This document shows positions 1-64,000 of a DNA stretch of 64,000 bases, piece after piece. Numbering within the stretch: the stretch's first letter is position 1; the number at the start of each line of letters is the position of its first letter. Both the position numbers and the translations under genes were made by a program. This DNA is from an uncultured Gammaproteobacteria bacterium (GTDB lineage: Bacteria > Patescibacteriota > Microgenomatia > UBA8517). The notes below the pieces were generated by a model, which saw only the letters and a list, made by a program, of their open reading frames with translations, had not been told where the DNA came from and did not search any database. The DNA lies in contig CAYRUS010000001.1 of assembly GCA_964427735.1 (NCBI GenBank), positions 226,173 through 290,172 of the forward strand, in the 5' to 3' direction.

Positions 1-1560
1 TTCATTTGAGTTAATATAAAATTTATAAGCATTAGGAAAGTAAGCAAGCCTAAATGTTAGCTTAGAATCGTCACCCAAAAGTAGTTTGTTAACACTAATA
101 GTAATTTTGCCATGAGTATTTCCTATATTAATTACATTGGCAGAAACTGCTTCTGGAAGTTGAGAATGAACTAGCGGTGTGTCAAAAGAACACGCCCGAG
201 AATCCGGATAAGTTATGTCATCACCAAGAGTAGTAGTTGAATGTCTATGATAATGTAATTTTTCAAAATCATCATAAAGATGTATGTCCTCTGAAGAAAT
301 TGGTTGAGGAAGCATGTGATTTCTGTTTCCATAAATTGCCAAAAATACACCAACTATCAAGACAAAATAAAAAATGTTTTTGTTTTTAATTTTAACTAAC
401 AAAAAACTAAACAAACTACATAGAGTAAAAACTGATATACCCAAAATCCTCCAGGGAAATTGTATTTCTTGTAACAAGGGTAATGCTTCCCACAAAAATA
501 TTGAATAGGGAAGCATAAGAAAAATCGACAAAACAGAAACTATAATAAGTAAAATAATCCAGTAATTTTTATATAAATCTTTTGTGGAAAAAGACTTTCT
601 CTTTTTAATTACAAAGGAAAATAAAAATAATATAGAAATCCCTAACACAAACCACTGTGCATATCCCAACATAAAACTCATTCCATCATTTTCAACTCCA
701 GGAGATGAATAAAAATAATCCCATCTAGAACGAATCAGTTGTTTAAGTGTAGGAAAATGGTCTTTGTAATTAAGAATATCGATCTTGCCGATACGAGTGA
801 ACTTTTTTTCAATCAATGCAGGACCTATGAAAAATGACCCAAGTCCAAATGAACCAACATAAGAAAATAATGTAAATAATATCTCTTTGGTCTTAACATT
901 TTTTTGCAAATAAAATTTTGAAAGAATATAAACTAATATTAATGGCATGATAAACATGGCCGCGAAGTTATGAGAGATAGTTAATAATCCTCCAAAAAAA
1001 CTTGCAAAAAATAGGTGAATTATTTTTTTCTTGAAATTTTTCTCTTTAAATGCCTTTGAATACCAGTACAAAACTAATGGTAATAAGGCATAGGCAATAA
1101 ATTCAGGACTTCCACGAACAAATATTAAGGAAAAGCGATAAGGAGCAAACAGATAAAGTAACGCCCCTCCAATAGCAGCAATTTTATTATTTGTTTCCTC
1201 TGACATCCATAAATAAAAAAACAAAGAAGCAAAAACTAAAGACAACAGGTAAATAATCTTAAGTGACAAAATAATATTGTTGAAAAAAAAGTCTACAATA
1301 ATAAGAAGATAATAAATTAATGGATAAAAAAAGTTGTACACAGGAACACCACATTGGTAATTGAGACTACCTGCCCAACGCAACGGGAAATGACCTTCTC
1401 TTATTGTAGCTACAGCATCAAAACTCCGTGCTATATGGTGATTCCCGTCATGAGTACTAAAAACACTATATTTGAACAATCCCTTCCCTGCCCAAACAGA
1501 AATTAAAACTAATAAAATTAAAATAATTAAATTTGTGTTACTTAAAAGCTTTTTAATCAT
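1..1560 (-). CDS. polytopic membrane protein, putative GT-C-type glycosyltransferase; C-terminus runs off window start (partial)
   Basis: Minus-strand frame opens at ATG 1558-1560 (MIKKLLSNTNLIILILLVLI...) and stays open to position 1. It is absent from the ORF track only because it is truncated. It has many hydrophobic helices and an HDGNHH / EGHFPLRW loop. It is the first of a run of paralogous membrane glycosyltransferase-like genes. Confidence 0.5.
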   Translation of the reverse strand, partial: MIKKLLSNTNLIILILLVLISVWAGKGLFKYSVFSTHDGNHHIARSFDAVATIREGHFPLRWAGSLNYQCGVPVYNFFYPLIYYLLIIVDFFFNNIILSLKIIYLLSLVFASLFFYLWMSEETNNKIAAIGGALLYLFAPYRFSLIFVRGSPEFIAYALLPLVLYWYSKAFKEKNFKKKIIHLFFASFFGGLLTISHNFAAMFIMPLILVYILSKFYLQKNVKTKEILFTLFSYVGSFGLGSFFIGPALIEKKFTRIGKIDILNYKDHFPTLKQLIRSRWDYFYSSPGVENDGMSFMLGYAQWFVLGISILFLFSFVIKKRKSFSTKDLYKNYWIILLIIVSVLSIFLMLPYSIFLWEALPLLQEIQFPWRILGISVFTLCSLFSFLLVKIKNKNIFYFVLIVGVFLAIYGNRNHMLPQPISSEDIHLYDDFEKLHYHRHSTTTLGDDITYPDSRACSFDTPLVHSQLPEAVSANVINIGNTHGKITISVNKLLLGDDSKLTFRLAYFPNAYKFYINSNE

Positions 1561-1599
1561 TGAATAAATAGGAAGTTTATTTTTATTATGTAGCACATA

Positions 1600-3180
1600 C
1601 TAATTTTCCGGGAAGTTATGAACTAATTTATACAAATGAACACCTTCAACTACCCAAGCATCCTCAATCTTACTCCAACCAAAATTAGCTACTTCTGTTT
1701 TTGGATTACTTGTTGGCTGACATTTTTGCGCATCCTCGTATTCACAAATGACATAAAGCTGTTCTGTAATTGTTTCATCAGCTTTTTGAGGATCTATCCC
1801 TACAATAGGCTCTCCCCACAACTCTAGAAAATACCAATAAGCACCTTCATAATTTCTTTCTGCTATTACAGCAATATTAAACTTGTTTGCATTTGCTTCT
1901 TCCTTTATCTTTTCTGCTACCGCTATTGATCTTTGCATCTGTCTAGCAGGTGGAAATCTAAATGGATTGTTTTTTAGGCTAAAATAGCCAAACACCCCAA
2001 CTAAAAAAATAGCAACTATTAATCCCAGTTTTTTCTTGCTATCAAACATATCCTGGATAATTCCACCCATTAATATAAATGGAGCAGGAAATAAATAACC
2101 AAAATAATGATCATAAACTTCTAATTTGTATAAACTTAAACCTAAAATCCCCACAAACAGCCACAAAAATATTAAAAAATAAGCAGACAATTTTCTAGAA
2201 TGATACTTTTCTCTTTTAAACACAAACAACCACACTAAAAGTAAGGAAAAAACCGTCATAACAATACCAGCATTTGCCTCTTCACCACCACCAAGTAACC
2301 TCATAAACACAAGTCTATTGTTTTGATAAACATTCTTTATTGAAGTCAATGGTACTGCAGAAACAGTGTCCCCCCTTTCTAAGAAAAACTCCTGCATTGC
2401 AGTGAAATTTCTCCATCCATGCCTTGCGTCAAACAGCACCAAAGGAGAAAGTAACAAGCTAAAAATTATAAAAGATAGTACCGTATATTTAGTAGCTTCT
2501 TTTTTAGAACCACGAATCCATGAATTTTTGTAAGACAATATCCAAAAAAATATAAATATTGGAAATAAAACAAGAGCCATATAATGTGATTGAAGCGAAA
2601 CTGCAAACGAAAACCCGGCAAGGATAAACCATTTCCAGTTGTTTTTAGTCCATACTTGCCACAACGAGTAAATCACAAGAAGTGCAAAAAAAGGCATAAT
2701 ATTAGGGTTCCAAGAAAATCTGGATAAATTAATTACAACAGGACTAACTGCATACAAAAATGCAGCAAGCAAACCACCAACAGCAAAAGTATTACTAGAT
2801 TTTTCAAACCATGTTTTTACTACATACCAGATAAATAAAGTTGTAGCCAAAGAAAAAACTGCAATCATAATAGCAGGACCAACAGGAGAAAAATTAGAAA
2901 GTAAAAGAGCAGGAGCCATTAAGTAATAATAAAAAGGCCCTAGGTACATATCTCCAACTGAAGTCCCTGGTCCAACAAGTATTGGGTCAAAATTTTTAAG
3001 GAGTCTCATGACTACGATTGCATCTCTTCCTTCGTCTCCAAGAAAAGTCATATACTCATCTATTCGATACAATCTTAAAATTGCACCAATTATTAAAATT
3101 ACAAAAAGTAATACTGATTCTAATTGGTTTTTACGAATGTAATCACTTATATTTGATACCTTTTTTTCAATACTTCTCAC
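1600..3180 (-). CDS. ArnT/PMT-family (GT39/GT83-like) polytopic membrane glycosyltransferase
   Basis: 526 aa, about 12 predicted TM helices. The first extracytoplasmic loop carries FLGDEGRDAIVV, resembling the ArnT/PMT motif (recalled as DExRYAE). Its start overlaps the upstream GT2 gene by 4 nt. Confidence 0.7.
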   Translation of the reverse strand: MRSIEKKVSNISDYIRKNQLESVLLFVILIIGAILRLYRIDEYMTFLGDEGRDAIVVMRLLKNFDPILVGPGTSVGDMYLGPFYYYLMAPALLLSNFSPVGPAIMIAVFSLATTLFIWYVVKTWFEKSSNTFAVGGLLAAFLYAVSPVVINLSRFSWNPNIMPFFALLVIYSLWQVWTKNNWKWFILAGFSFAVSLQSHYMALVLFPIFIFFWILSYKNSWIRGSKKEATKYTVLSFIIFSLLLSPLVLFDARHGWRNFTAMQEFFLERGDTVSAVPLTSIKNVYQNNRLVFMRLLGGGEEANAGIVMTVFSLLLVWLFVFKREKYHSRKLSAYFLIFLWLFVGILGLSLYKLEVYDHYFGYLFPAPFILMGGIIQDMFDSKKKLGLIVAIFLVGVFGYFSLKNNPFRFPPARQMQRSIAVAEKIKEEANANKFNIAVIAERNYEGAYWYFLELWGEPIVGIDPQKADETITEQLYVICEYEDAQKCQPTSNPKTEVANFGWSKIEDAWVVEGVHLYKLVHNFPEN

Positions 3181-3890
3181 TTTTTTAGTTTAAACCAAAG
3201 CTTAAATAAATCCTTAAAGCTTTCTATAATCACATCTAAGTTACGACCAGTCCCCTCTCCTTCTAACCTAGGATAATGCGTTACGGGAATCTCCACTATC
3301 TTAAATCCCTTTTTCTTTGCTTTTATTAAAAATTCACTGGATATAAATGCTCCACGCTCACTTTCTAATCTTGATATAGAGTCAACTACTTCTTTTTTAA
3401 ACAATTTAAAGCCGCAGTCTATATCTTTTACTTTTAAACCAAACATAGCAAAAACTAGATACTCCCACATTTTTGACGTGATAATTTTGCCGCGGGAGAC
3501 TTTTCGGTCTTTGTAATAACCAATTACCATATCGGCATCGGTCTTCCTTTGCTTATCTATAAAATTTGTTATCTCTGAAAAGTCAAATTGTCCATCTGAG
3601 TCTGTGAATGTTATCCATTCGTATTTTGCATTATAAATACCACTTTTGAAAGCTCCACCATAACCTCTATTTGGATTGTGGTGTATAACTTTTATTCTTT
3701 TATCATTCTTTGAAAGTTTATCGGCAATCTTACCTGTTCTGTCGCTGCTTCCGTCATTTACTATTATTACTTCCCATTTATCAGCAGTTTTTGTTAAAAC
3801 TTCGAGGGCTTTTGCAACTGTATTTTCTAAGTTTGCTTCTTCATTATAGGCGGGGAAAAAGACCGAAAGTTCCTTTAATTTGTGAGCCAT
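3177..3890 (-). CDS. GT2 family glycosyltransferase, ArnC/DPM1-like polyprenyl-phosphate sugar synthase
   Basis: 237 aa with FFPAYNEE...IIVNDGSSD...DSDGQ motifs of the GT-A fold. It overlaps the downstream ArnT-like gene by 4 nt, the classic ArnC-ArnT pairing. Confidence 0.75.
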   Translation of the reverse strand: MAHKLKELSVFFPAYNEEANLENTVAKALEVLTKTADKWEVIIVNDGSSDRTGKIADKLSKNDKRIKVIHHNPNRGYGGAFKSGIYNAKYEWITFTDSDGQFDFSEITNFIDKQRKTDADMVIGYYKDRKVSRGKIITSKMWEYLVFAMFGLKVKDIDCGFKLFKKEVVDSISRLESERGAFISSEFLIKAKKKGFKIVEIPVTHYPRLEGEGTGRNLDVIIESFKDLFKLWFKLKK

Positions 3891-4469
3891 ATAAAATAAA
3901 TTTTAGCACAGATAGTTTGTTATTGCTTTATTATAAATAATATCTTATAATATACACATGGCAGAAATTAATAGGCAACCAAATTGTGAAATTTATAGAG
4001 ATCTTGTCGCTGAGCGATAGAAGCATCATACAAGCAATGGCGTGAAAATCCTCATAATCAAACTCTTACTGCCGAATTAAACGACTGGCTACGTGAAAGA
4101 ATTTTTCACGGAATCGGAGTCTACTTAAAAGTTTATACTAGCGATCTTTCAGATAATGCAATGGAATTATTGACCAAATTAGGAGGCAAAGCAGTGTTAT
4201 CAGGAAAAGAACGTATGGACACATTTTTTATTATTCCATCAACAGGAGAACGTATTGCAAAAGACTCAACTAGCATAAACCCTGATATTTTAATTGAGGC
4301 AAACACGTCGGGTTCACTAAACATTATACTTAACCCTCACCGATTTAGATCTACTTTTCCCAATAACATTATTACTACAGTAGTTCCAGATAGTGTTAGA
4401 GAGTTTAGTGTCCTTCAAACTCATCACGATTAATTGCCTCACACTCCAAATAGTTATATCATTGCTTTA

Positions 4470-5627
4470 ATGGAACGAGTTAAAAAAATATTACCCCTGC
4501 TTGCCTTTTCACTAATTCCAACACTTTTAATTTGGCTTCCGTTTTATTTAAACCTTGAAAGTTTTTGGACTATTCCACTTCCACAAGAAGGAATGGCAAC
4601 TATAGTAGCTAATTACGATGGTCCTTTGTACATAGTAGTATCAAAGACCTTGTACAACGTACAAATGATTAAGGACTTGGTTGCGTTTCCACTACCAGCT
4701 GAGTATTATGCTGCACACTTTCCTTTGTATCCCCTTTTAATTCGCATTTTTGCACCTATCTTTGGATATCCCTATGCAATGGTTGTTGTCACCAGTCTAT
4801 CCAGTTTACTTGCCATTTATTACTTTAATAAATTAGCTTCCCTATACATTAAGGGGAGCGATCTGACTTGGTTAACATTTGTATTTTCTGTATTTCCGGC
4901 GAGATGGTTAATCGTAAGATCAGTAGGATCACCTGAACCACTTTTCTTGGCTGCTATAATTGCTGCAATTTATTACTTTAAAAAGAAAAATTATTGGCTT
5001 ACAGCCTTCTTTGGGATCCTAGCACAATTAACTAAATCCCCTGGAATACTGCTATTTATTGCTTTGGTTGCAGCCTATGTTGCTCCTACTCTTAAAGTTT
5101 TAGCAACTAAAACTTTAGGTGAATGGTTAAAATCACTTAAAATAGTGCAGTTTTTACCAGTCCTGCTTATTCCATTGTCTTTAATTGGTTTGTTTTATTT
5201 TTATGGAGTTAGGTATGGTGATTTTTTTGCCTACTTTAATTCAGGAGATAATATCCATTTGTTCTTTCCTCCATTCCAGATATTTAACTATAGTGCACCT
5301 TGGGTAGGAACATTTTGGTTAGAGGAAGTTATCTATATCTATTTATTTTTAGCGCTTGGAATAATTAGTTTAGTTAAACAAAAAGACTACATTTTAGCTT
5401 GGTTCGTGGCAATATTTACTCTTTCACTTATCTTTGTATCTCATAGAGATCTAATGAGATATTCTTTGCCTGTTGTTCCATTTTTGTTTTTAGCATGGAG
5501 AGATTTTCTAACCAAACGAGAATTTAAAATTATTTTTATATTTTTGCTTCTACCTATATATCTTTTTGCTCTTGTTTATATCTCTCAAAACACAATGCCA
5601 ATTTCTGACTGGGGACCTCTTCTTTAA
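4470..5627 (+). CDS. polytopic membrane protein, possible GT-C-like glycosyltransferase
   Basis: The ORF-track start at 4434 is a TTG. The first ATG (MERVKKILPLL...) is at 4470. About 10 TM helices; no signature I can name. Confidence 0.4.
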   Translation: MERVKKILPLLAFSLIPTLLIWLPFYLNLESFWTIPLPQEGMATIVANYDGPLYIVVSKTLYNVQMIKDLVAFPLPAEYYAAHFPLYPLLIRIFAPIFGYPYAMVVVTSLSSLLAIYYFNKLASLYIKGSDLTWLTFVFSVFPARWLIVRSVGSPEPLFLAAIIAAIYYFKKKNYWLTAFFGILAQLTKSPGILLFIALVAAYVAPTLKVLATKTLGEWLKSLKIVQFLPVLLIPLSLIGLFYFYGVRYGDFFAYFNSGDNIHLFFPPFQIFNYSAPWVGTFWLEEVIYIYLFLALGIISLVKQKDYILAWFVAIFTLSLIFVSHRDLMRYSLPVVPFLFLAWRDFLTKREFKIIFIFLLLPIYLFALVYISQNTMPISDWGPLL

Positions 5628-5628
5628 A

Positions 5629-6201
5629 ATGAATAGTCTTTTAAAATATTCGGCTCAGCAAAAACAAAAAGCAGATAAAATTCTAATTGAATCTGGAATT
5701 CTTGAAGAGCTGGAGGAATATGGAAAAATACATATCGCCGGTAGTTATGCAATAAATACAATGTACAGATCGGAGTTGGATATCTGGGTTATAGGAAAAT
5801 ATCACAACGAAGAGTTGGCTAGAAAGATATTTATTTCACTTTTTAACAAGAATTATTTTGACATGTTGTGTTTTGTGAAAGCTCGAAATACAACATTTGA
5901 GAAAAAAATATCGGGATTCTACATTCAACCTCATAAAAACTTAGGAAATAACAACTGGAAAATTGATATATGGTTAACAGTTAAATCACAATTTAAACCA
6001 CGATATAAAAGTGTTTTAAAGAAAATAAACAGCACAAAAGATCCAAATAGAACCAGAAATTTAATTCTCAATTTAAAAAAGCATTTTAGTCATAAGAGTA
6101 AATATAGAGGCAATCTATCGGGAGATGATTTCTACAAAGTGGTATTAGAGAACCCTAACTCAACCGTCGAAGAATTAATTGAGCTAATTAAAAGAAAGTA
6201 A
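5629..6201 (+). CDS. hypothetical protein, possible nucleotidyltransferase fold
   Basis: ATG at 5629 lies 2 nt after the upstream stop. AGSYAINTMYRSELDIWV fits the GSx9-13[DE]h[DE]h pattern of Pol-beta-type nucleotidyltransferases. Confidence 0.35.
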   Translation: MNSLLKYSAQQKQKADKILIESGILEELEEYGKIHIAGSYAINTMYRSELDIWVIGKYHNEELARKIFISLFNKNYFDMLCFVKARNTTFEKKISGFYIQPHKNLGNNNWKIDIWLTVKSQFKPRYKSVLKKINSTKDPNRTRNLILNLKKHFSHKSKYRGNLSGDDFYKVVLENPNSTVEELIELIKRK

Positions 6202-6282
6202 ACTAAAAATGACATCTAAGATTTTATCGTGCCAAATATTTTTCTAAGGCTCCAAGTTTTCCAGATATCTGCATTATACATG

Positions 6283-6308
6283 AAGTACCTTTAAAGGTAC
6301 TTTGGTTT
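6283..6308. terminator. bidirectional intrinsic terminator candidate between convergent genes
   Basis: Perfect hairpin AAGTACCTTTAAAGGTACTT followed by TGGTTT, located between the ends of 5629..6201 (+) and 6317..7486 (-). Confidence 0.45.
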
Positions 6309-6316
6309 ACTTAAGT

Positions 6317-7486
6317 CTACCTTCTCTTGAAGATTTTTCCTAAATTCCAGTTTCTCCAAATCACCACATTGTACATAAAGTAATTGTATGGAAGGACGAG
6401 GAATAGGATTATAAAAGGCAAGGCAAGTTGGCGGTAGCTTATACCAAAAACAGGGCTTGGTCCAATTCCGAATACGTTATCTACTACCAAACCCGCTATT
6501 GTTTGAATTACCAATGCTCCTGCAGAAGTTAAGTTAAATTGTAGGAATTTATAAATTAGATTGTTAACACCAGTAATTTTACTTTCTTTGAATGTCCAGA
6601 TATTGTTCAATATAAAGTTGCTTATTATTGAAAGCTCTACAGGTAAGGACCAAGCAATTATGCTTGGGGCATTCATGATAGTCATCAATCTAAGAAAAGT
6701 TGCATTTACTAAATATCCAATAAATCCCACTATTCCGAACTTAATAAATCTGGCTTTGTCTCTTATCCCTAGGATAATAACTGTTCTGTAGCTAGCAACC
6801 AATTCTTTCATATTAAATTTAGATTTATCAGTAGTTCTGGGTCGAAATTCTAAAGGAACTTCAACTGTTTTTTTTGAATTTTTAATACTTTGGTACAGTA
6901 AATCAATTTTATAAGCAAACCGTTCTTTTTCCATTAGATTATCAAGGTTTATCTTGTCCAAAACACCTTTTACTTTAGTCAAACGAAAACCTGTAGTCAT
7001 ATCGTGAATATTAAATTTTGTAAGAACCACACGTGAGAATAAATTTCCAAAATAACTAATAAATTTTCTAAAAAATGCCCATTCTTTGGGGATCGAACCT
7101 CCTGGGACATATCTGGAACCAATCACATATTCAGCACCGTTTAAATACGCTTCAACCATTGGTCTTACGAACTTTGGAGGATGCTGACCATCAGCATCCA
7201 TTTCCATAACAGCATTAGCATTAATCTCCTTCATTGCATATTTAAATCCAGTTATATAAGCATTTCCTAATCCTTTTCCTTTTTGTTGGATTATATGGAG
7301 GTTTTTCCTTTTCTTTGCTTCTTTTTCTACTAATTCTGTCATTCCATCTGTAGAATGATTGTCTACAACTAAAAGATGCATATCTGCCTTAATTTGGGGA
7401 AAAACCTCTTCAAAAAGTGTTGTGATCATTTTGTTTATATTTTCTGCTTCGTTCCAAGCCGCCATTACCACAACAATTCTTTGCAT
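6317..7486 (-). CDS. GT2 polyprenyl-phosphate glycosyltransferase (DPM1/GtrB-like) fused to a C-terminal GtrA-like 4-TM domain
   Basis: 389 aa. N-terminal WNEAENI...VVDNHSTDG...DADGQH GT-A motifs, then 4 TM helices typical of GtrA-like flippase-associated domains. Confidence 0.75.
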   Translation of the reverse strand: MQRIVVVMAAWNEAENINKMITTLFEEVFPQIKADMHLLVVDNHSTDGMTELVEKEAKKRKNLHIIQQKGKGLGNAYITGFKYAMKEINANAVMEMDADGQHPPKFVRPMVEAYLNGAEYVIGSRYVPGGSIPKEWAFFRKFISYFGNLFSRVVLTKFNIHDMTTGFRLTKVKGVLDKINLDNLMEKERFAYKIDLLYQSIKNSKKTVEVPLEFRPRTTDKSKFNMKELVASYRTVIILGIRDKARFIKFGIVGFIGYLVNATFLRLMTIMNAPSIIAWSLPVELSIISNFILNNIWTFKESKITGVNNLIYKFLQFNLTSAGALVIQTIAGLVVDNVFGIGPSPVFGISYRQLALPFIILFLVLPYNYFMYNVVIWRNWNLGKIFKRR

Positions 7487-7582
7487 ATTTATACTCTATC
7501 AGAAATCAAGTTAAATAAAAATATTGCTTAAATTGACCAAAATTGTAAACTAGCCTAAACTAACATGCTGTAGAATATAGAT

Positions 7583-8647
7583 ATGCAACAAAAAGGGAAG
7601 AAACTATTTACAAAAAAAAGAGCTTTTTTATTAGCAATAATTTTATTTTTAGCTTTAATTTATGTTTATAGACAGTCTCAATCAGGTTTAGAAGTAGAAA
7701 TTACCTACCTTCAAAATAAGGACTTGTCTGAATCAATTAGTGCTGCCGGATCAATAGAACCAAACCAAAAAGCCACATTATCTTTTCCTTTGGGAGGAAA
7801 AATTTCATATATTGGAGTAAAAGAAGGAAATTTTGTTAATAAATCACAGGTGCTTGCAAGTCTCGATAAGAATGATTTAAACGCGACTTACCAACAATCA
7901 TTGTCAGACTTAAGACTAGCTGAAGCAACTTTAGAAAGAGTTTATGATAATGTAAAAGGAAATGAAGTAGCTGAAAGCTTTACAGCAAAGGAAACTCGCA
8001 CTCAAGCAGAAGTAGCTAAAGACAAAGCCTTTGATGCAGTTAAAATAGCAAGAAATGCCTTAATAAATGCTGACATTGTTTCCCCAATAACCGGGTACGT
8101 TGTTTCTGTATCAGATAGTTTTTATACAGGTGCTTTTGTGGGACCGACAGATACTATTGAAGTGGTTGACCCCTCTAGTCTTTATTTTGTGGTTGAAGTA
8201 AATGAAGTAGACATTCCTAATATTCATAAAGCCCAAAAAGCAACAATTACTTTGGATGCGTATCCAAATAATGAGATTAACAGTTTGGTCGAAAGTATTG
8301 ATATCGTGTCAACAACAACCTCAACAGGGGGAACTGGATATAAAGTAAAATTATCGTTACCAAAAAGCGAAAATGATTATTTGGTTGGCATGAATGGAGA
8401 TGCTGAGTTTTTAATTCAGGAAAAAAAGGACATTAAATCTGTTCCTATTACAGCAGTCACAGACATAAATGATAAAACGTATGTCTGGATTGTAAATAAA
8501 GAAAATACAGCTGAAAAAATAGAGGTTGTCACAGGCATTTCATCAATCAGTGATATAGAAATTATCTCAGGAGATATAGAAGGGCAACCGATAATTCTTA
8601 ATCCACCTGCAAACATTAGTGATGGCATGAAGGTAAGGATCTCCTAG
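7583..8647 (+). CDS. HlyD/MacA-family periplasmic adaptor subunit of efflux pump
   Basis: 354 aa with an N-terminal TM anchor, coiled-coil and beta-barrel composition. Immediately followed by an ABC ATPase and an FtsX-type permease. Confidence 0.65.
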
Positions 8648-8648
8648 A

Positions 8649-9332
8649 ATGCAAAGTGTAATTAGTACAGCAGATGTAAAAAAGACTTATATGATGGGCG
8701 AGGTGGAAGTTCATGCCTTAAAAGGAGTTACATTAAGTATAAACAACGGTGAATTTGTAGCAATCATCGGCTCTTCGGGAAGCGGTAAATCAACTCTCAT
8801 GCATATAATGGGACTTTTGGATACTCCTACTTCAGGAAAAGTTTATTTAGATGGAAAAGATGTCAGTAAACTTAATGAAGAAGAAAGTGCAACTGCAAGA
8901 AATAAACATATAGGTTTTGTTTTTCAATCATTTAATTTATTAAAAAGAACTACTGCAATTGATAATGTTGCTTTACCACTAATCTATTCAGGTGTACCTT
9001 ACGAGGAAAGGATGAAGAAAGCAGAAACACTACTTAATACCGTAGGACTAGGAGACAGACTTGACCATTTCTCAACTCAATTATCCGGTGGACAGCAGCA
9101 AAGAGTTGCAATTGCAAGAGCACTTGTTAATAATCCTAGCATTATCCTTGCTGATGAACCCACAGGAAATTTAGATTCCAAATCAGGAAAAGAGGTTATG
9201 AAACTTTTAACAGATCTTAATAAAAACGGCATTACTATAATTCTTGTAACACACGAACTTGATATTGCTAAATCAGCAAAAAGAATTATTGAATTAAAAG
9301 ATGGCCAAATAATAAAAGATACTATAAATTAA
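8649..9332 (+). CDS. ABC transporter ATP-binding protein (MacB/LolD-type)
   Basis: Walker [10 protein letters not shown], signature [15 protein letters not shown], Walker [12 protein letters not shown]. Confidence 0.85.
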
Positions 9333-9333
9333 T

Positions 9334-10563
9334 ATGCAAAAAATTATTCCTACTGGCTCTAGAGAAATTGTAAAACTTGCCTTGAATGCAATCTGGGTTA
9401 ATAAAACTCGATCCTCCCTAACATCGCTTGGCATTATTATTGGAGTGGCTTCTGTAATCTTACTAGTTTCTGTAGGGCAAGGCTTGCAAAACTATATAAC
9501 GAATCAATTTGAAGAACTTGGAAGCAATATGGTTATTGCACTGCCAGGACAAGTAGGAGGAGAAGATGGCGGGGTGAGCTTTGGGCAAGGTCCTCCTAAC
9601 TTCGCAGGAAGTAAACTTACTCTTGAACATACAAGAGATTTAAAAAACTTAGGATCTCCAATTGAATCAGTGGTTGCAAGTACAGAAATGCCAGCTTCAA
9701 TCAACTACAGAGGTGAGTCAAAATATACTACAATTGCCGGTATAACCCCTGAATACACGAAAATTAGAAACCTAAGGATTGGTGAAGGACGAAGCCTCAC
9801 TGAGTCTGACATAAATTTATCAAGAAAAGTAGTTATCATCGGAAAAGCAATCTCTGACGATTTATTCGGAGCTTCTACTGCACTAGAAAAGGATGTAACA
9901 ATAGGTGGAGATAAATTTAAAGTAATAGGTGTTTTAGATAGCATTGGAAGCCAAAGCATTGGATTTGATATAAATAATTTTGCAGCCATTCCAATTACAA
10001 CTGCACAACAATTATTTGGGACAGAATCAATCCAGGCAATAACAATCAAGGCAGAATCAAGAGAAGATATACCTGTTGTAATAAACATGACTGAAAGATA
10101 TTTAGAAAAAGTATTAGATGAGGATGATTTTTCTGTAGTGGACCAAAGTAGTTTATTGGAAACAATCAATAGTATTCTTGGAGTGGTAACTGCTGCTCTT
10201 GGAGGAATTGCAGCAATTTCATTAGTAGTAGGGGGCGTTGGTATTATGAATATCATGCTCGTATCCGTAACCGAAAGAACAAGAGAAATAGGACTAAGAA
10301 AGGCAGTAGGAGCCAAACCATCAGATATCCTCTACCAATTTATTGTTGAAGCAGTTACACTTTCAGCATTCGGTGGACTTGTTGGTATTATTATTGGGAC
10401 TGCAGGAGCCTACATTATTAATCAATTCTTTCCTGCAAGCGTTACTCTTTGGTCTGTTCTCCTAGCCTTTGGTGTATCTACTGCTGTGGGAATTATCTTT
10501 GGTGTTACACCTGCTTTAAGAGCTTCTAAGCTAAACCCAATTGAGGCATTAAGATACGAATAA
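9334..10563 (+). CDS. ABC transporter permease, FtsX/MacB-like with large periplasmic domain
   Basis: 409 aa. N-terminal TM helix, about 250-aa periplasmic region, then 3 C-terminal TM helices. Starts 2 nt after the ATPase gene. Confidence 0.75.
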   Translation: MQKIIPTGSREIVKLALNAIWVNKTRSSLTSLGIIIGVASVILLVSVGQGLQNYITNQFEELGSNMVIALPGQVGGEDGGVSFGQGPPNFAGSKLTLEHTRDLKNLGSPIESVVASTEMPASINYRGESKYTTIAGITPEYTKIRNLRIGEGRSLTESDINLSRKVVIIGKAISDDLFGASTALEKDVTIGGDKFKVIGVLDSIGSQSIGFDINNFAAIPITTAQQLFGTESIQAITIKAESREDIPVVINMTERYLEKVLDEDDFSVVDQSSLLETINSILGVVTAALGGIAAISLVVGGVGIMNIMLVSVTERTREIGLRKAVGAKPSDILYQFIVEAVTLSAFGGLVGIIIGTAGAYIINQFFPASVTLWSVLLAFGVSTAVGIIFGVTPALRASKLNPIEALRYE

Positions 10564-10578
10564 GCTATAATATAAACT

Positions 10579-11244
10579 ATGATAATTGATATTGTTACGC
10601 TATTCCCTGAAATGTTTGAGGGCCCATTTAGTGAATCAATAATAAAAAGAGCACAAGAAAAAGACCTTGTAAAAATCAATATTCATAATTTGAGGGATTG
10701 GGCTAGTGATAAACACAATACAGTTGACGACAGACCATATGGTGGTGGTCCAGGAATGGTAATAAAAGTTGATGTTGTAGATAAAGCACTTAAAGAAATT
10801 AAGAAACAAAAAAGAGGAACTACCCAAAAAATAGTATTACTAGAAGCAGCAGGTGAGATATTTACTCAAGAAAAAGCAGCTTCTTTGAGTAAAGTTGACC
10901 ATTTAATTCTCCTTGCAGGACATTACGAAGGCTTTGACGAGAGAGTAAGGGAACACTTAGTTGATGAGGTTATCTCTATAGGTAAGTTTGTTCTAACAGG
11001 TGGAGAATTGCCTGCCATGATTATAACAGATGCTGTCGTGAGATTAATTCCTGGAGTTTTAGGTAGTGAAGCATCTCTTAGCGAAGAGTCCTACAGCAAA
11101 CCAAACTGGCTAGAATACCCACAATATACAAGACCTGAAGAATATAATGATTGGAAAGTCCCTGAAATACTTCTATCCGGAGACCATAAGAGTATTGCTG
11201 AATGGAAAAAAAAGATGGCAGCTAAAGTGTCAAAGAAAGATTAG
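10579..11244 (+). CDS. trmD: tRNA (guanine37-N1)-methyltransferase
   Basis: MIIDIVTLFPEMFEGPF...RPYGGGPGMV...ILLAGHYEGFDERV are hallmark TrmD SPOUT motifs. Confidence 0.9.
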   Translation: MIIDIVTLFPEMFEGPFSESIIKRAQEKDLVKINIHNLRDWASDKHNTVDDRPYGGGPGMVIKVDVVDKALKEIKKQKRGTTQKIVLLEAAGEIFTQEKAASLSKVDHLILLAGHYEGFDERVREHLVDEVISIGKFVLTGGELPAMIITDAVVRLIPGVLGSEASLSEESYSKPNWLEYPQYTRPEEYNDWKVPEILLSGDHKSIAEWKKKMAAKVSKKD

Positions 11245-12475
11245 TAAAAAATTTATATATTTTCTTTATAACTTTAAACCCAATATTTTCTCTTTCCTTT
11301 TCCAAAATAATCATATTAACATCTGATATCTCGTGATCGTAACTTTTGTAACCTGGTCTACTTACTTTCAAAGATTTATTAACAGGTAGATAAGCAATTA
11401 CAAACTTACCGTCTTTTTGTGTTTTGGCTGTTTTATTTTCTGTATATACTTTTGCTCCTTCAATAGGAACATTAAGTTCATTCACAACTTTTGTACTAAT
11501 AACACTTGGTGTGTAAAAACCCTTTATAACATCAGCTGCTAAAGTTTCATTACCATTTTCTTCCCACAATCTAGTACTTCCACCAAAACCAACCCAATAA
11601 TTAATTCCTTCTACCAATTCTGTATCAGACAAATAAGTTAATGTTTCTTCTATCCACTCAGCTTGTTTTACATTGTCAAAACTCTCATGTATTTCTGGAA
11701 TTGGTGCTCCAAACTCACCAATTACAACTTTCCCACCACTTATTTCTGCAATTTCTCTTATGTCATCAGCAAATTCTTTTGGATCCTGAACATAGTGATC
11801 TACAACAACAATACCACCAAGGTTTCGGGTTGTTTCTTTGTTCATTATTAATCTAGCAACATCCCCATTCATTGAATAAAAATTAGAACGGACATCTCTC
11901 CCTAATTTTCTAAATGATTCTTTTGCAACTTTATATTCTTCAATTAAAAATTCTCTATGTCCATTTACATCATCATTAAACCTTGGATCTCCCGGGCCTC
12001 CATTCTCGCATTCGGTGCAAGATGTAAAAATATCTCCATCCTCAAACAAATAATTGTTTTTCAGTATAAATTCTTGAGTAAGTTTTATATGTTGCTCACG
12101 ATTTATATCTTCATACCCAAACCAGTTTTCCCACCCTGCAAAATTACCTCTAAACCAAACATTCAAATTATGTCTCCTTGCAGATTGTACCCATTTTTGT
12201 ATAAAAGGAATAAATTCCTCGTCGTAAGGAGTTCCAATAGCTACATGCGTTGCTCCTGTTTGGACTATTTTTAAAATTTGCCTATCAATTTCTTGATTAA
12301 AGGTAGGGTCAGTGGCTTTCTCTCTTGCCAAATCTCTCGAAAACTTCATAGTGTCAATTGACTGAACATTCCACCAAGTAATATTTTGTTGAGCAGAGAC
12401 ATCAGAAGCCAAGGCAAAAAAAAGCAACCAAACAATAATTATTTTGAAAAAGTTAATCATTAATTTTATATGCAC
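11222..12475 (-). CDS. secreted glycoside hydrolase-like protein (clan GH-A/GH5-like TIM barrel) with a C-terminal beta-sandwich domain
   Basis: Signal peptide (LLFFALASDVSA). WENW near strand 4 and VVIGEFG near strand 7 resemble the acid/base and nucleophile motifs of GH5-like enzymes. Its 3' end overlaps trmD convergently by 23 nt. Confidence 0.45.
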   Translation of the reverse strand: MHIKLMINFFKIIIVWLLFFALASDVSAQQNITWWNVQSIDTMKFSRDLAREKATDPTFNQEIDRQILKIVQTGATHVAIGTPYDEEFIPFIQKWVQSARRHNLNVWFRGNFAGWENWFGYEDINREQHIKLTQEFILKNNYLFEDGDIFTSCTECENGGPGDPRFNDDVNGHREFLIEEYKVAKESFRKLGRDVRSNFYSMNGDVARLIMNKETTRNLGGIVVVDHYVQDPKEFADDIREIAEISGGKVVIGEFGAPIPEIHESFDNVKQAEWIEETLTYLSDTELVEGINYWVGFGGSTRLWEENGNETLAADVIKGFYTPSVISTKVVNELNVPIEGAKVYTENKTAKTQKDGKFVIAYLPVNKSLKVSRPGYKSYDHEISDVNMIILEKERENIGFKVIKKIYKFFTNLSLTL

Positions 12476-14132
12476 TCCTAGAAAATACAGGTTCAGTCGT
12501 TAAATCTGGAAGATATTCATCCTCCAGTTCATATATGTCTGCAAAGGGATAACTCTCCATTAATTTGTATTTGTTCAATCCCTCGATTCCTCCTACTTCT
12601 TTCCAGGTTAAATCATTATTGTCGTGAGTTCTCACAATCACCCATCTTGCCCACTTCTCCGGTGCCTTAACTGCACTATCCCAGTAATCACCAGTTCCTT
12701 CGTGAATAAATCTCTTCATTGGCATTCCAGAAGTGAATATTATGGCATCATGAGAAGCTGCAGAGATAAGAACAAATCCTTCTTCTTCTGATGCATTATC
12801 CTTTAACCACGAGGATACTTCTGTTACGTTTTTCCCGCTTGACCCATAAAGTGCATCTTCTAAAGTTACAACATCAAAATTAACAAATGCAAAAAATATC
12901 ACAAACAATACAATACCTAGTATTGCAAACCTAAAGCTTTTTAACTTATCCATCAAATATCCTGAAAAGACTGCAATTGCAGGTGCAAGCATCAAGCCAT
13001 AGCGAACATTAAACCAGTTATCACCGGATATACCATTGATAAAAAGGACAGAATGACCCAAAAATAAAGCAATAATATTAAAGATGAATGGAGCAATTAA
13101 TGTCAAAATTGATATTTTAATTTCTGTTTTTTTTGTTTTATCTAGTAAGAAAAGAATTAGCCCAAGTAAACCTGCAAATGCAATTACAGTATATGAGTTG
13201 TAAAAAACAGCATAGGTATACACTTTAATTGATAAAAGTATATTCCCTTTGGTTAAGAGTTCTCCTGCTGCTTCTAATTGTTCCTGCTGAGCATGTGCAG
13301 AAAATGGACCAAAGGCAAAATACAAAGGGTCGCTAAAAATAAGCAAATTCCATAAAAACCACAAAAATACACCTAGCCCTGCTAAAGTTGAAAAAAATAT
13401 GACTGTTCCTGTTAGTTTTTTGTATGATTTTTTCTTTATTAAAAGTAATACAATTAAACCCGCAGAAAACATAAATAAAAACCAACCATCATATCGCACC
13501 AAGGTGGAAAGCATAATGAAAAATGCTGATTTTATTAAATCAAATATTTCTTCTTTTTCAGACCATAACAAAAAATAATAAGCCCCGGCAGTCATTGTAG
13601 CCATAAGAAGAATTTCTGTCATTGCGGTTGATTGCAAATACAAGATATTAAGATTTGCTGCAAATATAAAACTTCCAAAAACCCTACTATACAAACCAAC
13701 ACCTAATTTATTTAAGAAGAAATAAACCAGCATACCAGTAACAACAAAGGAGATCATAGAAACTACTGCTCCCGAAAGACCTGAATGCCACATAAAACTA
13801 TTCCATATTGTGGGCATCATCAAAATATGAGGTAATGGCAACCAAACAGAACCAAGCTGTGCTAATCCTGGTTTCAATCCTTCAACTACTCTTCTACCAA
13901 TATCAAGATGCGATCGTGCATCGTTATACAAAAGACTCATACCATTTTGATAGAACCAAATAAAAGTAAATATAGAAATAATGCTTAAAGCGAAAATTAA
14001 AATAAAAACAATTTTACTTTCTACAAAACTCTTTACTCTATTAAACCATTGAAAAGGCACAGTAATATTCCATACTGTTTCTTTCTTTGTTGATGATTTT
14101 TTGAGACTTATAAATTTACTCTTTTTTTTCAT
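12453..14132 (-). CDS. polytopic membrane protein, GT-C-like glycosyltransferase paralog
   Basis: 559 aa, at least 12 TM helices, a YNDARSHLDIGRR loop after TM1 and a large C-terminal soluble domain. This architecture parallels the neighbouring GT-C-like genes. Confidence 0.45.
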   Translation of the reverse strand: MKKKSKFISLKKSSTKKETVWNITVPFQWFNRVKSFVESKIVFILIFALSIISIFTFIWFYQNGMSLLYNDARSHLDIGRRVVEGLKPGLAQLGSVWLPLPHILMMPTIWNSFMWHSGLSGAVVSMISFVVTGMLVYFFLNKLGVGLYSRVFGSFIFAANLNILYLQSTAMTEILLMATMTAGAYYFLLWSEKEEIFDLIKSAFFIMLSTLVRYDGWFLFMFSAGLIVLLLIKKKSYKKLTGTVIFFSTLAGLGVFLWFLWNLLIFSDPLYFAFGPFSAHAQQEQLEAAGELLTKGNILLSIKVYTYAVFYNSYTVIAFAGLLGLILFLLDKTKKTEIKISILTLIAPFIFNIIALFLGHSVLFINGISGDNWFNVRYGLMLAPAIAVFSGYLMDKLKSFRFAILGIVLFVIFFAFVNFDVVTLEDALYGSSGKNVTEVSSWLKDNASEEEGFVLISAASHDAIIFTSGMPMKRFIHEGTGDYWDSAVKAPEKWARWVIVRTHDNNDLTWKEVGGIEGLNKYKLMESYPFADIYELEDEYLPDLTTEPVFSRSAYKIND

Positions 14133-14143
14133 GATTTTTTAAC

Positions 14144-15751
14144 TTAAATTACTTTTCTCAAAAAAAACTTCTGCAAATTGTTTAGCCCCAACTTTCTTTT
14201 GCTTTCATAAATAGCCAACCCATAAAGATACCCAAAACAAGTTAAAATAATTATTGCTGAAATTACTAAATAAAACTCCAATGGTTTTATGTGGTCTTTC
14301 AAATATGTATTATAAACATAGGATTTTGATCCTGAACTCATTAAATAGTCATAGTTTCGCTCAAATGTATATTTTTCCATTTTCCCTGACAACGTGCTCA
14401 AATGTGCAGCTTCAACTTTTGGAGGATTAAGATTTGAAGTTAAAGCCCCTAGTGAGTTAACTATTACGCCATAGCTTAATACAATAAAGAAGAAGAATAA
14501 AATCAAAAGTGATCCCTTTCTTTTTATAACATCCAAGGTAAAAGGTAGTGAAATTGCAAATATTGCATAACTAGGAATTAAATACCTGGACCCAAATGCC
14601 CAACCTCCCCATGGGTCACCCCACATCGAATAAATGATTAAGTTTAAAGAAACTATAGAAACAAGAAGAGAACTAATCTGTGAGTTTTTGCGAGATAATT
14701 CCACTAACCCATAAACTCCAAATAGCACAATAGTAGAATAAAAAATTACTCCTCTATCTAAACTAAATAAATGAACATAAAGCCCATTAATCATGTTTTG
14801 AGTATCAAAAAAACCTATCGAAGTTTTGGTTTCTTGTTCAATTTCATTTGCATCAAGACCCTTGTCAAAAGACTCAGGCAATCCCTGGTCATTTATTAAA
14901 TCAACACTAGAAACTGTTCCAGATAACTGGAGAGGATTTCCATATGCTTCATGATTATAAATAAAAAACATCACCAAAGGTATCAATGAAGCTAATATCG
15001 CCATTAATGTTTTTGATAAATTAAATTTAACTTTCAGAGTTTTATTTTTGGACTCTACCTTAATAATTTTTGAAACTGCAAGCAAGGCAATCGGAAACAT
15101 AAAAATGATACTAGGACTGTCTATTACTATAGAAGAAGCTATCAATACCCATACTACAGAATGTGCTAGTAACGAAGTTTCATATTTAATCAAAAGATAT
15201 ATCGAAAATAAAATTGCAAAAGCAGTTATATGATGCTGATAAAGAGTAGTTGAATAGGCGTAGGCAGGTGTGGCAAATAGAAAAGATAAAGCTCCAACTG
15301 CAGAAGCATTTGAAGAAGTACCTAAGTGACTGGAAATTCCCCTTATAATTAGTGCATTTAAAACTGCAAAAACACCTACAACAGCAAAAGCCCCATATTG
15401 AGAGACATTAAACATTTTTCCAAATAAATATCCCGGTATAGCTAAAAATGATACAGCTGGAGGAAAAAGTGAAACATATTTTCCATCAACATATCCTAAA
15501 TCAGGGGTAGTAAACCGTGCTAAAGGAAGGCTCAACTCCACACTGTCATTTTCTATCACTGAATAAAGCAAAGTAAATCTACCTTTTTCCGGAGAAAGTT
15601 CAAATGGATTATCAACTCTTGATTTAACAGAAAATAATTCATCTTCTTTTATATTGCCGTGAATTCCCTTTGTTGAAAACAAGACTATTATCAGACAAAA
15701 GACAACAAAGAAAACTTTTTCAAAGTTTATTTTAATTTTATTTTTTAACAT
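14144..15751 (-). CDS. polytopic membrane protein, GT-C-like glycosyltransferase paralog
   Basis: 535 aa, multi-TM, with an N-terminal extracytoplasmic loop carrying acidic residues (PDLGYVDGKY). Confidence 0.4.
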   Translation of the reverse strand: MLKNKIKINFEKVFFVVFCLIIVLFSTKGIHGNIKEDELFSVKSRVDNPFELSPEKGRFTLLYSVIENDSVELSLPLARFTTPDLGYVDGKYVSLFPPAVSFLAIPGYLFGKMFNVSQYGAFAVVGVFAVLNALIIRGISSHLGTSSNASAVGALSFLFATPAYAYSTTLYQHHITAFAILFSIYLLIKYETSLLAHSVVWVLIASSIVIDSPSIIFMFPIALLAVSKIIKVESKNKTLKVKFNLSKTLMAILASLIPLVMFFIYNHEAYGNPLQLSGTVSSVDLINDQGLPESFDKGLDANEIEQETKTSIGFFDTQNMINGLYVHLFSLDRGVIFYSTIVLFGVYGLVELSRKNSQISSLLVSIVSLNLIIYSMWGDPWGGWAFGSRYLIPSYAIFAISLPFTLDVIKRKGSLLILFFFFIVLSYGVIVNSLGALTSNLNPPKVEAAHLSTLSGKMEKYTFERNYDYLMSSGSKSYVYNTYLKDHIKPLEFYLVISAIIILTCFGYLYGLAIYESKRKLGLNNLQKFFLRKVI

Positions 15752-16502
15752 AATACTTTTCCGCCACTTTGGGAACTAACCTATTTGGAAATACCACATC
15801 AAATTGTGTTTTGTATTTTTTCATCAAATTTACTTTTTTATTATGGTCGGTTTTATAAACAAAAATTTTGTAAGATTTTTTAGAATGCTTTCCATATTTT
15901 TTCTCAGTGTTATATGGAAAGTCAGACCAATATATAATTTCTTCAAATACCCTCTCACAGGCATTTCTAACAATCACATGATCTACATGAGATCCATATG
16001 CAAATGGGCAAAAAACTATTGAGTTTTTGGGTATAATTTTTTTAAGTTTTTCTGCAATTTCATCTATTAAATTAATCTCGTAGCTAGAGATTTTTCCATT
16101 TGCAATATTTAACCTGTAAATAGGATAAACATGCATAAACTCTGGAACTACTCTTCCTAAAGTTTTTGCAACAAAACCTGTTTTTGTCCTCCATAAGGCA
16201 TCTGTGTAATCAAGATTTACAACATTTACACCTATGCTTTTAAACAAATTCTTGTCTGCATTTACACGATCTTCAAAAAGCTTTATTGGGTCTTCGAAGT
16301 TACAATTTTTTAAAAATCTATTAGCTGAGATAGTTTGCTTTCCATTACCTGCTTTTGTAAATACGTTAATAACATTGACATTGTTATTCTTGATTAGATT
16401 AAGCAGTAAAGATCCGCAGGAAAATACAGCATCGTCCAAATGTGGCGAAATAAAGTAAATGTTTTTATCTTTCATAATTTTATTTAAAGTTGGCTCTTTC
16501 AT
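15738..16502 (-). CDS. PIG-L/LmbE family N-acetylglucosaminyl deacetylase
   Basis: FISPHLDDAVFSCGSLL (the HxDD zinc motif) and GSHVDHVIV are diagnostic of the PIG-L family. Confidence 0.8.
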   Translation of the reverse strand: MKEPTLNKIMKDKNIYFISPHLDDAVFSCGSLLLNLIKNNNVNVINVFTKAGNGKQTISANRFLKNCNFEDPIKLFEDRVNADKNLFKSIGVNVVNLDYTDALWRTKTGFVAKTLGRVVPEFMHVYPIYRLNIANGKISSYEINLIDEIAEKLKKIIPKNSIVFCPFAYGSHVDHVIVRNACERVFEEIIYWSDFPYNTEKKYGKHSKKSYKIFVYKTDHNKKVNLMKKYKTQFDVVFPNRLVPKVAEKYYVKK

Positions 16503-16514
16503 TTTTCGAATATC

Positions 16515-17708
16515 TTAATTAGAAATAATTTCATTTAAATTACCTCTCTTATTGATCATTAAATTTTTATTTGCAATGTAATAATTTTTGAGTTCCTCTG
16601 ATATAAACTCGTCATATTTTTCTGACACAGAATTCCAATCATAATTTCTTGCGAATTTGTATGCTCTTTTTCCTATAGAAGCTCTTTTAACATCGTCTTT
16701 TAATATTTTTATTAATGCATTAGAAAGTGATCTTGAAGAAACTCTCTTGACTTTAATAGCAATACTTTCTGGAATCCATTTAAGTCCATCGATATCAAAA
16801 CATACGAGAGTTTTAGCATAGGAAAAGGTTTCTAGTGCAACTAAAGAAAATGTTTCAAATCTTGAAGGACAAACAACTACTATTGCGTCTTGGAATAATT
16901 TCTCTTTGGATGTCCCCTCTACTCTTCCAACTAATTTCACATTGTCTTGAAGTTTTTTGCTTTTAATTAGCTCTATTAATTCCTTTTCCTCTTTTTTGTT
17001 TCCATCACCTGCAATTATCAATTTAAAATTCAAATGCTTTTTAACTTCAGCAATAGCATTGATTAATAAATCTAAACCTTTTTGATTTATCTCTATCCTC
17101 CCGATAAATAAAATATGCTTTTCTTTATTAAAGTTTTGCTTAGGTATTTTTACACCATTCGGAATCACATTAATTGCTGCTTGCTTGTTTATTCTGGTAA
17201 TCTTTTCTCGTTGGGTTTCTGTTAACACAATAAATCTTCTGTAACACTTTAAACCGATTTTTTCGACTAAAGTTAAAGGTACAAAATACTTTCTTTTCAT
17301 ATCACTTGCTGAAAGCATATGGACAAGACCTATAACAGGTTTTTTTGTATAGAATTGTAAAAATGAGGTAGAAAAGGGGGGAGTAAAGCTCTCTATCCAT
17401 AGATCATAACTTTCTTTAAGAACATAAAATGGTAAAGTCAGGTGAAACAAAAGTTGGCTAACTCTAGGACCCCATAAAAACACACCAATTCTCTTATAAC
17501 TAACTCCATCCTTAACCTTGTTAATACTACCGGGATAATTCCCTGTTAAGACAATTAGCTCATATTTTTTGGATAATCTTTTAGCAACTTCATGAATAGC
17601 AAAAGCACCACCACCATTATAAAAAGGATTATCAATAGAATCATAAGTTGATATAACTATTTTATTATTCTTTTTTATTCGGTTTTTTATAATTTTTTCT
17701 GTTTTCAT
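16515..17708 (-). CDS. GT4 (group 1) glycosyltransferase
   Basis: C-terminal LFIGRIEINQKGLDLL...SRFETFSLVALETFSYAKTLV is the EX7E-type GT4 core. The start is placed at ATG 17706-17708 (MKTEKII); the ORF-track start at 17765 would overlap the upstream gene by 38 nt. Confidence 0.75.
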   Translation of the reverse strand: MKTEKIIKNRIKKNNKIVISTYDSIDNPFYNGGGAFAIHEVAKRLSKKYELIVLTGNYPGSINKVKDGVSYKRIGVFLWGPRVSQLLFHLTLPFYVLKESYDLWIESFTPPFSTSFLQFYTKKPVIGLVHMLSASDMKRKYFVPLTLVEKIGLKCYRRFIVLTETQREKITRINKQAAINVIPNGVKIPKQNFNKEKHILFIGRIEINQKGLDLLINAIAEVKKHLNFKLIIAGDGNKKEEKELIELIKSKKLQDNVKLVGRVEGTSKEKLFQDAIVVVCPSRFETFSLVALETFSYAKTLVCFDIDGLKWIPESIAIKVKRVSSRSLSNALIKILKDDVKRASIGKRAYKFARNYDWNSVSEKYDEFISEELKNYYIANKNLMINKRGNLNEIISN

Positions 17709-17727
17709 AGCTTTTGTATATGAATAT

Positions 17728-20700
17728 TTAATTGAATAAATTCTCCCTAGCCAAAGAAAGACCATCTATAACAACATTGCTGTCTTTGCGAATCTCGCTT
17801 TGCATAATCTGCAAAAAATCTCTGGCATTTTTCTCCCAACTAAATCCTTCAGCCCATTTTTTTGCTTTCCTGGAAAGCTCCATTCTTTTTTTATTGTTTT
17901 TTATAAGATCCTCCATAACTTGAGCAAGAGAATCTACATTTTTTAATGGAAACAAAATTCCAGTCTCTCCATCTACAACAGAGTCTTTAAGTCCACTTAC
18001 ATTAGAAGCTACAACAGGAGTAGCACATGCATTTGCCTCTAAAACTGTTATCCCCCAACCTTCAAAAGTAGATGGCTGAATAGATACCCAACTTTTTGAG
18101 AGCTCATTTATTTTTCTTTTCTCACTTACTTTCCCTGTAAGTTTTACAAACTCATTTAATTTATTTTTCATAATTAACTCCTTAATAAACTCTCTACTCT
18201 CACCGTCTCCTGCTATTGTTAATCTAGCTTCCGGGTATTTGGCTACAATCTTTGAGAATGCATTTATGGCAATATCTATGTTCTTATATGGCTTTAATCT
18301 ACCTAAATAAATAAATGATGGATATTTTGTCTTTTTAATTCCATTAACTTTTATATCTACACAAGGAGGAATAATGTGAATATTTTCTCTGTGATTAAGT
18401 CCGATTCTCTTTAACTCTTTTTTTGTTGATTCAGATACAGTAATAATAGTGCTTTTTCTATATGCAATCGGTATTAATTTCCCTTCTAAAAACATCGCAA
18501 TTCTGTTTAACGGAAACGGTAATAGCTGTCTGTGCACATCTTGGTGGATATGATGCAAAACAAGAATTTTGGGTAAGCGAGAATAAAATGGAGTAAAAAA
18601 CGGAATACCGTTTTCGCAATCAATTACAATGTCAAACTTTCCTCTAAATTTGATTGTGTAGTATAAAAATGCCCAAAGATAAACAGTATAAAATCCACCT
18701 CTTCTTATTATTTTTACCCCATCTATTTTTTCTGTACGTTTTGATTTTTGATCGCTACCGCAAAAAATTGTCACTTCATGTCCTTCCTTTACCCAATTTT
18801 TAGCTAAATTATGAATATAAACTTCAGCACCGCCTGCCCAAACATGCTTAATATCTCTCCAATTAAAAACCAATATTTTTAAACTACTAGCTTCTTTAGT
18901 TGAAGTGTTATTAAAGTTTGTGAATAAACCAAACAGGTCCTCAATATTTCCAATAATAGAGCCTGATTTGCTATAAACAATGTGCAACAGAGACACGACC
19001 AAAAGCTGTGTAATTGCAAGTCCGGATGCTATATTTGCTATCTCAACAAATGAAGAATGATAATTTGAAATAGCAAAAACTTGTACAAGGGAAAATCCTA
19101 CTGACAAAATTGCAAATGAATAATCATTTTTAATTAGGTGATAAGTTACAATTCCCACTGACACAGTAAAAGCAACCATCCCAATACAGAACCTAATTAA
19201 ATAGGGCAAAATTGGATAAGCTTTTGAGCCAAAGAGAATTGGAACTGTATAAAAACCAAACCAACCAATAAATACAAATCCAATTAAAGATGATGCAGTT
19301 GAAGCTAGAAGTAGCTTATTAAATATAGAAATAGTTTCTAAACCTTCTCCTTCTCTTTTACTTATCAGAGGTATAAAAAACTGAGAAAACAAAGTACCTA
19401 GATAAAAAACAATTTTCCCTGATAAAGAAAGCAAAGCGTAAATTCCTGCTTCTTCTGAAGGTAAGTAATGCTTTGCCATCACAACATCAATGCTCAAAAA
19501 TGCAACGGCAGATATATTTGTAAGCAATGAGGCAGAAAAGAAAGTGGTAGGAAATCTTAATAATTTTTCTGAAAGCTTGTTTGTTTTAACAAATCGTGTT
19601 TTTGCAATTACTAATTCACTTAATATAAATGCCACAACAACTGAAGCAGGAATAGCAACATAAATAAGCTCTGTATTATCTAACTCAATCGCAATGACAG
19701 TAAAAATTAATTTAGTCACTGCCTCAATAAGTAAAACAAATCCCAAGGTATAAAATTTTATGTTTCCTGATAAATATCCCTTATTTGCAGCTAGTAAAAA
19801 TCCTACTGTAAAAACAGGAAAGAAACTCAAGAAAGGCAAAATATCTGCTGTTTTAAAGTAGGAAAATAAATATGGATTTATTAGAAGCCATGATAAAGTT
19901 ATCAAAAATGAATATAAAACTATTCTTTTTTTTGTATTATCAAGAAAGCATCTGATTGGAAGCTTAACTTTCCCAAAGATATAACCGCTTTTATAAGAAA
20001 TCGCAGTATATAAAGAAACAAAAACAATGCCAACAATTCCAAATATGTTGGACATCAAACTTACCGTACCAAATTCATCAAAATCCAGATTGCGACCAAG
20101 ATATGCATTATAGAAAAAGTTTGCAAAATTAAAAAAGACAGTTACCCCAAACAAGAAAAGAAAAGAACCTTTTTCAGAATATTTCATCACATATTGTTTC
20201 AATAAATTTAACCTTGGCTTTGGCTGAGGTTGAGTAATTTGGATAGAAATCTTTTTCTTTTGAGGTGATTTTGGACCACCTTTTTTAAGATGAAGTCCAT
20301 GAATTGTTTTTTCCCAATAATGTGGTTTTACAATTAATTGATAAAAAGCAATTACAGCAGAGACACTTGCCATCATCCAATAAAATGGAATAAAAAAGAC
20401 ATGGTAAACCAAATTCCATTCATTTCTTTTGGCAAGCCCAATCATGTAGCTGTAGAAATATAGAAAATTTCCAAATACCAAACAGACCACAGCAACGTAA
20501 AAAACTAGCGGAGGAAATAAAGATTCAATTTGTAGACCAACATAATCATAAAATACAAAGTAAGAAATGGTTGCAATCCAAAAAATAGGGTTAATTATTA
20601 TAAAAACCATCCTCATACCAATAATCAGCTGGAACAAAATAGTATGGATTCCACTTTCCTTAAAAAATTGAACTGGGTTTCTCATATGTACCAGATAGGT

Positions 20701-22419
20701 TTGAAAGTAGCCCTTAATCCACCTTGATCTTTGCCTTAACCAATTTTTTAGATTACTGTTTGCTTCTTCATAGGTTGTTGAATCAATAATTGCAGTTTTG
20801 TAACCTGCCTTAAACAATCTGACTCCTAAGTCACAGTCTTCTGTAACATTAAATGGATCCCATCCATGAAGCTTACTTAAGTTATCTTTTCTAAAATGGT
20901 TGCTTGTTCCTCCAAGGGGAATACTTGTTCCTATTGTCTGTAGTCCAGGTAAAATTAGATCAAACCACAAAGAGTACTCTGCGGTAAAAAGACGAGTTAG
21001 GAAATTGTATTTACTATTGTAATAATTTAGTTTTGATTGCAAACATACATAGTTTTTTGGGAGTTTTTTGAAGGCAAGATAAGCTTTTTTAAGCTGTAGA
21101 GGATCAGGCTTGTCCTCTGCATCATAAATTACTATGTACTCTCCTTTTGAATGGAATAAACCATAATTGCAGGCCTTTGGTTTTGTTTTTGGCTTTGAAT
21201 CAGGAACAATTAAAACTTTTATGTACTTAGGTAAATTTATTTTTTTTGCTGTATTGATTGTTTCTGTGTCATCTTCCTCTAAAAGTAAAAGTACATCGAG
21301 CTTGCCTTTAGGCCAATCCAAATTTTTAATTGCTTCTACAAAATGAGGAAGCACTGAAGCTTCTTTGTACAAAGGGCAAAGAATACTATAAACAGGAAGG
21401 TCTTTGTTTTTAACAGCTTTTAGTTCTTTGTCTGGTATCGAAATTTCTGGAGATTTCCCCAAGCTTGTGGTGAGAATTGCCGCTGAAAACGCTAAATCCA
21501 AAAAATAAATTAGTGTCATTACTGCAATAAAGACAATTATTAAAAGCTTCAAATTAAGCACTGCTCCAATAAGAGCAAGCACAAGTAATGTTAGGAAAAA
21601 TAGTTTTTGATTAATTGTAAAAGTTGTGATTGCTGATTTATCTACGGGTAAATCTGTATAAGTAACGAATTTTTTACCTTTGTAAAAAATAGTAGGAAAT
21701 TTTGCGTATTTATCGTATATTTTGTAAACTTTTGAAGGCTTAAATTTAAGAATTAATGAGTTTTTGGCAATTTCGTATGATGCACTTAAGATATTTATTT
21801 TTGAACTGCCCTTGTTTCTTTTAGTAAACTCAATATCAATTCCCACTATACTTTCACCCAAATCTAAGGCAGTTTTTAGTAAAGATAAATCTAATGTCCA
21901 AGGAGAAACATCTTCATCCTTAATTTGACTAATGATCTCTTTTTTGAAGACTTTCATTCCAGATTGAGTGTCTACTTTAAATCCGTGCAGCAGTCTTTCA
22001 AAAAAAAGTAGATGAAGCTTTGATAATATTTTCCTTTTTAAGTCAACATCTCTGTAGATTCTATTGCCTACTACAACACCATGCTTTTGTGATAGCTTTA
22101 GCATTTCAGGTAATTTTTCAGGCGGGTACTGAAGATCCCCATCTATCATTGCTATTTTGATATATTTAGCTTTTTTAACTCCTTCAATAATACTATAAGA
22201 TTTCCCCTGCTTTCCTTTTTTGGGTAATATTTTTATTGGTTTTCTACCTTTGTTTTTTTTAATTTCTTTTACTGTTTTGTCTGTTGAAGCATCATCTACA
22301 AAAATAATCTCATATTTGATTTTCGCTTTCCTCATGACCTCGGAAATACGTTTTATGAGATTTGCTATATTACCCTCTTCATTCCAAACAGGGACAATGA
22401 TGGACATTTCCTTCTTCAT
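17728..22419 (-). CDS. giant multidomain glycosyltransferase: GT2 + processive GT2 (QxxRW) + about 14-TM region + GT4
   Basis: 1563 aa. Residues about 1-230 are GT2 (IIVPVWNEEG...VDDASTD...DGDLQ). Residues about 330-620 are a second GT2 with DAED and QRSRWIKG (cellulose/chitin-synthase-like processive motif), followed by TM helices. A further polytopic block follows. Residues about 1180-1563 are GT4 (GGAEVY...GRLKPYKNID...FEGWGITVLEANACATPVV). Confidence 0.8.
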   Translation of the reverse strand: MKKEMSIIVPVWNEEGNIANLIKRISEVMRKAKIKYEIIFVDDASTDKTVKEIKKNKGRKPIKILPKKGKQGKSYSIIEGVKKAKYIKIAMIDGDLQYPPEKLPEMLKLSQKHGVVVGNRIYRDVDLKRKILSKLHLLFFERLLHGFKVDTQSGMKVFKKEIISQIKDEDVSPWTLDLSLLKTALDLGESIVGIDIEFTKRNKGSSKINILSASYEIAKNSLILKFKPSKVYKIYDKYAKFPTIFYKGKKFVTYTDLPVDKSAITTFTINQKLFFLTLLVLALIGAVLNLKLLIIVFIAVMTLIYFLDLAFSAAILTTSLGKSPEISIPDKELKAVKNKDLPVYSILCPLYKEASVLPHFVEAIKNLDWPKGKLDVLLLLEEDDTETINTAKKINLPKYIKVLIVPDSKPKTKPKACNYGLFHSKGEYIVIYDAEDKPDPLQLKKAYLAFKKLPKNYVCLQSKLNYYNSKYNFLTRLFTAEYSLWFDLILPGLQTIGTSIPLGGTSNHFRKDNLSKLHGWDPFNVTEDCDLGVRLFKAGYKTAIIDSTTYEEANSNLKNWLRQRSRWIKGYFQTYLVHMRNPVQFFKESGIHTILFQLIIGMRMVFIIINPIFWIATISYFVFYDYVGLQIESLFPPLVFYVAVVCLVFGNFLYFYSYMIGLAKRNEWNLVYHVFFIPFYWMMASVSAVIAFYQLIVKPHYWEKTIHGLHLKKGGPKSPQKKKISIQITQPQPKPRLNLLKQYVMKYSEKGSFLFLFGVTVFFNFANFFYNAYLGRNLDFDEFGTVSLMSNIFGIVGIVFVSLYTAISYKSGYIFGKVKLPIRCFLDNTKKRIVLYSFLITLSWLLINPYLFSYFKTADILPFLSFFPVFTVGFLLAANKGYLSGNIKFYTLGFVLLIEAVTKLIFTVIAIELDNTELIYVAIPASVVVAFILSELVIAKTRFVKTNKLSEKLLRFPTTFFSASLLTNISAVAFLSIDVVMAKHYLPSEEAGIYALLSLSGKIVFYLGTLFSQFFIPLISKREGEGLETISIFNKLLLASTASSLIGFVFIGWFGFYTVPILFGSKAYPILPYLIRFCIGMVAFTVSVGIVTYHLIKNDYSFAILSVGFSLVQVFAISNYHSSFVEIANIASGLAITQLLVVSLLHIVYSKSGSIIGNIEDLFGLFTNFNNTSTKEASSLKILVFNWRDIKHVWAGGAEVYIHNLAKNWVKEGHEVTIFCGSDQKSKRTEKIDGVKIIRRGGFYTVYLWAFLYYTIKFRGKFDIVIDCENGIPFFTPFYSRLPKILVLHHIHQDVHRQLLPFPLNRIAMFLEGKLIPIAYRKSTIITVSESTKKELKRIGLNHRENIHIIPPCVDIKVNGIKKTKYPSFIYLGRLKPYKNIDIAINAFSKIVAKYPEARLTIAGDGESREFIKELIMKNKLNEFVKLTGKVSEKRKINELSKSWVSIQPSTFEGWGITVLEANACATPVVASNVSGLKDSVVDGETGILFPLKNVDSLAQVMEDLIKNNKKRMELSRKAKKWAEGFSWEKNARDFLQIMQSEIRKDSNVVIDGLSLARENLFN

Positions 22420-22586
22420 ATTTGTAAAAATCCTGATTGAAGGCAGTAGAGGCAGTTTATTCGAGGATGTATAGTATTGTACTAGGAGATTTTTTGATTA
22501 TCAATTAGTAGTATTATATGAAACTACTATATCTAAATTCTGTATATGCTTCTGAATAAATTGATATACTATAATTACTAGGAGGT

Positions 22587-23312
22587 TTAAGCAGCTTTTT
22601 TTGCCCAAAATTTAGTAGCTTCAAATAATGACTCAAAAGTTCCTGCGTCAGACCAAAACCCTTTTAATTCTGACCAATAAAGTTTGTTTGCTTTCGCATA
22701 TTCAGTATTAAGATCAGAAACTTCTAATTCGCCACGCTTTGATGGCTTTAAATTTCTGATGTGATCAAAAACATTATTGTCATAAATATACAATCCTGTC
22801 TGAACATAATTACTCTTTGGCTTTTTGGGTTTTTCTTCTACCTTTAGAATTTTTTTGCCTGCTTTATCAAACACTGGAACTCCAAATCTTTGCAGCTTTT
22901 CTTTCTCCTTATATTTTTTTAGAAATACCAACGCACCTTCTTTAAAACGTTTTACAGCTTCCGATATATCGGCGTCTGTTGTGTTATCCCCAAGTATGAC
23001 TGTGATTGGATGACCATCTGCAAAATCTTCTGCTAAAGAAATCGCATTTGATATTCCTCCTTCTTTTTCTTGATAGGTATATTCCAAATGATTAATGCCT
23101 AACTGTTTACCTGTTTTAAGTACACGAATAAAATGCCCTGCATGGGGTCCACCTGTAACAATTAATATATCTTTAACACCTGCATCAACAAGAGTTTGAA
23201 TAGGATAAAAGATCATTGGCTTATCATAAATAGGAAGTAAATGTTTATTGGTAGCATGCGTTAGTGGATAAAGCCTTGACCCTAAACCGCCTGCAAGTAT
23301 TACACCTTTCAT
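22587..23312 (-). CDS. sugar-phosphate nucleotidyltransferase, glucose-1-phosphate thymidylyltransferase (RfbA)-like
   Basis: MKGVILAGGLGSRLYPLT...K..LPI is the RfbA/GalU N-terminal motif. The start is placed at ATG 23310-23312. Confidence 0.8.
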   Translation of the reverse strand: MKGVILAGGLGSRLYPLTHATNKHLLPIYDKPMIFYPIQTLVDAGVKDILIVTGGPHAGHFIRVLKTGKQLGINHLEYTYQEKEGGISNAISLAEDFADGHPITVILGDNTTDADISEAVKRFKEGALVFLKKYKEKEKLQRFGVPVFDKAGKKILKVEEKPKKPKSNYVQTGLYIYDNNVFDHIRNLKPSKRGELEVSDLNTEYAKANKLYWSELKGFWSDAGTFESLFEATKFWAKKAA

Positions 23313-23402
23313 TAGCAAATATATTATACAGGATTTTAATAAAGTGTTTATTGTACGACTACCTTTTAGGGAGTCTCCTTGCAAGGTCGTTGTAAAACAG
23401 TA

Positions 23403-23924
23403 TTAAGTGTGTTTATCAGCAACAGAAGATGCACCCCAGCTATCTGGCTTAATTTTAGCATTGTATCCACTACCATTTACCATCCCAACTACTTCTTTAA
23501 TCATTTTTGAAGTTAATCCATTCGGGCCTATATCAATGTGAATCTCAAAGGAATATTGCTCAGCAGAAATTACCTTTGTCATAAAAGGTACAATCATTTG
23601 TGCCAAGTCCAAAGACATTACAGTCTCTCTGTATATTTTATCTCTTAAAACTAAATTGTTTTCCACTTTGTCTTTTCGCAAAAAGTAAATTCCTCCGCCA
23701 CCCTTTCTATGAACAATAATCACAGATACAAAGTCAATTTCCGGTTTTCCACCTTTTCTTTTTGCTTGTGAATCCGTACCCAAGATAATGCTATATTCAG
23801 CATGTGGCTTGTCTTGAATAAATCCCCTTATTTTATCCACGACTTCACCTGCATGAAGCTTTCCGTAAGTTGGACTGTAAAACCACAGTTGAACTTTGTT
23901 TTTTGCTTTAATTACTTTTCCCAT
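23403..23924 (-). CDS. hypothetical protein, possibly RNase H-like fold (YkuK/DUF458-like)
   Basis: 173 aa. The SIILGTDSQ...VIIVHR pattern loosely recalls the DUF458 family. The assignment is from memory only. Confidence 0.3.
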   Translation of the reverse strand: MGKVIKAKNKVQLWFYSPTYGKLHAGEVVDKIRGFIQDKPHAEYSIILGTDSQAKRKGGKPEIDFVSVIIVHRKGGGGIYFLRKDKVENNLVLRDKIYRETVMSLDLAQMIVPFMTKVISAEQYSFEIHIDIGPNGLTSKMIKEVVGMVNGSGYNAKIKPDSWGASSVADKHT

Positions 23925-23966
23925 ATTCCAAATTATACGCGAATATTGAACCTAATTCAATGAATC

Positions 23967-24227
23967 CTAAGACCAGTAAAGTAGTGAGATAATAGAAACA
24001 ATACCAATAAGAGCAACCATAATATATTCAACAACTACAGATAAGTGTAAATCATCATGAATCAAGTGATGCCACACTCCCCAGGCAACATAAGCAATAC
24101 CTAGAAATACAATTATTATCTGCTGTACAGCTTCCTGCCAAGTAAAAAAGTAAAACAGTGCAAATCCAAAAACTAGAATTACAACTAATACTAAATAATG
24201 TGTAAAGTGTGATGTGTTGATTTTCAT
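23967..24227 (-). CDS. small membrane protein (2-3 TM), hypothetical
   Basis: 86 aa, hydrophobic, starting 1 nt after the stop of the upstream CAP-domain gene. Confidence 0.4.
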   Translation of the reverse strand: MKINTSHFTHYLVLVVILVFGFALFYFFTWQEAVQQIIIVFLGIAYVAWGVWHHLIHDDLHLSVVVEYIMVALIGIVSIISLLYWS

Positions 24228-25214
24228 TTACAAAATCTTGCCTGCTCTAAGTATCATTGCTACTATAAATAGTATACCTAAAAAGGAAATGTGAGCATAA
24301 GTACGCCCTCCAATTCTAGCCAATTTCCTTGCTCTCATAATATACATATCAAGCATAAGTACAACCAATAAAAGACCTAAAATAGATAATGAAACTCCTC
24401 TTGAGGTAGTAAATGGTGAAATTAATACTTCAGACTGACTCACTCCTGCAACTCCCGCATCATCTAAAGAAGATACAAAAACAGGCTGTACTGTAGGAGT
24501 GTTTAATGGTGTCGGTGTACTAGTAGCATGAACAATTGCTACAGGAACTTGTGTTGGCAATTGAGTTTCAACAGGAATTGGAGTTTCCGGTGTTAAAGTT
24601 GCAGTTGGTATTGATTCAGACTCTGGTACTTGGGCAACTGCTGCATTTAACTGAGTCCCGAAAAGTTGCACTATTATTGTAGTATCTACACCATTCATAT
24701 CTCCCTCAACTACAGCAACACCTATTTCTGTATATCTAGGGGAAAGCATATTTTCTTTATGAGTAATGGATGCCATCCAAGCATCAACTGCAGAGCCTGC
24801 ATTGGAAAAATCACGGGCTAGGTTTTCTCCGGCATACCTGTATTTGTATCCAACATCAGAAAAAAACTTCCATGGTTCAGTTCCATCAGGTGCAATATGT
24901 GCCCAATAATCATTGGCAAGCATATGTTCTCCTTTTGCTTTGGCTGCCTGTGCAAGATCGGGATTCATAGAAAGTGTAGATAAACCAGCTTCTGCTCTTT
25001 TTTTGTTTGTGAGTGTTACAACTTCTTCAACTGATATTTGGGAGGCATAACCTAATATATCTACTTCTGTTTTTGGCAGTATCAACAGAATCATTTGATA
25101 AACTATCAAGAGAGCCAATATCAAAACTAAAGCAATGTTATGGAGTAGTCTTGGTTTGTGATTGTTTGTATGATGAGGAATTACTAAGCTAAATAAATGT
25201 TGGGCAGCTTCCAT
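24228..25214 (-). CDS. CAP/SCP/PR-1 domain protein (YkwD-like), membrane anchored, with a Thr/Pro-rich linker
   Basis: The N-terminal TM helix is followed by a CAP domain (NKKRAEAGLSTL...HMLANDYWAHI...GENLAR...HKENMLSPRYTEIGVAV), then a PT-rich low-complexity linker and a C-terminal TM helix. Confidence 0.75.
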   Translation of the reverse strand: MEAAQHLFSLVIPHHTNNHKPRLLHNIALVLILALLIVYQMILLILPKTEVDILGYASQISVEEVVTLTNKKRAEAGLSTLSMNPDLAQAAKAKGEHMLANDYWAHIAPDGTEPWKFFSDVGYKYRYAGENLARDFSNAGSAVDAWMASITHKENMLSPRYTEIGVAVVEGDMNGVDTTIIVQLFGTQLNAAVAQVPESESIPTATLTPETPIPVETQLPTQVPVAIVHATSTPTPLNTPTVQPVFVSSLDDAGVAGVSQSEVLISPFTTSRGVSLSILGLLLVVLMLDMYIMRARKLARIGGRTYAHISFLGILFIVAMILRAGKIL

Positions 25215-25559
25215 GAGTATATAATACCCCTACTTTCTGACACAATCAATTCCTAATAGATTGTAAACCCAAAATATAAGTAAGAGTTAATACGAGAAAT
25301 AATTATGGAGATGAACAATATGAAGATAGTTACTCACCTGCTTTTTGCGTATGCAGGAGCAGGTGCTGGTTTCCTAAAAATACTAATAATAAGTCTAATG
25401 AGCATGGGCAATTTTGCAGCTCCATAATGACAGAGTGCTTCTCTAATGTCAAGCTCAATTTGCTTTTTTTGATTTCTGGAATTAAGTCTTTTTATCTTGT
25501 AAAATACTATAAGAGTTAATTACCCCAATTGCTGCTCGAATTGGTAATTTTAGAAAAAT

Positions 25560-26663
25560 ATGCAGTCTAGGCCTTTAAATAGAAACCTCCACAAAGCCAA
25601 CAAAGCAAAAAAGGATGAATTCTATACTCAACTCACAGATATAGAAAAAGAGCTCAGGCACTACAAAGACCAGTTTAAAGGTAAAGTGGTTTACTGCAAT
25701 TGTGATGATCCTTTTGAAAGCAATTTTTTCAAATATTTTGCATCTAGTTTCAATAGCTTGGGGCTAAAAAAATTAATAACAACAAGCTTCAGCGGCTCAC
25801 CAATAACTGGAAAACAGCTATCTCTTCTGGACATGGAAGGACTAAAGCCAGAGGGCAAGCAGCCTTTTAAGATTGTAATAACAGAAGTACCAGACAAAAA
25901 TGCAGATGGTGCAGTTGATATTGCAGATGTGGAATGGCTTTTAAAACACGACGGCAATACCTCAACTCCACTAAAAGAAAATGGAGACTTTAGGAGTGAA
26001 GAATGCATTGAGCTTTTAAAAGAATCAGATATTGTTGTCACCAACCCACCTTTTAGCTTATTTCGCGAATATGTAGCACAGCTGGTCGAGTATGATAAAA
26101 AGTTTTTGATAATTGGAAATTTGAATTCGATTACTTATAAAGAAATATTTAAGTTAATTAAAAACAATCAATTATGGCTTGGGTATAATAACGGACATAA
26201 AGTTTACATGGTTCCAGATGATTATGAACAAAAAAATATTTTTATTGGTGAGGATGGGAAAAAATATGCAAAGATGGGAAATACCGGTTGGTTTACAAAT
26301 CTTGATGTCAGTAAAAGACATGAAATTCTTACGCTGTATAAGAAATATAGTCCAGAAGAGTATCCCAAGTATGCAAATTATGATGCAATAGAAGTATCTA
26401 AAGTGTCAGATATCCCAATGGATTATGAGGGAGAAATGGGAGTACCTGTAACATTCTTGGAAAAATATAATCCAGACCAATTCGAGATTATCGGTTCAAG
26501 TAGTAATTTATCAAATCCAATAAAAACTCCAAAAGGATTAGTTTATCGATATACAGACCGTAATGGGTATGTCCGACAGGCAGCAAATGAGCGTTTTGCT
26601 TTACCAGATGGCGATACATGGAGACGAATTTATGACCGGATTGTGATTAAAAAAATAAAATAA
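25560..26663 (+). CDS. N6-adenine DNA methyltransferase, EcoRI-methylase-like family
   Basis: The catalytic motif IV VVTNPPF is present. The N-terminal KDEFYTQ...VVYCNCDDPFESNFFKYF resembles the EcoRI-methylase family N-terminus as I recall it. No cognate restriction endonuclease gene was recognised nearby. Confidence 0.65.
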   Translation: MQSRPLNRNLHKANKAKKDEFYTQLTDIEKELRHYKDQFKGKVVYCNCDDPFESNFFKYFASSFNSLGLKKLITTSFSGSPITGKQLSLLDMEGLKPEGKQPFKIVITEVPDKNADGAVDIADVEWLLKHDGNTSTPLKENGDFRSEECIELLKESDIVVTNPPFSLFREYVAQLVEYDKKFLIIGNLNSITYKEIFKLIKNNQLWLGYNNGHKVYMVPDDYEQKNIFIGEDGKKYAKMGNTGWFTNLDVSKRHEILTLYKKYSPEEYPKYANYDAIEVSKVSDIPMDYEGEMGVPVTFLEKYNPDQFEIIGSSSNLSNPIKTPKGLVYRYTDRNGYVRQAANERFALPDGDTWRRIYDRIVIKKIK

Positions 26664-26736
26664 GGTATAGGATTATTAATCAGACACAAAAAAGTCAACG
26701 GAGTTAAAGCATGAAGATAAGTACAAAAGTAAATTT

Positions 26737-29520
26737 ATGAACGAAAACACAGGAACAGTAAGTCCACTATTAAAGAACTTTTTTGAAAACTTCTTGTCTA
26801 CAGAACTAGAAAAAGAAGATATCTCTGACGAATATTTAACTCTTTTGAAAATATTATGGCTTAGTTTTGACGAGATTATTACAAAAACTAAAATTACAAG
26901 GCGTATTTATACACTACAACTTATTGAAAAATATCTTATTAATAGCGAGTACCGCAAATCCGTCGATGAAACAGAATTGCCGAAAACTGACGTTTTTCTT
27001 GAGTCTCAGGGTTCTGACACACCTAAAATTAAACTAAAGAAAATCAATATTGTAAATTTCCGAGGATTTAGAGCAAACTCCGATGGTACTGGAAGAAAAA
27101 TCTTTTTCAACGATAAAGCAAGCTTATTTTTTGCACCTAATGGCGGAGGTAAAAGTAGTCTTTGTGAAGCTTTAGAATGGACACTTACCGGTGATACTTC
27201 AGAGCATGTGCAACGTAGCACCGAATCGACAGACACTTATTTTCAAAATAGGGATATTGGTGAACCCAGCTATAAGAAAACTAAAATTGATATGCATGAA
27301 GGGTTCAATCCTGACATCCCTAACATTGCTTTTGATAGATGCTTTTTAGAGAAAAATAGAATCGAAAAGTTTGCCAAGATTGCTACGCAAAAAGGTGTTG
27401 AAGTTCAAAATATACTGGGTGAATTATTTGGGCTTACAGAGATCGTAGATTTTTTCAAAGAGTTTGGACAAGACTTATTTCCCACACCTAATGAAAAAGG
27501 TGAAAGAGAAAATTGGCAGACTTGGCTAGATTGGGAGGTAAAAAAGCGTGAATTGGAAAAGGGTTTAGAAGAGTCAAAAAGAGAAGAAATGACAGCTTTT
27601 GAGGAATTTAACAGACTTCTTGATAACAAAAAATACGATGATAAGAAAAAAGAGATAGAAGAAGAAATTAAGAAACTAAAAAATGAACTAGAGTCTTTAA
27701 GCGTGGATAATAGTACTGAGTTTTCAAGCGAAGATTTTTTGAAGATCGTTGATGAATTTCTTTATAAATTAAAACAGTGGAAAGAATGTAAGAATGAAAT
27801 TGAAAAAAATGCAGCCAATCTGAATTTCGAAAGCTTGTATCAGACTGCAAGTAAGATTTTTCAAAACAATCAAAACATAAGTGAATGTCCTCTCTGTGAT
27901 ACACCAATTACACAGAATGGCGGTCTACTTTCAAAGCATAAATGTGTAGTTACCGATCCTAGAGATAAAACCAAGTCAGAGCTAAAAAAATTGGAAGCCT
28001 TAACTGCATTGAAAAGCAAAAAATCAAACACCGAGTCCGATATTAGAAACCATTTCGCAAAATTTAAAGATGAGTGGACAAAAGTTCACTCAAACTTAAA
28101 AGATGAAAATTGGTCCGTTATATCAAATAATGTCTCTAATCCTGAAATACCAAATATCAATACACAAAGTATCGACTCACTTGTATATGATGACTTTGAG
28201 GCATTTGTTGATAGTTGCGAAAAAGCGTTAAATCAAGACTTCTCTCAAATAAAAGAGGTGGAAAAAATCATCTCTTCATATAAGCACAAAAGGCAAGAGT
28301 TAAAGTCAAGGAAGCAAGAACAAAACGAAAAAATTAACAAACTAAGTGAAACTCTCGATAATCTCGAAACAGCATATGAAACTTACTCGAATAAGAAAGC
28401 TATATGCGAGAAAGGCAATGTGAGATTGGAAAAGTTAAAAAAACAATCTAGAAACTCGGGTGTTTTTAAGAAACTGCTAGACGAGTACACTAAGCTATAT
28501 GCCTCACTTCATGACTTTCTTACATCCGCCATACTGACAGAAGCAAAAGATATTGACAGCTTAGTGACTGGTTTTTATCGTGCACTAAACCTTCACGACC
28601 ACGATGGTGAGATTGTTAAAGTTATAAAATTTCCAAAGAAAATTCAGGATGATTTTTGTCTCATTTATAAGAAGGACGAAGAAAGCATATGTAATGCGTT
28701 GCAGGTATTAAGTGAGGGACATTTAAAAACCCTCGGATTGGCAGCTTTACTTGCAAGAGCAGCTAGATTAAATACTTCGTTACTTGTTTTTGATGATGCT
28801 ATAAACGCAATAGATTCAGATCACAGGGACAACATAGCTCACCTTCTTACTGGAAGGTTTGGGGATGATCAGGGTGTGTTGGCCTTTGGAAACAAATGGA
28901 GGCAGATAAAAGATTACTTGGGCAATTGCCAATTTATTATTACCTCCCATGACCGTTTCTTTGACGAAAAGATCGCTAACCTTTTCGAAAAAGACAACCA
29001 AACAAGATATGTTCTTTATTGCAGTCAGAATGGAATCGATTTTTGCGAAAGAGGCACCCCGGCAAATTTTGAGAAGAAAATAGAGGACTACCTAAATCCA
29101 GCTACTCAAGATATTCGATCCGCAATATTTTACTGTCGTATTTGGCTAGAAGATATTCTCTTTAACATTGCAATTCATTTTAGAAAACCGGGTAATAATA
29201 AGCGGATTGAGTTCGAGAACATCATGGATAGGAGAACTAAATCTTTGAAAAACCCAGAATTAATTGTGCTTCTGGATAAGTTGGTATCTAATTTAAACAA
29301 CAAGGATGCATCAGACGAATATAAACAAATTGCCAGTATATTGGAACAAATTAAACAGGAAAATGATGGGAAATATGTTTGGTTCTTTGAAATATTAAAC
29401 CAAGAGAGCCATTATCGAAGGTTTGACCACGTAGATGTCTCAAATGCACCTACAAGCAAAGAGGTAGAGACTATTTTCGAGAATATTCAAAAGATACATA
29501 AGTTGTATTCAGGAATATAA
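26737..29520 (+). CDS. Rad50/SbcC/RloC-like ABC-type ATPase with long coiled-coil, CxxC hook-like motif and an unknown C-terminal domain
   Basis: 927 aa. Walker A FAPNGGGKSS (about residue 135), coiled-coil-rich middle with CPLC (about residue 385), signature-like LSEGHLKTLGLAALLA, Walker B LLVFDDA, H-loop ITSHD, then a 170-aa C-terminal extension. Confidence 0.7.
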   Translation: MNENTGTVSPLLKNFFENFLSTELEKEDISDEYLTLLKILWLSFDEIITKTKITRRIYTLQLIEKYLINSEYRKSVDETELPKTDVFLESQGSDTPKIKLKKINIVNFRGFRANSDGTGRKIFFNDKASLFFAPNGGGKSSLCEALEWTLTGDTSEHVQRSTESTDTYFQNRDIGEPSYKKTKIDMHEGFNPDIPNIAFDRCFLEKNRIEKFAKIATQKGVEVQNILGELFGLTEIVDFFKEFGQDLFPTPNEKGERENWQTWLDWEVKKRELEKGLEESKREEMTAFEEFNRLLDNKKYDDKKKEIEEEIKKLKNELESLSVDNSTEFSSEDFLKIVDEFLYKLKQWKECKNEIEKNAANLNFESLYQTASKIFQNNQNISECPLCDTPITQNGGLLSKHKCVVTDPRDKTKSELKKLEALTALKSKKSNTESDIRNHFAKFKDEWTKVHSNLKDENWSVISNNVSNPEIPNINTQSIDSLVYDDFEAFVDSCEKALNQDFSQIKEVEKIISSYKHKRQELKSRKQEQNEKINKLSETLDNLETAYETYSNKKAICEKGNVRLEKLKKQSRNSGVFKKLLDEYTKLYASLHDFLTSAILTEAKDIDSLVTGFYRALNLHDHDGEIVKVIKFPKKIQDDFCLIYKKDEESICNALQVLSEGHLKTLGLAALLARAARLNTSLLVFDDAINAIDSDHRDNIAHLLTGRFGDDQGVLAFGNKWRQIKDYLGNCQFIITSHDRFFDEKIANLFEKDNQTRYVLYCSQNGIDFCERGTPANFEKKIEDYLNPATQDIRSAIFYCRIWLEDILFNIAIHFRKPGNNKRIEFENIMDRRTKSLKNPELIVLLDKLVSNLNNKDASDEYKQIASILEQIKQENDGKYVWFFEILNQESHYRRFDHVDVSNAPTSKEVETIFENIQKIHKLYSGI

Positions 29521-29585
29521 TCCACTGTGAAGAATCAACTTCATACTGTTAGCAAAATTATAAAATCTCCTTTAAGGTAATTAAG

Positions 29586-29936
29586 TCAAAATATCAAAAT
29601 TAATAGAGATGACATTATTATAATCGGAAAAATTAAGTGTAGTAAAAGTATGAAAAATAAACCACTATTTCCTTTATTGTAATATGTTTTATATAACAAT
29701 TCTGGAAAGCCAGTAGTAACAAAACCAGCCAGAAAGAAAATTACAGACACAACAACACCCACAGTCCGATAAGACGAATCACTAGTCAAAAGGATTGTGG
29801 CTTGTGAGAAAAAGTAATACTCAAAAGAGGTTGTATTTTTCTCGAAAAATTCTCCCAGAAGCTCGAATATATATGCCAGACCAAGAAAGAATCTTGCCAA
29901 TGGCCTGGTGAATGCTGATTTTGCGTGTTTTTCCAT
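29586..29936 (-). CDS. small membrane protein, hypothetical
   Basis: 116 aa with 3 predicted TM helices, convergent with the ATPase gene. Confidence 0.35.
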   Translation of the reverse strand: MEKHAKSAFTRPLARFFLGLAYIFELLGEFFEKNTTSFEYYFFSQATILLTSDSSYRTVGVVVSVIFFLAGFVTTGFPELLYKTYYNKGNSGLFFILLLHLIFPIIIMSSLLILIF

Positions 29937-30082
29937 ACTTTAATTATAATAAAAAGCCACATTACTGCACATTTTGAAATATGATTTCTTCAATACACAC
30001 ACCCTCCAGATGATATAGCTTCACACCCCTCACTTTTTGTAATCACAATTGACTGCTGGGACTGCACATAGTTTAATGAATT

Positions 30083-30445
30083 ATGGCATTGGATGGTGAA
30101 GATATGGATCAAATTGAAGAACTTTCAAGGAGTATTTCAGGAGCTAGAGAAGAGAGTTCAAGACGTAATCATGAAATTGAGTTAAGAATTTTAGAAAATG
30201 AGTTGGCATTGTTAGGTAATACTATTCGTGAACGGAAAGCTACAATTCCAGGGTATTCACGAGAACTTAATAATTTTATTAAACTAATTGCAAGTTTTAA
30301 AAAAGCACTTGATACAGAAATAAGAAATAAATATCCTTCAATAGATAGACATAGTTTCAGCATGAGATTTAATGAATTATATGAACCTGGAATTAATAAA
30401 ATTGATAAGCATGTGTTTAAAATAGCAACTACCGGAGGAAACTAA
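30083..30445 (+). CDS. hypothetical protein
   Basis: 120-aa ORF, charged and helical, sitting between the ATPase and the DUF262-HNH gene. Confidence 0.4.
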   Translation: MALDGEDMDQIEELSRSISGAREESSRRNHEIELRILENELALLGNTIRERKATIPGYSRELNNFIKLIASFKKALDTEIRNKYPSIDRHSFSMRFNELYEPGINKIDKHVFKIATTGGN

Positions 30446-30534
30446 TAATTATTCAAACTTCGTATGGTGTCCAACATCCTGTACTCTATTTATAAAATAA
30501 TTGACACTAATTATTTCATGAGTTTTAATTAAAT

Positions 30535-30795
30535 ATGACTGACACCAAAATGCTTCAAGCCATTCTTGATGGACAAAGAGCTATAAAAGAAGAGTTGAAA
30601 GATGATATAAACTCTGTTCGTAAAGAAGTCAATAGATTACATAAAAAAGCCGATGAAGGTTTCAGAATTGTTAATAACAGATTGGATAATATTGGAAAAA
30701 GTGTAGCTTTTCTTGAGGATGATGCTCCAACTCGTGAAGAACACAATAGACTGGAAAAACGAGTAATAAAAATTGAAAACAAGCTTCAAACTTAA
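30535..30795 (+). CDS. hypothetical coiled-coil protein
   Basis: 86 aa with heptad-like charged repeats, on the same strand as its neighbours. Confidence 0.4.
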   Translation: MTDTKMLQAILDGQRAIKEELKDDINSVRKEVNRLHKKADEGFRIVNNRLDNIGKSVAFLEDDAPTREEHNRLEKRVIKIENKLQT

Positions 30796-31091
30796 TCGAT
30801 TCACAACTCTAAAAACTATATCAACACTGTAGAAACTCCCTATAATTGCCTAAATATAGAGATATTCGGTATAATACAAGCAATTAGGAAAATTGGACTA
30901 AGTAAATTGTTTTTAAAAATTACATTAGTCATTGCGAGTGAAACAAAGCAATCCAGAGTATCAGCATAGAAAGCTTGATCGCAACGGAAGTTTTTCAAAC
31001 TCCTCGCGATGACAGGAGTAATTGTCATCCATGTTTTCCATGACAAGAGGAGTAAGTGTCGGTGAAGGAATAAGGCTATAAATTAATAAAT

Positions 31092-32195
31092 ATGAAAATT
31101 CAATTGCACAAATTAACAGTACGCGAAGTTGTAGATGGTTACGTTGACAATGATGAAGAAGGTGTTGTGGGGTTTGGTGGGAAGCTTGATATACGACCTA
31201 AGTATCAACGTGAATTTGTATATAAAGACAAACAACGTGATGCAGTTATTGATACCGTCAAAAATGGTTTTCCCTTAAATGTGATGTATTGGGTAGTGCG
31301 TGATGATGGTGGGTATGAAGTACTGGATGGACAACAAAGAACAATTAGCCTTGCCCAATATATAAATGGTGACTTTTCTGTTGAATTTAACGGCAGGCTA
31401 GCTATGTTTCACAACTTAACCACCGAGGAGCAAAACCAGATATTAGATTATGAGCTAATGATTTATTTCTGTGAAGGTACGGACAAGGAGAGGTTGGATT
31501 GGTTTAGGATAATTAACATAGCAGGAGAAAAGCTAACAGACCAAGAGTTAAGGAATGCTGTTTATACAGGTCCATGGCTAACCGATGCAAAGCTCAAATT
31601 CAGTAAAACAAATTGCGTAGCATACCTTCTGGCTACCGATGGTGGTACTCTACTTTCTGGCTCACCATTAAGACAGGAATACCTGGAAACTGCAATCTCC
31701 TGGATAAATAATGGTGAAATTGAAGAATATATGGCCATACATCAGCATGATGAAAACGCTGAGGAGCTTTGGAACTACTTCCAGGAACTGATTTCCTGGG
31801 TAAGAAAAACTTTCCCAAACTACAGAAAAGAGATGACAAACGTGAACTGGGGAGAGCTTTATAATCAATTTAAAAACGAGCAGTTTAATCCAGAAAAACT
31901 TGAGTCGGAAATCAAAGTCTTGATGCAGGACGAGGATGTTACCAGAAAGTCTGGTATTTACCCTTATGTCCTAACAAGAAAAGAAAAGTTTTTAAACATC
32001 AGAGCATTTACAGACAAGATGAAACGGGAAGCTTTTGAGAGGCAAAACGGTATTTGCCCCTTTTGTAAAAATACGTTTGAGTTGGAAGAAATGGAAGCTG
32101 ATCATATCACCCCATGGCACGAAGGTGGAAAAACAGTTTCAGAAAACTGCCAAATGCTTTGCAAAGAAGACAATAGAACAAAGGCAGGAAAGTAA
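31092..32195 (+). CDS. DUF262 (ParB-like, DGQQR) - HNH endonuclease fusion, GmrSD-like candidate type IV restriction/defense nuclease
   Basis: N-terminal PKYQREFVY...LDGQQRTISL is the DUF262 hallmark. The C-terminal CPFCKN...ADHITPWHEGG...NCQMLCKEDNRTK is an HNH His-Me finger with two Cys pairs. Confidence 0.75.
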   Translation: MKIQLHKLTVREVVDGYVDNDEEGVVGFGGKLDIRPKYQREFVYKDKQRDAVIDTVKNGFPLNVMYWVVRDDGGYEVLDGQQRTISLAQYINGDFSVEFNGRLAMFHNLTTEEQNQILDYELMIYFCEGTDKERLDWFRIINIAGEKLTDQELRNAVYTGPWLTDAKLKFSKTNCVAYLLATDGGTLLSGSPLRQEYLETAISWINNGEIEEYMAIHQHDENAEELWNYFQELISWVRKTFPNYRKEMTNVNWGELYNQFKNEQFNPEKLESEIKVLMQDEDVTRKSGIYPYVLTRKEKFLNIRAFTDKMKREAFERQNGICPFCKNTFELEEMEADHITPWHEGGKTVSENCQMLCKEDNRTKAGK

Positions 32196-32255
32196 ATTTC
32201 CAGTTTAAAAAACTATTTTTATGGTAACTTTACTCCCCCCTGATACTAGATAATG

Positions 32256-32954
32256 TTAACGTCTTCTACTTTTTCTGATTTTCAACGTATCCTGCAGAGA
32301 AAAGACCAACATGGCAGCAAGTTCCGGGGTCAACATTGATAATTCGATCAAACTTTTCTTGAGAGAGTTTAATATTTCAGTGTTACCTCTTAATAGTTTC
32401 CCATTTAATAATGCAGAAGCTAGTTCAAAGTCGCTTGCAATTTCATCGGCATGTTTCTGAATATAGTCTAAATTTCCACTGTTCAAAGCTTCACAGTGTT
32501 CTTTAATTCTCTCCAAGGAGACATAATTCATATGCCCACCTTCACCTATTTCTTCCCAGACTTTATCTAGTTTGTTAGTCCAACTTGTAGAAAGTTCATG
32601 TACTACAGAATTATCATGATATGTAAAGAGACCAATATCATAATCCATATTTTTAGGATCCCCATAAATAAGTGAACCATAAACAATTACGTTTAGCCCA
32701 AAAGCATCAATCCAGTCTGACTCTTCTTTAATGAATTTATCTAAAATATTCCACCCTTTCTGAACCTGCTTACTGCTCTTTTCCTTTGGAACCTCAAAAT
32801 CTTTAAGCCGACGTAAATTTTGAGATAACATGTTTATTACTTTTTCAGCAGGATGTCCTATCAATTCTTCGATATCAGCGATTTCATTTTTTCCATAATA
32901 CAGATTCTCTCTTAGTTTGTTCAAATAAACCTTCTTTGGATTTCCTCTTTCCAT
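32256..32954 (-). CDS. nucleotidyltransferase-domain protein (Pol-beta superfamily)
   Basis: VIVYGSLIYGDPKNMDYDIGLF matches the hG[GS]x9-13DhDh signature. It is the last gene of the minus-strand sortase array. Confidence 0.5.
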   Translation of the reverse strand: MERGNPKKVYLNKLRENLYYGKNEIADIEELIGHPAEKVINMLSQNLRRLKDFEVPKEKSSKQVQKGWNILDKFIKEESDWIDAFGLNVIVYGSLIYGDPKNMDYDIGLFTYHDNSVVHELSTSWTNKLDKVWEEIGEGGHMNYVSLERIKEHCEALNSGNLDYIQKHADEIASDFELASALLNGKLLRGNTEILNSLKKSLIELSMLTPELAAMLVFSLQDTLKIRKSRRR

Positions 32955-32963
32955 ATTATTATT

Positions 32964-33482
32964 TCACCTACTTAAATCTATATTCCTCTGCACAAAGGGA
33001 GAAAAATAACCCTTGTATTTTTCCTGAAGTTCAGGTCTTTTCCAATCGTGATTAGTAACTTCTCTCCTACAATTTGCACTTTCACAAGTACATTCAAACA
33101 AAATTCTTTTTTCTGTCTTTTGTGAACAAGTCATCACATAATCAAATGTTATTTCTTCACCAGACTTAATATCTCTCATAGCCACTAGCATTATTTGTCC
33201 AAAAATACCAGCATTTGGTTCACAAGAATGATTAAACCAATCAGCATCATCTGTTTCAGAAACATCTTTTGGTCCTATGAACATATCTTCGTCAATTCCA
33301 AGAGCAAGATATCTAACACTTTCTGGCAACATGTCTCTTTCACTTCTTTCCATAATATGACCGCCAAATACAGCTATTAGTTCGTCCTTTTTGATATCTT
33401 CTTTTGCAAACACACCAGTACCATGAGATTCTGAGGTTCTTGGATCACACTTATTACTTAACCAGTTGTTTTTTAAGATCAT
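32964..33482 (-). CDS. SET-domain protein (putative lysine methyltransferase) with a Cys-rich post-SET region
   Basis: GTGVFAKEDIKKDELI...NHSCEPN...GEEITFDY are the SET motifs. CTCESANC follows as a post-SET cysteine cluster. Confidence 0.75.
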   Translation of the reverse strand: MILKNNWLSNKCDPRTSESHGTGVFAKEDIKKDELIAVFGGHIMERSERDMLPESVRYLALGIDEDMFIGPKDVSETDDADWFNHSCEPNAGIFGQIMLVAMRDIKSGEEITFDYVMTCSQKTEKRILFECTCESANCRREVTNHDWKRPELQEKYKGYFSPFVQRNIDLSR

Positions 33483-33486
33483 ACTT

Positions 33487-34044
33487 TTACTTTCTTTTTG
33501 CTACAACAATAAGCCGCATACTATCATTAAAACCAGTGCAGGTATATAAAGTTAAAGTCTCATCTTCTGTGGGAGCAATAACTTCTAATTCATTTGGGTA
33601 AACTTCTTTAATCTCTTGGACTTCATAGTCAAACCAATCATCATCAGTCATAATATAAATTTCTGTTCCAAGCTGTACTTCCCTTAAAGGTAAAAAAAGT
33701 CCCTCCCTAGCGTGGGCAAAGACCACTTGATTACCCACTTCTCCAGGATAACCTGAACCTTCTCCCCAACCCGCAGAATCAGAAAACACCTCCCAATATC
33801 CATTAACAATTCTAGATCTTTTAATATCTAAGTTGACACCTAAATTAGGAATAACAACTTTGATAGGAGATTTTTTCTCCTCATCAATTTCCATTTCAAA
33901 TCCAGACACCTCAACTGGTTCTTCTTTAAAAGTGTATTCAGCAGAGACATCTGTTGTACTTTCTGGAAAATGACCTAAAAATAATATTCCGCCTAAAACA
34001 AGAAGAGCAATCCCAAAACCGATCTTTCCCCATTTCATAGGCAT
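33487..34044 (-). CDS. sortase family transpeptidase
   Basis: N-terminal TM anchor, His in VVFAHAREG, catalytic Cys in TLYTCTG (the TLxTC motif), and a downstream Arg (RLIVVAKRK). Confidence 0.75.
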   Translation of the reverse strand: MPMKWGKIGFGIALLVLGGILFLGHFPESTTDVSAEYTFKEEPVEVSGFEMEIDEEKKSPIKVVIPNLGVNLDIKRSRIVNGYWEVFSDSAGWGEGSGYPGEVGNQVVFAHAREGLFLPLREVQLGTEIYIMTDDDWFDYEVQEIKEVYPNELEVIAPTEDETLTLYTCTGFNDSMRLIVVAKRK

Positions 34045-34082
34045 ATTTTAACATCAAAGGAGCATTTTTCTAGTCTAAAACT

Positions 34083-35255
34083 TTATGCAGGAAGTTCTTC
34101 CTCTGCAAAAGTTTTACCAATTACAGTAAGACCTAATGTAAGGAAAAGTAGCCCTGCCCAAAAAATCAAAGGGTTATCAGTAGGAACACCACTTGTAGGA
34201 GATAAACCTAAAACTTCACCAACTTTTTTAGAAACATCTGCTGCCGCAATAATCAATCCTCCTCCTGGTTTGTCTTCTTCTTCGCCATTTCCATTTTCCC
34301 CTCCGTTACCAGGGTTTTCTTCTCTTGGTTTTTCTGGCTCACCATCACCAGGAACAACTACCTTACAACAAGGAACCAGTACATTGCCAAAATTTATTTT
34401 TTCGTTTTTAATCAAGAAATTAAAATCAATATCACCTGTAGCAATACTTACATCACCAATATTATTTTTGGCTATATTTTTACCTGTATTTAGACTCCAA
34501 TTAGCATTATTATAAATATCTGCATTGAAATCAGTATTTATGTTGAATAAGTCTATATGTGTTAGAGTTACATGATTGACAGAATATGCCCCGTTCCCAT
34601 TAATAACTATATTATTTGACGAGCTATTTTTGGCTACTTCTATATCTGAAGTATTAATTCTTTTGTTGACTACTGCACCGTAAACTTTTATATTTCCTGT
34701 TTTAATGTTTACATCTCCATTGTTTCCAGATACTTTATTGTAACCTGTATTAGCATTACCATTTATGTTATTTGTAATGTTTGCATTTTGAGATACATTA
34801 ACATCAGTTACATTCTTTTTATCTGAATTAACAGCATTGTGAGAATTACTACCATTATTTGATACATTTATAGATGAACCCTTGTCTGTACAGCACTCTT
34901 CCTTTACGGTTGAGTGGTTGGCCTCGTTAACAACTTCAATATTTTGACTGGAATCACCTGTTACAATTGTAGATTCACCATTTGTTGTATTGTTGATTTC
35001 ATTTCCACCTGTGTTTGTTGTTGTAGAGATATTGTTTTCAATGTCTACTGAATTTGATTGCTCAACCGTAGTTGATGATCCAGAAGTAACATTGACTTCG
35101 TTACTGGATCCACTGCCATTATCTGAAATTACTATTTCTTCTGCCATTGCAATCACGCTTGGCTCTGGAGAGACGAAAATAAATGTTCCAGATACAATAA
35201 CACTTGCTATAAGTAAATGAGCTAATATTTGTTTTGCAAAATCTTTAATGAACAT
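34083..35255 (-). CDS. secreted Asn/Thr/Gly-rich repeat surface protein (paralog A) with C-terminal TM tail
   Basis: Signal peptide, repeated N-x-N-x-x-TG-x-N/TGD motifs, CC dipeptides, and a C-terminus of ...EVLGLSPTSGVPTDNPLIFWAGLLFLTLGLTVIGKTFAEEELPA (LSPTSG plus hydrophobic tail). Confidence 0.6.
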   Translation of the reverse strand: MFIKDFAKQILAHLLIASVIVSGTFIFVSPEPSVIAMAEEIVISDNGSGSSNEVNVTSGSSTTVEQSNSVDIENNISTTTNTGGNEINNTTNGESTIVTGDSSQNIEVVNEANHSTVKEECCTDKGSSINVSNNGSNSHNAVNSDKKNVTDVNVSQNANITNNINGNANTGYNKVSGNNGDVNIKTGNIKVYGAVVNKRINTSDIEVAKNSSSNNIVINGNGAYSVNHVTLTHIDLFNINTDFNADIYNNANWSLNTGKNIAKNNIGDVSIATGDIDFNFLIKNEKINFGNVLVPCCKVVVPGDGEPEKPREENPGNGGENGNGEEEDKPGGGLIIAAADVSKKVGEVLGLSPTSGVPTDNPLIFWAGLLFLTLGLTVIGKTFAEEELPA

Positions 35256-35264
35256 ATTAATTAT

Positions 35265-37397
35265 TTAAGACTTAACTCCAACTAGGACTTTTTTGAGTTT
35301 ATCCAGTCCATAATATGCTCCTGCGAGGACTATAAATGTAAAAGGTAAAGCAAGGTTAATAGTTACCTTCTTTTTATCGCTTTGTGTACCTAAGACAGAA
35401 GGTTTTGAATCACTCTCACCTGCTAGAGCTAATTTATCTCCAGGATCATTATCAACATTTAGATTGCTAACTGCTGATAAATAATTTTTCTCAGATTTTT
35501 TATTGTTGGTATCATCAGTAGATAGAGTATTTATAACTGCAAGGTAATCTCCTTCTGCATCCAAAGAAACACTTGTATCATTTACAAAACTGCTTTGTGA
35601 TTCTGTATGAGAATTTGATGTATTGCCTCCTATTGCTTTATCAGTTGAATTATTACCTTTATCTGAATTATTATTTGCTTCCCCTTGTACAAAATCACCA
35701 ATCCAACTTCCGAAGACGTTAATTACATTTACGAATAGTCTTCCCCCTCCAGTAATGTTTGTATTTACAAAATTAACAATGTTAGCAACAATGTTCGCAT
35801 CACCTGTTTTTATTGTACTGTTCCCGCCTGTATTATAGTTTGCATCATTTCCGCCTGTGTTTGCAGATAACTGAAGGTTATTTCCGACATTGGCATTATT
35901 TACTTGGGTAATGTAGTTGTTATTTTCAATGTTAGCCTCACCTGTATTTGTACTACCTGCACCGTTACCAGAGTTTACTAACTTGACGTCTCCGCTTTCT
36001 GATACATCAAACTCTAAGTCTTCTGAACTTGCAACAGAACCGTCAAAGCCCATTATTTTACCAATCCATTTTCCGGCTTCATTTACTAGTACTAAAAACC
36101 AATCTCCTGAGACAAAATTCATATTTCCAAAGTTAACTACGCTAGCTTCAACATTTGTGTCTCCTGTCACTACAGTACTGTTTCCGCCTGTATTAAAACT
36201 TGCATTATTGTTCCCTGTAGTTGCATCAATTACCAATGTATTGTCAATATCAGCATTATTAAACTGAGTTATATTGTTGTTATTTTCTATATTAGCCTCA
36301 GTTGTATTATCAGAATTTGTACCGTTTCCTGTATTTTTAACTGTGGTGTCTGCAGTACAGCACATTGATGATGGGAATATTATATTACCGATCAAATCAC
36401 CAAATACATTAACCACTGCATAAATAACCCCGCCTTCTACATTAGTGTTTGTAAAGTTAAGCACATTTGCTGCCACATTTGCGTCACCTGTAATAATTAC
36501 ATTATCTCCTCCTGTATTAAAGCTTGTGTCGTTGTATCCAGAGTTTGCCGTAAGAACCATTGTGTTATTTAGGTTTGCATTATTTACTTGAGTTGTATCA
36601 TTGTTATTTGTAACCTGGACACTTCCCGTGTTTTCGCTGTTTGCTCCGTTTCCTTCATTTGAAATATCAACTGTTCCCACACATCCGTACACACATGTGC
36701 CTTTTGAAAAATCTAACACATAATCACCTGATTGATTGTCCATAATATTAAATTCATAAACACTAACTCCTGCTAGATTTGAATTCAAAAAGTTAATTAT
36801 TGTTCCTGTGGAATTTGCATTACCAGTTACAATTACATTGTCTCCCCCTGTATTAAAGCTAGCAGAATTACCACCTGTAGAAGTGGAGATATCCATATTG
36901 TTGTTCACATCTGCATTATTTGTTTGAGTTGTATTTGAGTCATTAACAACATTGACAGAACCATTATTTTCGCTGTTTGCTCCGTTAGCTTCATTAGCAA
37001 CAGATACACTTGGACCGCTTGTTGTTGTAGCTACACCAGTACCTCCACTAGCATTCTGATTGGCAATATTAATGAGTGATCCGTTTGCATTTGCATCTGA
37101 TGTATTTATAGATGAATCTCCCTGCTGTCCGTTTTGAGATTCCCCACCAGATGAGACAGTTGGTTTACTTTCTGATGAAGGTAGTGGCGATTCTGGTGTT
37201 GAGTTGTCAGAATTGTTGTTATTGTGCACAGGAGGCGGAGTTGGTGTAGATGGTGGTGTTGGTTTTGGCGGTGCTGTTGGTGTTGGTGGTGGTGTTGAAT
37301 TTGTTTGAGCCATAACACTACCCATAGGTGAAGTAGCAACAAGCATCGCTACTGTTACTATAACTGCTATCTGTTTTTTGTAATTTACTTTTATCAT
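35265..37397 (-). CDS. secreted repeat surface protein (paralog B), 710 aa, with Pro/Thr linker and four ~80-aa repeats
   Basis: Signal peptide, then a PPTPTAPPKPTPPSTPTPPP linker, then four repeats of pattern NxGNGxxSxN...TQxNNAxxxN...TGxNxAxFNTGG...TGDANV...NFxNxN. C-terminal hydrophobic segment plus KKVLVGVKS. Confidence 0.65.
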   Translation of the reverse strand: MIKVNYKKQIAVIVTVAMLVATSPMGSVMAQTNSTPPPTPTAPPKPTPPSTPTPPPVHNNNNSDNSTPESPLPSSESKPTVSSGGESQNGQQGDSSINTSDANANGSLINIANQNASGGTGVATTTSGPSVSVANEANGANSENNGSVNVVNDSNTTQTNNADVNNNMDISTSTGGNSASFNTGGDNVIVTGNANSTGTIINFLNSNLAGVSVYEFNIMDNQSGDYVLDFSKGTCVYGCVGTVDISNEGNGANSENTGSVQVTNNNDTTQVNNANLNNTMVLTANSGYNDTSFNTGGDNVIITGDANVAANVLNFTNTNVEGGVIYAVVNVFGDLIGNIIFPSSMCCTADTTVKNTGNGTNSDNTTEANIENNNNITQFNNADIDNTLVIDATTGNNNASFNTGGNSTVVTGDTNVEASVVNFGNMNFVSGDWFLVLVNEAGKWIGKIMGFDGSVASSEDLEFDVSESGDVKLVNSGNGAGSTNTGEANIENNNYITQVNNANVGNNLQLSANTGGNDANYNTGGNSTIKTGDANIVANIVNFVNTNITGGGRLFVNVINVFGSWIGDFVQGEANNNSDKGNNSTDKAIGGNTSNSHTESQSSFVNDTSVSLDAEGDYLAVINTLSTDDTNNKKSEKNYLSAVSNLNVDNDPGDKLALAGESDSKPSVLGTQSDKKKVTINLALPFTFIVLAGAYYGLDKLKKVLVGVKS

Positions 37398-37458
37398 TTT
37401 ATTAATTTTTTATAATCTTATTTTTTTATTTTTTCTTTTAAATTTTTGTTTTGGTTAA

Positions 37459-37499
37459 GTAGGGGTATCCACCGAAGTGCGGGTAGACAATCACCCTAC
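37459..37499 (-). other. stable stem-loop with UUCG tetraloop (minus-strand RNA) between surface-protein paralogs C and B
   Basis: GTAGGG...CCCTAC outer stem enclosing CAC-TTCG-GTG on the minus strand. It sits 17 nt after the stop of 37516..38778 and is not followed by a U-tract. Confidence 0.35.
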
Positions 37500-37515
37500 T
37501 GTTCCAAAACTTCCA

Positions 37516-38778
37516 TTACTTTGACAAACCGATCATTCCCAAAAAACCACTGAAATCAAAGTCCCATTCAAATTCCATATCAGAATCAAATGGCCATTCA
37601 AAGTCTGGGAAATCAAAGCCGCCAATTACGTTACTGTTAGCAGTATTTTCTACTGTAGCACTAACGTTAGCATCACTAGTAATGATTGCTGGGTCTGATC
37701 CATCTACATCACCAGTATTTGAATTTGCATCATTTTTACCGGTACTTGCATCAAGATCTTCCAGATCATTGTCTAGATCTGCATCATTATCTTGGTCGTA
37801 AGCGATAAGACTATCAAGTCTTAGGTCAATTAAGTTTGAACCACCTAATCTTCCGTCATCAGCTCCGTTACCAGAAATTTTTGCAAGAATATCCCAACCG
37901 CATCCGCAGTCGATATTTGCACTGTTAAAGTTAACAGCGTTCAAAACGTTTGCTGTTACATCAGCTGCACCTGTTTGTATAACAACTTCTCCTCCAGTAT
38001 TGAAGTTTGCATCGTTATAACCTGTTGCAGCATCAACATCAACATCATTGTCGACATCTGCATCGTTATCTTGATCAATGCTGTTTTCTTTATCCAGTCT
38101 TGCGTCAATATCATTCCAAGAACCTGCTCCGTTTCCTAAGATTCGGAAGCTTGCTGTTGGATTATCATCGCCGTTTCCGCCAATTCTTGCAAAGTTGCTA
38201 TTAGCTAAAGTTGCTAAAGTAACTCCTACAGTAGAATCACCGGTAAGCACAACAACACTGTCATTTCCATCGAAACTTCCAGTGTTAAGGTTGGCATTAT
38301 TGCCTCCTGTTTTAGCTTTTACATCGACATCATTGTCGACATCGGCGTCGTTGTCTTGATCAATGCTGTGTAAAACATCAGATCTCAAATCAACATAGTT
38401 TTGAGAATCTGCACCGTTGCCCTCAATAAGGACATCAGCGTCTTGACCTTCACAGCATTCTACATCAGCAACATTTGTGTTAACTGAGTTAACAATTCCA
38501 ACATTGACATCTGCATTACCAGTAAGAACACCTACCTCACCGCCAGTATTGTATTTGGCGTTGTTATTTCCTGTGGAAGCATCAACGTCTACATCATTGT
38601 CGATATCGGCATCATTGTTTTGGTTTACAGTTGTCTCTGTGGAGTAGTTTACGCTTGCATCATTTACGCTACCTACACCATTTCCAGTTATTTGAACTGT
38701 TGTGGCACCTAGTACCGGAAGTACAGCATAAGCCATTAACCCTGTTGCTGCTGCTGCTGAAACTAATTTTTTATACAT
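37516..38778 (-). CDS. secreted repeat surface protein (paralog C), Asp/Asn-rich repeats, first gene of array
   Basis: Signal peptide. About five repeats of IDQDNDADVDNDVDV-x-A-x-TG-x-N-x-AN-x-NTG...TGxAxV with conserved Cys pairs (ECCEG, CGCG). Strong SD AGGGGGTGA sits 8 nt upstream of the ATG. Confidence 0.65.
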   Translation of the reverse strand: MYKKLVSAAAATGLMAYAVLPVLGATTVQITGNGVGSVNDASVNYSTETTVNQNNDADIDNDVDVDASTGNNNAKYNTGGEVGVLTGNADVNVGIVNSVNTNVADVECCEGQDADVLIEGNGADSQNYVDLRSDVLHSIDQDNDADVDNDVDVKAKTGGNNANLNTGSFDGNDSVVVLTGDSTVGVTLATLANSNFARIGGNGDDNPTASFRILGNGAGSWNDIDARLDKENSIDQDNDADVDNDVDVDAATGYNDANFNTGGEVVIQTGAADVTANVLNAVNFNSANIDCGCGWDILAKISGNGADDGRLGGSNLIDLRLDSLIAYDQDNDADLDNDLEDLDASTGKNDANSNTGDVDGSDPAIITSDANVSATVENTANSNVIGGFDFPDFEWPFDSDMEFEWDFDFSGFLGMIGLSK

Positions 38779-38789
38779 TATTTATATAT

Positions 38790-38925
38790 TCACCCCCTCT
38801 CGTCGTATATTTCTCCGAATTAATTCGGAGGCACTTCTAAACCGTTTCTAAAAAGAAACGGAGGCATCCCAATCCAAATTTAACTTTAGATTGGAAGGCC
38901 TCCGTTTGCGGTCAGCTTTCCGGTT
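38790..38925 (-). promoter_or_regulatory. structured 5' leader of the surface-protein array with several perfect palindromes
   Basis: CTCCGAATTAATTCGGAG (38813-38830), CCGTTTCTAAAAAGAAACGG (38842-38861), CCAATC...GATTGG (about 38869-38894), and recurring GCCTCCG/CGGAGGC elements. Confidence 0.4.
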
Positions 38926-39015
38926 TTTATTTAGAACATATTATATTTCTATAATTTTTATAATTCTGATTTACTCAGGTCTCGCCTATATATACTTATA
39001 ATTATTTTGTTATTT

Positions 39016-39021
39016 TGTCAA
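39016..39021 (-). promoter_or_regulatory. candidate -35 (TTGACA on minus strand) of a promoter driving the surface-protein leader
   Basis: TTGACA on the minus strand, with AT-rich TATA-like sequence 15-19 nt downstream. This would give a roughly 200-nt leader. Confidence 0.25.
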
Positions 39022-39091
39022 TAGATTATCTGTAATGATAGTGTAAGAAAAGTGTTAAATTAACAAGTTTTGGTTACACTAAATCTATTAA

Positions 39092-39250
39092 TTATTTGGT
39101 GCTGTTAGTCTTTTTAATCCTCCTTACGGTAATTTGAGTAACAGCACCATCTTGGATATACAACTCAACGCTTCCATAACGACCGACGTTTTTTATAGCG
39201 TCTTTTATCTCTGCTATAAGTTGTCTCGTTATTTTTTGACTTGAGTACAT
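39092..39250 (-). CDS. small protein (52 aa), YezD/DUF2292-like
   Basis: Not in the ORF track because it is short. MYSSQKITRQLIAEIKDAIKNVGRYGSVELYIQDGAVTQITVRRIKKTNSTK. The GSVEL.IQDG.V.QI pattern recalls the YezD family. It starts 9 nt after the stop of the upstream gene. Confidence 0.4.
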   Translation of the reverse strand: MYSSQKITRQLIAEIKDAIKNVGRYGSVELYIQDGAVTQITVRRIKKTNSTK

Positions 39251-39259
39251 AAATTTTCT

Positions 39260-40045
39260 TTACTTACTTAAATTTAATGGCACATCTTGTTTCTCACCGT
39301 TAATTTCGCCAACTTTAAGTACAAATTCAGTGTCATCTTTATTTACAGAAAAACCTACTCTTGTATGTTTTGTGGAGATTGCCAATATCTGGACTGGGTC
39401 ATTGTGCATTTCTGGAGCTAATTGCTCATCTTCTCTACCTTCTGCAACAAGCCTTACAAAATCTTTTGTATTCATTTCAATTGCCTGATCTAACTCGTTG
39501 GTAATTTTTAAATTAATAACTAAGAATATTTTTCCTTCAGTCGCATATGCTTGTTGACCTTGTACTAGTACTGTGTCTCTAAGTTGTGCTTTTTCAAGTT
39601 CAAATTTCACACTCGATATTTCATTACCCTCTTCATCTTTTAAAGGGAAGCTAAATTCGCGGTTAATTTCTTGTTCTGCAATAATTCCTTTTATTGAAGT
39701 ATTTTTACCTGCAACCTCTGTATTTTTAGTATCATCACCATTAAAGTAGGAAATAAAACCAAAAACTACAATAAGAACACAAATCCCCAACAAAACATAA
39801 AAGTATTTTCTTTTTGATTTTTTATTTACTGGCATGTCATTCTCTGTTCTATATGATCTGTTTCTTCTTATATTACCAATGTTAAATAATTTTCTTCTTG
39901 AATTCATAAACATATTTATAAGTGTATTTTTTATGGTCAACCCACTAAAGCCAGAGCTTATGATCCCCTCACCGACATATCCCAAATTTATTCTATTATG
40001 AAGTCCTGCGAACTTAGAGGCGGTTGATCTTGATACGTCTGCCAT
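39260..40045 (-). CDS. membrane-anchored hypothetical protein (DUF4352-like extracytoplasmic domain?)
   Basis: The basic N-terminus and single TM helix (YFYVLLGICVLIVVFGFISYF) are followed by a beta-rich domain. The true start may be an internal ATG at 39913 or 39835. Confidence 0.45.
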   Translation of the reverse strand: MADVSRSTASKFAGLHNRINLGYVGEGIISSGFSGLTIKNTLINMFMNSRRKLFNIGNIRRNRSYRTENDMPVNKKSKRKYFYVLLGICVLIVVFGFISYFNGDDTKNTEVAGKNTSIKGIIAEQEINREFSFPLKDEEGNEISSVKFELEKAQLRDTVLVQGQQAYATEGKIFLVINLKITNELDQAIEMNTKDFVRLVAEGREDEQLAPEMHNDPVQILAISTKHTRVGFSVNKDDTEFVLKVGEINGEKQDVPLNLSK

Positions 40046-40156
40046 GTTCTAAATGGACAGATACTATACGGTGGATAGTACATAAGGATAGGGGGATTGT
40101 CAAGATGCCAAATTAGTATAAGAGTAGAAAATAAAATTTTTTTTAGTCTAATATCT

Positions 40157-40462
40157 TTAGTTGTATTCTATTTTTAATTGCTCATCTTCTCGAATATTCT
40201 TGTTGTTAACTTTAATTCCTAAACTCCATGCTAGTGCTTGAGCCACACTAGCACCAACTCTAATTCCTGTATATGAACCAGGTCCAGTATTTACTTCTAT
40301 TTCCGAAATATCACTTAAATCTTTACCACTTTTTTTTAATGATTCCTCAATAAAAGCAAGTAACTTTTGAGACTTATTTTCTCTTGCTTTCGTTTGGTAC
40401 TCCTGATCTCCTACTTTGATAATTATTTCCTCTGCATCAGTTGTGTCTATGTATAATTTCAT
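40157..40462 (-). CDS. tsaB: short TsaB/YeaZ-like protein (N-terminal half only) of the t6A tRNA modification system
   Basis: 101 aa with the TGPGSYTGIRVG motif of the TsaB/Kae1 family. Overlaps tsaE by 4 nt. Ends at a stop with no continuation in any frame. Confidence 0.6.
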   Translation of the reverse strand: MKLYIDTTDAEEIIIKVGDQEYQTKARENKSQKLLAFIEESLKKSGKDLSDISEIEVNTGPGSYTGIRVGASVAQALAWSLGIKVNNKNIREDEQLKIEYN

Positions 40463-40929
40463 TTTTTATATCCTTCTACTTTTATAATTCTTTTGTGGTT
40501 ATTTATCTGGAAATTAACCTTAATTGTATTATCTGGAAGCAAATCATTAATTTTATCCGCCCACTCAATTAAGAATATATTTTTGGGATCTTCCCAGGCG
40601 TCCTTTATACCAAGTTCTGCAAATTCCTGATCTATATTGCTCTCTAATCTATATAAATCTATATGATAAAAATTCTCAAAAGGAACACTGCTTTCAGTTA
40701 CTTTGTAGGACCTTGTAATAATAAATGTTGGAGAAACAAGTCTACTTTTAATTCCAAAACGATCTGCAAATCCCTGTACAAAAGTTGTCTTCCCTGCTCC
40801 CAATCCTCCGATCAAAGCAACAACAGTTCCTTTTTCTAAATTCTTAGTTTCCTTTATTTTTATAATGTCAGTTGCAATTTTTTTGCCAGCCTCTTTAGTT
40901 TCTTCGGGGCTTTTGGTAACAATTTCCAT
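40459..40929 (-). CDS. tsaE: tRNA threonylcarbamoyladenosine biosynthesis ATPase TsaE (YjeE)
   Basis: 156 aa. P-loop LIGGLGAGKTTF and SPTF motif typical of TsaE. Confidence 0.75.
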   Translation of the reverse strand: MEIVTKSPEETKEAGKKIATDIIKIKETKNLEKGTVVALIGGLGAGKTTFVQGFADRFGIKSRLVSPTFIITRSYKVTESSVPFENFYHIDLYRLESNIDQEFAELGIKDAWEDPKNIFLIEWADKINDLLPDNTIKVNFQINNHKRIIKVEGYKK

Positions 40930-41294
40930 ATTAGATAAATAGATAAACTAGCTCCTATTGTATCAAATATCACATCATAAGCTCTTGGAGACCTTCCAGG
41001 TGTAAATGACTGATGTATCTCATCTGTTAATCCATAAATAAATGAAATTATAATTGCCAATTTAGCTGCTTCCTTTTTTGAGTAATTTGAGTTTAAAAAT
41101 GCCCGGTAGACAAGCAATGACAAAACACCATACACAAATATATGGGCTAACTTTTTGGCTATAAAATCCTTCCAAAAAAATTTTGAGGTTGAAACTGTTG
41201 GGTAAGATGAGAAAGTAAATATAATAGTTGCCCATATGACAACAGGTAACCACAAAAAAATAGTCTTTAAGATTTCATTTTTGTTTTTTGGCAC
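40860..41294 (-). CDS. VanZ-family membrane protein
   Basis: 144 aa, 4 TM helices, AHIFVYGVL...DEIHQSFTPGRSPRAYDVIFDTIG VanZ signature. Its 3' end overlaps the tsaE start by 70 nt. Confidence 0.6.
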   Translation of the reverse strand: MPKNKNEILKTIFLWLPVVIWATIIFTFSSYPTVSTSKFFWKDFIAKKLAHIFVYGVLSLLVYRAFLNSNYSKKEAAKLAIIISFIYGLTDEIHQSFTPGRSPRAYDVIFDTIGASLSIYLIWKLLPKAPKKLKRLAKKLQLTL

Positions 41295-41310
41295 ATTGCT
41301 ATTATAACTC

Positions 41311-42144
41311 CTAATCCTTATCTATTTCTTCTCTTTTTGATTTATAAAATATATACCCTGCTCCACTAGCAAAACTAATTCCTGCCCCGGAAAAAAGTAC
41401 TGCTGTAATTGGAAATTTTTCTTTATTATCTTCTGTCACTGTGATACTTCCTGACGGAGTTGACTCTGGAGGTTGTGTATTTTGAATACCTAAAACTATT
41501 TTTTTGTCAGTTTTAGTTTTTTTGTTTTCTTTGATATATGGAGAAGGATTAATGATAGAATTTTTATTACCCTCAAAATTTACTTCAGAAGATAATTCCG
41601 TTGGTTGCGGATTATCCAAATTAGGAAAGGGAGTTTTTGTTGGCTTTGGAATTTTTGAAGGAGGTGCAGAATTTGCATTTCCTTTTGTTGGGATAAGCAT
41701 TTGGGAAGCAAAGCTTTTTCCATCTGGTACTCTACCCCAACTCATATTATCTTTTGATTTCTCATAAGTATAACTATCTTCTGCCTCTGTGATTGTTTTA
41801 TCTTTTAGGGTTAGATAAATTGTTTCATCTGAATTATTAATAGAAAATTTTCCTGCAGCAGTAATTACCCTCCATTCGCCTTTGCCAATTTTTATATCAC
41901 CGTTAACTATGTTTTGTTCGATATTTATTTCATTTCCTGCTTTGTCTACCAATTTATACAAACTCAAATCGCTATTTTCACCATCATTGTATATTTCAAT
42001 CCATTCATTGTTTTTATCTTCACCGGAAGGATTAGGAAGAATTTCATTAATGTATAGTTTTGCTTGTATGGAAGAAACTGAAATTTTGAAAAAAATTACT
42101 TCAAGCAGTGTTAGTGCTAGAAAATAAGTAATTTTAGTCATCAA
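41311..42144 (-). CDS. secreted lamin-tail-domain (LTD) protein with C-terminal TM anchor
   Basis: Signal peptide, then LYINEILPNPSGEDKNNEWIEIYNDGENSDLSLYKLVDKAGN LTD motif. Pro/Thr linker, then a C-terminal TM helix and basic tail. Confidence 0.65.
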   Translation of the reverse strand: MMTKITYFLALTLLEVIFFKISVSSIQAKLYINEILPNPSGEDKNNEWIEIYNDGENSDLSLYKLVDKAGNEINIEQNIVNGDIKIGKGEWRVITAAGKFSINNSDETIYLTLKDKTITEAEDSYTYEKSKDNMSWGRVPDGKSFASQMLIPTKGNANSAPPSKIPKPTKTPFPNLDNPQPTELSSEVNFEGNKNSIINPSPYIKENKKTKTDKKIVLGIQNTQPPESTPSGSITVTEDNKEKFPITAVLFSGAGISFASGAGYIFYKSKREEIDKD

Positions 42145-43302
42145 TTAATAATTTACATGGAGATACAACGTATCAATATCCGAATCCTCATGATCTACAC
42201 GTACATACCTTAAAGCACATCCTCCATTGCCAGTATAACTTCCTCGATATAAATTACCGCTTCTAACAGCCCTTACTTCAGGAGAAGATAAACTATTAAT
42301 ATCTAATCCATCATGAAAGTGATACCATACAGTCCTACTGCTTATAGCAGATGTATTGGAACCATATCCTTGATTGAATTTTATTGGAGGGCTTATTGGC
42401 CAATCCCAGCTACCAGATGGATTAAATGAATCTCCTCCTGAATTGTTCTCATGGCTTACACCTGGCTTTAAATAATTTAATGGATTATCTGTAACTCCTC
42501 CGGGCTTTCTTACAGTAAAGTGCAAATGTGTGCCGTTTGAATTACAAGATCGACCTTGAATAATTGATGCAATTCTCTGACCAGCACTTACGGGACCCAC
42601 CTTTGTTTCCTCACCTTTTCCTGCAATAATTGCTTGAATAGCTTCATACTCTGCCTTTGTTTGAGCTAGTAAATTCTGATACATTTTTTCATCATTTTTC
42701 GTTACTCTAAGTAGCTCATCTTTTGCTGAACGTTGCGATCCTAAAACTTTGTTTTGTTCTTCTAGCTCTTTTTGCAGAACTTCCTGATCTGCCTTTTCCT
42801 CTATATAACTACCCTGAACTTCTTGGAGCCTTTGCATTAAATCTCTATCTGCTTCTTGCAGCCTTTGCAAATAATAATATCGGGAAATTGCATCAGAAAT
42901 ATTGTCTGCCGATAACATTATAAATAATGGTTCAGTAGAACGAGACATTTTATATGACTCAATAACACGTTCGTCAAAAGCTTTTTCTAGTGCACTCATA
43001 GAAACTTGAAGCCTATCTATTCGCCCACCGAGTGCTTGAATTTTTTCGTTAGTTTGTTCTATCTTTAGAAGAGTTAACCTGATCTGTGCATCAAATTGAT
43101 TTATTTGATTAGAGAGGGTGTTCGCTTCTGATTTAAGCTTTTGTATCTCGGCCTCATATTCTTTGATCTTATCATTTAATTCATTAAGCTTTTGTTCTTC
43201 AGATTGGGCATTAACCGGTTCATAAGCTCGAATGCTTCCAAAGACAAGAAGCAATACCAACATCAATCCTAGAGAGATAATTTTACCGTGGTTTTTTATC
43301 AT
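42145..43302 (-). CDS. EnvC-like murein hydrolase activator: coiled-coil plus M23 peptidase domain
   Basis: Signal-anchor, about 200 aa of coiled coil, and a C-terminal M23 domain (CNSNGTHLHFTVRKPGG). Confidence 0.75.
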   Translation of the reverse strand: MIKNHGKIISLGLMLVLLLVFGSIRAYEPVNAQSEEQKLNELNDKIKEYEAEIQKLKSEANTLSNQINQFDAQIRLTLLKIEQTNEKIQALGGRIDRLQVSMSALEKAFDERVIESYKMSRSTEPLFIMLSADNISDAISRYYYLQRLQEADRDLMQRLQEVQGSYIEEKADQEVLQKELEEQNKVLGSQRSAKDELLRVTKNDEKMYQNLLAQTKAEYEAIQAIIAGKGEETKVGPVSAGQRIASIIQGRSCNSNGTHLHFTVRKPGGVTDNPLNYLKPGVSHENNSGGDSFNPSGSWDWPISPPIKFNQGYGSNTSAISSRTVWYHFHDGLDINSLSSPEVRAVRSGNLYRGSYTGNGGCALRYVRVDHEDSDIDTLYLHVNY

Positions 43303-44219
43303 CGCAAAGCTCTTCTAGATCTAGAAACTGCAAAGCTGCTTCCGATAATTGCCAAAAAAGAACTTAGGATCAATTCTACTCCAAGAATTGCCAAGAAGAA
43401 TATAAAGAATTCATTTGTGTTTTGAGGCAAGACAGGCAATGAACTAAATAAATTAAGCACCGTAGGTGTAGCATACAACACAATAATAAAAGCAAACAAC
43501 CAACCAACAAACGCTCCGGCTATTGCATAAAAAAGTGCTTCTAGCAAAATAGGTTTATAAATAAAACCACTATTTGCACCAATCAAATCAAGAATTTCAA
43601 TCTCACTTTTTCTTATATGCATCCTCATGCTAATGATGATAAGCAACACAAAAAGTGAAGCTGTTATTTGAAAAGCAATGTAACTTCCACCCACTACTCT
43701 TGTGTAATAACTTATCTTTCTTAGCCTTTCGATTACAAGGGATAGCTGTTCTTCACTGCCTAAGTTGGCAGTAAACCCAACTTGATCAACTGTTTGATTA
43801 TTTCTTAATCCTTCCATTACTTCCTCTGCAAAATTCAAATCAACCAACGAAAACTCTATACTTGCAGGAAGTGTTTCCGGACTTACTAATTCAGACAAAA
43901 GTGGGTTGTAAGAAGTACCCTCTTTATATATTTCAAACGCTTCTTCTTTTGAGACATACCTGACTTCTTTTATCTTTGAATCTCTTTCCAGTTGACTTTG
44001 AAGCGTAGCAATGTCCTCTTGAGTAGCATCGTTTTTCAGAAAGGCAATAACCTGAGGACGGGTTTCATAATATTTAAGTGTAATATTGGATGAATACACA
44101 AGCACAGCATGAATAGTTGTTACAAAAAATGTGATTCCTAATACAAAAATAGCTGCAATAGCTTGGTAAGGAAACCTTCTTATATATCCGGCTGCTGTTT
44201 TAAAATGTATGTTTGACAT
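43299..44219 (-). CDS. ftsX: cell division permease FtsX
   Basis: 306 aa. TM1, periplasmic domain, 3 C-terminal TM helices. Immediately downstream of ftsE, with which it shares 1 nt; overlaps the EnvC-like gene by 4 nt. Confidence 0.8.
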   Translation of the reverse strand: MSNIHFKTAAGYIRRFPYQAIAAIFVLGITFFVTTIHAVLVYSSNITLKYYETRPQVIAFLKNDATQEDIATLQSQLERDSKIKEVRYVSKEEAFEIYKEGTSYNPLLSELVSPETLPASIEFSLVDLNFAEEVMEGLRNNQTVDQVGFTANLGSEEQLSLVIERLRKISYYTRVVGGSYIAFQITASLFVLLIIISMRMHIRKSEIEILDLIGANSGFIYKPILLEALFYAIAGAFVGWLFAFIIVLYATPTVLNLFSSLPVLPQNTNEFFIFFLAILGVELILSSFLAIIGSSFAVSRSRRALR

Positions 44220-44911
44220 TATTCTTTACTTTTCTTGGACTTTTTTGATTTTGGCTTTTCTGGACTTTTTATATTTCCTTTATCTAAATAGATAACTCTT
44301 TTATTATATTTTTCCATTAATATTTTGTGGTGAGTTGCAACAATTATTGTTTTGCCTTCGTTATTTATACGATTAAATAGTTCCATAATCGCCTCTGAAG
44401 TATCCCAATCTAAATTTCCTGTTGGTTCATCAGCTAAAATAATTTTGGGATTCACTACCAAAGCTCTAGCTAATGAAACTCTTTGAAGCTCTCCTCCAGA
44501 AAGCTGAGAAGGAAACAAGTGTGATCTATCAATTAAACCTACTAACTCAAGAACTTTATCTACACGTTCATACCATTCTCGATGGTTAATGCCAATAACA
44601 GCCAAAGCTACCTCAATATTTTCCCGTACTGTCCTTTCAGGTAAAACTTTAAAATCTTGAAACACTACCCCAATTTCCCGTCTATGGCTTGGAATTTCTT
44701 TTTTCTTTAAGGATTCAATATTCCTGCCATCAAAAATAATTTCTCCTGTATCTGGAATCAAGTCGTGAAGAATTAATCTGAGAAGTGTGGTTTTACCAGA
44801 ACCAGAAGGGCCTGTCAAAAACACAAACTCTCCCTCATCTACATTAAATGAAATTTCTCGCAAAGCTTCTATCGTCCCAAAAGTCTTTTTAACGTTTTTT
44901 ACTTGTAACAT
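44219..44911 (-). CDS. ftsE: cell division ABC ATPase FtsE
   Basis: Walker A GPSGSGKTT, signature LSGGELQRVSLARAL, Walker [12 protein letters not shown]. Confidence 0.85.
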   Translation of the reverse strand: MLQVKNVKKTFGTIEALREISFNVDEGEFVFLTGPSGSGKTTLLRLILHDLIPDTGEIIFDGRNIESLKKKEIPSHRREIGVVFQDFKVLPERTVRENIEVALAVIGINHREWYERVDKVLELVGLIDRSHLFPSQLSGGELQRVSLARALVVNPKIILADEPTGNLDWDTSEAIMELFNRINNEGKTIIVATHHKILMEKYNKRVIYLDKGNIKSPEKPKSKKSKKSKE

Positions 44912-44995
44912 GGCAGATTTTTCAATCTAAAGAATAGCAAATGAAATCAAATAAGACCAGAAGATATTTAAATTGTTGTCATGCACACATCAATT

Positions 44996-45445
44996 TTATT
45001 TAATCTCCTTAATTCTACCTACATCCATTAACCAAGGTGCTTTTTGGGCTGCCAGCGTTGCACCCCATACTTGAACTTCTTTGCCCACATAGGCATCTAA
45101 GTTTATTACTGTGGAATTTAAATAAACGTATTGACTTTCATCGTCACCTCTAACCAAATGATGAGTACCTTCTCCTCCCATTCCACCTACTTCAAGCGTT
45201 CCTTCTGCGGTATCTTTAAACACACTATCATCCTCAATTCCAGCCTCTCCATTCACAATTCCACCTGGAGCAACCTCCGAAGGTCCAGTAGATCCTGTAC
45301 TGCCCGCAATTCTTCCAGAAAGCCACCAACCTGTACTGATTCCTGCCAATACAGTTAAAAGTGCAAAAAGAATAATTGGTTTTGTTCCTTTAGAACTTTT
45401 TTTATTACCGGAAAACGATCTTACTAAAGGTTTTGAATAAGCCAT
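44996..45445 (-). CDS. membrane-anchored hypothetical protein
   Basis: 149 aa. N-terminal TM helix and a Gly-rich soluble domain. Confidence 0.4.
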   Translation of the reverse strand: MAYSKPLVRSFSGNKKSSKGTKPIILFALLTVLAGISTGWWLSGRIAGSTGSTGPSEVAPGGIVNGEAGIEDDSVFKDTAEGTLEVGGMGGEGTHHLVRGDDESQYVYLNSTVINLDAYVGKEVQVWGATLAAQKAPWLMDVGRIKEIK

Positions 45446-45493
45446 GAGATAAGTTTACACCAGTGTTAATACCATGACAAGAATATTTGAATC

Positions 45494-46585
45494 TTAATTC
45501 AAAGTCAACTCAGCTTCAATAAATTCATTTATATTACCATCTAAAACCGCATCAGTATTAGAGGTTTCCACATCTGTTCTCAAATCTTTGACCATTTTGT
45601 AAGGATGCAAAACATATGACCTTATTTGTGTCCCCCATGAGGCAGGCTTGTAATCTCCCTTAAGTTTGTCTATTCGCTTTTCTGCCATTTCTTTTTCTAT
45701 TGCCCACAACTTAGCCCTGAGAAGGTTAAGGGCTGCCTTCCTGTTTTGTTCTTGCTGCCTTTGAGTTTGAGCCGTTACTACTATCCCTGTTGGATTGTGA
45801 ATAAGCCTTACTGCAGTTGATACCTTGTTTACGTTTTGACCACCATGTCCACCAGCTCTAAAAAACTGCCATTCTATTTCATCATCATTAATTACGATGT
45901 CTGACTCGTCTGAGTCTTCCAGTTCAGGATAAACCTCAACCATGGCAAATGAGGTTTGCCGTAGTTTATCTGCATTAAAGGGTGACTGTCTAACAAGTCT
46001 ATGTGTCCCTGCTTCTCCTTTTAAATATCCATACGCATATTTCCCTTCGACTCGCAAAGTAACACTTTTTATTCCAGCCTCATCCCCTTCGGACATATCA
46101 ACAACCTCTGTCTTCCAGCCTCTTTTTTCTGCAAATCTGATGTACATTCTATAAAGCATGCTTGCCCAATCCATAGCTTCTGTTCCACCTTGCCCTGCAT
46201 GAATAGAAACAATTGCATTATTTGCGTCATACTGACCGGACAAAAAGGACTCAAGCTCAAATTCCTTTAATTTTTTTTCAGCACTTGCTATATCACTTTC
46301 AAGATCTTCTGTAACATCACCTGAATCAGCAAGCTCTTTTAGGGTGGTAATTGTCTCTTTTAATTCTTCTACTTCGTTTAGCTCACTTCTAATATCTCCT
46401 ATTTCCTGCATTACTCCACGAGCCTTGTCTTGATCCTCCCAAAAATCAGGATCTGTAGATTCTGCCTCTAATCTATGAAGTTTATCTTTTTTGCTCTCAA
46501 TATCCAATGAATCATTAATACCCGTAAACCTATTATATAGATCATCAATCCTTTGTTTTAATTCGTACATGAGGAAAGTATACAA
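45494..46585 (-). CDS. prfB: peptide chain release factor 2
   Basis: SPF tripeptide (VRQSPF) is specific to RF2. GGQ in [11 protein letters not shown]. 363 aa in one frame with no programmed +1 frameshift site. Confidence 0.9.
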
Positions 46586-46624
46586 TAAATACCATAATTT
46601 TAGCTTATATCCTGGCTATTAATT

Positions 46625-47122
46625 TCAGGGTGCACAAAAATTATTAAATACTTCTTCTTTTTGGTCTGCAGGAAGCTCGTGAATAAGCTGCAAAACTTGT
46701 GTGGATGATTTTGCTTCACTTGCTTCAGAGGAGGGAACGGTAGAAACTGAAGCTCCTAAAACATCAACCAATCTAACCCTTCCTGCATCCAAAACAGTTG
46801 AAATTGGTTTTGGAGCATTTTCCCAACCAATTAATTCTGTAAATAATGTTCTCCCTCCCAATAAAAGCAGCGCCTCCAACACAATAGCTAATACAAACCC
46901 TAACATTACAAGACCGCTAGCTCCTCTTAAAGACTCACTAACATGTTTTTTCCTAAGACGTGCTACAACAAGTACAACCATAAAAATCATAAGAATGACT
47001 AAAATTACCTGGATATAATTTGGTGTAATTTCTATTCCATTTGGCAACTTAAAAGTCCACACTGGAGATAATGCTTTTTGAGCAGGATCAGAGGTCAACA
47101 CTTTTTCAGCAGTATCATTCAT
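46625..47122 (-). CDS. hypothetical membrane protein
   Basis: 165 aa. Two TM helices flanked by soluble tails. Confidence 0.4.
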   Translation of the reverse strand: MNDTAEKVLTSDPAQKALSPVWTFKLPNGIEITPNYIQVILVILMIFMVVLVVARLRKKHVSESLRGASGLVMLGFVLAIVLEALLLLGGRTLFTELIGWENAPKPISTVLDAGRVRLVDVLGASVSTVPSSEASEAKSSTQVLQLIHELPADQKEEVFNNFCAP

Positions 47123-47175
47123 TTATACATTGATTGTAGCATTATTACTAGCAATGTTGATAAATATTGGAGTAT

Positions 47176-47775
47176 TTATTCTTCAGGAGTCGCTGTAGGG
47201 GTAGGACTAGTAGTTCTGCTTGTTGGTGCAGGAGTATTTGTTGATGATGGTTGAGCAGTTTGACCAGTTCGTAACCCTGTTATAATTCTCACATCAAAGT
47301 CATCGGGGGCATCTTCAGTTACTTCTACTTCATTATATAAGCTTTCCAGTTTAGCTACTAATTCTTCTCTAGCATCGCTTTGAGCGAATTCACTGGACAT
47401 AAAAAGTTGAGTTGTTTCTTGATCTTGTTCATCAGCATTCCCTACTTCTATGTCTGTGTATCCTAATTCTTCGAGTTCCTTTTGTAAAAATCCAGCTTCA
47501 CCCGCAATTCCACTTCCATTTAGAACCTCAATAGTGACATCTTCTTTATTTATAGAAATAACTTCTGGAGTAGAAGTAGGAGCGGGCGTTTCCATAGAAA
47601 TTGACGGAGTTGGGCTAGATTCGGCAGATCCTTCAGGAGACTGAAGCAAATAATATGCACCACCTGCTAAAGCAAGTAGCAATACTAGAACAACAACAAT
47701 AATTAGAACTTTTTTGCCCTTATTACTATTATTTGGTTGAGTTCCTACTGGGGGTTGATTTGCTTGATTTTCCAT
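47176..47775 (-). CDS. membrane-anchored LytR_C-domain protein
   Basis: N-terminal TM helix and Pro/Thr/Ser linker, then VTIEVLNGSGIAGEAGFLQKELEELGY matching the LytR C-terminal domain pattern. Confidence 0.55.
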   Translation of the reverse strand: MENQANQPPVGTQPNNSNKGKKVLIIVVVLVLLLALAGGAYYLLQSPEGSAESSPTPSISMETPAPTSTPEVISINKEDVTIEVLNGSGIAGEAGFLQKELEELGYTDIEVGNADEQDQETTQLFMSSEFAQSDAREELVAKLESLYNEVEVTEDAPDDFDVRIITGLRTGQTAQPSSTNTPAPTSRTTSPTPTATPEE

Positions 47776-47851
47776 ACCTGTTATTTTGCCGCAGTATAAA
47801 ACTATTAAATTTACTTGTCAAACTCAACTGTTATTAAAAATATCTATGTAA

Positions 47852-48346
47852 TTACTGAATCTCTAGTAATTCTATCTCAAAATTTAGTGTGGCATTTGGT
47901 GGTATCACTCCACCAACCCCTGAAGGTCCGTAAGCTAACTCAGGAGGTATAGTGAGTACTCTTTTCCCTCCAACTTTCATTCCTAATAAACCTTGCTCCC
48001 AACCTTGAATTACTCTACCTTCTCCAACTGTAAACACAAAAGGCTCTCCTCTCTCGTAGGAACTATCAAAAACAGTATCATCTTCAAGAGTACCTTTGTA
48101 GTGAACAACAACCGTGTCTCCTGTTTCAACTTTATCTCCTTCTCCTATTTCCAGGTCTTCTATTTTTAATTCGTTATCTTGTTCTTGATTGTTTTGATTT
48201 TGCATTTGTTCATCCTCAACAGTTATCTCAATTGGTGTATCTGTTGCAGGTGGTGATTGTACATTATTATCTCTTGTTATGAGAAATGCAATAAGAACTA
48301 TAAAGGCTACCGCTAAAATCGTTAGTGTTTTAAAGTCTTTTATCAT
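47852..48346 (-). CDS. FKBP-type peptidyl-prolyl cis-trans isomerase, membrane anchored
   Basis: N-terminal TM helix. C-terminal VVVHYKGTLEDDTVFDSSYERGEPFVFTVGEGRVIQGWEQGLLGMKVGGKRVLTIPPELAYG is a canonical FKBP domain. Confidence 0.85.
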   Translation of the reverse strand: MIKDFKTLTILAVAFIVLIAFLITRDNNVQSPPATDTPIEITVEDEQMQNQNNQEQDNELKIEDLEIGEGDKVETGDTVVVHYKGTLEDDTVFDSSYERGEPFVFTVGEGRVIQGWEQGLLGMKVGGKRVLTIPPELAYGPSGVGGVIPPNATLNFEIELLEIQ

Positions 48347-48484
48347 TATTAACTAATAGATTATCATAAATTTTTGACAGATTGAATTAGCATTAAATAG
48401 TGCTATTATTGATTAAAGGCTAACACCTTCAAACTGCTCACACATTGGCGATTGTTAATGGTCTGACTAGTAAAGTAAGGTACT

Positions 48485-49654
48485 ATGAAGCAGCTTGAAA
48501 AAATATATAATTCCACTCTTAAATTCCTTGTCCCTAAATCTCCGGATGAAACCTACATGATTGTAACTAAAGAGGCTGTAAAACTAGTAGGTGCAAAAGA
48601 TGGATCAATTTTTTTACCCAAATTAGGAAACTCTAATGAAGTCGAGAGAATTTACACAACAAATAAAGATTTATACAAAATTAAGGTTAGAAAAGATGGT
48701 GTTACAAACACAGCCTACAAATCAGGTGTTCCCAAAATGCTACAAGTTCAAGAATTAACTAATAACCATCCACAACTAAAAAAATTAGGTTACAGCTCAG
48801 ATATAACAATACCTCTTACCTACTCGCATATTACAATTGGAGTACTATCAGTCTTAAGTGGAAAAAATAAGAATTTTACAGAAGAAGAGTTAGACATACT
48901 TAGATACTTTACTCCTCTTGCCACTTTAGCCATAAGAAATTCTCATTTAACAAATGAACTTCAAAACGCAATCAATCTAAGAGATTTATTTATATCAATG
49001 GCGGCACATGAGTTTAAGAATCCTTTAAGTGTGATTTCTCTTGCAACACAAGTTATAGACAAAAGAATGGAAAAAGGAGAAGCCCCTAGAGAAAACGATA
49101 TTGTAATGCTTAGAGATAACGTTGAAAAACTTACTGCAATGATCGACGAACTAATGAATGTTTCTCATATAAAACAAGGCAAATTAAGATATGATATGGA
49201 AAAAATTAACTTAGTAGATCTCCTAAAAGATACTGTAAATGAATTCAGAAAAACCAACACTCAACATAAGATTTCTCTGAAAAAACAGATTTCTAACAAA
49301 TCATATGTAATGGCAGATAAAAACAAGTTATTTCAAGCAATTATAAATATCTTAAATAATGCAGCTAAATTTTCACCAGAAGGTTCAGCTGTAAAATGCG
49401 AGGTTGTAGAGAAAGATGGTAATTTCTATGTCAGAATAAAAGATCAAGGAGAAGGTATTCCAGAAAAAGAATTGCCTCGTATTTTTGAGCATTTTTACAG
49501 AGGAGAATCTGTGAGAAAAACTAAGTCTGGTATGGGGATTGGACTTTTCTTGGTAAAAAGCATTATCGATCATCATCAAGGAGAAATCTCCATTAAATCA
49601 AAAGTGAATAAAGGAACTACAGTAACGATTGTTTTGCCACAGTACACTTCATAA
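48485..49654 (+). CDS. cytoplasmic sensor histidine kinase with an N-terminal GAF-like domain
   Basis: H-box MAAHEFKNPLSVI, N-box NILNNAAKFS, G-boxes DQGEGIPEKE and GMGIGLFLVKSII. No TM segment. No receiver-domain gene is adjacent. Confidence 0.8.
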   Translation: MKQLEKIYNSTLKFLVPKSPDETYMIVTKEAVKLVGAKDGSIFLPKLGNSNEVERIYTTNKDLYKIKVRKDGVTNTAYKSGVPKMLQVQELTNNHPQLKKLGYSSDITIPLTYSHITIGVLSVLSGKNKNFTEEELDILRYFTPLATLAIRNSHLTNELQNAINLRDLFISMAAHEFKNPLSVISLATQVIDKRMEKGEAPRENDIVMLRDNVEKLTAMIDELMNVSHIKQGKLRYDMEKINLVDLLKDTVNEFRKTNTQHKISLKKQISNKSYVMADKNKLFQAIINILNNAAKFSPEGSAVKCEVVEKDGNFYVRIKDQGEGIPEKELPRIFEHFYRGESVRKTKSGMGIGLFLVKSIIDHHQGEISIKSKVNKGTTVTIVLPQYTS

Positions 49655-49712
49655 TTTGCAATCTTGGCTTTATTTAATTAAAAAATAAGCTAACATATTT
49701 ATTAATACATTA

Positions 49713-51068
49713 ATGAAGGAAGCTAGTAATCAGCAGACAATTCTTGAGTATCTTCTGTTTCATTCCTTAGAGGAAGCTAAACCCGCCTCATCTATATGCA
49801 GCTTTAACTCTCTAGGAACAATGGTCCAAGAATTTATTGAAAGTGCGAAAAATAATGATAATAAAGCTCCTCATATTTTTGCCTCTACAGGCAATGTACT
49901 TTCCGGAAAAACAGAACTAGGAATCAAACGAATTGCTAGATTACTTGAGTTGAATATCGAACGGTCACCAAACTTAAAATCCAATCTCGAAATTATTGTA
50001 TTAAATTGGGATAAAACCGAAGACTCAGCAGCAGAAATTCTAGTAAATGCTAAGAAAGAAAGAAGCGAAGCTAAAAAGGAAATAAGACTTCCCAACTATA
50101 ATCCTGATTTTATTCAATTAGCAGAAAATGTATCAAGAAACTATCCTGCAAAAGTAGAAGAAGAAAATAGGAATATATATGATTTGCTTATTGATAATAT
50201 ACCACAAAGGTATTTTTTTGAGGATAATGTGAGAGTTCCTGACAATGTATGGTTCTTGCGCTCTACTCGTGCTCTTCTTGATGAAATTATTTCTTTTAAC
50301 ATAAGGCTAAAGGATACAAGACAATCCAATATGGTAATGGTAATAGATGTTGTAACAGGTCATGGGGGCAAGTCAAAACGAGATTATGCTGACGGAACTT
50401 TCCTTGATTTATCTAAATCTATAAAATCCTTTGATGGAATTTCAAGGAATGATTATTCGCTATGGATGGTATCTTCAGTTGCTTCTCCTTCAATATATTT
50501 AGGTGCTTTGTATAGACATGCAATGCATCAAAGTATCACTGATAAAAAAAGAGAGCAACTATCCGAGGTTTTTGAAAGACAATTACCTGTAACAGATCAA
50601 GAAAAAGAATACGCAGGCAGTGGAGGAAGTATTCAAATGTCTGAAGAAGCTGACAATGAACTGATATCAAATCTTCTTGCTATGTCACCACGTATTAGAG
50701 AATCATCAAGATTTAGATTAGCTAATGAAATATTAACATTTAATCAACAGGAACTTATCAATTTAGCAAGTCACTTTAACTCTAGGCTTGATTCACTCAA
50801 AAAAGTTGGTACTGATCAAACATTATTAGATTTTATTGATGATGCACTAAAAGTCGGAGATATTTTGTCCATTATAGATCCTGAAGCAACAGAAAAAATG
50901 CTGAAATATGCAGCATCCAGGGTTCTGAGTTTAGCCTACTATGAATATTTGTTAAAAACGATTAATCCACACCAAGTATTTCTTGGAGTAATACGTCCAA
51001 ACATTCCTAATATCCAAAGACTAAAATCCTTTCTTAAAGAAAATAAATATCTTTTTGAAGATTCTTAA
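49713..51068 (+). CDS. hypothetical protein (451 aa), no recognisable domain
   Basis: Long ORF on the same strand, 58 nt after the histidine kinase gene. Not a response regulator (no receiver motifs). Confidence 0.45.
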   Translation: MKEASNQQTILEYLLFHSLEEAKPASSICSFNSLGTMVQEFIESAKNNDNKAPHIFASTGNVLSGKTELGIKRIARLLELNIERSPNLKSNLEIIVLNWDKTEDSAAEILVNAKKERSEAKKEIRLPNYNPDFIQLAENVSRNYPAKVEEENRNIYDLLIDNIPQRYFFEDNVRVPDNVWFLRSTRALLDEIISFNIRLKDTRQSNMVMVIDVVTGHGGKSKRDYADGTFLDLSKSIKSFDGISRNDYSLWMVSSVASPSIYLGALYRHAMHQSITDKKREQLSEVFERQLPVTDQEKEYAGSGGSIQMSEEADNELISNLLAMSPRIRESSRFRLANEILTFNQQELINLASHFNSRLDSLKKVGTDQTLLDFIDDALKVGDILSIIDPEATEKMLKYAASRVLSLAYYEYLLKTINPHQVFLGVIRPNIPNIQRLKSFLKENKYLFEDS

Positions 51069-51098
51069 ATTATACTTCTTGCCATATACAAAACTAAA

Positions 51099-51674
51099 CT
51101 AAGTAATTACTACTGTTAATATCTTAACCAATTGTCCATAAAAATTTCTGATCAGCCATACTAAGTAAATACCCAAAACAGGTAAAATTATATAGCTTTC
51201 TACCCAATTCCCGGTTTTTATGCGTAATTTTTTAAAAGGAGGAAATCCAACATCCAAATTAATAGGAAAAAGCAAAGGAACTCCTTCTTTTGTAAGACAA
51301 TCTGCAATAAGATGAGAAAAATATCCGATCATTATACTTGCAAGAAGTATGTCGGGATTTACAAATTCAGGATTAAAAAAAATAGGTAAAATCCATTGCA
51401 AAAATTTATAAATTAAATACATCCCTAAAAGTGAATGAGTTATTGTTCTGTGTTTATAAAATAATCTTCTCAAGACCTTGCCTACAAAATCTCCGCCAGG
51501 TAAGAATTCCCATAATCTATTTCCAGCTTGATCCAGGTCAGGTATCATGCCACCAACAATATTCCCTATAAGCGAAGCAAAAAGTGTATAAAGGCTTAAA
51601 CTCTCCGGAGGGAATAATACCGCAGAAGTAACTAAAAATGTAAAAGCAAAAGCATCATGAGTTCGGGCAGTCAT
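51099..51674 (-). CDS. membrane-bound metal-dependent hydrolase, YdjM/DUF457-like
   Basis: 191 aa. MTARTHDAF...IPDLD...SHLIAD pattern of His/Asp residues on TM helices, typical of DUF457. Confidence 0.55.
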   Translation of the reverse strand: MTARTHDAFAFTFLVTSAVLFPPESLSLYTLFASLIGNIVGGMIPDLDQAGNRLWEFLPGGDFVGKVLRRLFYKHRTITHSLLGMYLIYKFLQWILPIFFNPEFVNPDILLASIMIGYFSHLIADCLTKEGVPLLFPINLDVGFPPFKKLRIKTGNWVESYIILPVLGIYLVWLIRNFYGQLVKILTVVIT

Positions 51675-51716
51675 AATTTATTTTAACACTTAAATATTAT
51701 ATGCGATTATGCTTAA

Positions 51717-52787
51717 ATGGAGAGACTTTTAGGGTTTCTGCTTTTTAAAAATAAAATGAAAAAAATTTTTAGCCAATATTTAATAACTTTTTTTTCATTT
51801 TTCACTCTTTTATCTTTGCTTATTGACTCCTACAGAAACCCAAATTCTTTTGAAAAATATTTTTATATTGATTCTAAGTTTGTTTTATGGGTTTTTGTTG
51901 TTGTGGCTTTAGTCTATAAAATCAGAAAAATGGAATTTCCAAAATATTTAATTAAATTTAATAACTACTTTTTATTGTTATTTTCTGTGTTTTTTTCTTT
52001 ATTATCTGTAATAAGAATATTATATAGCGAAGCTTATCTATATACACAGACGGGAATATTTCAGCCGAATCTGTTTTATGTTCTTATTGGAAGCACCATC
52101 TTGTTTATCTTGTCAATTAAGAAAGACTGGTTAGTAAATAACTACAAGAGTTTAATCTTTTTTTTACCGTTTTTGATAATGTCATTGCTTATATCAGTAT
52201 GGATATCTCACTTTGAATATTTTAACCAAATTACCAAGGATGACCATATTATCGAATGGGGACAACTCGTAGCCCTGGTTTTGTCTGGAGTCTTATCACT
52301 ATTAATTGCAAATAATATAAGAAAAACCTCAAAATTAGTTTCCGTTTTTTATATCTTTCTCGGAATATTTATGTTATTTGTCGCAGGAGAAGAAATCTCC
52401 TGGGGGCAAAGGATTTTAGGGATTGATACACCAGAAAAAATCACATCTATAAATCTACAAGAAGAATTAACTTTACATAATCTGTATTTCATTGAACCAC
52501 TTGTATGGATTGGATATCTATCATTAAGTCTTTATGGTTTATTTGCTAAATATTTGTTAACTTCTTTCAAATTATTATCTGACACTATCAAAGAGTATCT
52601 TGTTCCGCCATGGTTTACAAAATCATTTTTTCTTTTTTCGACCATTTATTATCTTAACGTAAGTCCATTTGTTCCTGCTCGTATACCTCCGGAATGGTCC
52701 GAGGTCGCCGAATTAATGTTGTTTATGGGCTTATTTTTCTTTGTTAATGAAAATTACATAAGATCAAAAAAGCATAAAAATTATTGA
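51717..52787 (+). CDS. polytopic membrane protein, hypothetical
   Basis: 356 aa with about 10 TM helices. An alternative start lies at ATG 51756. Confidence 0.45.
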   Translation: MERLLGFLLFKNKMKKIFSQYLITFFSFFTLLSLLIDSYRNPNSFEKYFYIDSKFVLWVFVVVALVYKIRKMEFPKYLIKFNNYFLLLFSVFFSLLSVIRILYSEAYLYTQTGIFQPNLFYVLIGSTILFILSIKKDWLVNNYKSLIFFLPFLIMSLLISVWISHFEYFNQITKDDHIIEWGQLVALVLSGVLSLLIANNIRKTSKLVSVFYIFLGIFMLFVAGEEISWGQRILGIDTPEKITSINLQEELTLHNLYFIEPLVWIGYLSLSLYGLFAKYLLTSFKLLSDTIKEYLVPPWFTKSFFLFSTIYYLNVSPFVPARIPPEWSEVAELMLFMGLFFFVNENYIRSKKHKNY

Positions 52788-52790
52788 TAC

Positions 52791-53051
52791 TTGCCACTTC
52801 CCAAAACCAAAAACACTCTGATAAAATCTACCTTTATGATAATTAATGCACAGCAAAAGAGAGATAAAATTAAAGAATTAAAGAGAAAACTCGAAGAGTA
52901 TGAACAAAAATTAGCCCGTGAGATGATTGGTTATAGGGGAGTCGTGCATGAAAGTGCATCTAGTGAAATAAAACACGCAAAAGTTATGGTCTTCAAGGCA
53001 ATGGTTACAGGGCTTCAGGAAGAAATAAAAAAATTAGAACAAGAAAAATAG
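52791..53051 (+). CDS. small hypothetical coiled-coil protein
   Basis: 86-aa ORF, 4 nt after the upstream gene. Charged and helical. Confidence 0.3.
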   Translation: MPLPKTKNTLIKSTFMIINAQQKRDKIKELKRKLEEYEQKLAREMIGYRGVVHESASSEIKHAKVMVFKAMVTGLQEEIKKLEQEK

Positions 53052-53055
53052 TTTA

Positions 53056-55287
53056 TTAGATGTTAACAGCTTTTATTCTTAAAGAGTTTGCAACTACTGA
53101 AATTGAACTAGCTGCCATTGCAAATGCAGCTAGAGCTGGGTTTAACAACAAACCAAAGAATGGATAAAGTACTCCCATTGCAACCGGAATTAAAACAACG
53201 TTATAACCAAATGCCCAGAAAAGATTTTGTTTAATTACTGAAAAAGTCTTCCTACTAAGTTGTAAAGAAGAATTAACACTTCTCAAATCTTTATTTAACA
53301 AAGTAATTGCTGCAGATTCCATTGCCACATCAGTTCCCGTTCCCATAGCAATTCCCACATCAGCTGCAGCAAGTGCTGGAGCATCATTAATTCCGTCACC
53401 AACAAAAGCAACAACCTTATTCTGACCATCTTTAAGTTCTTTAACTTTTTGCGCTTTTTCTCCTGGTAAAACTTCTGCAAATATATTATCAATACCAACT
53501 TTTTTTGCCACAGCTTTAGCGGTTCTGTTGTTGTCACCCGTCATCATCCAGACTTCAATTCCCTTAATTTTTAATGACGACACCATATCTTTGGCAGTTG
53601 GTTTTAGAGTATCTGCAATACCAATAACACCAATCAGTTCTTTATTAGAAGAAAGGAAAACAACTGTTTTCCCTTCTTCCTCAAGTTTTTGCACCATTTT
53701 TTCGTGCTCTTTAATTTCAACTCTTTTCTCTGTCATTAAATTTCTATTGCCTAATGTATATTTTATTTTTCCAATCTTTCCTTCAATTCCTTTACCTGCA
53801 ATTGCTTTAAAATCGATAGCTTTTTTTAGCTTAATCTTTTCATCTTTTGCTTTTGTTAAAATTGCTTCTCCCAATGCATGCTCTGATCCCTGCTCTAAGG
53901 AAGCTGCAATTTGTAAAGCACTCGATTTGTTGGAAAATTCGATTACATCAGTAACAGAAGGTTTACCTCTTGTTAATGTTCCGGTTTTATCAAAAATTGC
54001 CACGCTTACTTTATTTGCAATTTCCAAAGCTTGTGCATCCCTTATTAATATCCCGTGTTCTGCTCCTTTTCCTGTCCCCACCATAATAGCTGTAGGAGTT
54101 GCCAAACCGAGAGCACAAGGACATGCGATCACAAGAACTGCAATCATATTACTAAAAGCTAATCCAAATGCCTCACCAACAGGTCCGAATACATACCAGA
54201 GTACGAAAGTAGCTACTGCTATCATTAAAACCGCTGGTACAAAATATCCTGATACTACATCTGCAAGTCTTTGGATCGGAGCTCTAGAATTCTGTGCTTC
54301 AGATACCATCTTAACAATATTGGCGAGCATAGTGTCTGAACCAATCTTAGTTGCCTCGAATATAAAAGAACCAGTTTTATTAAAAGTGGCACCTATTACC
54401 TGATCCCCTACAACTTTATCTACGGGAATTGATTCACCAGTAACCATAGACTCATCTATTGAACTGGTGCCTTCTTTTATAACTCCGTCAACAGGTACTT
54501 TTTCACCTGGACGTACACGAAGTAAATCTCCTTCTTTAACTTCCTCTATTGGTACATCAATTTCTTCTCCATTTCTAATCACTCTAGCGGTTTTTGCCTG
54601 CAGTTGGAGGAGTTTTTTAATAGCGTCACTAGTGTGCAGTTTTGCTCGAGCTTCAAGATATCTGCCAAGTAAAATTAATGTAATAATAACTGCTCCTGTA
54701 TCTAAGTACATTGCCATTGGTATACCTAAGACATCAAATATTCTAGGGAAAATTATTGCTATGGCAGAAAAAAAGTATGCAGCTGAAGTACCCATTGCAA
54801 TTAAAGTATCCATATTTGCAGTTCTGTTTTTTAGTCCAGACCAGGTTGCTAGATAAAACTCTTTACCTGCCCAAAACTGAACAATAGTAGCCAAATACAG
54901 AAGAAAATATTCATTTGTAAATGAAACCGGAACAAAAGGAAACCATTCTGGAAAGCTTCCTAGCATCAGAACTGTACTTAAAATAATAGAAACTACAACT
55001 TTATTTTTTAGTCTTTTAAGTTCAGTAAGTTTTGTTTCTTCTTTAATCTGATCTGCCGTTTTTACTTCATCTTTTTCAAGGATTATTGCCTCGTATCCTG
55101 CATCCTTTACAGCATTACGAAGTGCATCATTATTTATATTCTCACTAGTAACTACTGTAGCCTGTTCACCTGCATAATTAACTTGAGCTGAAATTACTCC
55201 GTGTGTTCTAGTTAGTTTTCTCTCAATTATATTTGCACAGCTTGCGCAATGCATCCCTACTATTGGAAAAGATTTTTTTTGGTTCAT
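53056..55287 (-). CDS. copA: copper-translocating P1B-type ATPase
   Basis: N-terminal [15 protein letters not shown], transmembrane CPC ([11 protein letters not shown]), phosphorylation site DKTGTLT, and hinge [10 protein letters not shown]. Confidence 0.9.
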
Positions 55288-55288
55288 A

Positions 55289-55657
55289 TTAATTAACTAA
55301 CAATTTTCCGTGATACATATTCATTCCACACTGGAATCTATACTCCCCTGATTCTTTTGGTTTAATTTCGATAGTAACAGGTTTATTCATTGGCAAATAT
55401 TTCTTAATTTTAAAATCTGGGATTACTATTTCTTCTAAACAACTCGAGGGATCTTTTCTTATAAACGTAAGCTCTACTTTTTCTCCTTTATTAAGTTTAA
55501 TATTTTCAGGTTTATAACCCCCTTCTACAATAATCTCTAAATTTCCATTTCTTTCCGTAGCTTCAGCGAAGGAGGTTTTTTTCCCAAAGAAAAACCAATA
55601 GATAAAAACAATTAGTCCTGATCCAAGAGATATAACAATAATTTTATCAATACCCAT
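55289..55657 (-). CDS. membrane-anchored cupredoxin-like domain protein
   Basis: 122 aa. TM helix, then a beta-rich domain ending with C-x7-C-G-M-x2-H ([10 protein letters not shown]), a putative Cu site. Starts 2 nt after csoR and ends 2 nt before copA. Confidence 0.55.
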
Positions 55658-55659
55658 AT

Positions 55660-55932
55660 TTAAAGTTTCTTCATCACTTTCATTACTTCATCAATTACTT
55701 CTATATCATTACCGGCTTTTATGGAGTTAGCCACGCAAGACTCCATATGATTTTTAAGAATTAGATGATCAGCCTTTTTCAAAGCAGATTGTACAGCCAA
55801 AGATTGGTGTACAACGTCAATGCAATATTCACCAGTTTCTAGCATCTTGATTACTTTCTCTAAATGACCTTTTGCGATCTTTAATCTATGCATTGCCTTC
55901 TTTTGATTTAGTTCAAATTTTCTATTGTCCAT
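55660..55932 (-). CDS. csoR: CsoR/RcnR-family metal-sensing transcriptional repressor
   Basis: 90 aa. YCIDVVHQSLAVQSAL with the conserved Cys, plus the H...C pair of the CsoR family. Confidence 0.75.
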   Translation of the reverse strand: MDNRKFELNQKKAMHRLKIAKGHLEKVIKMLETGEYCIDVVHQSLAVQSALKKADHLILKNHMESCVANSIKAGNDIEVIDEVMKVMKKL

Positions 55933-56014
55933 TATTCCTATTGACTTATCCCCTAGGGGGGGATATATAATTCTATTATCGACTATTGCTATTTGTCAAG
56001 TTAAAATACAAAAA

Positions 56015-57010
56015 ATGAATACAGTACTCTTAGCACTCGTGACTGGTCTCTTTACAGGCGGCATTTCCTGTTTTGCAATACAGGGCGGACTGTTAGCTAC
56101 ATCGGTGGCAAATCAACAAAAAGACACACAAAAACTCTCAATTATATTTTTCCTTATAAGCAAACTGATAGCATATACCATTTTAGGCTTTATTCTTGGT
56201 ACTATTGGTTCTTCACTTGTAATCACTCCAAAAACTCAAGGTGTATTACAAATATTTGCAGGGATAGTAATGCTAATTGCTGCAGCAAGAATTATTGATT
56301 TGCATCCTGTCTTTAGAAAATTTGTTATCACTCCGCCTAAATCTCTATACCGTCTAGTTAGGAAAAGTTCAAAGATGGATAGCTTTTTTGCTCCATCTAT
56401 TCTTGGATTTTCAACGGTTCTTATTCCATGCGGCATAACGCAAAGCATGATGCTTTTAGCAATTGCCGCAGGAAACGGATTTTGGGGAGCTTTAATAATG
56501 GCATCATTTACTATTGGTACTTCACCACTATTCTTTACATTGGGAATGGCATCAAAAAAGATGCTTGACAATAAAAAGCTCTCAATACTTGCTGCACTAA
56601 TTATTTTTTATCTTGGAATTTCTTCACTAAATACAGGTCAAATTTTGCGCGGTTCCAATCATACTTTACAAAATTACTGGCTTGCTGCCACTGGAAATCT
56701 TGAACCAGAACAAGATGTAGGAAAAGTTGCCGGTGTTAAAGATGGAAAACAAGAGGCAACAATTGATGTTATAACCGGCGGCTATAAATCAGAAAGTACA
56801 ACTTTAAAAGCAGGTATTCCGGTTAAATTAACATTGAGTACTAATAACACTAGGGGATGTTCCAGAGCATTTACCATTCCTGAATACAATATTATGGAAG
56901 TACTGCCGGAAACAGGTGAAAAAATTGTTGAATTTACACCAACCAAACAAGGTAGGCTTGTTTATACATGTAGTATGGGAATGTATACTGGCTATTTTGA
57001 CGTAATATAA
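56015..57010 (+). CDS. polytopic membrane protein with C-terminal cupredoxin-like domain
   Basis: The start is placed at ATG 56015 (MNTVLLALVTG) to avoid overlapping divergent csoR. 6-7 TM helices with PCG within a TM segment. The C-terminal about 110 aa is paralogous to 55289..55657 (GCSRAF...YTCSMGMYTG). Confidence 0.5.
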   Translation: MNTVLLALVTGLFTGGISCFAIQGGLLATSVANQQKDTQKLSIIFFLISKLIAYTILGFILGTIGSSLVITPKTQGVLQIFAGIVMLIAAARIIDLHPVFRKFVITPPKSLYRLVRKSSKMDSFFAPSILGFSTVLIPCGITQSMMLLAIAAGNGFWGALIMASFTIGTSPLFFTLGMASKKMLDNKKLSILAALIIFYLGISSLNTGQILRGSNHTLQNYWLAATGNLEPEQDVGKVAGVKDGKQEATIDVITGGYKSESTTLKAGIPVKLTLSTNNTRGCSRAFTIPEYNIMEVLPETGEKIVEFTPTKQGRLVYTCSMGMYTGYFDVI

Positions 57011-57204
57011 TGGTTAAAATATATAAAATTGAAGGAATGGATTGCGATTCCTGTGCACAGATGCTTGAGTTGGATTTTGAAGATGAAGGCATTGAGGCAA
57101 AATGCGAATATACAACAGAAGAGCTTACTGTCATTTCAGAAAATGTAAATGACAATAAAGTTAAAGAAATAGTTGAGAATGCAGGCTATAAAGTAGAAGA
57201 ATAA
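57010..57204 (+). CDS. copZ: copper chaperone CopZ (HMA domain)
   Basis: 64 aa. GMDCDSCAQ is the MxCxxC HMA motif. The start ATG overlaps the upstream stop (TAATG). Confidence 0.8.
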   Translation: MVKIYKIEGMDCDSCAQMLELDFEDEGIEAKCEYTTEELTVISENVNDNKVKEIVENAGYKVEE

Positions 57205-57205
57205 A

Positions 57206-57430
57206 TTACTCAGCAAAATTTACTTTGTGTTTTCTTTTTAGTAAATCTTTTGCAATTTTCTCTGCTTCATTTTTTATATCTCCGTTACTTTTAGTTTTCT
57301 CAACGACTTTGAATTTATTATTAAAGTAATCGATACTTAAGATGATCTCTTCACCATTACCATCGCCAACAAAATATTCTGCTTTATTAAAAATAAATTT
57401 TTTTATGTATTTGGTTTTTATATTCACCAC
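57206..57430 (-). CDS. small hypothetical protein
   Basis: 74-aa ORF with no recognisable motif. Confidence 0.3.
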   Translation of the reverse strand: MVNIKTKYIKKFIFNKAEYFVGDGNGEEIILSIDYFNNKFKVVEKTKSNGDIKNEAEKIAKDLLKRKHKVNFAE

Positions 57431-57651
57431 CTCCTTTGCAGAACTTTGGTTTCTTAGAGTTTGGAATTTGAGGGTTTATAAGAAGAAAGCACAATCCTGC
57501 AAACCAAGCTTAGCTTGACTTACAGCAACAGGAAAAAGTAAAGGTATTGTATTTTATTTCAAACATTAAGTTATATTAAGCCAATTAATATCAGTTTTTC
57601 AATTACGTATTTTAATTTTTTATTATCCATTTAAAGTTAAATAAATATTAC

Positions 57652-57680
57652 CCAAACTGGGGGTAGTGGCATTTTTTATA
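57652..57680. repeat. 29-bp perfect direct repeat, copy 1: a relic copy of the secA 3' end including its own stop codon
   Basis: CCAAACTGGGGGTAGTGGCATTTTTTATA is identical to 58392-58420. On the minus strand it encodes YKKCHYPQFG followed by TAA. Confidence 0.8.
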
Positions 57681-57711
57681 TCCTCAATTAGCTATCTACT
57701 TGATCATCTTT

Positions 57712-58380
57712 TTATCCGTAAAACCCATGACATACTTCTAAACCTCTCATATATTTTTCTCGATCATTCTTTTTGTTAATTTCCTGCTCAACATACTTTC
57801 TATTCTCATAAAGTGCATCTCCAACTCCTAAGAAAAATCTGGACACTAACTCAAAAGTTGGACCATTAATTCCATCTGGTTTTATATCATCCGCATTTTG
57901 AAATCCATCAATATATCTAAAGAATTTTTCTAAGGCCTTATCTGTACCAGCTTGACTTATATCGACCAGCAAAATAGATCCATGTAAACCTGTTCTTCTG
58001 TCATGATCCACAGGGAGACCTCTTTGAATCATCAACTGAGAAACTCTATTTATTATATTTTGCTTTATTTTTTCTAGTTTCTCCTTGTCTCTATTGTAAG
58101 CTTCCATTTTTTCTCTATAATCGGATACAGGTTTATTATCTGGGGTGAAAAACTCTACTTTACCACTGGCAGTCAATTCAGTGCTATCATAAAAAATTAC
58201 TGTATCTAAATCTGAGGTTTGTTTTTCCACACCTTTCTTCCTGGAACCAAAGAATGCTATTCCCTTTACTTGAGGAATCCCAGTTTGAATTTCTCGAATG
58301 TTATCACGCAAAAACTTCATGTGTCCCAAAGAATCCTTGGAAGGAACACTTTTTATTATTTCACCTTTGTCTTCACCCAT
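57712..58380 (-). CDS. nucleotidyltransferase-domain protein, bracketed by 29-bp direct repeats
   Basis: 222 aa. IAFFGSRKKGVEKQTSDLDTVIF matches the GSx9-13DhDh motif. It starts 8 nt after the secA stop. Confidence 0.5.
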   Translation of the reverse strand: MGEDKGEIIKSVPSKDSLGHMKFLRDNIREIQTGIPQVKGIAFFGSRKKGVEKQTSDLDTVIFYDSTELTASGKVEFFTPDNKPVSDYREKMEAYNRDKEKLEKIKQNIINRVSQLMIQRGLPVDHDRRTGLHGSILLVDISQAGTDKALEKFFRYIDGFQNADDIKPDGINGPTFELVSRFFLGVGDALYENRKYVEQEINKKNDREKYMRGLEVCHGFYG

Positions 58381-58387
58381 GTTTTAT

Positions 58388-61156
58388 TCATCCAAACTGG
58401 GGGTAGTGGCATTTTTTATATTTTTTACCTGAACCGCATGGACATGGGTCATTTCTACCAACTTTTTCTTTTCTTATATTGCCATCTACATCCTTTTTTA
58501 CATTAGGTTGAATAACTTGCTTATTACTTCCTGTTTCTTGGGTAAATGCCTGAGCTCCTGCCATAGCTGCAAAATCAGAACCTCCTGCTAATCCCGTAGC
58601 ATCAGCTAAATCTTCGTTTGTTCTTGCCTGAGCAAGATCAATTTCTGGAGATTGAGAAGCAACTTGAATTCTGAAAATTCTTCTTGATAATTCTGAATCA
58701 ATTTTATCAATCAACCCCTCGAAAAGTTGGTATGCTTCATTTTTGAATTCGTTTATTGGATCTCTTTGGGCATATCCTCTAAGCCTAACCCCTTCTCGCA
58801 ATGAATCTATTTGGTCAATGTGTTCTACCCAATGATGATCAATTGAACCTAAATATGCATATTTTTCTACCTCCCTCATTACTTCACTACCTAATTGTTT
58901 TTCTCGACTTTCATATACCTTGTCAATAATTTCAGTCATTTTTTCGTGTAACTCTTTAGAATCTGATTTTTTCAATTCTTTTTTAATTTTATCAATCGAA
59001 GACTCATCAAAAGGAATAATCTCCATTAGTCCCGGTATTAATCTGTCCATATCCACGGAATCCTCTCCATTGACATTTGTAGACGTCAAAAGAATTCCAT
59101 CAACTTGGCGTTCCAACTTTTCTTTAATTTCATTCTTGAGATTATCTGATTCCAAAACTCTTCTTCTAAGTTTGTATATAATTTCTCGTTGTTGATTAGC
59201 CACATCATCGTACTCCACAACAGATTTTCTAGCGTCAAAATGAAAACCTTCAACTTTTATTTGTGCCTGCTCAATAGCACGGCTAATCATTTTGTTTTCG
59301 ATTGGCTGATCTTCTGGCAGCCTCAATCTGTCCATAAGTGAGCTTATTTGCTCTCCTCCAAAAATTCTCATTAAATCATCCTCCAGTGACAAATAAAAAC
59401 GAGTAGAACCGGGGTCACCTTGTCTTCCAGCACGTCCTCTAAGCTGATTATCAATACGCCTTGACTCATGTCTTTCAGTTCCAACTACATGAAGTCCACC
59501 AGCTTTTATTACTTTTTGGTGGTCCTCTCTCCATTTCTTGTATTCCTTGGTATTTTTATGATCTTCAATATCAACACCAGGTGGCATATCCGGAGGTGTT
59601 CCTCCTAAAACAATATCAACACCACGACCAGCCATATTTGTTGCAACTGTTACAGCACCTGGCTTACCTGCTTCTGCAATTATTAAAGCCTCTTTTTCGT
59701 GATTTTTTGCATTTAGAGTGTTATGAGGAATCTTTTTTCTTTTAAGATATTCATGAATAATTTCATTTTTTTCAATTGATGTTGTACCAACCAAAACAGG
59801 CTGACCTTTTTTGTGTTTTTCTTCGATTTCTGCAACTATTGCACCGTATTTAGCCCTTATTGTTTTGTAAACTATATCTGGTTTGTCATCACGTTTGCTT
59901 TCTCGATGAGTTGGAATTACAACTACATCAAGATCATATATTTTTTTGAATTCTTCAGCTTCGGTAGCTGCAGTTCCTGTCATACCTGCCAAAACGTCAT
60001 ACATCCTAAAGTAATTTTGGAAAGATATAGTTGCTAGTGTCTTACTTTCTTGCTGAATCTTAACTCCTTCTTTTGCTTCTACTGCCTGATGAAGACCATC
60101 ACTCCATCTTCTACCATGCATAAGACGACCTGTAAATTCATCAACAATTATTACCTGATCTTCTTTAACTACATAATTGCGATCTTTTAAATAAATTGTT
60201 TTTGCTTTTAATGAGTTTTCAATATGATGTATTGCTTCATAATCATCTTCATAAAGATTTTTGTAATTAAGTATTTTTTCTACTCGTGCAATTCCCCGCT
60301 CTGTTAAAGAAGCACTCCTTGATTTTTCGTCAACTGTATAATCTGTATCTGGGTTTAACTTTTCAACAACATCTGCAAATTTGTAATACTTTTCCGTAGG
60401 CTCCATGTCTGGAGCTGAGATAATAAGCGGTGTTCTAGCTTCGTCAATTAAGACAGAATCGACTTCGTCTACAATCGCAAAATAATGCCCTCTTTGGACC
60501 ATTCGATCAAGAGAATTAACCATATTATCTCGAAGATAATCAAAACCAAATTCGTTATTTGTTCCATAAGTTATATCCGCTGCATATGCTTCTTTTCTTT
60601 CAACAGGCTTAAGATGAGCAAGCCTCTCGTCTCCATAGCTTGTGTCATTGTGTTTACTGTCATAGATATACGAGGTCATTTCCTGAGCAATAGCTCCTAC
60701 ACTCATTCCCAACAATTCAAATATTGGCGCATTCCAACCAGCATCACGACGAGCCAAATAATCATTTACAGTAACTAAGTGGACACCTTTTCCTGTTAAC
60801 CCATGCAGATACAAAGGAAGAACTGCAGAAAGAGTTTTACCCTCACCTGTTTTTTGCTCTGCGACTTTCCCTTCCGAAAGTGCAATTCCGGACATTATCT
60901 GCACATCATAATGACGCATTCCAAGCTGTCTCCAAGATGCTTCCCTTGCCACTGCAAAAGCTTCTGGAAGCAAATCATCTAAAGATTCACCTTTTTCAAG
61001 ACGCTTTTTAAATTCAGCTGTTTTTTTAGCAAAATCTCCAGCTTTTAACTTTTTTACTTTTTTTTCTAATGCGTTAACCTCCTCAACTCTTTTGGCTAGT
61101 CGGTCTATTTCTCTTTGGTTAACATCTAAAACTTTCGTAAATAAATTCTTAAACAT
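58388..61156 (-). CDS. secA: preprotein translocase ATPase SecA
   Basis: 922 aa. Walker A region, DEAD-like motor, long helical scaffold, and a C-terminal zinc-binding tail CPCGSGKKYKKCH. Confidence 0.95.
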   Translation of the reverse strand: MFKNLFTKVLDVNQREIDRLAKRVEEVNALEKKVKKLKAGDFAKKTAEFKKRLEKGESLDDLLPEAFAVAREASWRQLGMRHYDVQIMSGIALSEGKVAEQKTGEGKTLSAVLPLYLHGLTGKGVHLVTVNDYLARRDAGWNAPIFELLGMSVGAIAQEMTSYIYDSKHNDTSYGDERLAHLKPVERKEAYAADITYGTNNEFGFDYLRDNMVNSLDRMVQRGHYFAIVDEVDSVLIDEARTPLIISAPDMEPTEKYYKFADVVEKLNPDTDYTVDEKSRSASLTERGIARVEKILNYKNLYEDDYEAIHHIENSLKAKTIYLKDRNYVVKEDQVIIVDEFTGRLMHGRRWSDGLHQAVEAKEGVKIQQESKTLATISFQNYFRMYDVLAGMTGTAATEAEEFKKIYDLDVVVIPTHRESKRDDKPDIVYKTIRAKYGAIVAEIEEKHKKGQPVLVGTTSIEKNEIIHEYLKRKKIPHNTLNAKNHEKEALIIAEAGKPGAVTVATNMAGRGVDIVLGGTPPDMPPGVDIEDHKNTKEYKKWREDHQKVIKAGGLHVVGTERHESRRIDNQLRGRAGRQGDPGSTRFYLSLEDDLMRIFGGEQISSLMDRLRLPEDQPIENKMISRAIEQAQIKVEGFHFDARKSVVEYDDVANQQREIIYKLRRRVLESDNLKNEIKEKLERQVDGILLTSTNVNGEDSVDMDRLIPGLMEIIPFDESSIDKIKKELKKSDSKELHEKMTEIIDKVYESREKQLGSEVMREVEKYAYLGSIDHHWVEHIDQIDSLREGVRLRGYAQRDPINEFKNEAYQLFEGLIDKIDSELSRRIFRIQVASQSPEIDLAQARTNEDLADATGLAGGSDFAAMAGAQAFTQETGSNKQVIQPNVKKDVDGNIRKEKVGRNDPCPCGSGKKYKKCHYPQFG
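58392..58420. repeat. 29-bp perfect direct repeat, copy 2: the actual 3' end of secA
   Basis: Identical 29-mer. It encodes the last 10 codons of SecA (YKKCHYPQFG) before the TGA stop. Confidence 0.8.
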
Positions 61157-61342
61157 ACAGGTTTAATTTTAGCAAATTGACCTCGTCATTGCTAACATAT
61201 ATTTTGCCGATAAACTATATCACGATATTCAAAAAGAATATATAGAAAAATAAACTTTTCTATTCACTTAAAAAATCCTCTACCAACTTATTTATTACTT
61301 TATTCTCACTTTTTTCATATACTTATAGATATCAATAGAACT

Positions 61343-62497
61343 ATGAGGAAGTTTTTTGGAGCATTGCTAATATTTACTTTAATACTTTTAATTCCTCCAA
61401 TTGTAACTGCACAAAGTCCTCAATTAATTTCAAATGAAGATGTTGTTGTGATTCCAGCAGATGAAACAGTAAATAGAGACTTATTTGCTGCCTCAAAACG
61501 GGTAGAAATTTTTGGAAATATTAATGGAGATATTTTTGTTGCAGGCGGAACAATTAATATAGCAGGAAACATAGAAGGGAATGCCTACATTGCAGGTGGA
61601 GAGGTAAATATATCAGGAAACATCAATGGCAATACTTATCTTTCAGCAGGACAATCAACAATTTCAGGAACCCTTGAAAACACATTAACTGTAATGACAG
61701 GTAACTTGCAAATTTCTGAGCAGGCAACTATTGCAGGACCTGTTTCAGTAGCTGCAGGAAATGCTAATATCTCCGGGACTATTAATGACAATTTAAACAT
61801 CGCTTCCGGAAACACTACAATCACCGGAGAAATCAATGGTGATACTGTTGCAGCGACTGGAGATCTTCGCATAACTCCCCAAACACATATTGCAGGTTAT
61901 TTAATGCTTTGGAGTAGTCCTGAAATTTCGATAGACCAGAATGCAAATATCGAAGGCGATATTATTCACAAAACTATGCAATCTGATCTTGACCAAAAAG
62001 AATGGCTAGCTGCTATTACTACTTTTAATCTTTACTGGAAAATAGCAAGTTTAATTTCACTTTTTATAGTGGGATTAATATTAATAAAATTATTCCCTAT
62101 ACATCTAACCAAAAATGTAGAAGAATTAATGACAAATCCCGTAAAATCCTTTGTCATTGGTTTTTTAATTATTTTATTAGCACCTTTTATAATCCTTGCT
62201 TTATTAGTGAGTTTGATAGGAATTCCTCTTGCATTAATTTTAATTCCTCATTACTTTGTTTTACTTTACCTAGGTAAACTTCCTATTATATTTTGGCTTG
62301 GAGGAACACTTAGAAAAGATAAAGATTATAACAATTATTTATCATTAATCTTTGGAACGCTTGTTTATTTTGTATTAATTTTCATTCCTTTTTTTGGAAT
62401 GATTATAAACTGGATAGCAGTTACTTTTGGAATTGGAGCATTGGCATTATCCGTTCAAGGAGTGTATAAGAATGCACGGAACAAAAAGATTGTTTAG
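61343..62497 (+). CDS. secreted beta-helix-like repeat protein (bactofilin/polymer-forming-like GN/I-x-G repeats) with a 4-TM C-terminal domain
   Basis: Signal peptide, then about 9 repeats of GNINGD.F.AGG.INI.GNIEGNAYIAGG type, then four TM helices. Confidence 0.45.
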   Translation: MRKFFGALLIFTLILLIPPIVTAQSPQLISNEDVVVIPADETVNRDLFAASKRVEIFGNINGDIFVAGGTINIAGNIEGNAYIAGGEVNISGNINGNTYLSAGQSTISGTLENTLTVMTGNLQISEQATIAGPVSVAAGNANISGTINDNLNIASGNTTITGEINGDTVAATGDLRITPQTHIAGYLMLWSSPEISIDQNANIEGDIIHKTMQSDLDQKEWLAAITTFNLYWKIASLISLFIVGLILIKLFPIHLTKNVEELMTNPVKSFVIGFLIILLAPFIILALLVSLIGIPLALILIPHYFVLLYLGKLPIIFWLGGTLRKDKDYNNYLSLIFGTLVYFVLIFIPFFGMIINWIAVTFGIGALALSVQGVYKNARNKKIV

Positions 62498-63147
62498 TTA
62501 GTACATATAAACATTACGTTTGCCTCTGGATAAACTACATCTACATGACTAAAGATCTTTTCTAATCTTTGACCAAACTTTACAGCTAAAGGTCTTTTTT
62601 CTCCGTAATACAACCTATTAAAAACAACTATTCCATCTTTTTCTAGTATCATTTTTAGTTTTTCCAAAAACTCATCAGTGGTAAATTGCTCAGGAACATT
62701 GTCTTGAACGTACATATCCACACAAATTAAATCATAAATTTTTTTGTTTTTGATTGCTTTATTCAGAAAATTTTCTGCATCATCAATAAATGTTTCTACT
62801 CCATAGGACTCAAGGTTCATATGTTTCTCCCCCAAGCCAACAATCACAGGATCAATATCTACGCCGGTAATTTTGGCATTACTCCATTTTTTTCTAATTA
62901 GTTTTGCAATGCTACCTCCACCAAGACCAAGTATTAAAGCAGAGTCAATTTCATTTTTGTTGCCTTTTACTCTTTTTATAGAAGTTCTCCAAACACTTTC
63001 TGCCACTCCACCAGATTGTGTTAAACCTCCACCTTTTATATAAGTCCCCCAGGCAAAATCCCTCACAACTGTCAGCTCACCGTTAATAGAAGAATTAACT
63101 TTCTCTAAAATCCTCTGACCACCTAGTATCTTATCCAATTTACCCAT
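62494..63147 (-). CDS. class I SAM-dependent methyltransferase, spermidine-synthase-like fold
   Basis: ILGLGGGSIAKLI...ITGVDIDP...LICVDMY follows the motif I / post-I / motif IV spacing of spermine/spermidine-synthase-like MTases. Overlaps the upstream gene by 4 nt. Confidence 0.55.
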   Translation of the reverse strand: MGKLDKILGGQRILEKVNSSINGELTVVRDFAWGTYIKGGGLTQSGGVAESVWRTSIKRVKGNKNEIDSALILGLGGGSIAKLIRKKWSNAKITGVDIDPVIVGLGEKHMNLESYGVETFIDDAENFLNKAIKNKKIYDLICVDMYVQDNVPEQFTTDEFLEKLKMILEKDGIVVFNRLYYGEKRPLAVKFGQRLEKIFSHVDVVYPEANVMFICTN

Positions 63148-63217
63148 ATTAACTATTTGTATATATATTTTAACAGATCAGTTTTGTCTTCGGTGTTTGT
63201 TTGGGTATAATAAAGAT

Positions 63218-64000
63218 ATGGAAAAACAACCCTTAGCAGAAAGACTAAGACCAAATAAATTGGATGAATATGTGGGACAGGAAGAAATTGTTGGTAAAAA
63301 CGCAGTTATAACCAAACTAATTTCAAATGCAAAAAAAACTTCCTTTTTCCCCTCTCTAGTTTTTTGGGGACCTCCTGGATCAGGGAAGACAACATTGGCT
63401 CGAATAATTGCTAATGAATTAGATCGTGAGTTCTATGAGTTTTCCGCAGTTAACACATCCACCAAAGACATACAGGCTGTAATAAATGAGGCAGAAAAGT
63501 TTGATAAAAACCAAATGGAGTTAATTAACAAGGGAAAAACAAAAACTAAAGCTCCAATTGTTTTCATTGACGAAATACACAGATTCAATAAAGCCCAACA
63601 AGATAAACTCCTACCTCATGTTGAAAAAGGAACAATTATTTTAATTGGAGCGACAACTGAAAATCCTTCATTTGAAGTCATTGGGCCCCTTTTGTCTAGA
63701 TCAAGAGTATTAGTCTTAAAACAGCTCGCAGAAAAAGATTTAGATGAAATTATCGAAAGAGGCTTAGATGAACTTAATAAGAAAATTGAACCGGATGCAA
63801 GGTCATTTTTAATAGAAGCTTCAAATGGTGATGCAAGAGTTTCTCTGACTGTTTTGGAGATTGGAGCAAATCTAGCAACTGGAAAAGTTATTATGCTAAA
63901 AGACATAGAGCAAGCTTTGCAAAGAAGGCAATTAAACTTTGATAAGCATGGAGACGAATTTTATAACTTAATATCTGCATTTATAAAAAGTATGAGGGCA
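63218..64000 (+). CDS. rarA: replication-associated recombination protein A (AAA+ ATPase RarA/MgsA), 3'-partial at window end
   Basis: LRPNKLDEYVGQEEIVGKN...LVFWGPPGSGKTTLARIIA...VFIDEIHRFNKAQQD..LLPHVEKGTIILIGATTENPSFEV is a diagnostic RarA N-terminus. Absent from the ORF track because no stop occurs within the window. Confidence 0.85.
   Translation, partial: MEKQPLAERLRPNKLDEYVGQEEIVGKNAVITKLISNAKKTSFFPSLVFWGPPGSGKTTLARIIANELDREFYEFSAVNTSTKDIQAVINEAEKFDKNQMELINKGKTKTKAPIVFIDEIHRFNKAQQDKLLPHVEKGTIILIGATTENPSFEVIGPLLSRSRVLVLKQLAEKDLDEIIERGLDELNKKIEPDARSFLIEASNGDARVSLTVLEIGANLATGKVIMLKDIEQALQRRQLNFDKHGDEFYNLISAFIKSMRA

Follow-up and report, generated by a model that had tools for sequence, protein, structure and literature searches.

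Among the closest described counterparts of the locus reported here are the chaplins of Streptomyces, of which ChpA-C are distinguished from ChpD-H and which are served by the class E sortases SrtE1/E2 through the signal LAXTG (PMC5148588). As in the present locus, the chaplins are paralogues with a common repeat domain, some anchored to the wall by a sortase and others secreted without an anchor, and they have a dedicated sortase whose signal departs from LPXTG at P3 (Ala in chaplins; Ser, Gly or Ala here). Curli (CsgA/CsgB) and Fap (FapC/FapB) resemble it in their imperfect tandem repeats with conserved Asn, Gln, Gly and Ala, and in combining a major subunit with one or more paralogous cell-associated subunits. 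Within the CPR, the Pam pili of Saccharimonadia and Microgenomatia are composed of Ig-like pilins joined by donor-strand exchange, with PapD-like chaperones, and in the paper on them sortase is mentioned solely as something distinct (Troman et al. 2026, bioRxiv 10.64898/2026.03.03.709456). What they have in common with the proteins described here (whose filament status is proposed) is that both are CPR-specific secreted filament proteins with paired cysteines, encoded in an operon of paralogues. Canonical LPXTG sorting (class A/D) provides a further comparison, since the signal peptide, pentapeptide, hydrophobic segment and tail of the substrate and the His, Cys and Arg of the sortase all have counterparts in this locus.

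A large part of bacterial diversity belongs to the CPR. To our knowledge, the proteins that form the envelope and host-contact structures of these bacteria are mostly unknown, and as far as we found assignments extend only to type IV pili and the recent Pam pili. The locus examined here, which lies in the window (the whole 64,000-nucleotide stretch of DNA that was analysed), offers a concrete and near-universal candidate for a Microgenomatia surface structure, with seven parts and clear candidate roles as anchors and major subunit. Its features, in order of transcription, are as follows.

39260..40045 (-): U1, 261 aa, predicted to cross the membrane once, its C-terminal domain weakly resembling DUF4352
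39092..39250 (-): U2, a 52-aa basic DUF2292 protein directly upstream of the leader of C
38850..38916 (-): 5' leader element conserved between loci, GCUGACCGCAAACGGAGGC...GCCUCCGUUUCUUUUU, in which a hairpin resembling a terminator precedes a U run
38831..38837 (-): GAAGUGC, a leader motif whose complement stands in the loop of the 3' hairpin
38791..38797 (-): Shine-Dalgarno of C, GGGGGUG, a strong site read in the sequence GAGAGGGGGUGA
37516..38778 (-): protein C, 420 aa, unanchored, with a signal peptide, 4 units, CC and CGC pairs and a C-terminal tail of acidic/aromatic character
37448..37510 (-): hairpin directly 3' of C, with the loop GCACUUCG at 37473..37480
35265..37397 (-): protein B, 710 aa, with a signal peptide, a Pro/Thr-rich linker, a half unit and 4 units each with a hydrophobic insert, then a Ser/Asn-rich spacer and a VLG motif
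~35301..35357 (-): C-terminal transmembrane anchor of B
34083..35255 (-): protein A, 390 aa, with a signal peptide, 3 units, two CC pairs and a Pro/Gly/Glu linker
34188..34205 (-): LSPTSG of A
34101..34172 (-): transmembrane helix of A, followed by a short tail
33487..34044 (-): sortase gene, 185 aa, next after A (Pfam Sortase, E=2.7e-23)

The order U1-U2-C-B-A-sortase was found again in ~50 to 70 Microgenomatia loci, and C-B-A-sortase in 50 of the 60 loci that have both C and B. Homologues of U1 lie on the strand of C, 0.7 to 1.9 kb upstream of it, in ~70 of 73 loci and those of U2 0.3 to 0.8 kb upstream in ~67 of 73, and both are conserved upstream members of the locus. The match of U1 to Pfam DUF4352 (E=0.0035) falls below the cut-off, while PF10055 is on record for the gene of contig L001 that is identical to U2. 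Judging from these sequence comparisons, U1-U2-C-B-A-sortase is a surface-structure locus conserved across the Microgenomatia (Patescibacteria/CPR, ultra-small), and its product is probably a wall-anchored surface fibre or coat. The repeat family is not described in the literature that we consulted on CPR/Microgenomates sortases, S-layers, metaproteomics and amyloid, and a cluster look-up returned neither names nor accessions for the C, B and A of the window.

A preliminary description of this DNA had read C, B and A as three neighbouring secreted paralogues, which is borne out by BLASTP (A-C, 1e-14; B-C, 1e-19; A-B, 1.6e-8); at ~30% identity they are distant paralogues. The signal peptides proposed for all three, called by eye only, have a basic n-region, a hydrophobic core and an AXA-like site. 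The Asn/Gly/Thr repeats are real: eleven units can be aligned in register, sharing invariant N, G and T positions and each 31 to 51% identical to unit C1, an alignment far beyond chance. The unit length of 55 to 80 aa given earlier was, however, too short, as units measure 87 to 95 aa in C and A and 106 to 120 aa in B, where each carries an extra hydrophobic insert of ~25 aa. C has 4 copies, A has 3 and B has 4 plus an N-terminal half unit (residues 81-119). The repeat is characterized by an in/out alternation and by positions at which Asn, Gly, Thr, Gln or Ala is invariant, the unit count of repeat proteins varies from 1 to 10, and the array ends on either side without an obvious cap; in C and A the site at which the signal peptide is predicted to be cleaved directly precedes unit 1. 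Pfam and NCBIfam scans of C, B, A and eight longer variants gave zero matches, as did Pfam at E<=0.1 for C, B and A, and the ~88-residue Asn/Gly/Thr repeat is an undescribed domain. It occurs in 3,316 protein clusters, and would lend itself to a new Pfam family and to the solving of its structure.

The composition of these proteins is skewed, with 13 to 17% N in C, B and A and 15% D in C, as would be expected of low-complexity or disordered Asn/Asp-rich sequence in which the repeats are merely compositional. We regard that reading as extremely improbable given column-wise conservation over 53 to 66 orthologues, with dozens of invariant residues, and the ordered strands that AlphaFold places at equivalent positions in each unit. 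Structure prediction, which the preliminary description had named as the way to reveal disorder, gave ordered, all-beta models for both C and A (pLDDT 71.6 and 75.8; pTM 0.64 and 0.55), with a five-strand pattern common to every unit in both. Foldseek matches of the two models in the PDB were all parallel beta-helices or FapC/CsgA and none was significant; FapC was the top match for both and CsgA was also found (E=7e-3 to 1e-2, probability 0.16-0.21, TM<0.2), with no match at E<=1e-3. A PDB sequence search with the C-family profile returned nothing at E<=1. Of the beta-solenoid-like periodicity suggested earlier, ordered beta structure with five strands per unit is retained, and the beta-helix and amyloid matches fall short of significance.

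We predict a repeat fold of stacked parallel beta rungs, solenoid- or cross-beta-like. This call depends on medium-confidence models, antiparallel long hairpins would yield an identical DSSP string, and AlphaFold may over-predict solenoids in repeat sequences. Cysteine pairs lie at 108-109 and 291/293 in C, 235/239 and 346-347 in B, and 121-122 and 296-297 in A; these comprise the pairs already noted and two that had gone unlisted. C109, C291 and C293 are invariant in the C family and A296 and A297 in the A family, A121 and A122 are at least 90% conserved in the latter, and C235/C239 of B is found in 65 of 66 orthologues while the second B pair is variable. The conserved pairs probably staple rungs.

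The likeness to curli and Fap, which supply the best, non-significant Foldseek matches, is at the level of amyloid a predicted one, drawn from the repeat pattern and weak model matches. Unlike those systems, the proteins have no detected sequence homology to the curlin repeat or Fap families, their repeat is about four times longer, the bacterium is without an outer membrane, and they have conserved cysteine pairs and putative anchoring by a sortase and a transmembrane helix. Neither a CsgG/FapF-type channel nor CsgE/F-type accessory genes were recognised among the genes adjoining the locus. From Pam pili the locus differs in its repeat/solenoid-like proteins and its sortase, a separation made by description and not by sequence. 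Foldseek found no Ig-like PDB match for either model, both of which consist of repeated long strands, and Pfam found no chaperone-like gene among the locus genes scanned.

The absence of a canonical LPXTG from the three proteins, noted previously, is confirmed insofar as the last 80 residues of C, B and A contain no LP.TG; among the ORFs of the window the one LP.TG-like match, LPETG (55925..57010), has no hydrophobic segment after it. Protein A has LSPTSG, starting at A351, and in the A-family alignment its L351 and T354 fall on the L and T of LPXTG in most orthologues. LP.[TS]G, with a transmembrane segment and then a basic tail behind it, is found in 73 of 120 A homologues, and the nearest relatives of the window's A have G-L-S-D-T-S-S at the LPXTG position. 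Over both motif types together, conservation is at least 90% at L351 and complete at T354. Because LSPTSG occupies the position homologous to LPXTG, the alignment indicates that the A of the window has a variant sorting motif and not the canonical one. As described before, both A and B end in a hydrophobic segment and a short tail; that of A is a helix in the AlphaFold model (A362-385, pLDDT 86-94). With one Lys against three Glu, the tail KTFAEEELPA of the window's A is net acidic, unlike canonical sorting signals, whereas close A relatives have K/R-rich tails. In short A orthologues the P1 Thr is often Ala (LSAASG), which is unusual among sortase signals.

Aligned to other sortases, the adjoining sortase contains FAHAR (His), YTCTG (its only Cys, 169) and MRLIV (Arg), so that the catalytic His, Cys and Arg are all present. 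It belongs to clade c2 of Microgenomatia sortases, falls under every NCBIfam class cut-off (44.3 bits against NF033745, class C, and 46.9 bits against NF033747, class E, each with a cut-off of 160), and has 4d70 as its closest solved structure (E=1.8e-9). Relative to the LPXTG-linked clade, c2 has a 9-residue deletion after the catalytic His. Clade and motif correspond without exception: all 38 c1 loci have LPXTG and all 13 c2 loci have the variant motif, and the c2 loci are intermixed with c1 loci by C and B similarity yet stand cleanly apart by sortase similarity. In view of this match and of the alignment of LSPTSG with the orthologues' LPXTG, the adjacent sortase very probably has A as its substrate, recognised by a non-canonical L-S-x-T-S/G signal, as the preliminary description had suspected. 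It is from the co-variation (38/38, 13/13), their sole support, that cleavage of A and its transfer to peptidoglycan are predicted, and the pairing of clade and motif could stem from a few ancestral events and not from selection for specificity.

Compared with canonical LPXTG sorting, most orthologous loci have a true LPXTG, while the window's clade has Ser, Gly or Ala at P3 and Ser or Gly at P1', the tail of the window's A is acidic and the sortase clade is divergent. The motif L-[SGA]-x-T-[SG] overlaps the LAXTG of chaplins in some loci only. The locus differs further from the chaplins in that no chaplin domain was detected in A, B and C, the units are ~88 aa and not ~40, P1' is often Ser, there is a third, membrane-anchored paralogue (B), and the sortase is not class E (47 bits versus 160, NCBIfam). 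The two sortase clades, one paired with LPXTG and one with LSxTS, form a natural pair that would be useful for specificity studies and protein ligation.

A sortase gene amid secreted paralogues recalls a pilus island, and the subunits might thus be polymerised into a pilus of the Gram-positive type, joined covalently through a pilin lysine. This is highly unlikely: the sorting signal is in A alone and absent from C and B, the A family has no invariant or 90%-conserved lysine and K300 is the sole invariant lysine of C, the class C score is 44 bits against a cut-off of 160, and Cna- or Ig-like domains are absent (Pfam; Foldseek). We rejected a sortase-assembled pilus on the grounds that C has neither a sorting signal nor a transmembrane segment and A has no conserved Lys.

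It had also been suggested that VLGTQSD of B might serve as a sorting motif, and here the comparison speaks against the idea, as LPXTG is found in no B orthologue, even beside LPXTG-reading sortases. The V-[LA]-G motif of B lies 20 to 40 residues ahead of the invariant INLAW at which the transmembrane segment starts, and it is found also upstream of LPXTG in A orthologues. Given B orthologues without LPXTG and with a conserved INLAW anchor, B is by this comparison a protein anchored in the membrane through its conserved transmembrane segment, with VLG being something else. The comparison of orthologue C-termini ruled out B as a sortase substrate.

The very strong Shine-Dalgarno and long structured leader attributed to C were both recovered (GAGAGGGGGUGA; leader MFE z=-4.7). 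All 61 loci compared have a GGAGGUG-like site ahead of C, and no obvious Shine-Dalgarno was seen upstream of B, A or the sortase gene. C looks like an abundant component, as anticipated, and we propose it as the major subunit: it is the sole gene with a strong Shine-Dalgarno and has in addition a conserved structured leader and 3' hairpin. The same expression and anchoring evidence would suit an S-layer, in which C forms a two-dimensional lattice over the cell and A (wall-linked) and B (membrane-linked) act as anchors and not as fibre nucleators. S-layer genes typically have long stabilising 5' leaders and very strong Shine-Dalgarno sites, the locus is near-universal in the class Microgenomatia, and Luef et al. 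in 2015 are said to have reported an S-layer on ultra-small groundwater bacteria. The surface of C, which is strongly acidic (net charge -57 over the 367-aa repeat region) and regular, would also suit cation-bridged lattices. On the other hand, Pfam recognises no SLH or other known S-layer anchoring domain (SLH and cell-wall-binding CWB2 repeat domains are absent from C, B and A by Pfam and NCBIfam), and open-ended repeats in 1 to 10 units are better suited to linear stacking than to the fixed unit of a lattice. We consider an S-layer possible though somewhat unlikely.

For the fibre, we propose that A and B are anchored base subunits and that abundant C assembles on A and/or B, a scheme whose assembly step we infer and whose chances we judge to be evenly balanced. 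All three proteins would be exported by Sec. The adjacent dedicated sortase would cut A within L-S-x-T-S/G and join it to the cell wall, as orthology and co-variation suggest, and B would be kept in the membrane by its conserved C-terminal helix. C, without an anchor, would be made in excess, because C alone has a strong ribosome-binding site and putative mRNA-stabilising structures. It could then dock on the open repeat ends of A and/or B, with rung-on-rung stacking producing a fibril, by an assembly logic that parallels the division between long and short chaplins, or between CsgB and CsgA. In such a stack the dense Asp faces of C would be mutually repulsive unless cations were bound.

Alternatively, the three may be independent proteins, A and B being separately anchored adhesins or spacers and C a released exoprotein such as a cation- or host-binding factor. 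C has a conserved C-terminal tail that could serve as a cap or bind a receptor, the protein is highly acidic, and beta-helical adhesins are among the weak fold matches; yet strict co-occurrence, fixed order and a common repeat over ~50 loci argue for one structure, and the graded expression signals resemble those of major versus minor subunits, so we hold independence to be decidedly unlikely. Extending the fibre proposal, we speculate that the main envelope fibre or coat of Microgenomatia might be a new class of wall-tethered cross-beta polymer, in which each rung is a whole ~88-residue unit (far larger than the curli/Fap rung), stapled by disulfides and held by an L-S-x-T-S-reading sortase clade, with C output controlled by pairing of the 5' leader with the 3' hairpin loop; in this full form the idea is rather unlikely. 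These proposals are testable with recombinant proteins, synthetic peptides and reporters, and cultivation of the organism is unneeded.

The RNA elements around C are themselves conserved. In 41 to 57 of 70 loci, 8-mers of the 5' leader element occur upstream of C, and Rfam gave no real family for the whole window at gathering thresholds or for the leader at E<=5. A promoter scan upstream of C called no site; TTGACA at 39021..39016 has no -10 hexamer 16 to 18 nt away. The 3' hairpin is stable in the window (z=-4.46) and in 61 of 62 loci (z<-2), and its inner-stem pairs have both sides changed in 9 to 19 sequences. GAAGUGC, the complement of GCACUUC in the 3' hairpin loop, is present in the leader of 51 of 61 loci, with compensatory changes in that loop. 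We note that the 5' leader of the C mRNA is thereby complementary to a conserved loop at its 3' end, a predicted pairing; conserved long-range 5'-3' mRNA interactions of this kind, here predicted from sequence, are rare in bacteria.

The three secreted paralogs C, B, and A and the sortase encoded beside them form a system that is genuine, conserved, and unannotated, and that resembles in kind the known sortase-anchored surface proteins and solenoid- or amyloid-like surface polymers; its sorting signal is noncanonical, and its RNA holds a feature that was not expected. Its genes lie in a window of 30 to 37% G+C.

39260..40045, minus strand: U1, 261 aa, single-pass membrane protein, one domain of which weakly resembles DUF4352
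39092..39250, minus strand: U2, a 52-aa basic DUF2292 protein
38778..37516, minus strand: C, ORF of 420 aa
37397..35265, minus strand: B, ORF of 710 aa
35255..34083, minus strand: A, ORF of 390 aa
34044..33487, minus strand: sortase gene after A, 185 aa (Pfam Sortase, E = 2.7e-23)
32964..33482, minus strand: SET-domain gene directly downstream of the sortase (Pfam, E = 3.9e-18)

We scanned the ORFs of 73 related loci with a profile of the repeat unit and with the window's sortase. The locus, which has seven parts, is conserved. All 73 come from Microgenomatia-type CPR (Gottesman-, Levy-, Woese-, Roizman-, Ames-, Davies-, and Chisholmbacteria), and 50 have the gene order C-B-A-sortase. C is ∼420 aa with 4 units, B ∼740 aa with 4, and A ∼385 aa with 3 in conserved loci, with A taking a ∼195-aa one-unit form in 11. 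U1 and U2 stand immediately upstream of C in ∼67 to 70 of the 73 and are candidates for a regulator, an RNA-binding protein, or an assembly factor. A further paralog, E, follows the sortase convergently in 32 loci (e.g., L010:13466-14059, minus strand; L007; L020; L036) and is a ∼200-aa secreted two-unit protein with a CGC/CC motif between its units, one often basic and the other acidic. The window has no E gene next to its sortase; across all 64 kb of it, the unit profile detects no further copy. We note that the SET-domain gene occupies the position where other loci hold E and is followed by an unannotated 232-aa ORF. Many of the locus-bearing MAG records (L003, L005, L007, and others) bear the title "uncultured Gammaproteobacteria bacterium", and "Methylomirabilota" appears on one; for MAGs with a Microgenomatia locus such names are probably errors, either of labeling or of contig binning.

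C, B, and A are repeat-built paralogs, distant but significant relatives of one another (BLASTP, 1e-14 to 1e-19; A-B, 1.6e-8; ∼30% identity). C holds 4 units, A 3, and B 4 and a half, and the 11 units of the window align in register on the consensus x-I-x-I-x-G-N-G-A-x-S-x-N-(13 residues)-Q-x-N-x-A-x-V-x-N-x-V-x-x-x-A-x-T-G-x-N-x-A, continuing x-x-N-T-G-G-x-x-x-I-x-T-G-D-A-x-V-x-x-x-V-x-N-x-x-N-x-N. The aligned unit measures 87 to 95 aa, or 106 to 120 in B, where a ∼25-aa hydrophobic insert follows each unit; the ∼55 to 80 aa given in a preliminary description was too short. Cysteine pairs stand at unit ends (C108-109 and C291/293; B235/239 and B346-347; A121-122 and A296-297) and are kept within each family, the second B pair being variable. 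Neither C, B, and A nor eight longer relatives matched Pfam or NCBIfam, and we found no paper in the literature describing the family. Searched against 1.84 billion representatives, the profile of the 11 units retrieved 3,316 clusters at E ≤ 1e-3; at E ≤ 1e-30 the number is 844. Architectures run from 3 units to 10, some with a transmembrane tail at the C terminus and some lacking it. Three seven-unit relatives of ∼940 to 1,040 aa (P0262, P0367, and P0371), with Ala/Gly/Pro-rich ends and basic transmembrane tails, have the look of proteins from organisms of high G+C, and the repeat may therefore reach beyond the CPR.

AlphaFold2 models built with family alignments (C, pLDDT 71.6 and pTM 0.64; A, pLDDT 75.8 and pTM 0.55, with parts of units above 90) give every unit the same series of strands in matching places, ∼6, 31 to 33, 3, 4, and 19 residues long; the loops fall at GNGxxS, NTGG, TGD, and the cysteines. 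Foldseek returned no significant match to either model in the PDB; all of the nonsignificant matches listed were parallel beta-helices or functional amyloids, led for both models by FapC (E = 7e-3 and 1.1e-2) and including CsgA. Together with these matches, the ladder of invariant Asn, Gly, and Thr, which recurs in register from unit to unit, makes parallel stacking most likely, possibly with one unit per rung. The modeled strands could instead form an array of long antiparallel hairpins, a less likely arrangement. On balance we lean modestly toward units that stack as a solenoid.

An LP.[TS]G motif, mostly LPATG or LPVTG, is present in 73 of 120 A homologs, and behind it come a hydrophobic stretch and a tail resembling YLRFRSGxSP; the closest relatives of the window's A carry (I/L)-G-L-S-D-T-S-S in its place. 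The window's A reads EVLGLSPTSG, followed after six residues by a predicted helix (A362-385) and ending in an acidic tail. The family alignment keeps L351 in at least 90% of sequences and T354 in all. LSPTSG is therefore, by alignment, the positional homolog of LPXTG; its P3 is Ser/Gly/Ala and its P1' Ser/Gly, and short A forms frequently have Ala at P1 (LSAASG). Pro occupies P3 in ∼90% of known sorting signals, and class E sortases, which recognize LAXTG, offer a precedent for a non-LPXTG signal (PMC5148588). The window's sortase falls under all NCBIfam class cutoffs, its nearest solved structure being 4d70 (E = 1.8e-9).

Sortase clade and motif type covary. Clade c1 sortases occur with LPXTG in all 38 assignable loci and clade c2 sortases, the window's included, with the variant motif in all 13; the c2 enzymes are shorter than c1 by nine residues that follow the catalytic His, and where c1 reads TCTPxGT they read TCSGF. 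When loci are ordered by how closely their C or B resembles the window's, those with c2 lie dispersed among those with c1; ordering by the sortase puts all twelve c2 loci on top, which suggests that sortase and sorting signal travel together, although the pairing may stem from few evolutionary events. The alignment and this pairing support the earlier proposal of a noncanonical signal for the adjacent sortase, and A is very probably linked to the wall by that enzyme, with the acidic tail of the window's A and the Ala at P1 of short A forms as caveats.

The same proposal had named VLGTQSD in B, which did not hold: no B ortholog contains LPXTG. A V-[LA]-G motif lies 10 to 40 residues ahead of the C-terminal transmembrane segment in both families, at these sites in the window:

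about 35346..35408, B residues ∼664 to 684: V-[LA]-G motif before the transmembrane segment
A residues ∼345 to 350: V-[LA]-G motif before the transmembrane segment

The motif persists where LPXTG is present, and since it precedes LPXTG in A orthologs, VLG is ruled out as a sortase site. B orthologs place it 20 to 40 residues before the transmembrane start (SVLGTQSD in the window), and an invariant (I/V)-N-L-A-W (INLAL in the window) opens that segment, followed by a basic tail; B is presumably membrane-anchored.

C has no anchor. Its C-terminal tail is conserved (family ...PFDxPDxPxVDFSFNFAALWAFFGMS; window ...FEWDFDFSGFLGMIGLSK) and predicted with low confidence. The protein is very acidic: its repeat region (37603..38703) has a net charge of −57 over 367 residues, and its D-x-D-x-D faces come from the long strand, where Asp alternates with other residues in each of the four units (e.g., IDQDNDADVDNDVDVDA). 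If the units stack, these would form a flat carboxylate array, and cation binding is possible. We hypothesize, at slightly under even odds, that A and/or B serve as the base on which C builds up a fiber or coat. In its logic this arrangement comes closest to the long and short chaplins, with their class E sortases, and to CsgB and CsgA in curli. Tested for membership in the chaplin, curli/Fap, Gram-positive pilus, and SLH S-layer families, C, B, and A fell outside each. A relationship with the Pam pili of CPR bacteria, whose pilins are Ig-like, may or may not exist; long strands recur in the models, and the PDB matches listed include no Ig-like entry.

Sequence signals for expression are asymmetric. 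A strong Shine-Dalgarno sequence, GAGAGGGGGUGA, precedes C only, with none before B, A, or the sortase gene, and A starts 9 nt past the B stop codon. The C leader folds stably (z = −4.7), and the strong ribosome-binding site and structured leader of the preliminary description are both present. These signals, together with the RNA features listed next, fit a very abundant, tightly controlled C transcript and a lower output of B, A, and sortase. Three RNA features accompany C:

38850..38916, minus strand: leader element, GCUGACCGCAAACGGAGGC...GCCUCCGUUUUUU (further fragment GCCUCCGUUUCUUUUU), a terminator-like hairpin
37448..37510, minus strand: long hairpin directly 3' of the C stop codon (z = −4.46)
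38831..38837 and 37474..37480, minus strand: GAAGUGC leader motif and 3' hairpin loop, complementary and 1.3 kb apart

The leader element, conserved in sequence across candidate phyla and without a match in Rfam, pairs an SD-like GGAGG with CCUCC, and a downstream GAAACGG is a possible alternative partner of CCGUUUC; it may act in attenuation or stabilize the 5' end. The 3' hairpin has a folding energy z below −2 in 61 of 62 loci within L003-L075, with a conserved outer stem (GUAGGGUG/CACCCUAC), compensatory changes in the inner stem, and a nearly invariant loop, GCACUUCG; the window's copy has no U run behind it and no Rfam family. A loose motif search placed 44 of 92 matches at the post-C position, and the remainder look like chance, making the motif largely position-specific. 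GAAGUGC, the complement of this loop, occurs in 51 of 61 C leaders, and together with a matching loop in 49. On average the longest complement between leader and loop spans 7.2 nt, versus 4.8 ± 0.14 nt when leaders are shuffled. The changes compensate one another: at one position six distinct loci have U:A for C:G, and L005, L053, and L062 show further matched changes, suggesting 5'-3' pairing within the C mRNA or pairing in trans.

Follow-up and report, generated by a model that had tools for sequence, protein, structure and literature searches.

Integrative elements that insert at the 3' ends of conserved genes include phage 21 and e14 in icd and streptococcal ICEs in fda, rpsI or rpmG, and further 3'-end targets are guaA, in which islands reside, and the tRNA and tmRNA genes that many islands use. 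The SEC-C tail of secA was not found as an attachment site in the literature that we searched. Here we analyse a 64-kb stretch of DNA (the window) in which the 3' end of secA recurs downstream of a single nucleotidyltransferase (NTase) gene, along with 82 secA loci from Microgenomates relatives. The host of this DNA belongs to the Microgenomates (CPR) and is Woesebacteria-like; its secA is 60-71% identical to that of Woesebacteria and other Microgenomates.

The minus strand reads secA, 7 nt, the 222-aa NTase gene, 30 nt and then a second secA tail with its own stop (Table 1). Both tails belong to an exact direct repeat (30/30 identity, spacing 740 within the 64-kb window) with 710 bp separating the two copies, so that the 29-nt duplication of the secA end proposed by the sequence-only reading is real but its length has to be corrected to 30 nt. 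As that reading had it, the 29-mer occurs at exactly two sites (57652-57680 and 58392-58420); a third copy is absent throughout the 64-kb window even when degenerate matches are included, and 100 dinucleotide-preserving shuffles gave 0 matches with 3 mismatches tolerated (chance expectation: none). The NTase ORF is the only one between the exact repeats, which bears out the proposal that one gene was inserted between duplicates of the secA 3' end. No inverted repeat was found at the ends of the insert and Pfam detected no transposase domain in the NTase; a transposon or insertion sequence with target-site duplication was rejected on these two grounds.

Table 1. Features of the secA-NTase locus (positions in the window).
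Feature	Position	Strand	Description
secA, 922 aa	58388..61156	-	From the ORF list; C-terminus CPCGSGKKYKKCHYPQFG, TGA at 58388-58390
Proximal 30-nt repeat copy	58392..58421	-	ATATAAAAAATGCCACTACCCCCAGTTTGG on the coding strand; last 10 codons of functional secA
Left junction, proximal copy only	58381..58391	-	A of the GGA codon, TGA, ATAAAAC, then NTase ATG
NTase, 222 aa (669 bp)	57712..58380	-	Sole ORF between the repeats; Pfam NTP_transf_2, E 1.3e-6
30-nt spacer, NTase stop to distal repeat	57682..57711	-	AAAGATGATCAAGTAGATAGCTAATTGAGG; cassette 3' end
Distal 30-nt repeat copy	57652..57681	-	Continues G TAA, stop 57648-57650
Weak terminator-like hairpin	57649..57665	-	TACCC-CCAGTTT-GGGTA then ATATTTATTT; consensus scan
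Stronger terminator-like hairpin, 13 pairs	57497..57525	-	Between distal copy and 74-aa ORF
74-aa ORF	57206-57430		Unannotated, no family match
Context region, ~9.3 kb, distal copy to FKBP gene	48347..57651	both	

The C-terminus of SecA is intact, as had been claimed: the SEC-C motif is complete, and Pfam detects SecA_DEAD, SecA_PP_bind, P-loop_SecA and SecA_SW in addition to SEC-C (residues 901-919). Upstream of secA lie genes for a FapA/DUF8173 protein and a methyltransferase (MTase). On the coding strand the gene ends in TAT AAA AAA TGC CAC TAC CCC CAG TTT GGA TGA, and the last codon and stop differ between the proximal (GGA TGA) and the distal copy (GGG TAA), while the encoded C-terminal residues are identical. 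The distal copy reads G-Y-K-K-C-H-Y-P-Q-F-G followed by TAA, and it is non-coding and part of no gene because an in-frame TGA precedes it. A weak hairpin, predicted to act as a terminator, overlaps with the stop codon at the distal copy alone, whereas the proximal copy has GGATGA in place of GGGTAA and lacks the T-run; this GGATGA, 7 nt ahead of the NTase ATG, could serve as a ribosome-binding site. With the terminator-like hairpin sitting at the distal copy, the earlier description of this copy as displaced is probably right, and the distal copy is most likely the original end of secA. If the NTase segment was inserted, the proximal copy would be the attL-like and the distal copy the attR-like junction. 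The ~9.3-kb region beyond the distal copy, which encodes a histidine kinase, unknown genes, YdjM, a copper cluster (CopA, cupredoxin, CsoR, DsbD_2 and HMA) and the 74-aa ORF, is probably outside the cassette. FKBP directly follows secA in some relatives (L009, L010), and two genes intervene in L099.

The NTase gene starts 8 nt past the secA stop on the same strand and encodes a polymerase-beta-type protein with a GS...DLD motif and a helical C-terminal domain (AlphaFold model with a pLDDT of 82.6). Compared with the profile of its family (625 cluster representatives), it lacks the last ~32 positions, a truncation visible in the alignment as a missing C-terminal helix, and the match of P0001 (K5P variant, 221/222 identical) ends at profile position 211/243. 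Because this helix is missing, the right end of the cassette must have been rearranged at some time. The NTase shares the polymerase-beta fold and the GS...DxD catalytic motif with MntA and with ANT/Lnu enzymes, and both assignments were considered and rejected. For MntA of the HEPN-MNT type VII toxin-antitoxin system, the NCBIfam model scores 18.1 bits against a cut-off of 60 and no HEPN partner gene lies beside the NTase, whose neighbours are secA and the 74-aa ORF. For aminoglycoside or lincosamide nucleotidyltransferases, the two-domain layout (NTase plus helical domain) resembles that of ANT(4')/KNTase, the top fold matches, which are not significant: Foldseek returned nothing from the PDB at E<=0.001 (best ANT(4'), E 0.034, TM 0.18), a PDB profile search gave LinB at a non-significant E of 0.078, and the NCBIfam ANT models had no match in the window NTase (E>0.006 for the ANT families, and this for a homologue). 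The protein is a rare, uncharacterised, C-terminally truncated polymerase-beta-type enzyme, with a putative function deduced from sequence.

Downstream of secA, ~12 of the 82 Microgenomates loci have 1-3 extra copies of their own secA tail on the same strand. A six-frame scan for KKCHYP-like peptides detected extra copies in L004, L012, L020, L022, L031, L056, L068, L083 and the window (a match in L009 looks like chance and was discarded), and further loci came from an HMM of the repeat unit: L027, L032, L058 and, weakly, L076. In all 14 distal copies measured, from 10 genomes, homology to secA sets in close to the same lysine codon, with the start lying 0-4 nt upstream of it, and therefore random duplication breakpoints are unlikely to be the source. 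Some genomes have exact or near-exact copies (24/24 in L020) and others decayed ones, and tandem copies occur in L012, L020 and L004. The gene that follows the L004 array has a homologue in L049, which there lies directly after secA. Genes ahead of the tail copies are unrelated to each other and all co-oriented with secA (cassette genes in L004, L012, L020, L022, L031 and L068, with at most 3 tail copies per locus), and they encode Fic, BrnT/A-like, shikimate-DH-like, EamA, 23S-IVS, TspO and Hsp20-like proteins as well as unknown membrane proteins. The intervals in these genomes span 0.06-2.4 kb and hold 1-3 genes and no integrase, and some of the 'cassettes' are just 56-179 nt long, a length not expected under simple capture.

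Ahead of many tail copies we found a conserved 27-nt motif unrelated to secA (TGTGGTACCCTATTTAGCTGACACTTC), which is present at loci with unrelated cargo in Amesbacteria, Levybacteria, Gottesmanbacteria and Woesebacteria. In an HMM search that took in equal lengths upstream of secA and both strands, all matches that covered the motif part of the unit (E<=0.01) lay on the same strand and downstream of secA. The motif and the first 9 nt of the tail form an imperfect inverted repeat (74% of cells paired versus 27-55% in slid controls), and canonical units have the form TGACACTTC-AA-GAAGTGCCA, in which 9-nt imperfectly inverted arms flank a 2-nt centre. Covariation within the inverted repeat is weak, being reached by 18 of 500 shuffles, and RNAalifold found no consensus structure in 10 aligned units. 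In the window, the motif and unit HMMs matched through the tail part alone, with no motif or inverted repeat, and the 30-nt spacer, which is unique within the window and absent from the viral contigs searched, does not significantly match the 27-nt motif that occupies this position elsewhere. Since its distal junction lacks a significant match to motif or inverted repeat, the window may be a divergent or degraded member of the group, or an unrelated event.

We consider it rather probable that the NTase segment is a recombinase-free cassette placed in the last ~30 nt of secA by site-specific recombination. Such a cassette would have brought its own secA tail, from the SEC-C Tyr-Lys-Lys codons to the final Gly, with its own stop codon, and recombination near the upstream edge of the shared core, by a recombinase acting in trans, would have joined the secA body to the cassette tail, so that SecA would retain the C-terminus YKKCHYPQFG. 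The original tail, its TAA stop and the weak terminator hairpin would have been shifted 740 bp downstream. The NTase would most likely be transcribed by read-through, as an extension of the secA message ending at the displaced terminator, because it runs in the same direction 8 nt past the new stop with no separate promoter signal. The mechanism of recombination, the direction in which the event ran and co-transcription are inferred from the sequences compared here. The idea of site-specific integration gains from the recurrence in other genomes, the unrelated co-oriented genes and the shared start codon, but the cognate integrase that had been suggested was not found: of the 1369 ORFs in the 64-kb window and the 82 loci (within 6 kb of secA), a phmmer search with single sequences, of limited sensitivity, identified none as a tyrosine (XerD-like) or serine (Hin-like) recombinase. 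The other suggestion, homing of a selfish NTase, finds no support, as NTase homologues elsewhere lie in unrelated contexts, none adjoining secA, and the insertions at other secA genes carry unrelated genes; the recurring element is the site, not the gene.

Among the other explanations, a one-off illegitimate insertion of NTase-bearing foreign DNA during repair or replication is unlikely, though it survives best. Template switching, microhomology-mediated break-induced replication or fill-in of a staggered break could have resumed 30 nt upstream of where it left the site and so duplicated the tail without any dedicated system, which would fit the missing recombinase nearby and the missing 27-nt motif at the window junction, and the truncated NTase with a differing 3' flank in another sample (see below) suggests a messy rearrangement. 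Single genes also occur between direct repeats of other sequences (7 of 393 ORFs with a score of at least 20, including L058 and L039), and an NTase homologue in L003 is likewise flanked by direct repeats. However, ~12 other genomes share the target, with junctions that all fall at one and the same codon, and a random break would rarely keep the frame, the exact C-terminal residues, a stop and a co-oriented gene 8 nt further on.

Somewhat less likely still is descent from a larger integrative element (prophage, ICE or IME with an integrase of its own), which would have had its attB in the secA tail and later been reduced by deletions to the NTase and the att copies. Tyrosine-integrase elements classically integrate at the 3' end of a conserved gene and regenerate that end, decay would be consistent with the truncation of the NTase and the rearrangement at the right end, and ~9 kb of non-syntenic DNA lies past the distal copy. 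Against long decay, the 30/30 identity of the att copies argues for a recent event, and the interval consists of one tightly packed gene with no pseudogene debris. Moreover, the intervals elsewhere are equally short, integrase-free and in tandem, and no matching element was found among viral contigs, phage records or plasmid records.

An assembly artefact, by which a chromosome with a single tail and a separate NTase-bearing molecule or strain variant were threaded into one path, is very improbable. The repeat length of exactly 30 equals k-1 for k=31 graphs, and L087, a Logan contig built from a sibling run, begins exactly at 57681 and is identical downstream, a break at the repeat that is compatible with excision and could be technical. 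In addition, a 730-nt ENA contig of 1.4x coverage from another sample (L085) departs from the window inside the spacer (57700 downward, 12 nt past the NTase stop) and contains no tail copy within its available 32 nt. Yet the same contig, whose NTase differs from that of the window by 3 SNPs, confirms the left junction from secA tail to NTase (AGTTTGG, then ATGAATAAAACATGGG), and an independently built Logan contig (L001, run SRR7082966), which may derive from the same reads as the window, agrees with it base for base over both copies and both junctions. The unique 30-nt spacer connects the end of the NTase with the repeat and has to be present in the reads, and the diverged analogous arrays of many other MAGs cannot be k-mer products.

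The least probable explanation, an ancient segmental duplication around an NTase that is a resident, vertically inherited neighbour of secA, could draw on the secA-NTase junction in a second population (L085), but an NTase follows secA in none of the 82 relatives, other family members reside in unrelated contexts and the distal copy is undiverged. The pattern that the sequence-only reading had named as contrary to mobility, an NTase belonging to the conserved core and a distal tail that has diverged, was thus not seen in the nearest available genomes. In relatives with 60-71% identical secA the order is MTase, secA, 0-2 genes and FKBP, with no NTase, and most relatives have a single secA tail. 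The comparison with empty sites that had been called for was therefore answered in part: the nearest available genomes lack the NTase, but no empty site was found in a close or conspecific relative, as the collections searched reach only ~70% identity in SecA and the lineage is barely sampled. An excised, circular form was not seen either.

A broader proposal, that the 3' end of Microgenomates secA is the docking site of an undescribed cassette-capture system and that the window NTase is a recent, partly degraded capture, is put forward tentatively, and we hold it to be possible rather than probable. Small circular, recombinase-free cassettes carrying the ~27-nt arm and a SEC-C tail copy would be added successively by a trans-acting recombinase behind the essential, constitutively transcribed secA, which would drive their expression, and the capture in the window would be recent because the repeat copies are identical at 30 of 30 positions. 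If so, the region encoding the zinc-binding tail of SecA would be an added protein-coding target on the short list of conserved chromosomal docking sites, and CPR/Patescibacteria, with their reduced, tiny genomes and few recognised mobile elements, would have a route by which accessory genes (toxin-antitoxin modules, transporters, nucleotidyltransferases) could be gained and expressed while an essential gene stays undisturbed. Which host enzyme recognises the site would then be a tractable question, owing to the conserved 27-nt arm, the fixed Lys-Lys junction and the lack of a linked recombinase, and such an enzyme, if found, could also be put to use for site-specific integration in organisms without genetics at present. 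If the window case is a one-off duplication-insertion, it is a minor curiosity.

Compared with known systems, the locus resembles integrative elements at 3' ends in the direct repeat of the gene end flanking the insert, in the incoming DNA supplying a replacement end and stop while the original end is displaced, in the highly conserved target and in the tandem accretion that gives several att copies (L012, L020, L004); it differs in that the window insert consists of one 669-bp gene and lacks integrase, excisionase and transfer genes. Small recombinase-free modules with ~28-nt sites, served by a host recombinase in trans, are found among Xer-dependent elements and dif modules (IMEX, pdif of Acinetobacter plasmids), and by analogy Xer-like action in trans would be the most economical account of the integrase-free cassettes. 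The dif dyad (11-6-11: two 11-nt arms, 6-nt centre) is not visible by eye in the window 30-mer, however, a short inverted repeat spans the junction only in the canonical units of other genomes, and pdif modules are flanked by inverted site pairs, as opposed to the direct repeats here. Unlike integrons, the arrays have no intI-like gene beside them (phmmer with XerD, within 6 kb of secA, all loci), the units lack a hairpin-forming attC structure and, by eye, a GTTRRRY core in the alignment, and an essential gene provides the platform with its coding end, of which 24-30 nt are duplicated per cassette. Like integrons, they comprise small, mostly single-gene, recombinase-free cassettes oriented as the upstream expressed gene, arranged in tandem in the relatives, each ending in a unit that resembles a recombination site and carrying miscellaneous accessory and toxin-antitoxin cargo. 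Compact co-oriented cassettes behind an expressed platform are thus common to both, with one cassette only in the window, and the docking site, if it is one, would functionally amount to an integron that relies on a housekeeping gene in place of attI/intI.

The 3' end of secA is duplicated in the window as an exact 30-nt direct repeat (57652-57681 and 58392-58421, spacing 740 nt). The sequence-only reading, which had reported a 29-mer at 57652-57680 and 58392-58420, placed both copies correctly and fell short only in length, the identity extending over 30 nt. No match to the 29-mer arose in 100 shuffles with 3 mismatches permitted, and the further copies that had been proposed as worth seeking were absent from the 64-kb window beyond these two, as was a third tail copy in a sensitive search using the last 190 nt of the secA region as query. 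secA, the nucleotidyltransferase (NTase) gene and both tail copies all lie on the minus strand. The secA frame ends in ...TAT AAA AAA TGC CAC TAC CCC CAG TTT GGA TGA, and the NTase starts 7 bases past this stop, bearing out the claim of a single 222-aa gene between the repeats that starts 8 nt after the secA stop. The distal copy begins 30 bases past the NTase stop and reads GGA TAT AAA AAA TGC CAC TAC CCC CAG TTT GGG TAA, confirming a second secA tail with its own TAA; it is a non-coding relic, because an in-frame TGA precedes it. Thus, save for one base of repeat length, the initial account of the locus is accurate. Positions 58279-58290 in the NTase and 58390-58401 in the secA tail (plus strand, ATCCAAACTGGG) form a 12-nt inverted repeat (11/12 complementary), which is probably due to chance.

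Duplicated secA tails recur in other genomes. As a control for the repeats around NTase homologues elsewhere, every ORF of 150-400 aa in the collected loci was scored for similarity between their upstream 300 nt and downstream 150 nt; 7/393 ORFs scored at least 20, and several of the top-scoring ones lie directly downstream of secA, between copies of their own genome's secA tail. Two systematic scans, a six-frame search for KKCHYP-like peptides and an nhmmer model of the repeat unit that took in equal upstream lengths and both strands, revealed extra same-strand secA-tail copies downstream of secA in about 12 of 82 loci besides the window (see table). All model matches that include the motif part of the unit (E<=0.01) are located downstream of secA and on the secA strand. 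A peptide match in the Microgenomates locus L009 looks like chance and was set aside. Two other long direct repeats were seen in these loci: a 79-nt repeat around a gene for an AAA-ATPase-like protein, 1.7 kb past secA in the Gottesmanbacteria locus (L058, 8914-8992 and 10353-10433), and, on the minus strand of locus L039 (~4884-5723), a gene between copies of a 51-nt repeat with a perfect palindrome.

Features of the window, predicted junctions and secA-tail copies in other loci
Feature	Source	Positions	Strand	Description
secA	window	61156 to 58388	minus	922 aa; every SecA domain and the SEC-C zinc motif (residues 901-919)
NTase	window	58380 to 57712	minus	222 aa; sole ORF of interval; Pfam NTP_transf_2, E 1.3e-6
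FKBP isomerase gene	window	47852-48346		
Occupied left junction	window			...CCCCAGTTTGGATGAATAAAACATGGG; read signature predicted from window layout
Occupied right junction	window			...GCTAATTGAGGATATAAAAAATGCC...CAGTTTGGGTAATATTT; read signature predicted from window layout
Empty-site junction	window			GGTAAAAAATATAAAAAATGCCACTACCCCCAGTTTGGGTAATATTTATTT; predicted for a single-copy secA end
Circle or tandem junction	window			GCTAATTGAGGATATAAAAAATGCCACTACCCCCAGTTTGGATGAATAAAACATGGG; predicted for an excised or repeated cassette
L004	Woesebacteria	7144-9470		three extra copies; among window's closest relatives
L012	Amesbacteria	7225-9241		two extra copies
L020	Amesbacteria	7144-9945		two extra copies, one exact (24/24)
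L031	Amesbacteria	7114-8905		one full and one partial copy
L022	Levybacteria	7135-8458		one extra copy
L058	Gottesmanbacteria	8849-8900		unit-model match
L083	Daviesbacteria	1276-1690		two extra copies
L027	unclassified MAG	8590-8642		one extra copy
L032	unclassified MAG	9530-9578		one extra copy
L056	unclassified MAG	7198-7400		one extra copy
L068	unclassified MAG	10042-10077 and 11342-11372		one extra copy
L076	Patescibacteria MAG			weak match only

In 14 distal copies from 10 genomes, homology to secA begins 0-4 nt before the first of the two Lys codons of KKCH, and the window junction lies 4 nt upstream of it, with the Tyr codon included. Such a fixed point is not expected from random duplication breakpoints. 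Ahead of the tail copy, most array genomes carry a conserved 27-nt motif of non-secA sequence (TGTGGTACCCTATTTAGCTGACACTTC) that is common to cassettes with unrelated genes across different candidate phyla; its origin as decayed upstream secA was rejected, since the ~9/27 position matches (by eye) are at chance level. An imperfect inverted repeat, TGACACTTC-AA-GAAGTGCCA, spans the junction, one arm being the last 9 nt of the motif and the other the tail's first 9 nt; in it 74% of cells are paired versus 27-55% when the partner is slid, while covariation is only suggestive, being reached by 18/500 shuffles. No consensus single-strand fold of the unit emerged, and a structured RNA or known RNA family was discarded, as neither such a fold nor an Rfam match in the window region and five array loci was found.

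The intervals between tail copies range from 56 nt to 2.4 kb and hold one to three genes each, all oriented as secA. Their cargo includes a Fic protein, a BrnT/BrnA-like pair with a shikimate-dehydrogenase-like protein, an EamA transporter, a 23S-IVS protein, an exonuclease-like protein, TspO, an Hsp20-like protein, a VapBC-like pair and several unknown membrane proteins. The gene past the array of the Woesebacteria locus (L004) is 35% identical to the gene directly after secA in locus L049, forming an empty-site-like pair. In Amesbacteria the tails are also followed by a short palindrome, GGCTATACATAGG, and by another conserved block, TTAAGAACAAAC. The cognate integrase that the sequence-only reading had proposed to look for was not encountered: single-sequence phmmer searches, of limited sensitivity, found no XerD-like or Hin-like recombinase among the 1369 ORFs of the window and all loci.

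The window resembles the arrays in four features: target, orientation, junction (at the Tyr-Lys-Lys codons) and a single compact co-oriented gene. Its duplication is the freshest of all (30/30). The motif and unit models give no match past its tail, and the spacer (AAAGATGATCAAGTAGATAGCTAATTGAGG) bears only a faint resemblance to the motif (TAGCTAA; GATAGCTAATTGA vs GGTAGCTATTTGA of L056, an unclassified MAG). The NTase family, with 625 cluster representatives at E<=0.001, typically comprises proteins of 220-270 aa with a conserved terminal helix, YPQTIxEAxKYF, yet in P0001, a variant identical to the window NTase at 221/222 residues, the match ends at profile position 211/243. The NTase is thus truncated, its C-terminus consisting of five unrelated residues, and the right end of the cassette has therefore been remodelled. 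This may explain the missing motif and perhaps also the different flank of the same gene in a second sample (L085, see below).

The most economical explanation for these sequence patterns would be site-specific recombination between the secA tail and a core copy carried by the cassette. The tail would serve as an attB-like site and the same core on the cassette as an attP-like site, and the crossover would fall close to the core's upstream edge. Such recombination would account for the regenerated frame with a new last codon and stop (GGA TGA vs GGG TAA), as well as for the fixed junction, the conserved arm beside the core and the tandem arrays. The recombinase would be unlinked to the site; the natural candidate would be an enzyme of the host that works in trans, as in Xer-dependent modules and integron cassettes. 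An insertion that regenerates secA, as originally put forward from the window, is supported in outline, with weight added by its recurrence across Microgenomates. A consensus scan placed a weak terminator-like hairpin (TACCC-CCAGTTT-GGGTA) with a T-rich run over the distal stop only; in the proximal copy GGATGA is in place and the T-run is gone. Insertion would have set the NTase between secA and its original terminator, and the NTase would thus be co-transcribed with secA. GGATGA, 7 nt ahead of the ATG, may provide the NTase ribosome-binding site.

It is possible that the window records a one-off illegitimate duplication-insertion, by template switching or staggered-break repair, as its junction has no canonical motif and the right end of its cassette is rearranged; but such an event fails to explain why a dozen other genomes share a duplication of the same 24-30 nt of secA, placed at one and the same codon. 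A decayed integrase-bearing element is a variant of the site-specific recombination model. The intervals of the other genomes, consistently tiny and integrase-free, argue against it, as do the perfect repeat and tight packing in the window.

Misassembly is also unlikely. A 7.6-kb Logan contig from run SRR7082966 (L001) is identical to the window across secA, both copies, the NTase and the downstream genes, and may derive from the same reads. The NTase sequence of the window also occurs on a 759,860-nt NCBI contig, presumably of the source genome. In the sibling run SRR7082976, position 1 of a Logan contig (L087) corresponds to window 57681, the first base of the distal 30-mer, and the downstream 5.5 kb are identical; the SRR7082976 contig thus begins where the SRR7082966 contig continues through both copies. 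This break could stem from the assembly graph, if the repeat length equals k-1, or from a real branch, reflecting an empty-site variant in the population. The Logan contigs with the upstream gene (L100 and L101) end at the same mid-secA point (~residue 505-513) in both runs. A 730-nt contig from a different sample (L085; ENA ERZ23366319 NODE_267564, coverage 1.4) carries the same NTase with three SNPs and begins with AGTTTGG joined to ATGAATAAAAC, the proximal junction, so the left junction is backed in a second population. It leaves the window sequence 12 nt past the NTase stop (window 57700 downward), with no tail copy in the remaining 32 nt at 1.4x coverage. The right junction is backed in the SRR70829xx data only; since the 30 nt that separate the NTase from the distal repeat are unique, this junction must exist in reads. 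At 690-730 of L085, the NTase (3 SNPs, K5P) is followed by sequence unlike the window around a palindrome, GATGATCATC. This flank resembles the NTase 3' end in inverted and diverged form, and its reverse complement would encode ...CHGCCNSLPR and a stop; a convergent paralogue or a rearrangement could account for it (32 nt, 1.4x coverage).

To compare secA neighbourhoods, the C-terminal 400 aa of SecA were used as query against one genome per species (GTDB), yielding 80 loci, all from Microgenomates/Patescibacteria. The best relatives are Woesebacteria MAGs, whose SecA is 60-65% identical over the C-terminus and reaches 71% over its full length, and a spermidine-synthase-like methyltransferase is the conserved upstream neighbour of secA. 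The NTase, a 74-aa ORF and the copper-resistance cluster that follow the window secA are in none of the relatives' loci. An ancient duplication, with the NTase a core gene shared by relatives, is disfavoured because no relative's secA has the NTase downstream. An FKBP isomerase gene lies directly after secA in two relatives (L009 and L010), and two genes intervene in a third (L099); ~9.5 kb of DNA after the window secA is therefore non-syntenic. It is coded on both strands, the repeat encloses its first 0.74 kb only, and no recognisable recombinase was found in it. An empty site in a close relative, which had been suggested as a check, did not surface: in the protein, genome and metagenome collections searched, queries with the SecA C-terminus against genome contigs and proteins, a degenerate YKKCHYPQFG pattern against metagenome and viral contigs, and exact-match queries with SecA, with the 74-aa ORF and with the 384-aa protein encoded upstream returned no genome closer than 60-71% SecA identity, other matches being from the same population.

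The ~9.3 kb from the distal tail copy to the FKBP gene (48347-57651), missing from the secA-to-FKBP interval of relatives, encode a GAF histidine kinase, two unknown proteins (451 and 356 aa), YdjM and a copper-handling cluster (CopA-type ATPase, cupredoxin protein, CsoR-type repressor, DsbD_2-cupredoxin fusion and HMA protein); no recombinase or extra tail copy bounds this segment. On the other side, a 384-aa protein with a signal peptide and C-terminal membrane helices is encoded between the methyltransferase and secA (61343-62497, plus strand); it has beta-solenoid repeats and a weak FapA/DUF8173 match. In most relatives the methyltransferase is close upstream of secA, leaving no space for a gene of this type. 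In L099 (2269-4978), secA is called as two overlapping ORFs of 529 and 389 aa, which suggests a frameshift or sequencing error in this Logan contig.

The NTase bears the polymerase-beta NTase signature (G45-S46 ... D57-x-D59), and its confident AlphaFold model (pLDDT 82.6) combines an alpha/beta NTase domain with a helical domain. All its sequence matches to MntA antitoxins, PADLOC PDC-S09 and ANT enzymes score far short of the family thresholds, and no PDB fold matches at E 0.001 (top non-significant: ANT(4')/KNTase, MNT and AadA); thus, despite a good model, structure does not assign a function. No HEPN partner gene lies beside it. Homing of the NTase itself, the other option in the sequence-only reading, was rejected as the main explanation, as homologues reside in unrelated contexts (L002, L003, the P0004 contig, L093 and L097) and the repeats flanking those in L003 and L002 are, by eye, unlike the secA units. 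The L003 homologue (40% identical, not beside secA) is flanked by a 35-nt direct repeat (1657-1691 and 2566-2600) of 83% identity, which is significant and far above shuffled expectation, and that of L002 by a borderline 39-nt repeat (99-137 and 1079-1117), the first copy falling within the 3' end of the preceding ORF. The closest profile-level homologue outside the first four, P0126 (273 aa; L093, 1724-3337), is encoded next to a Y1 (IS200/IS605-type) transposase gene, without a flanking repeat. A phage or plasmid vector was likewise dismissed: tblastn detected no NTase homologue in phage or plasmid records, viral contigs contain neither a junction-spanning unit pattern nor the junction of the window itself, and five viral-contig matches to a motif-only pattern lack the tail and reflect chance.

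Full-text literature searches brought up neither an account of the secA 3' end serving as an attachment site nor one of cassette arrays in Patescibacteria, a phage WO paper that mentions secA being irrelevant. The interest rests mainly on the wider secA-tail cassette phenomenon reached from the window. A transposon is ruled out, as, unlike transposons, the window insert has neither a transposase nor terminal inverted repeats. In behaviour, the secA-tail cassettes are closest to 3'-end-targeting integrative elements and integrons. Unlike the former they carry no integrase inside, and unlike the latter they have no intI beside the array and no attC-type hairpin site. Yet, like integrative elements, they would insert into a conserved gene at its 3' end and restore that end and, like integrons, they form arrays of small co-oriented cassettes whose recombinase would be encoded elsewhere.
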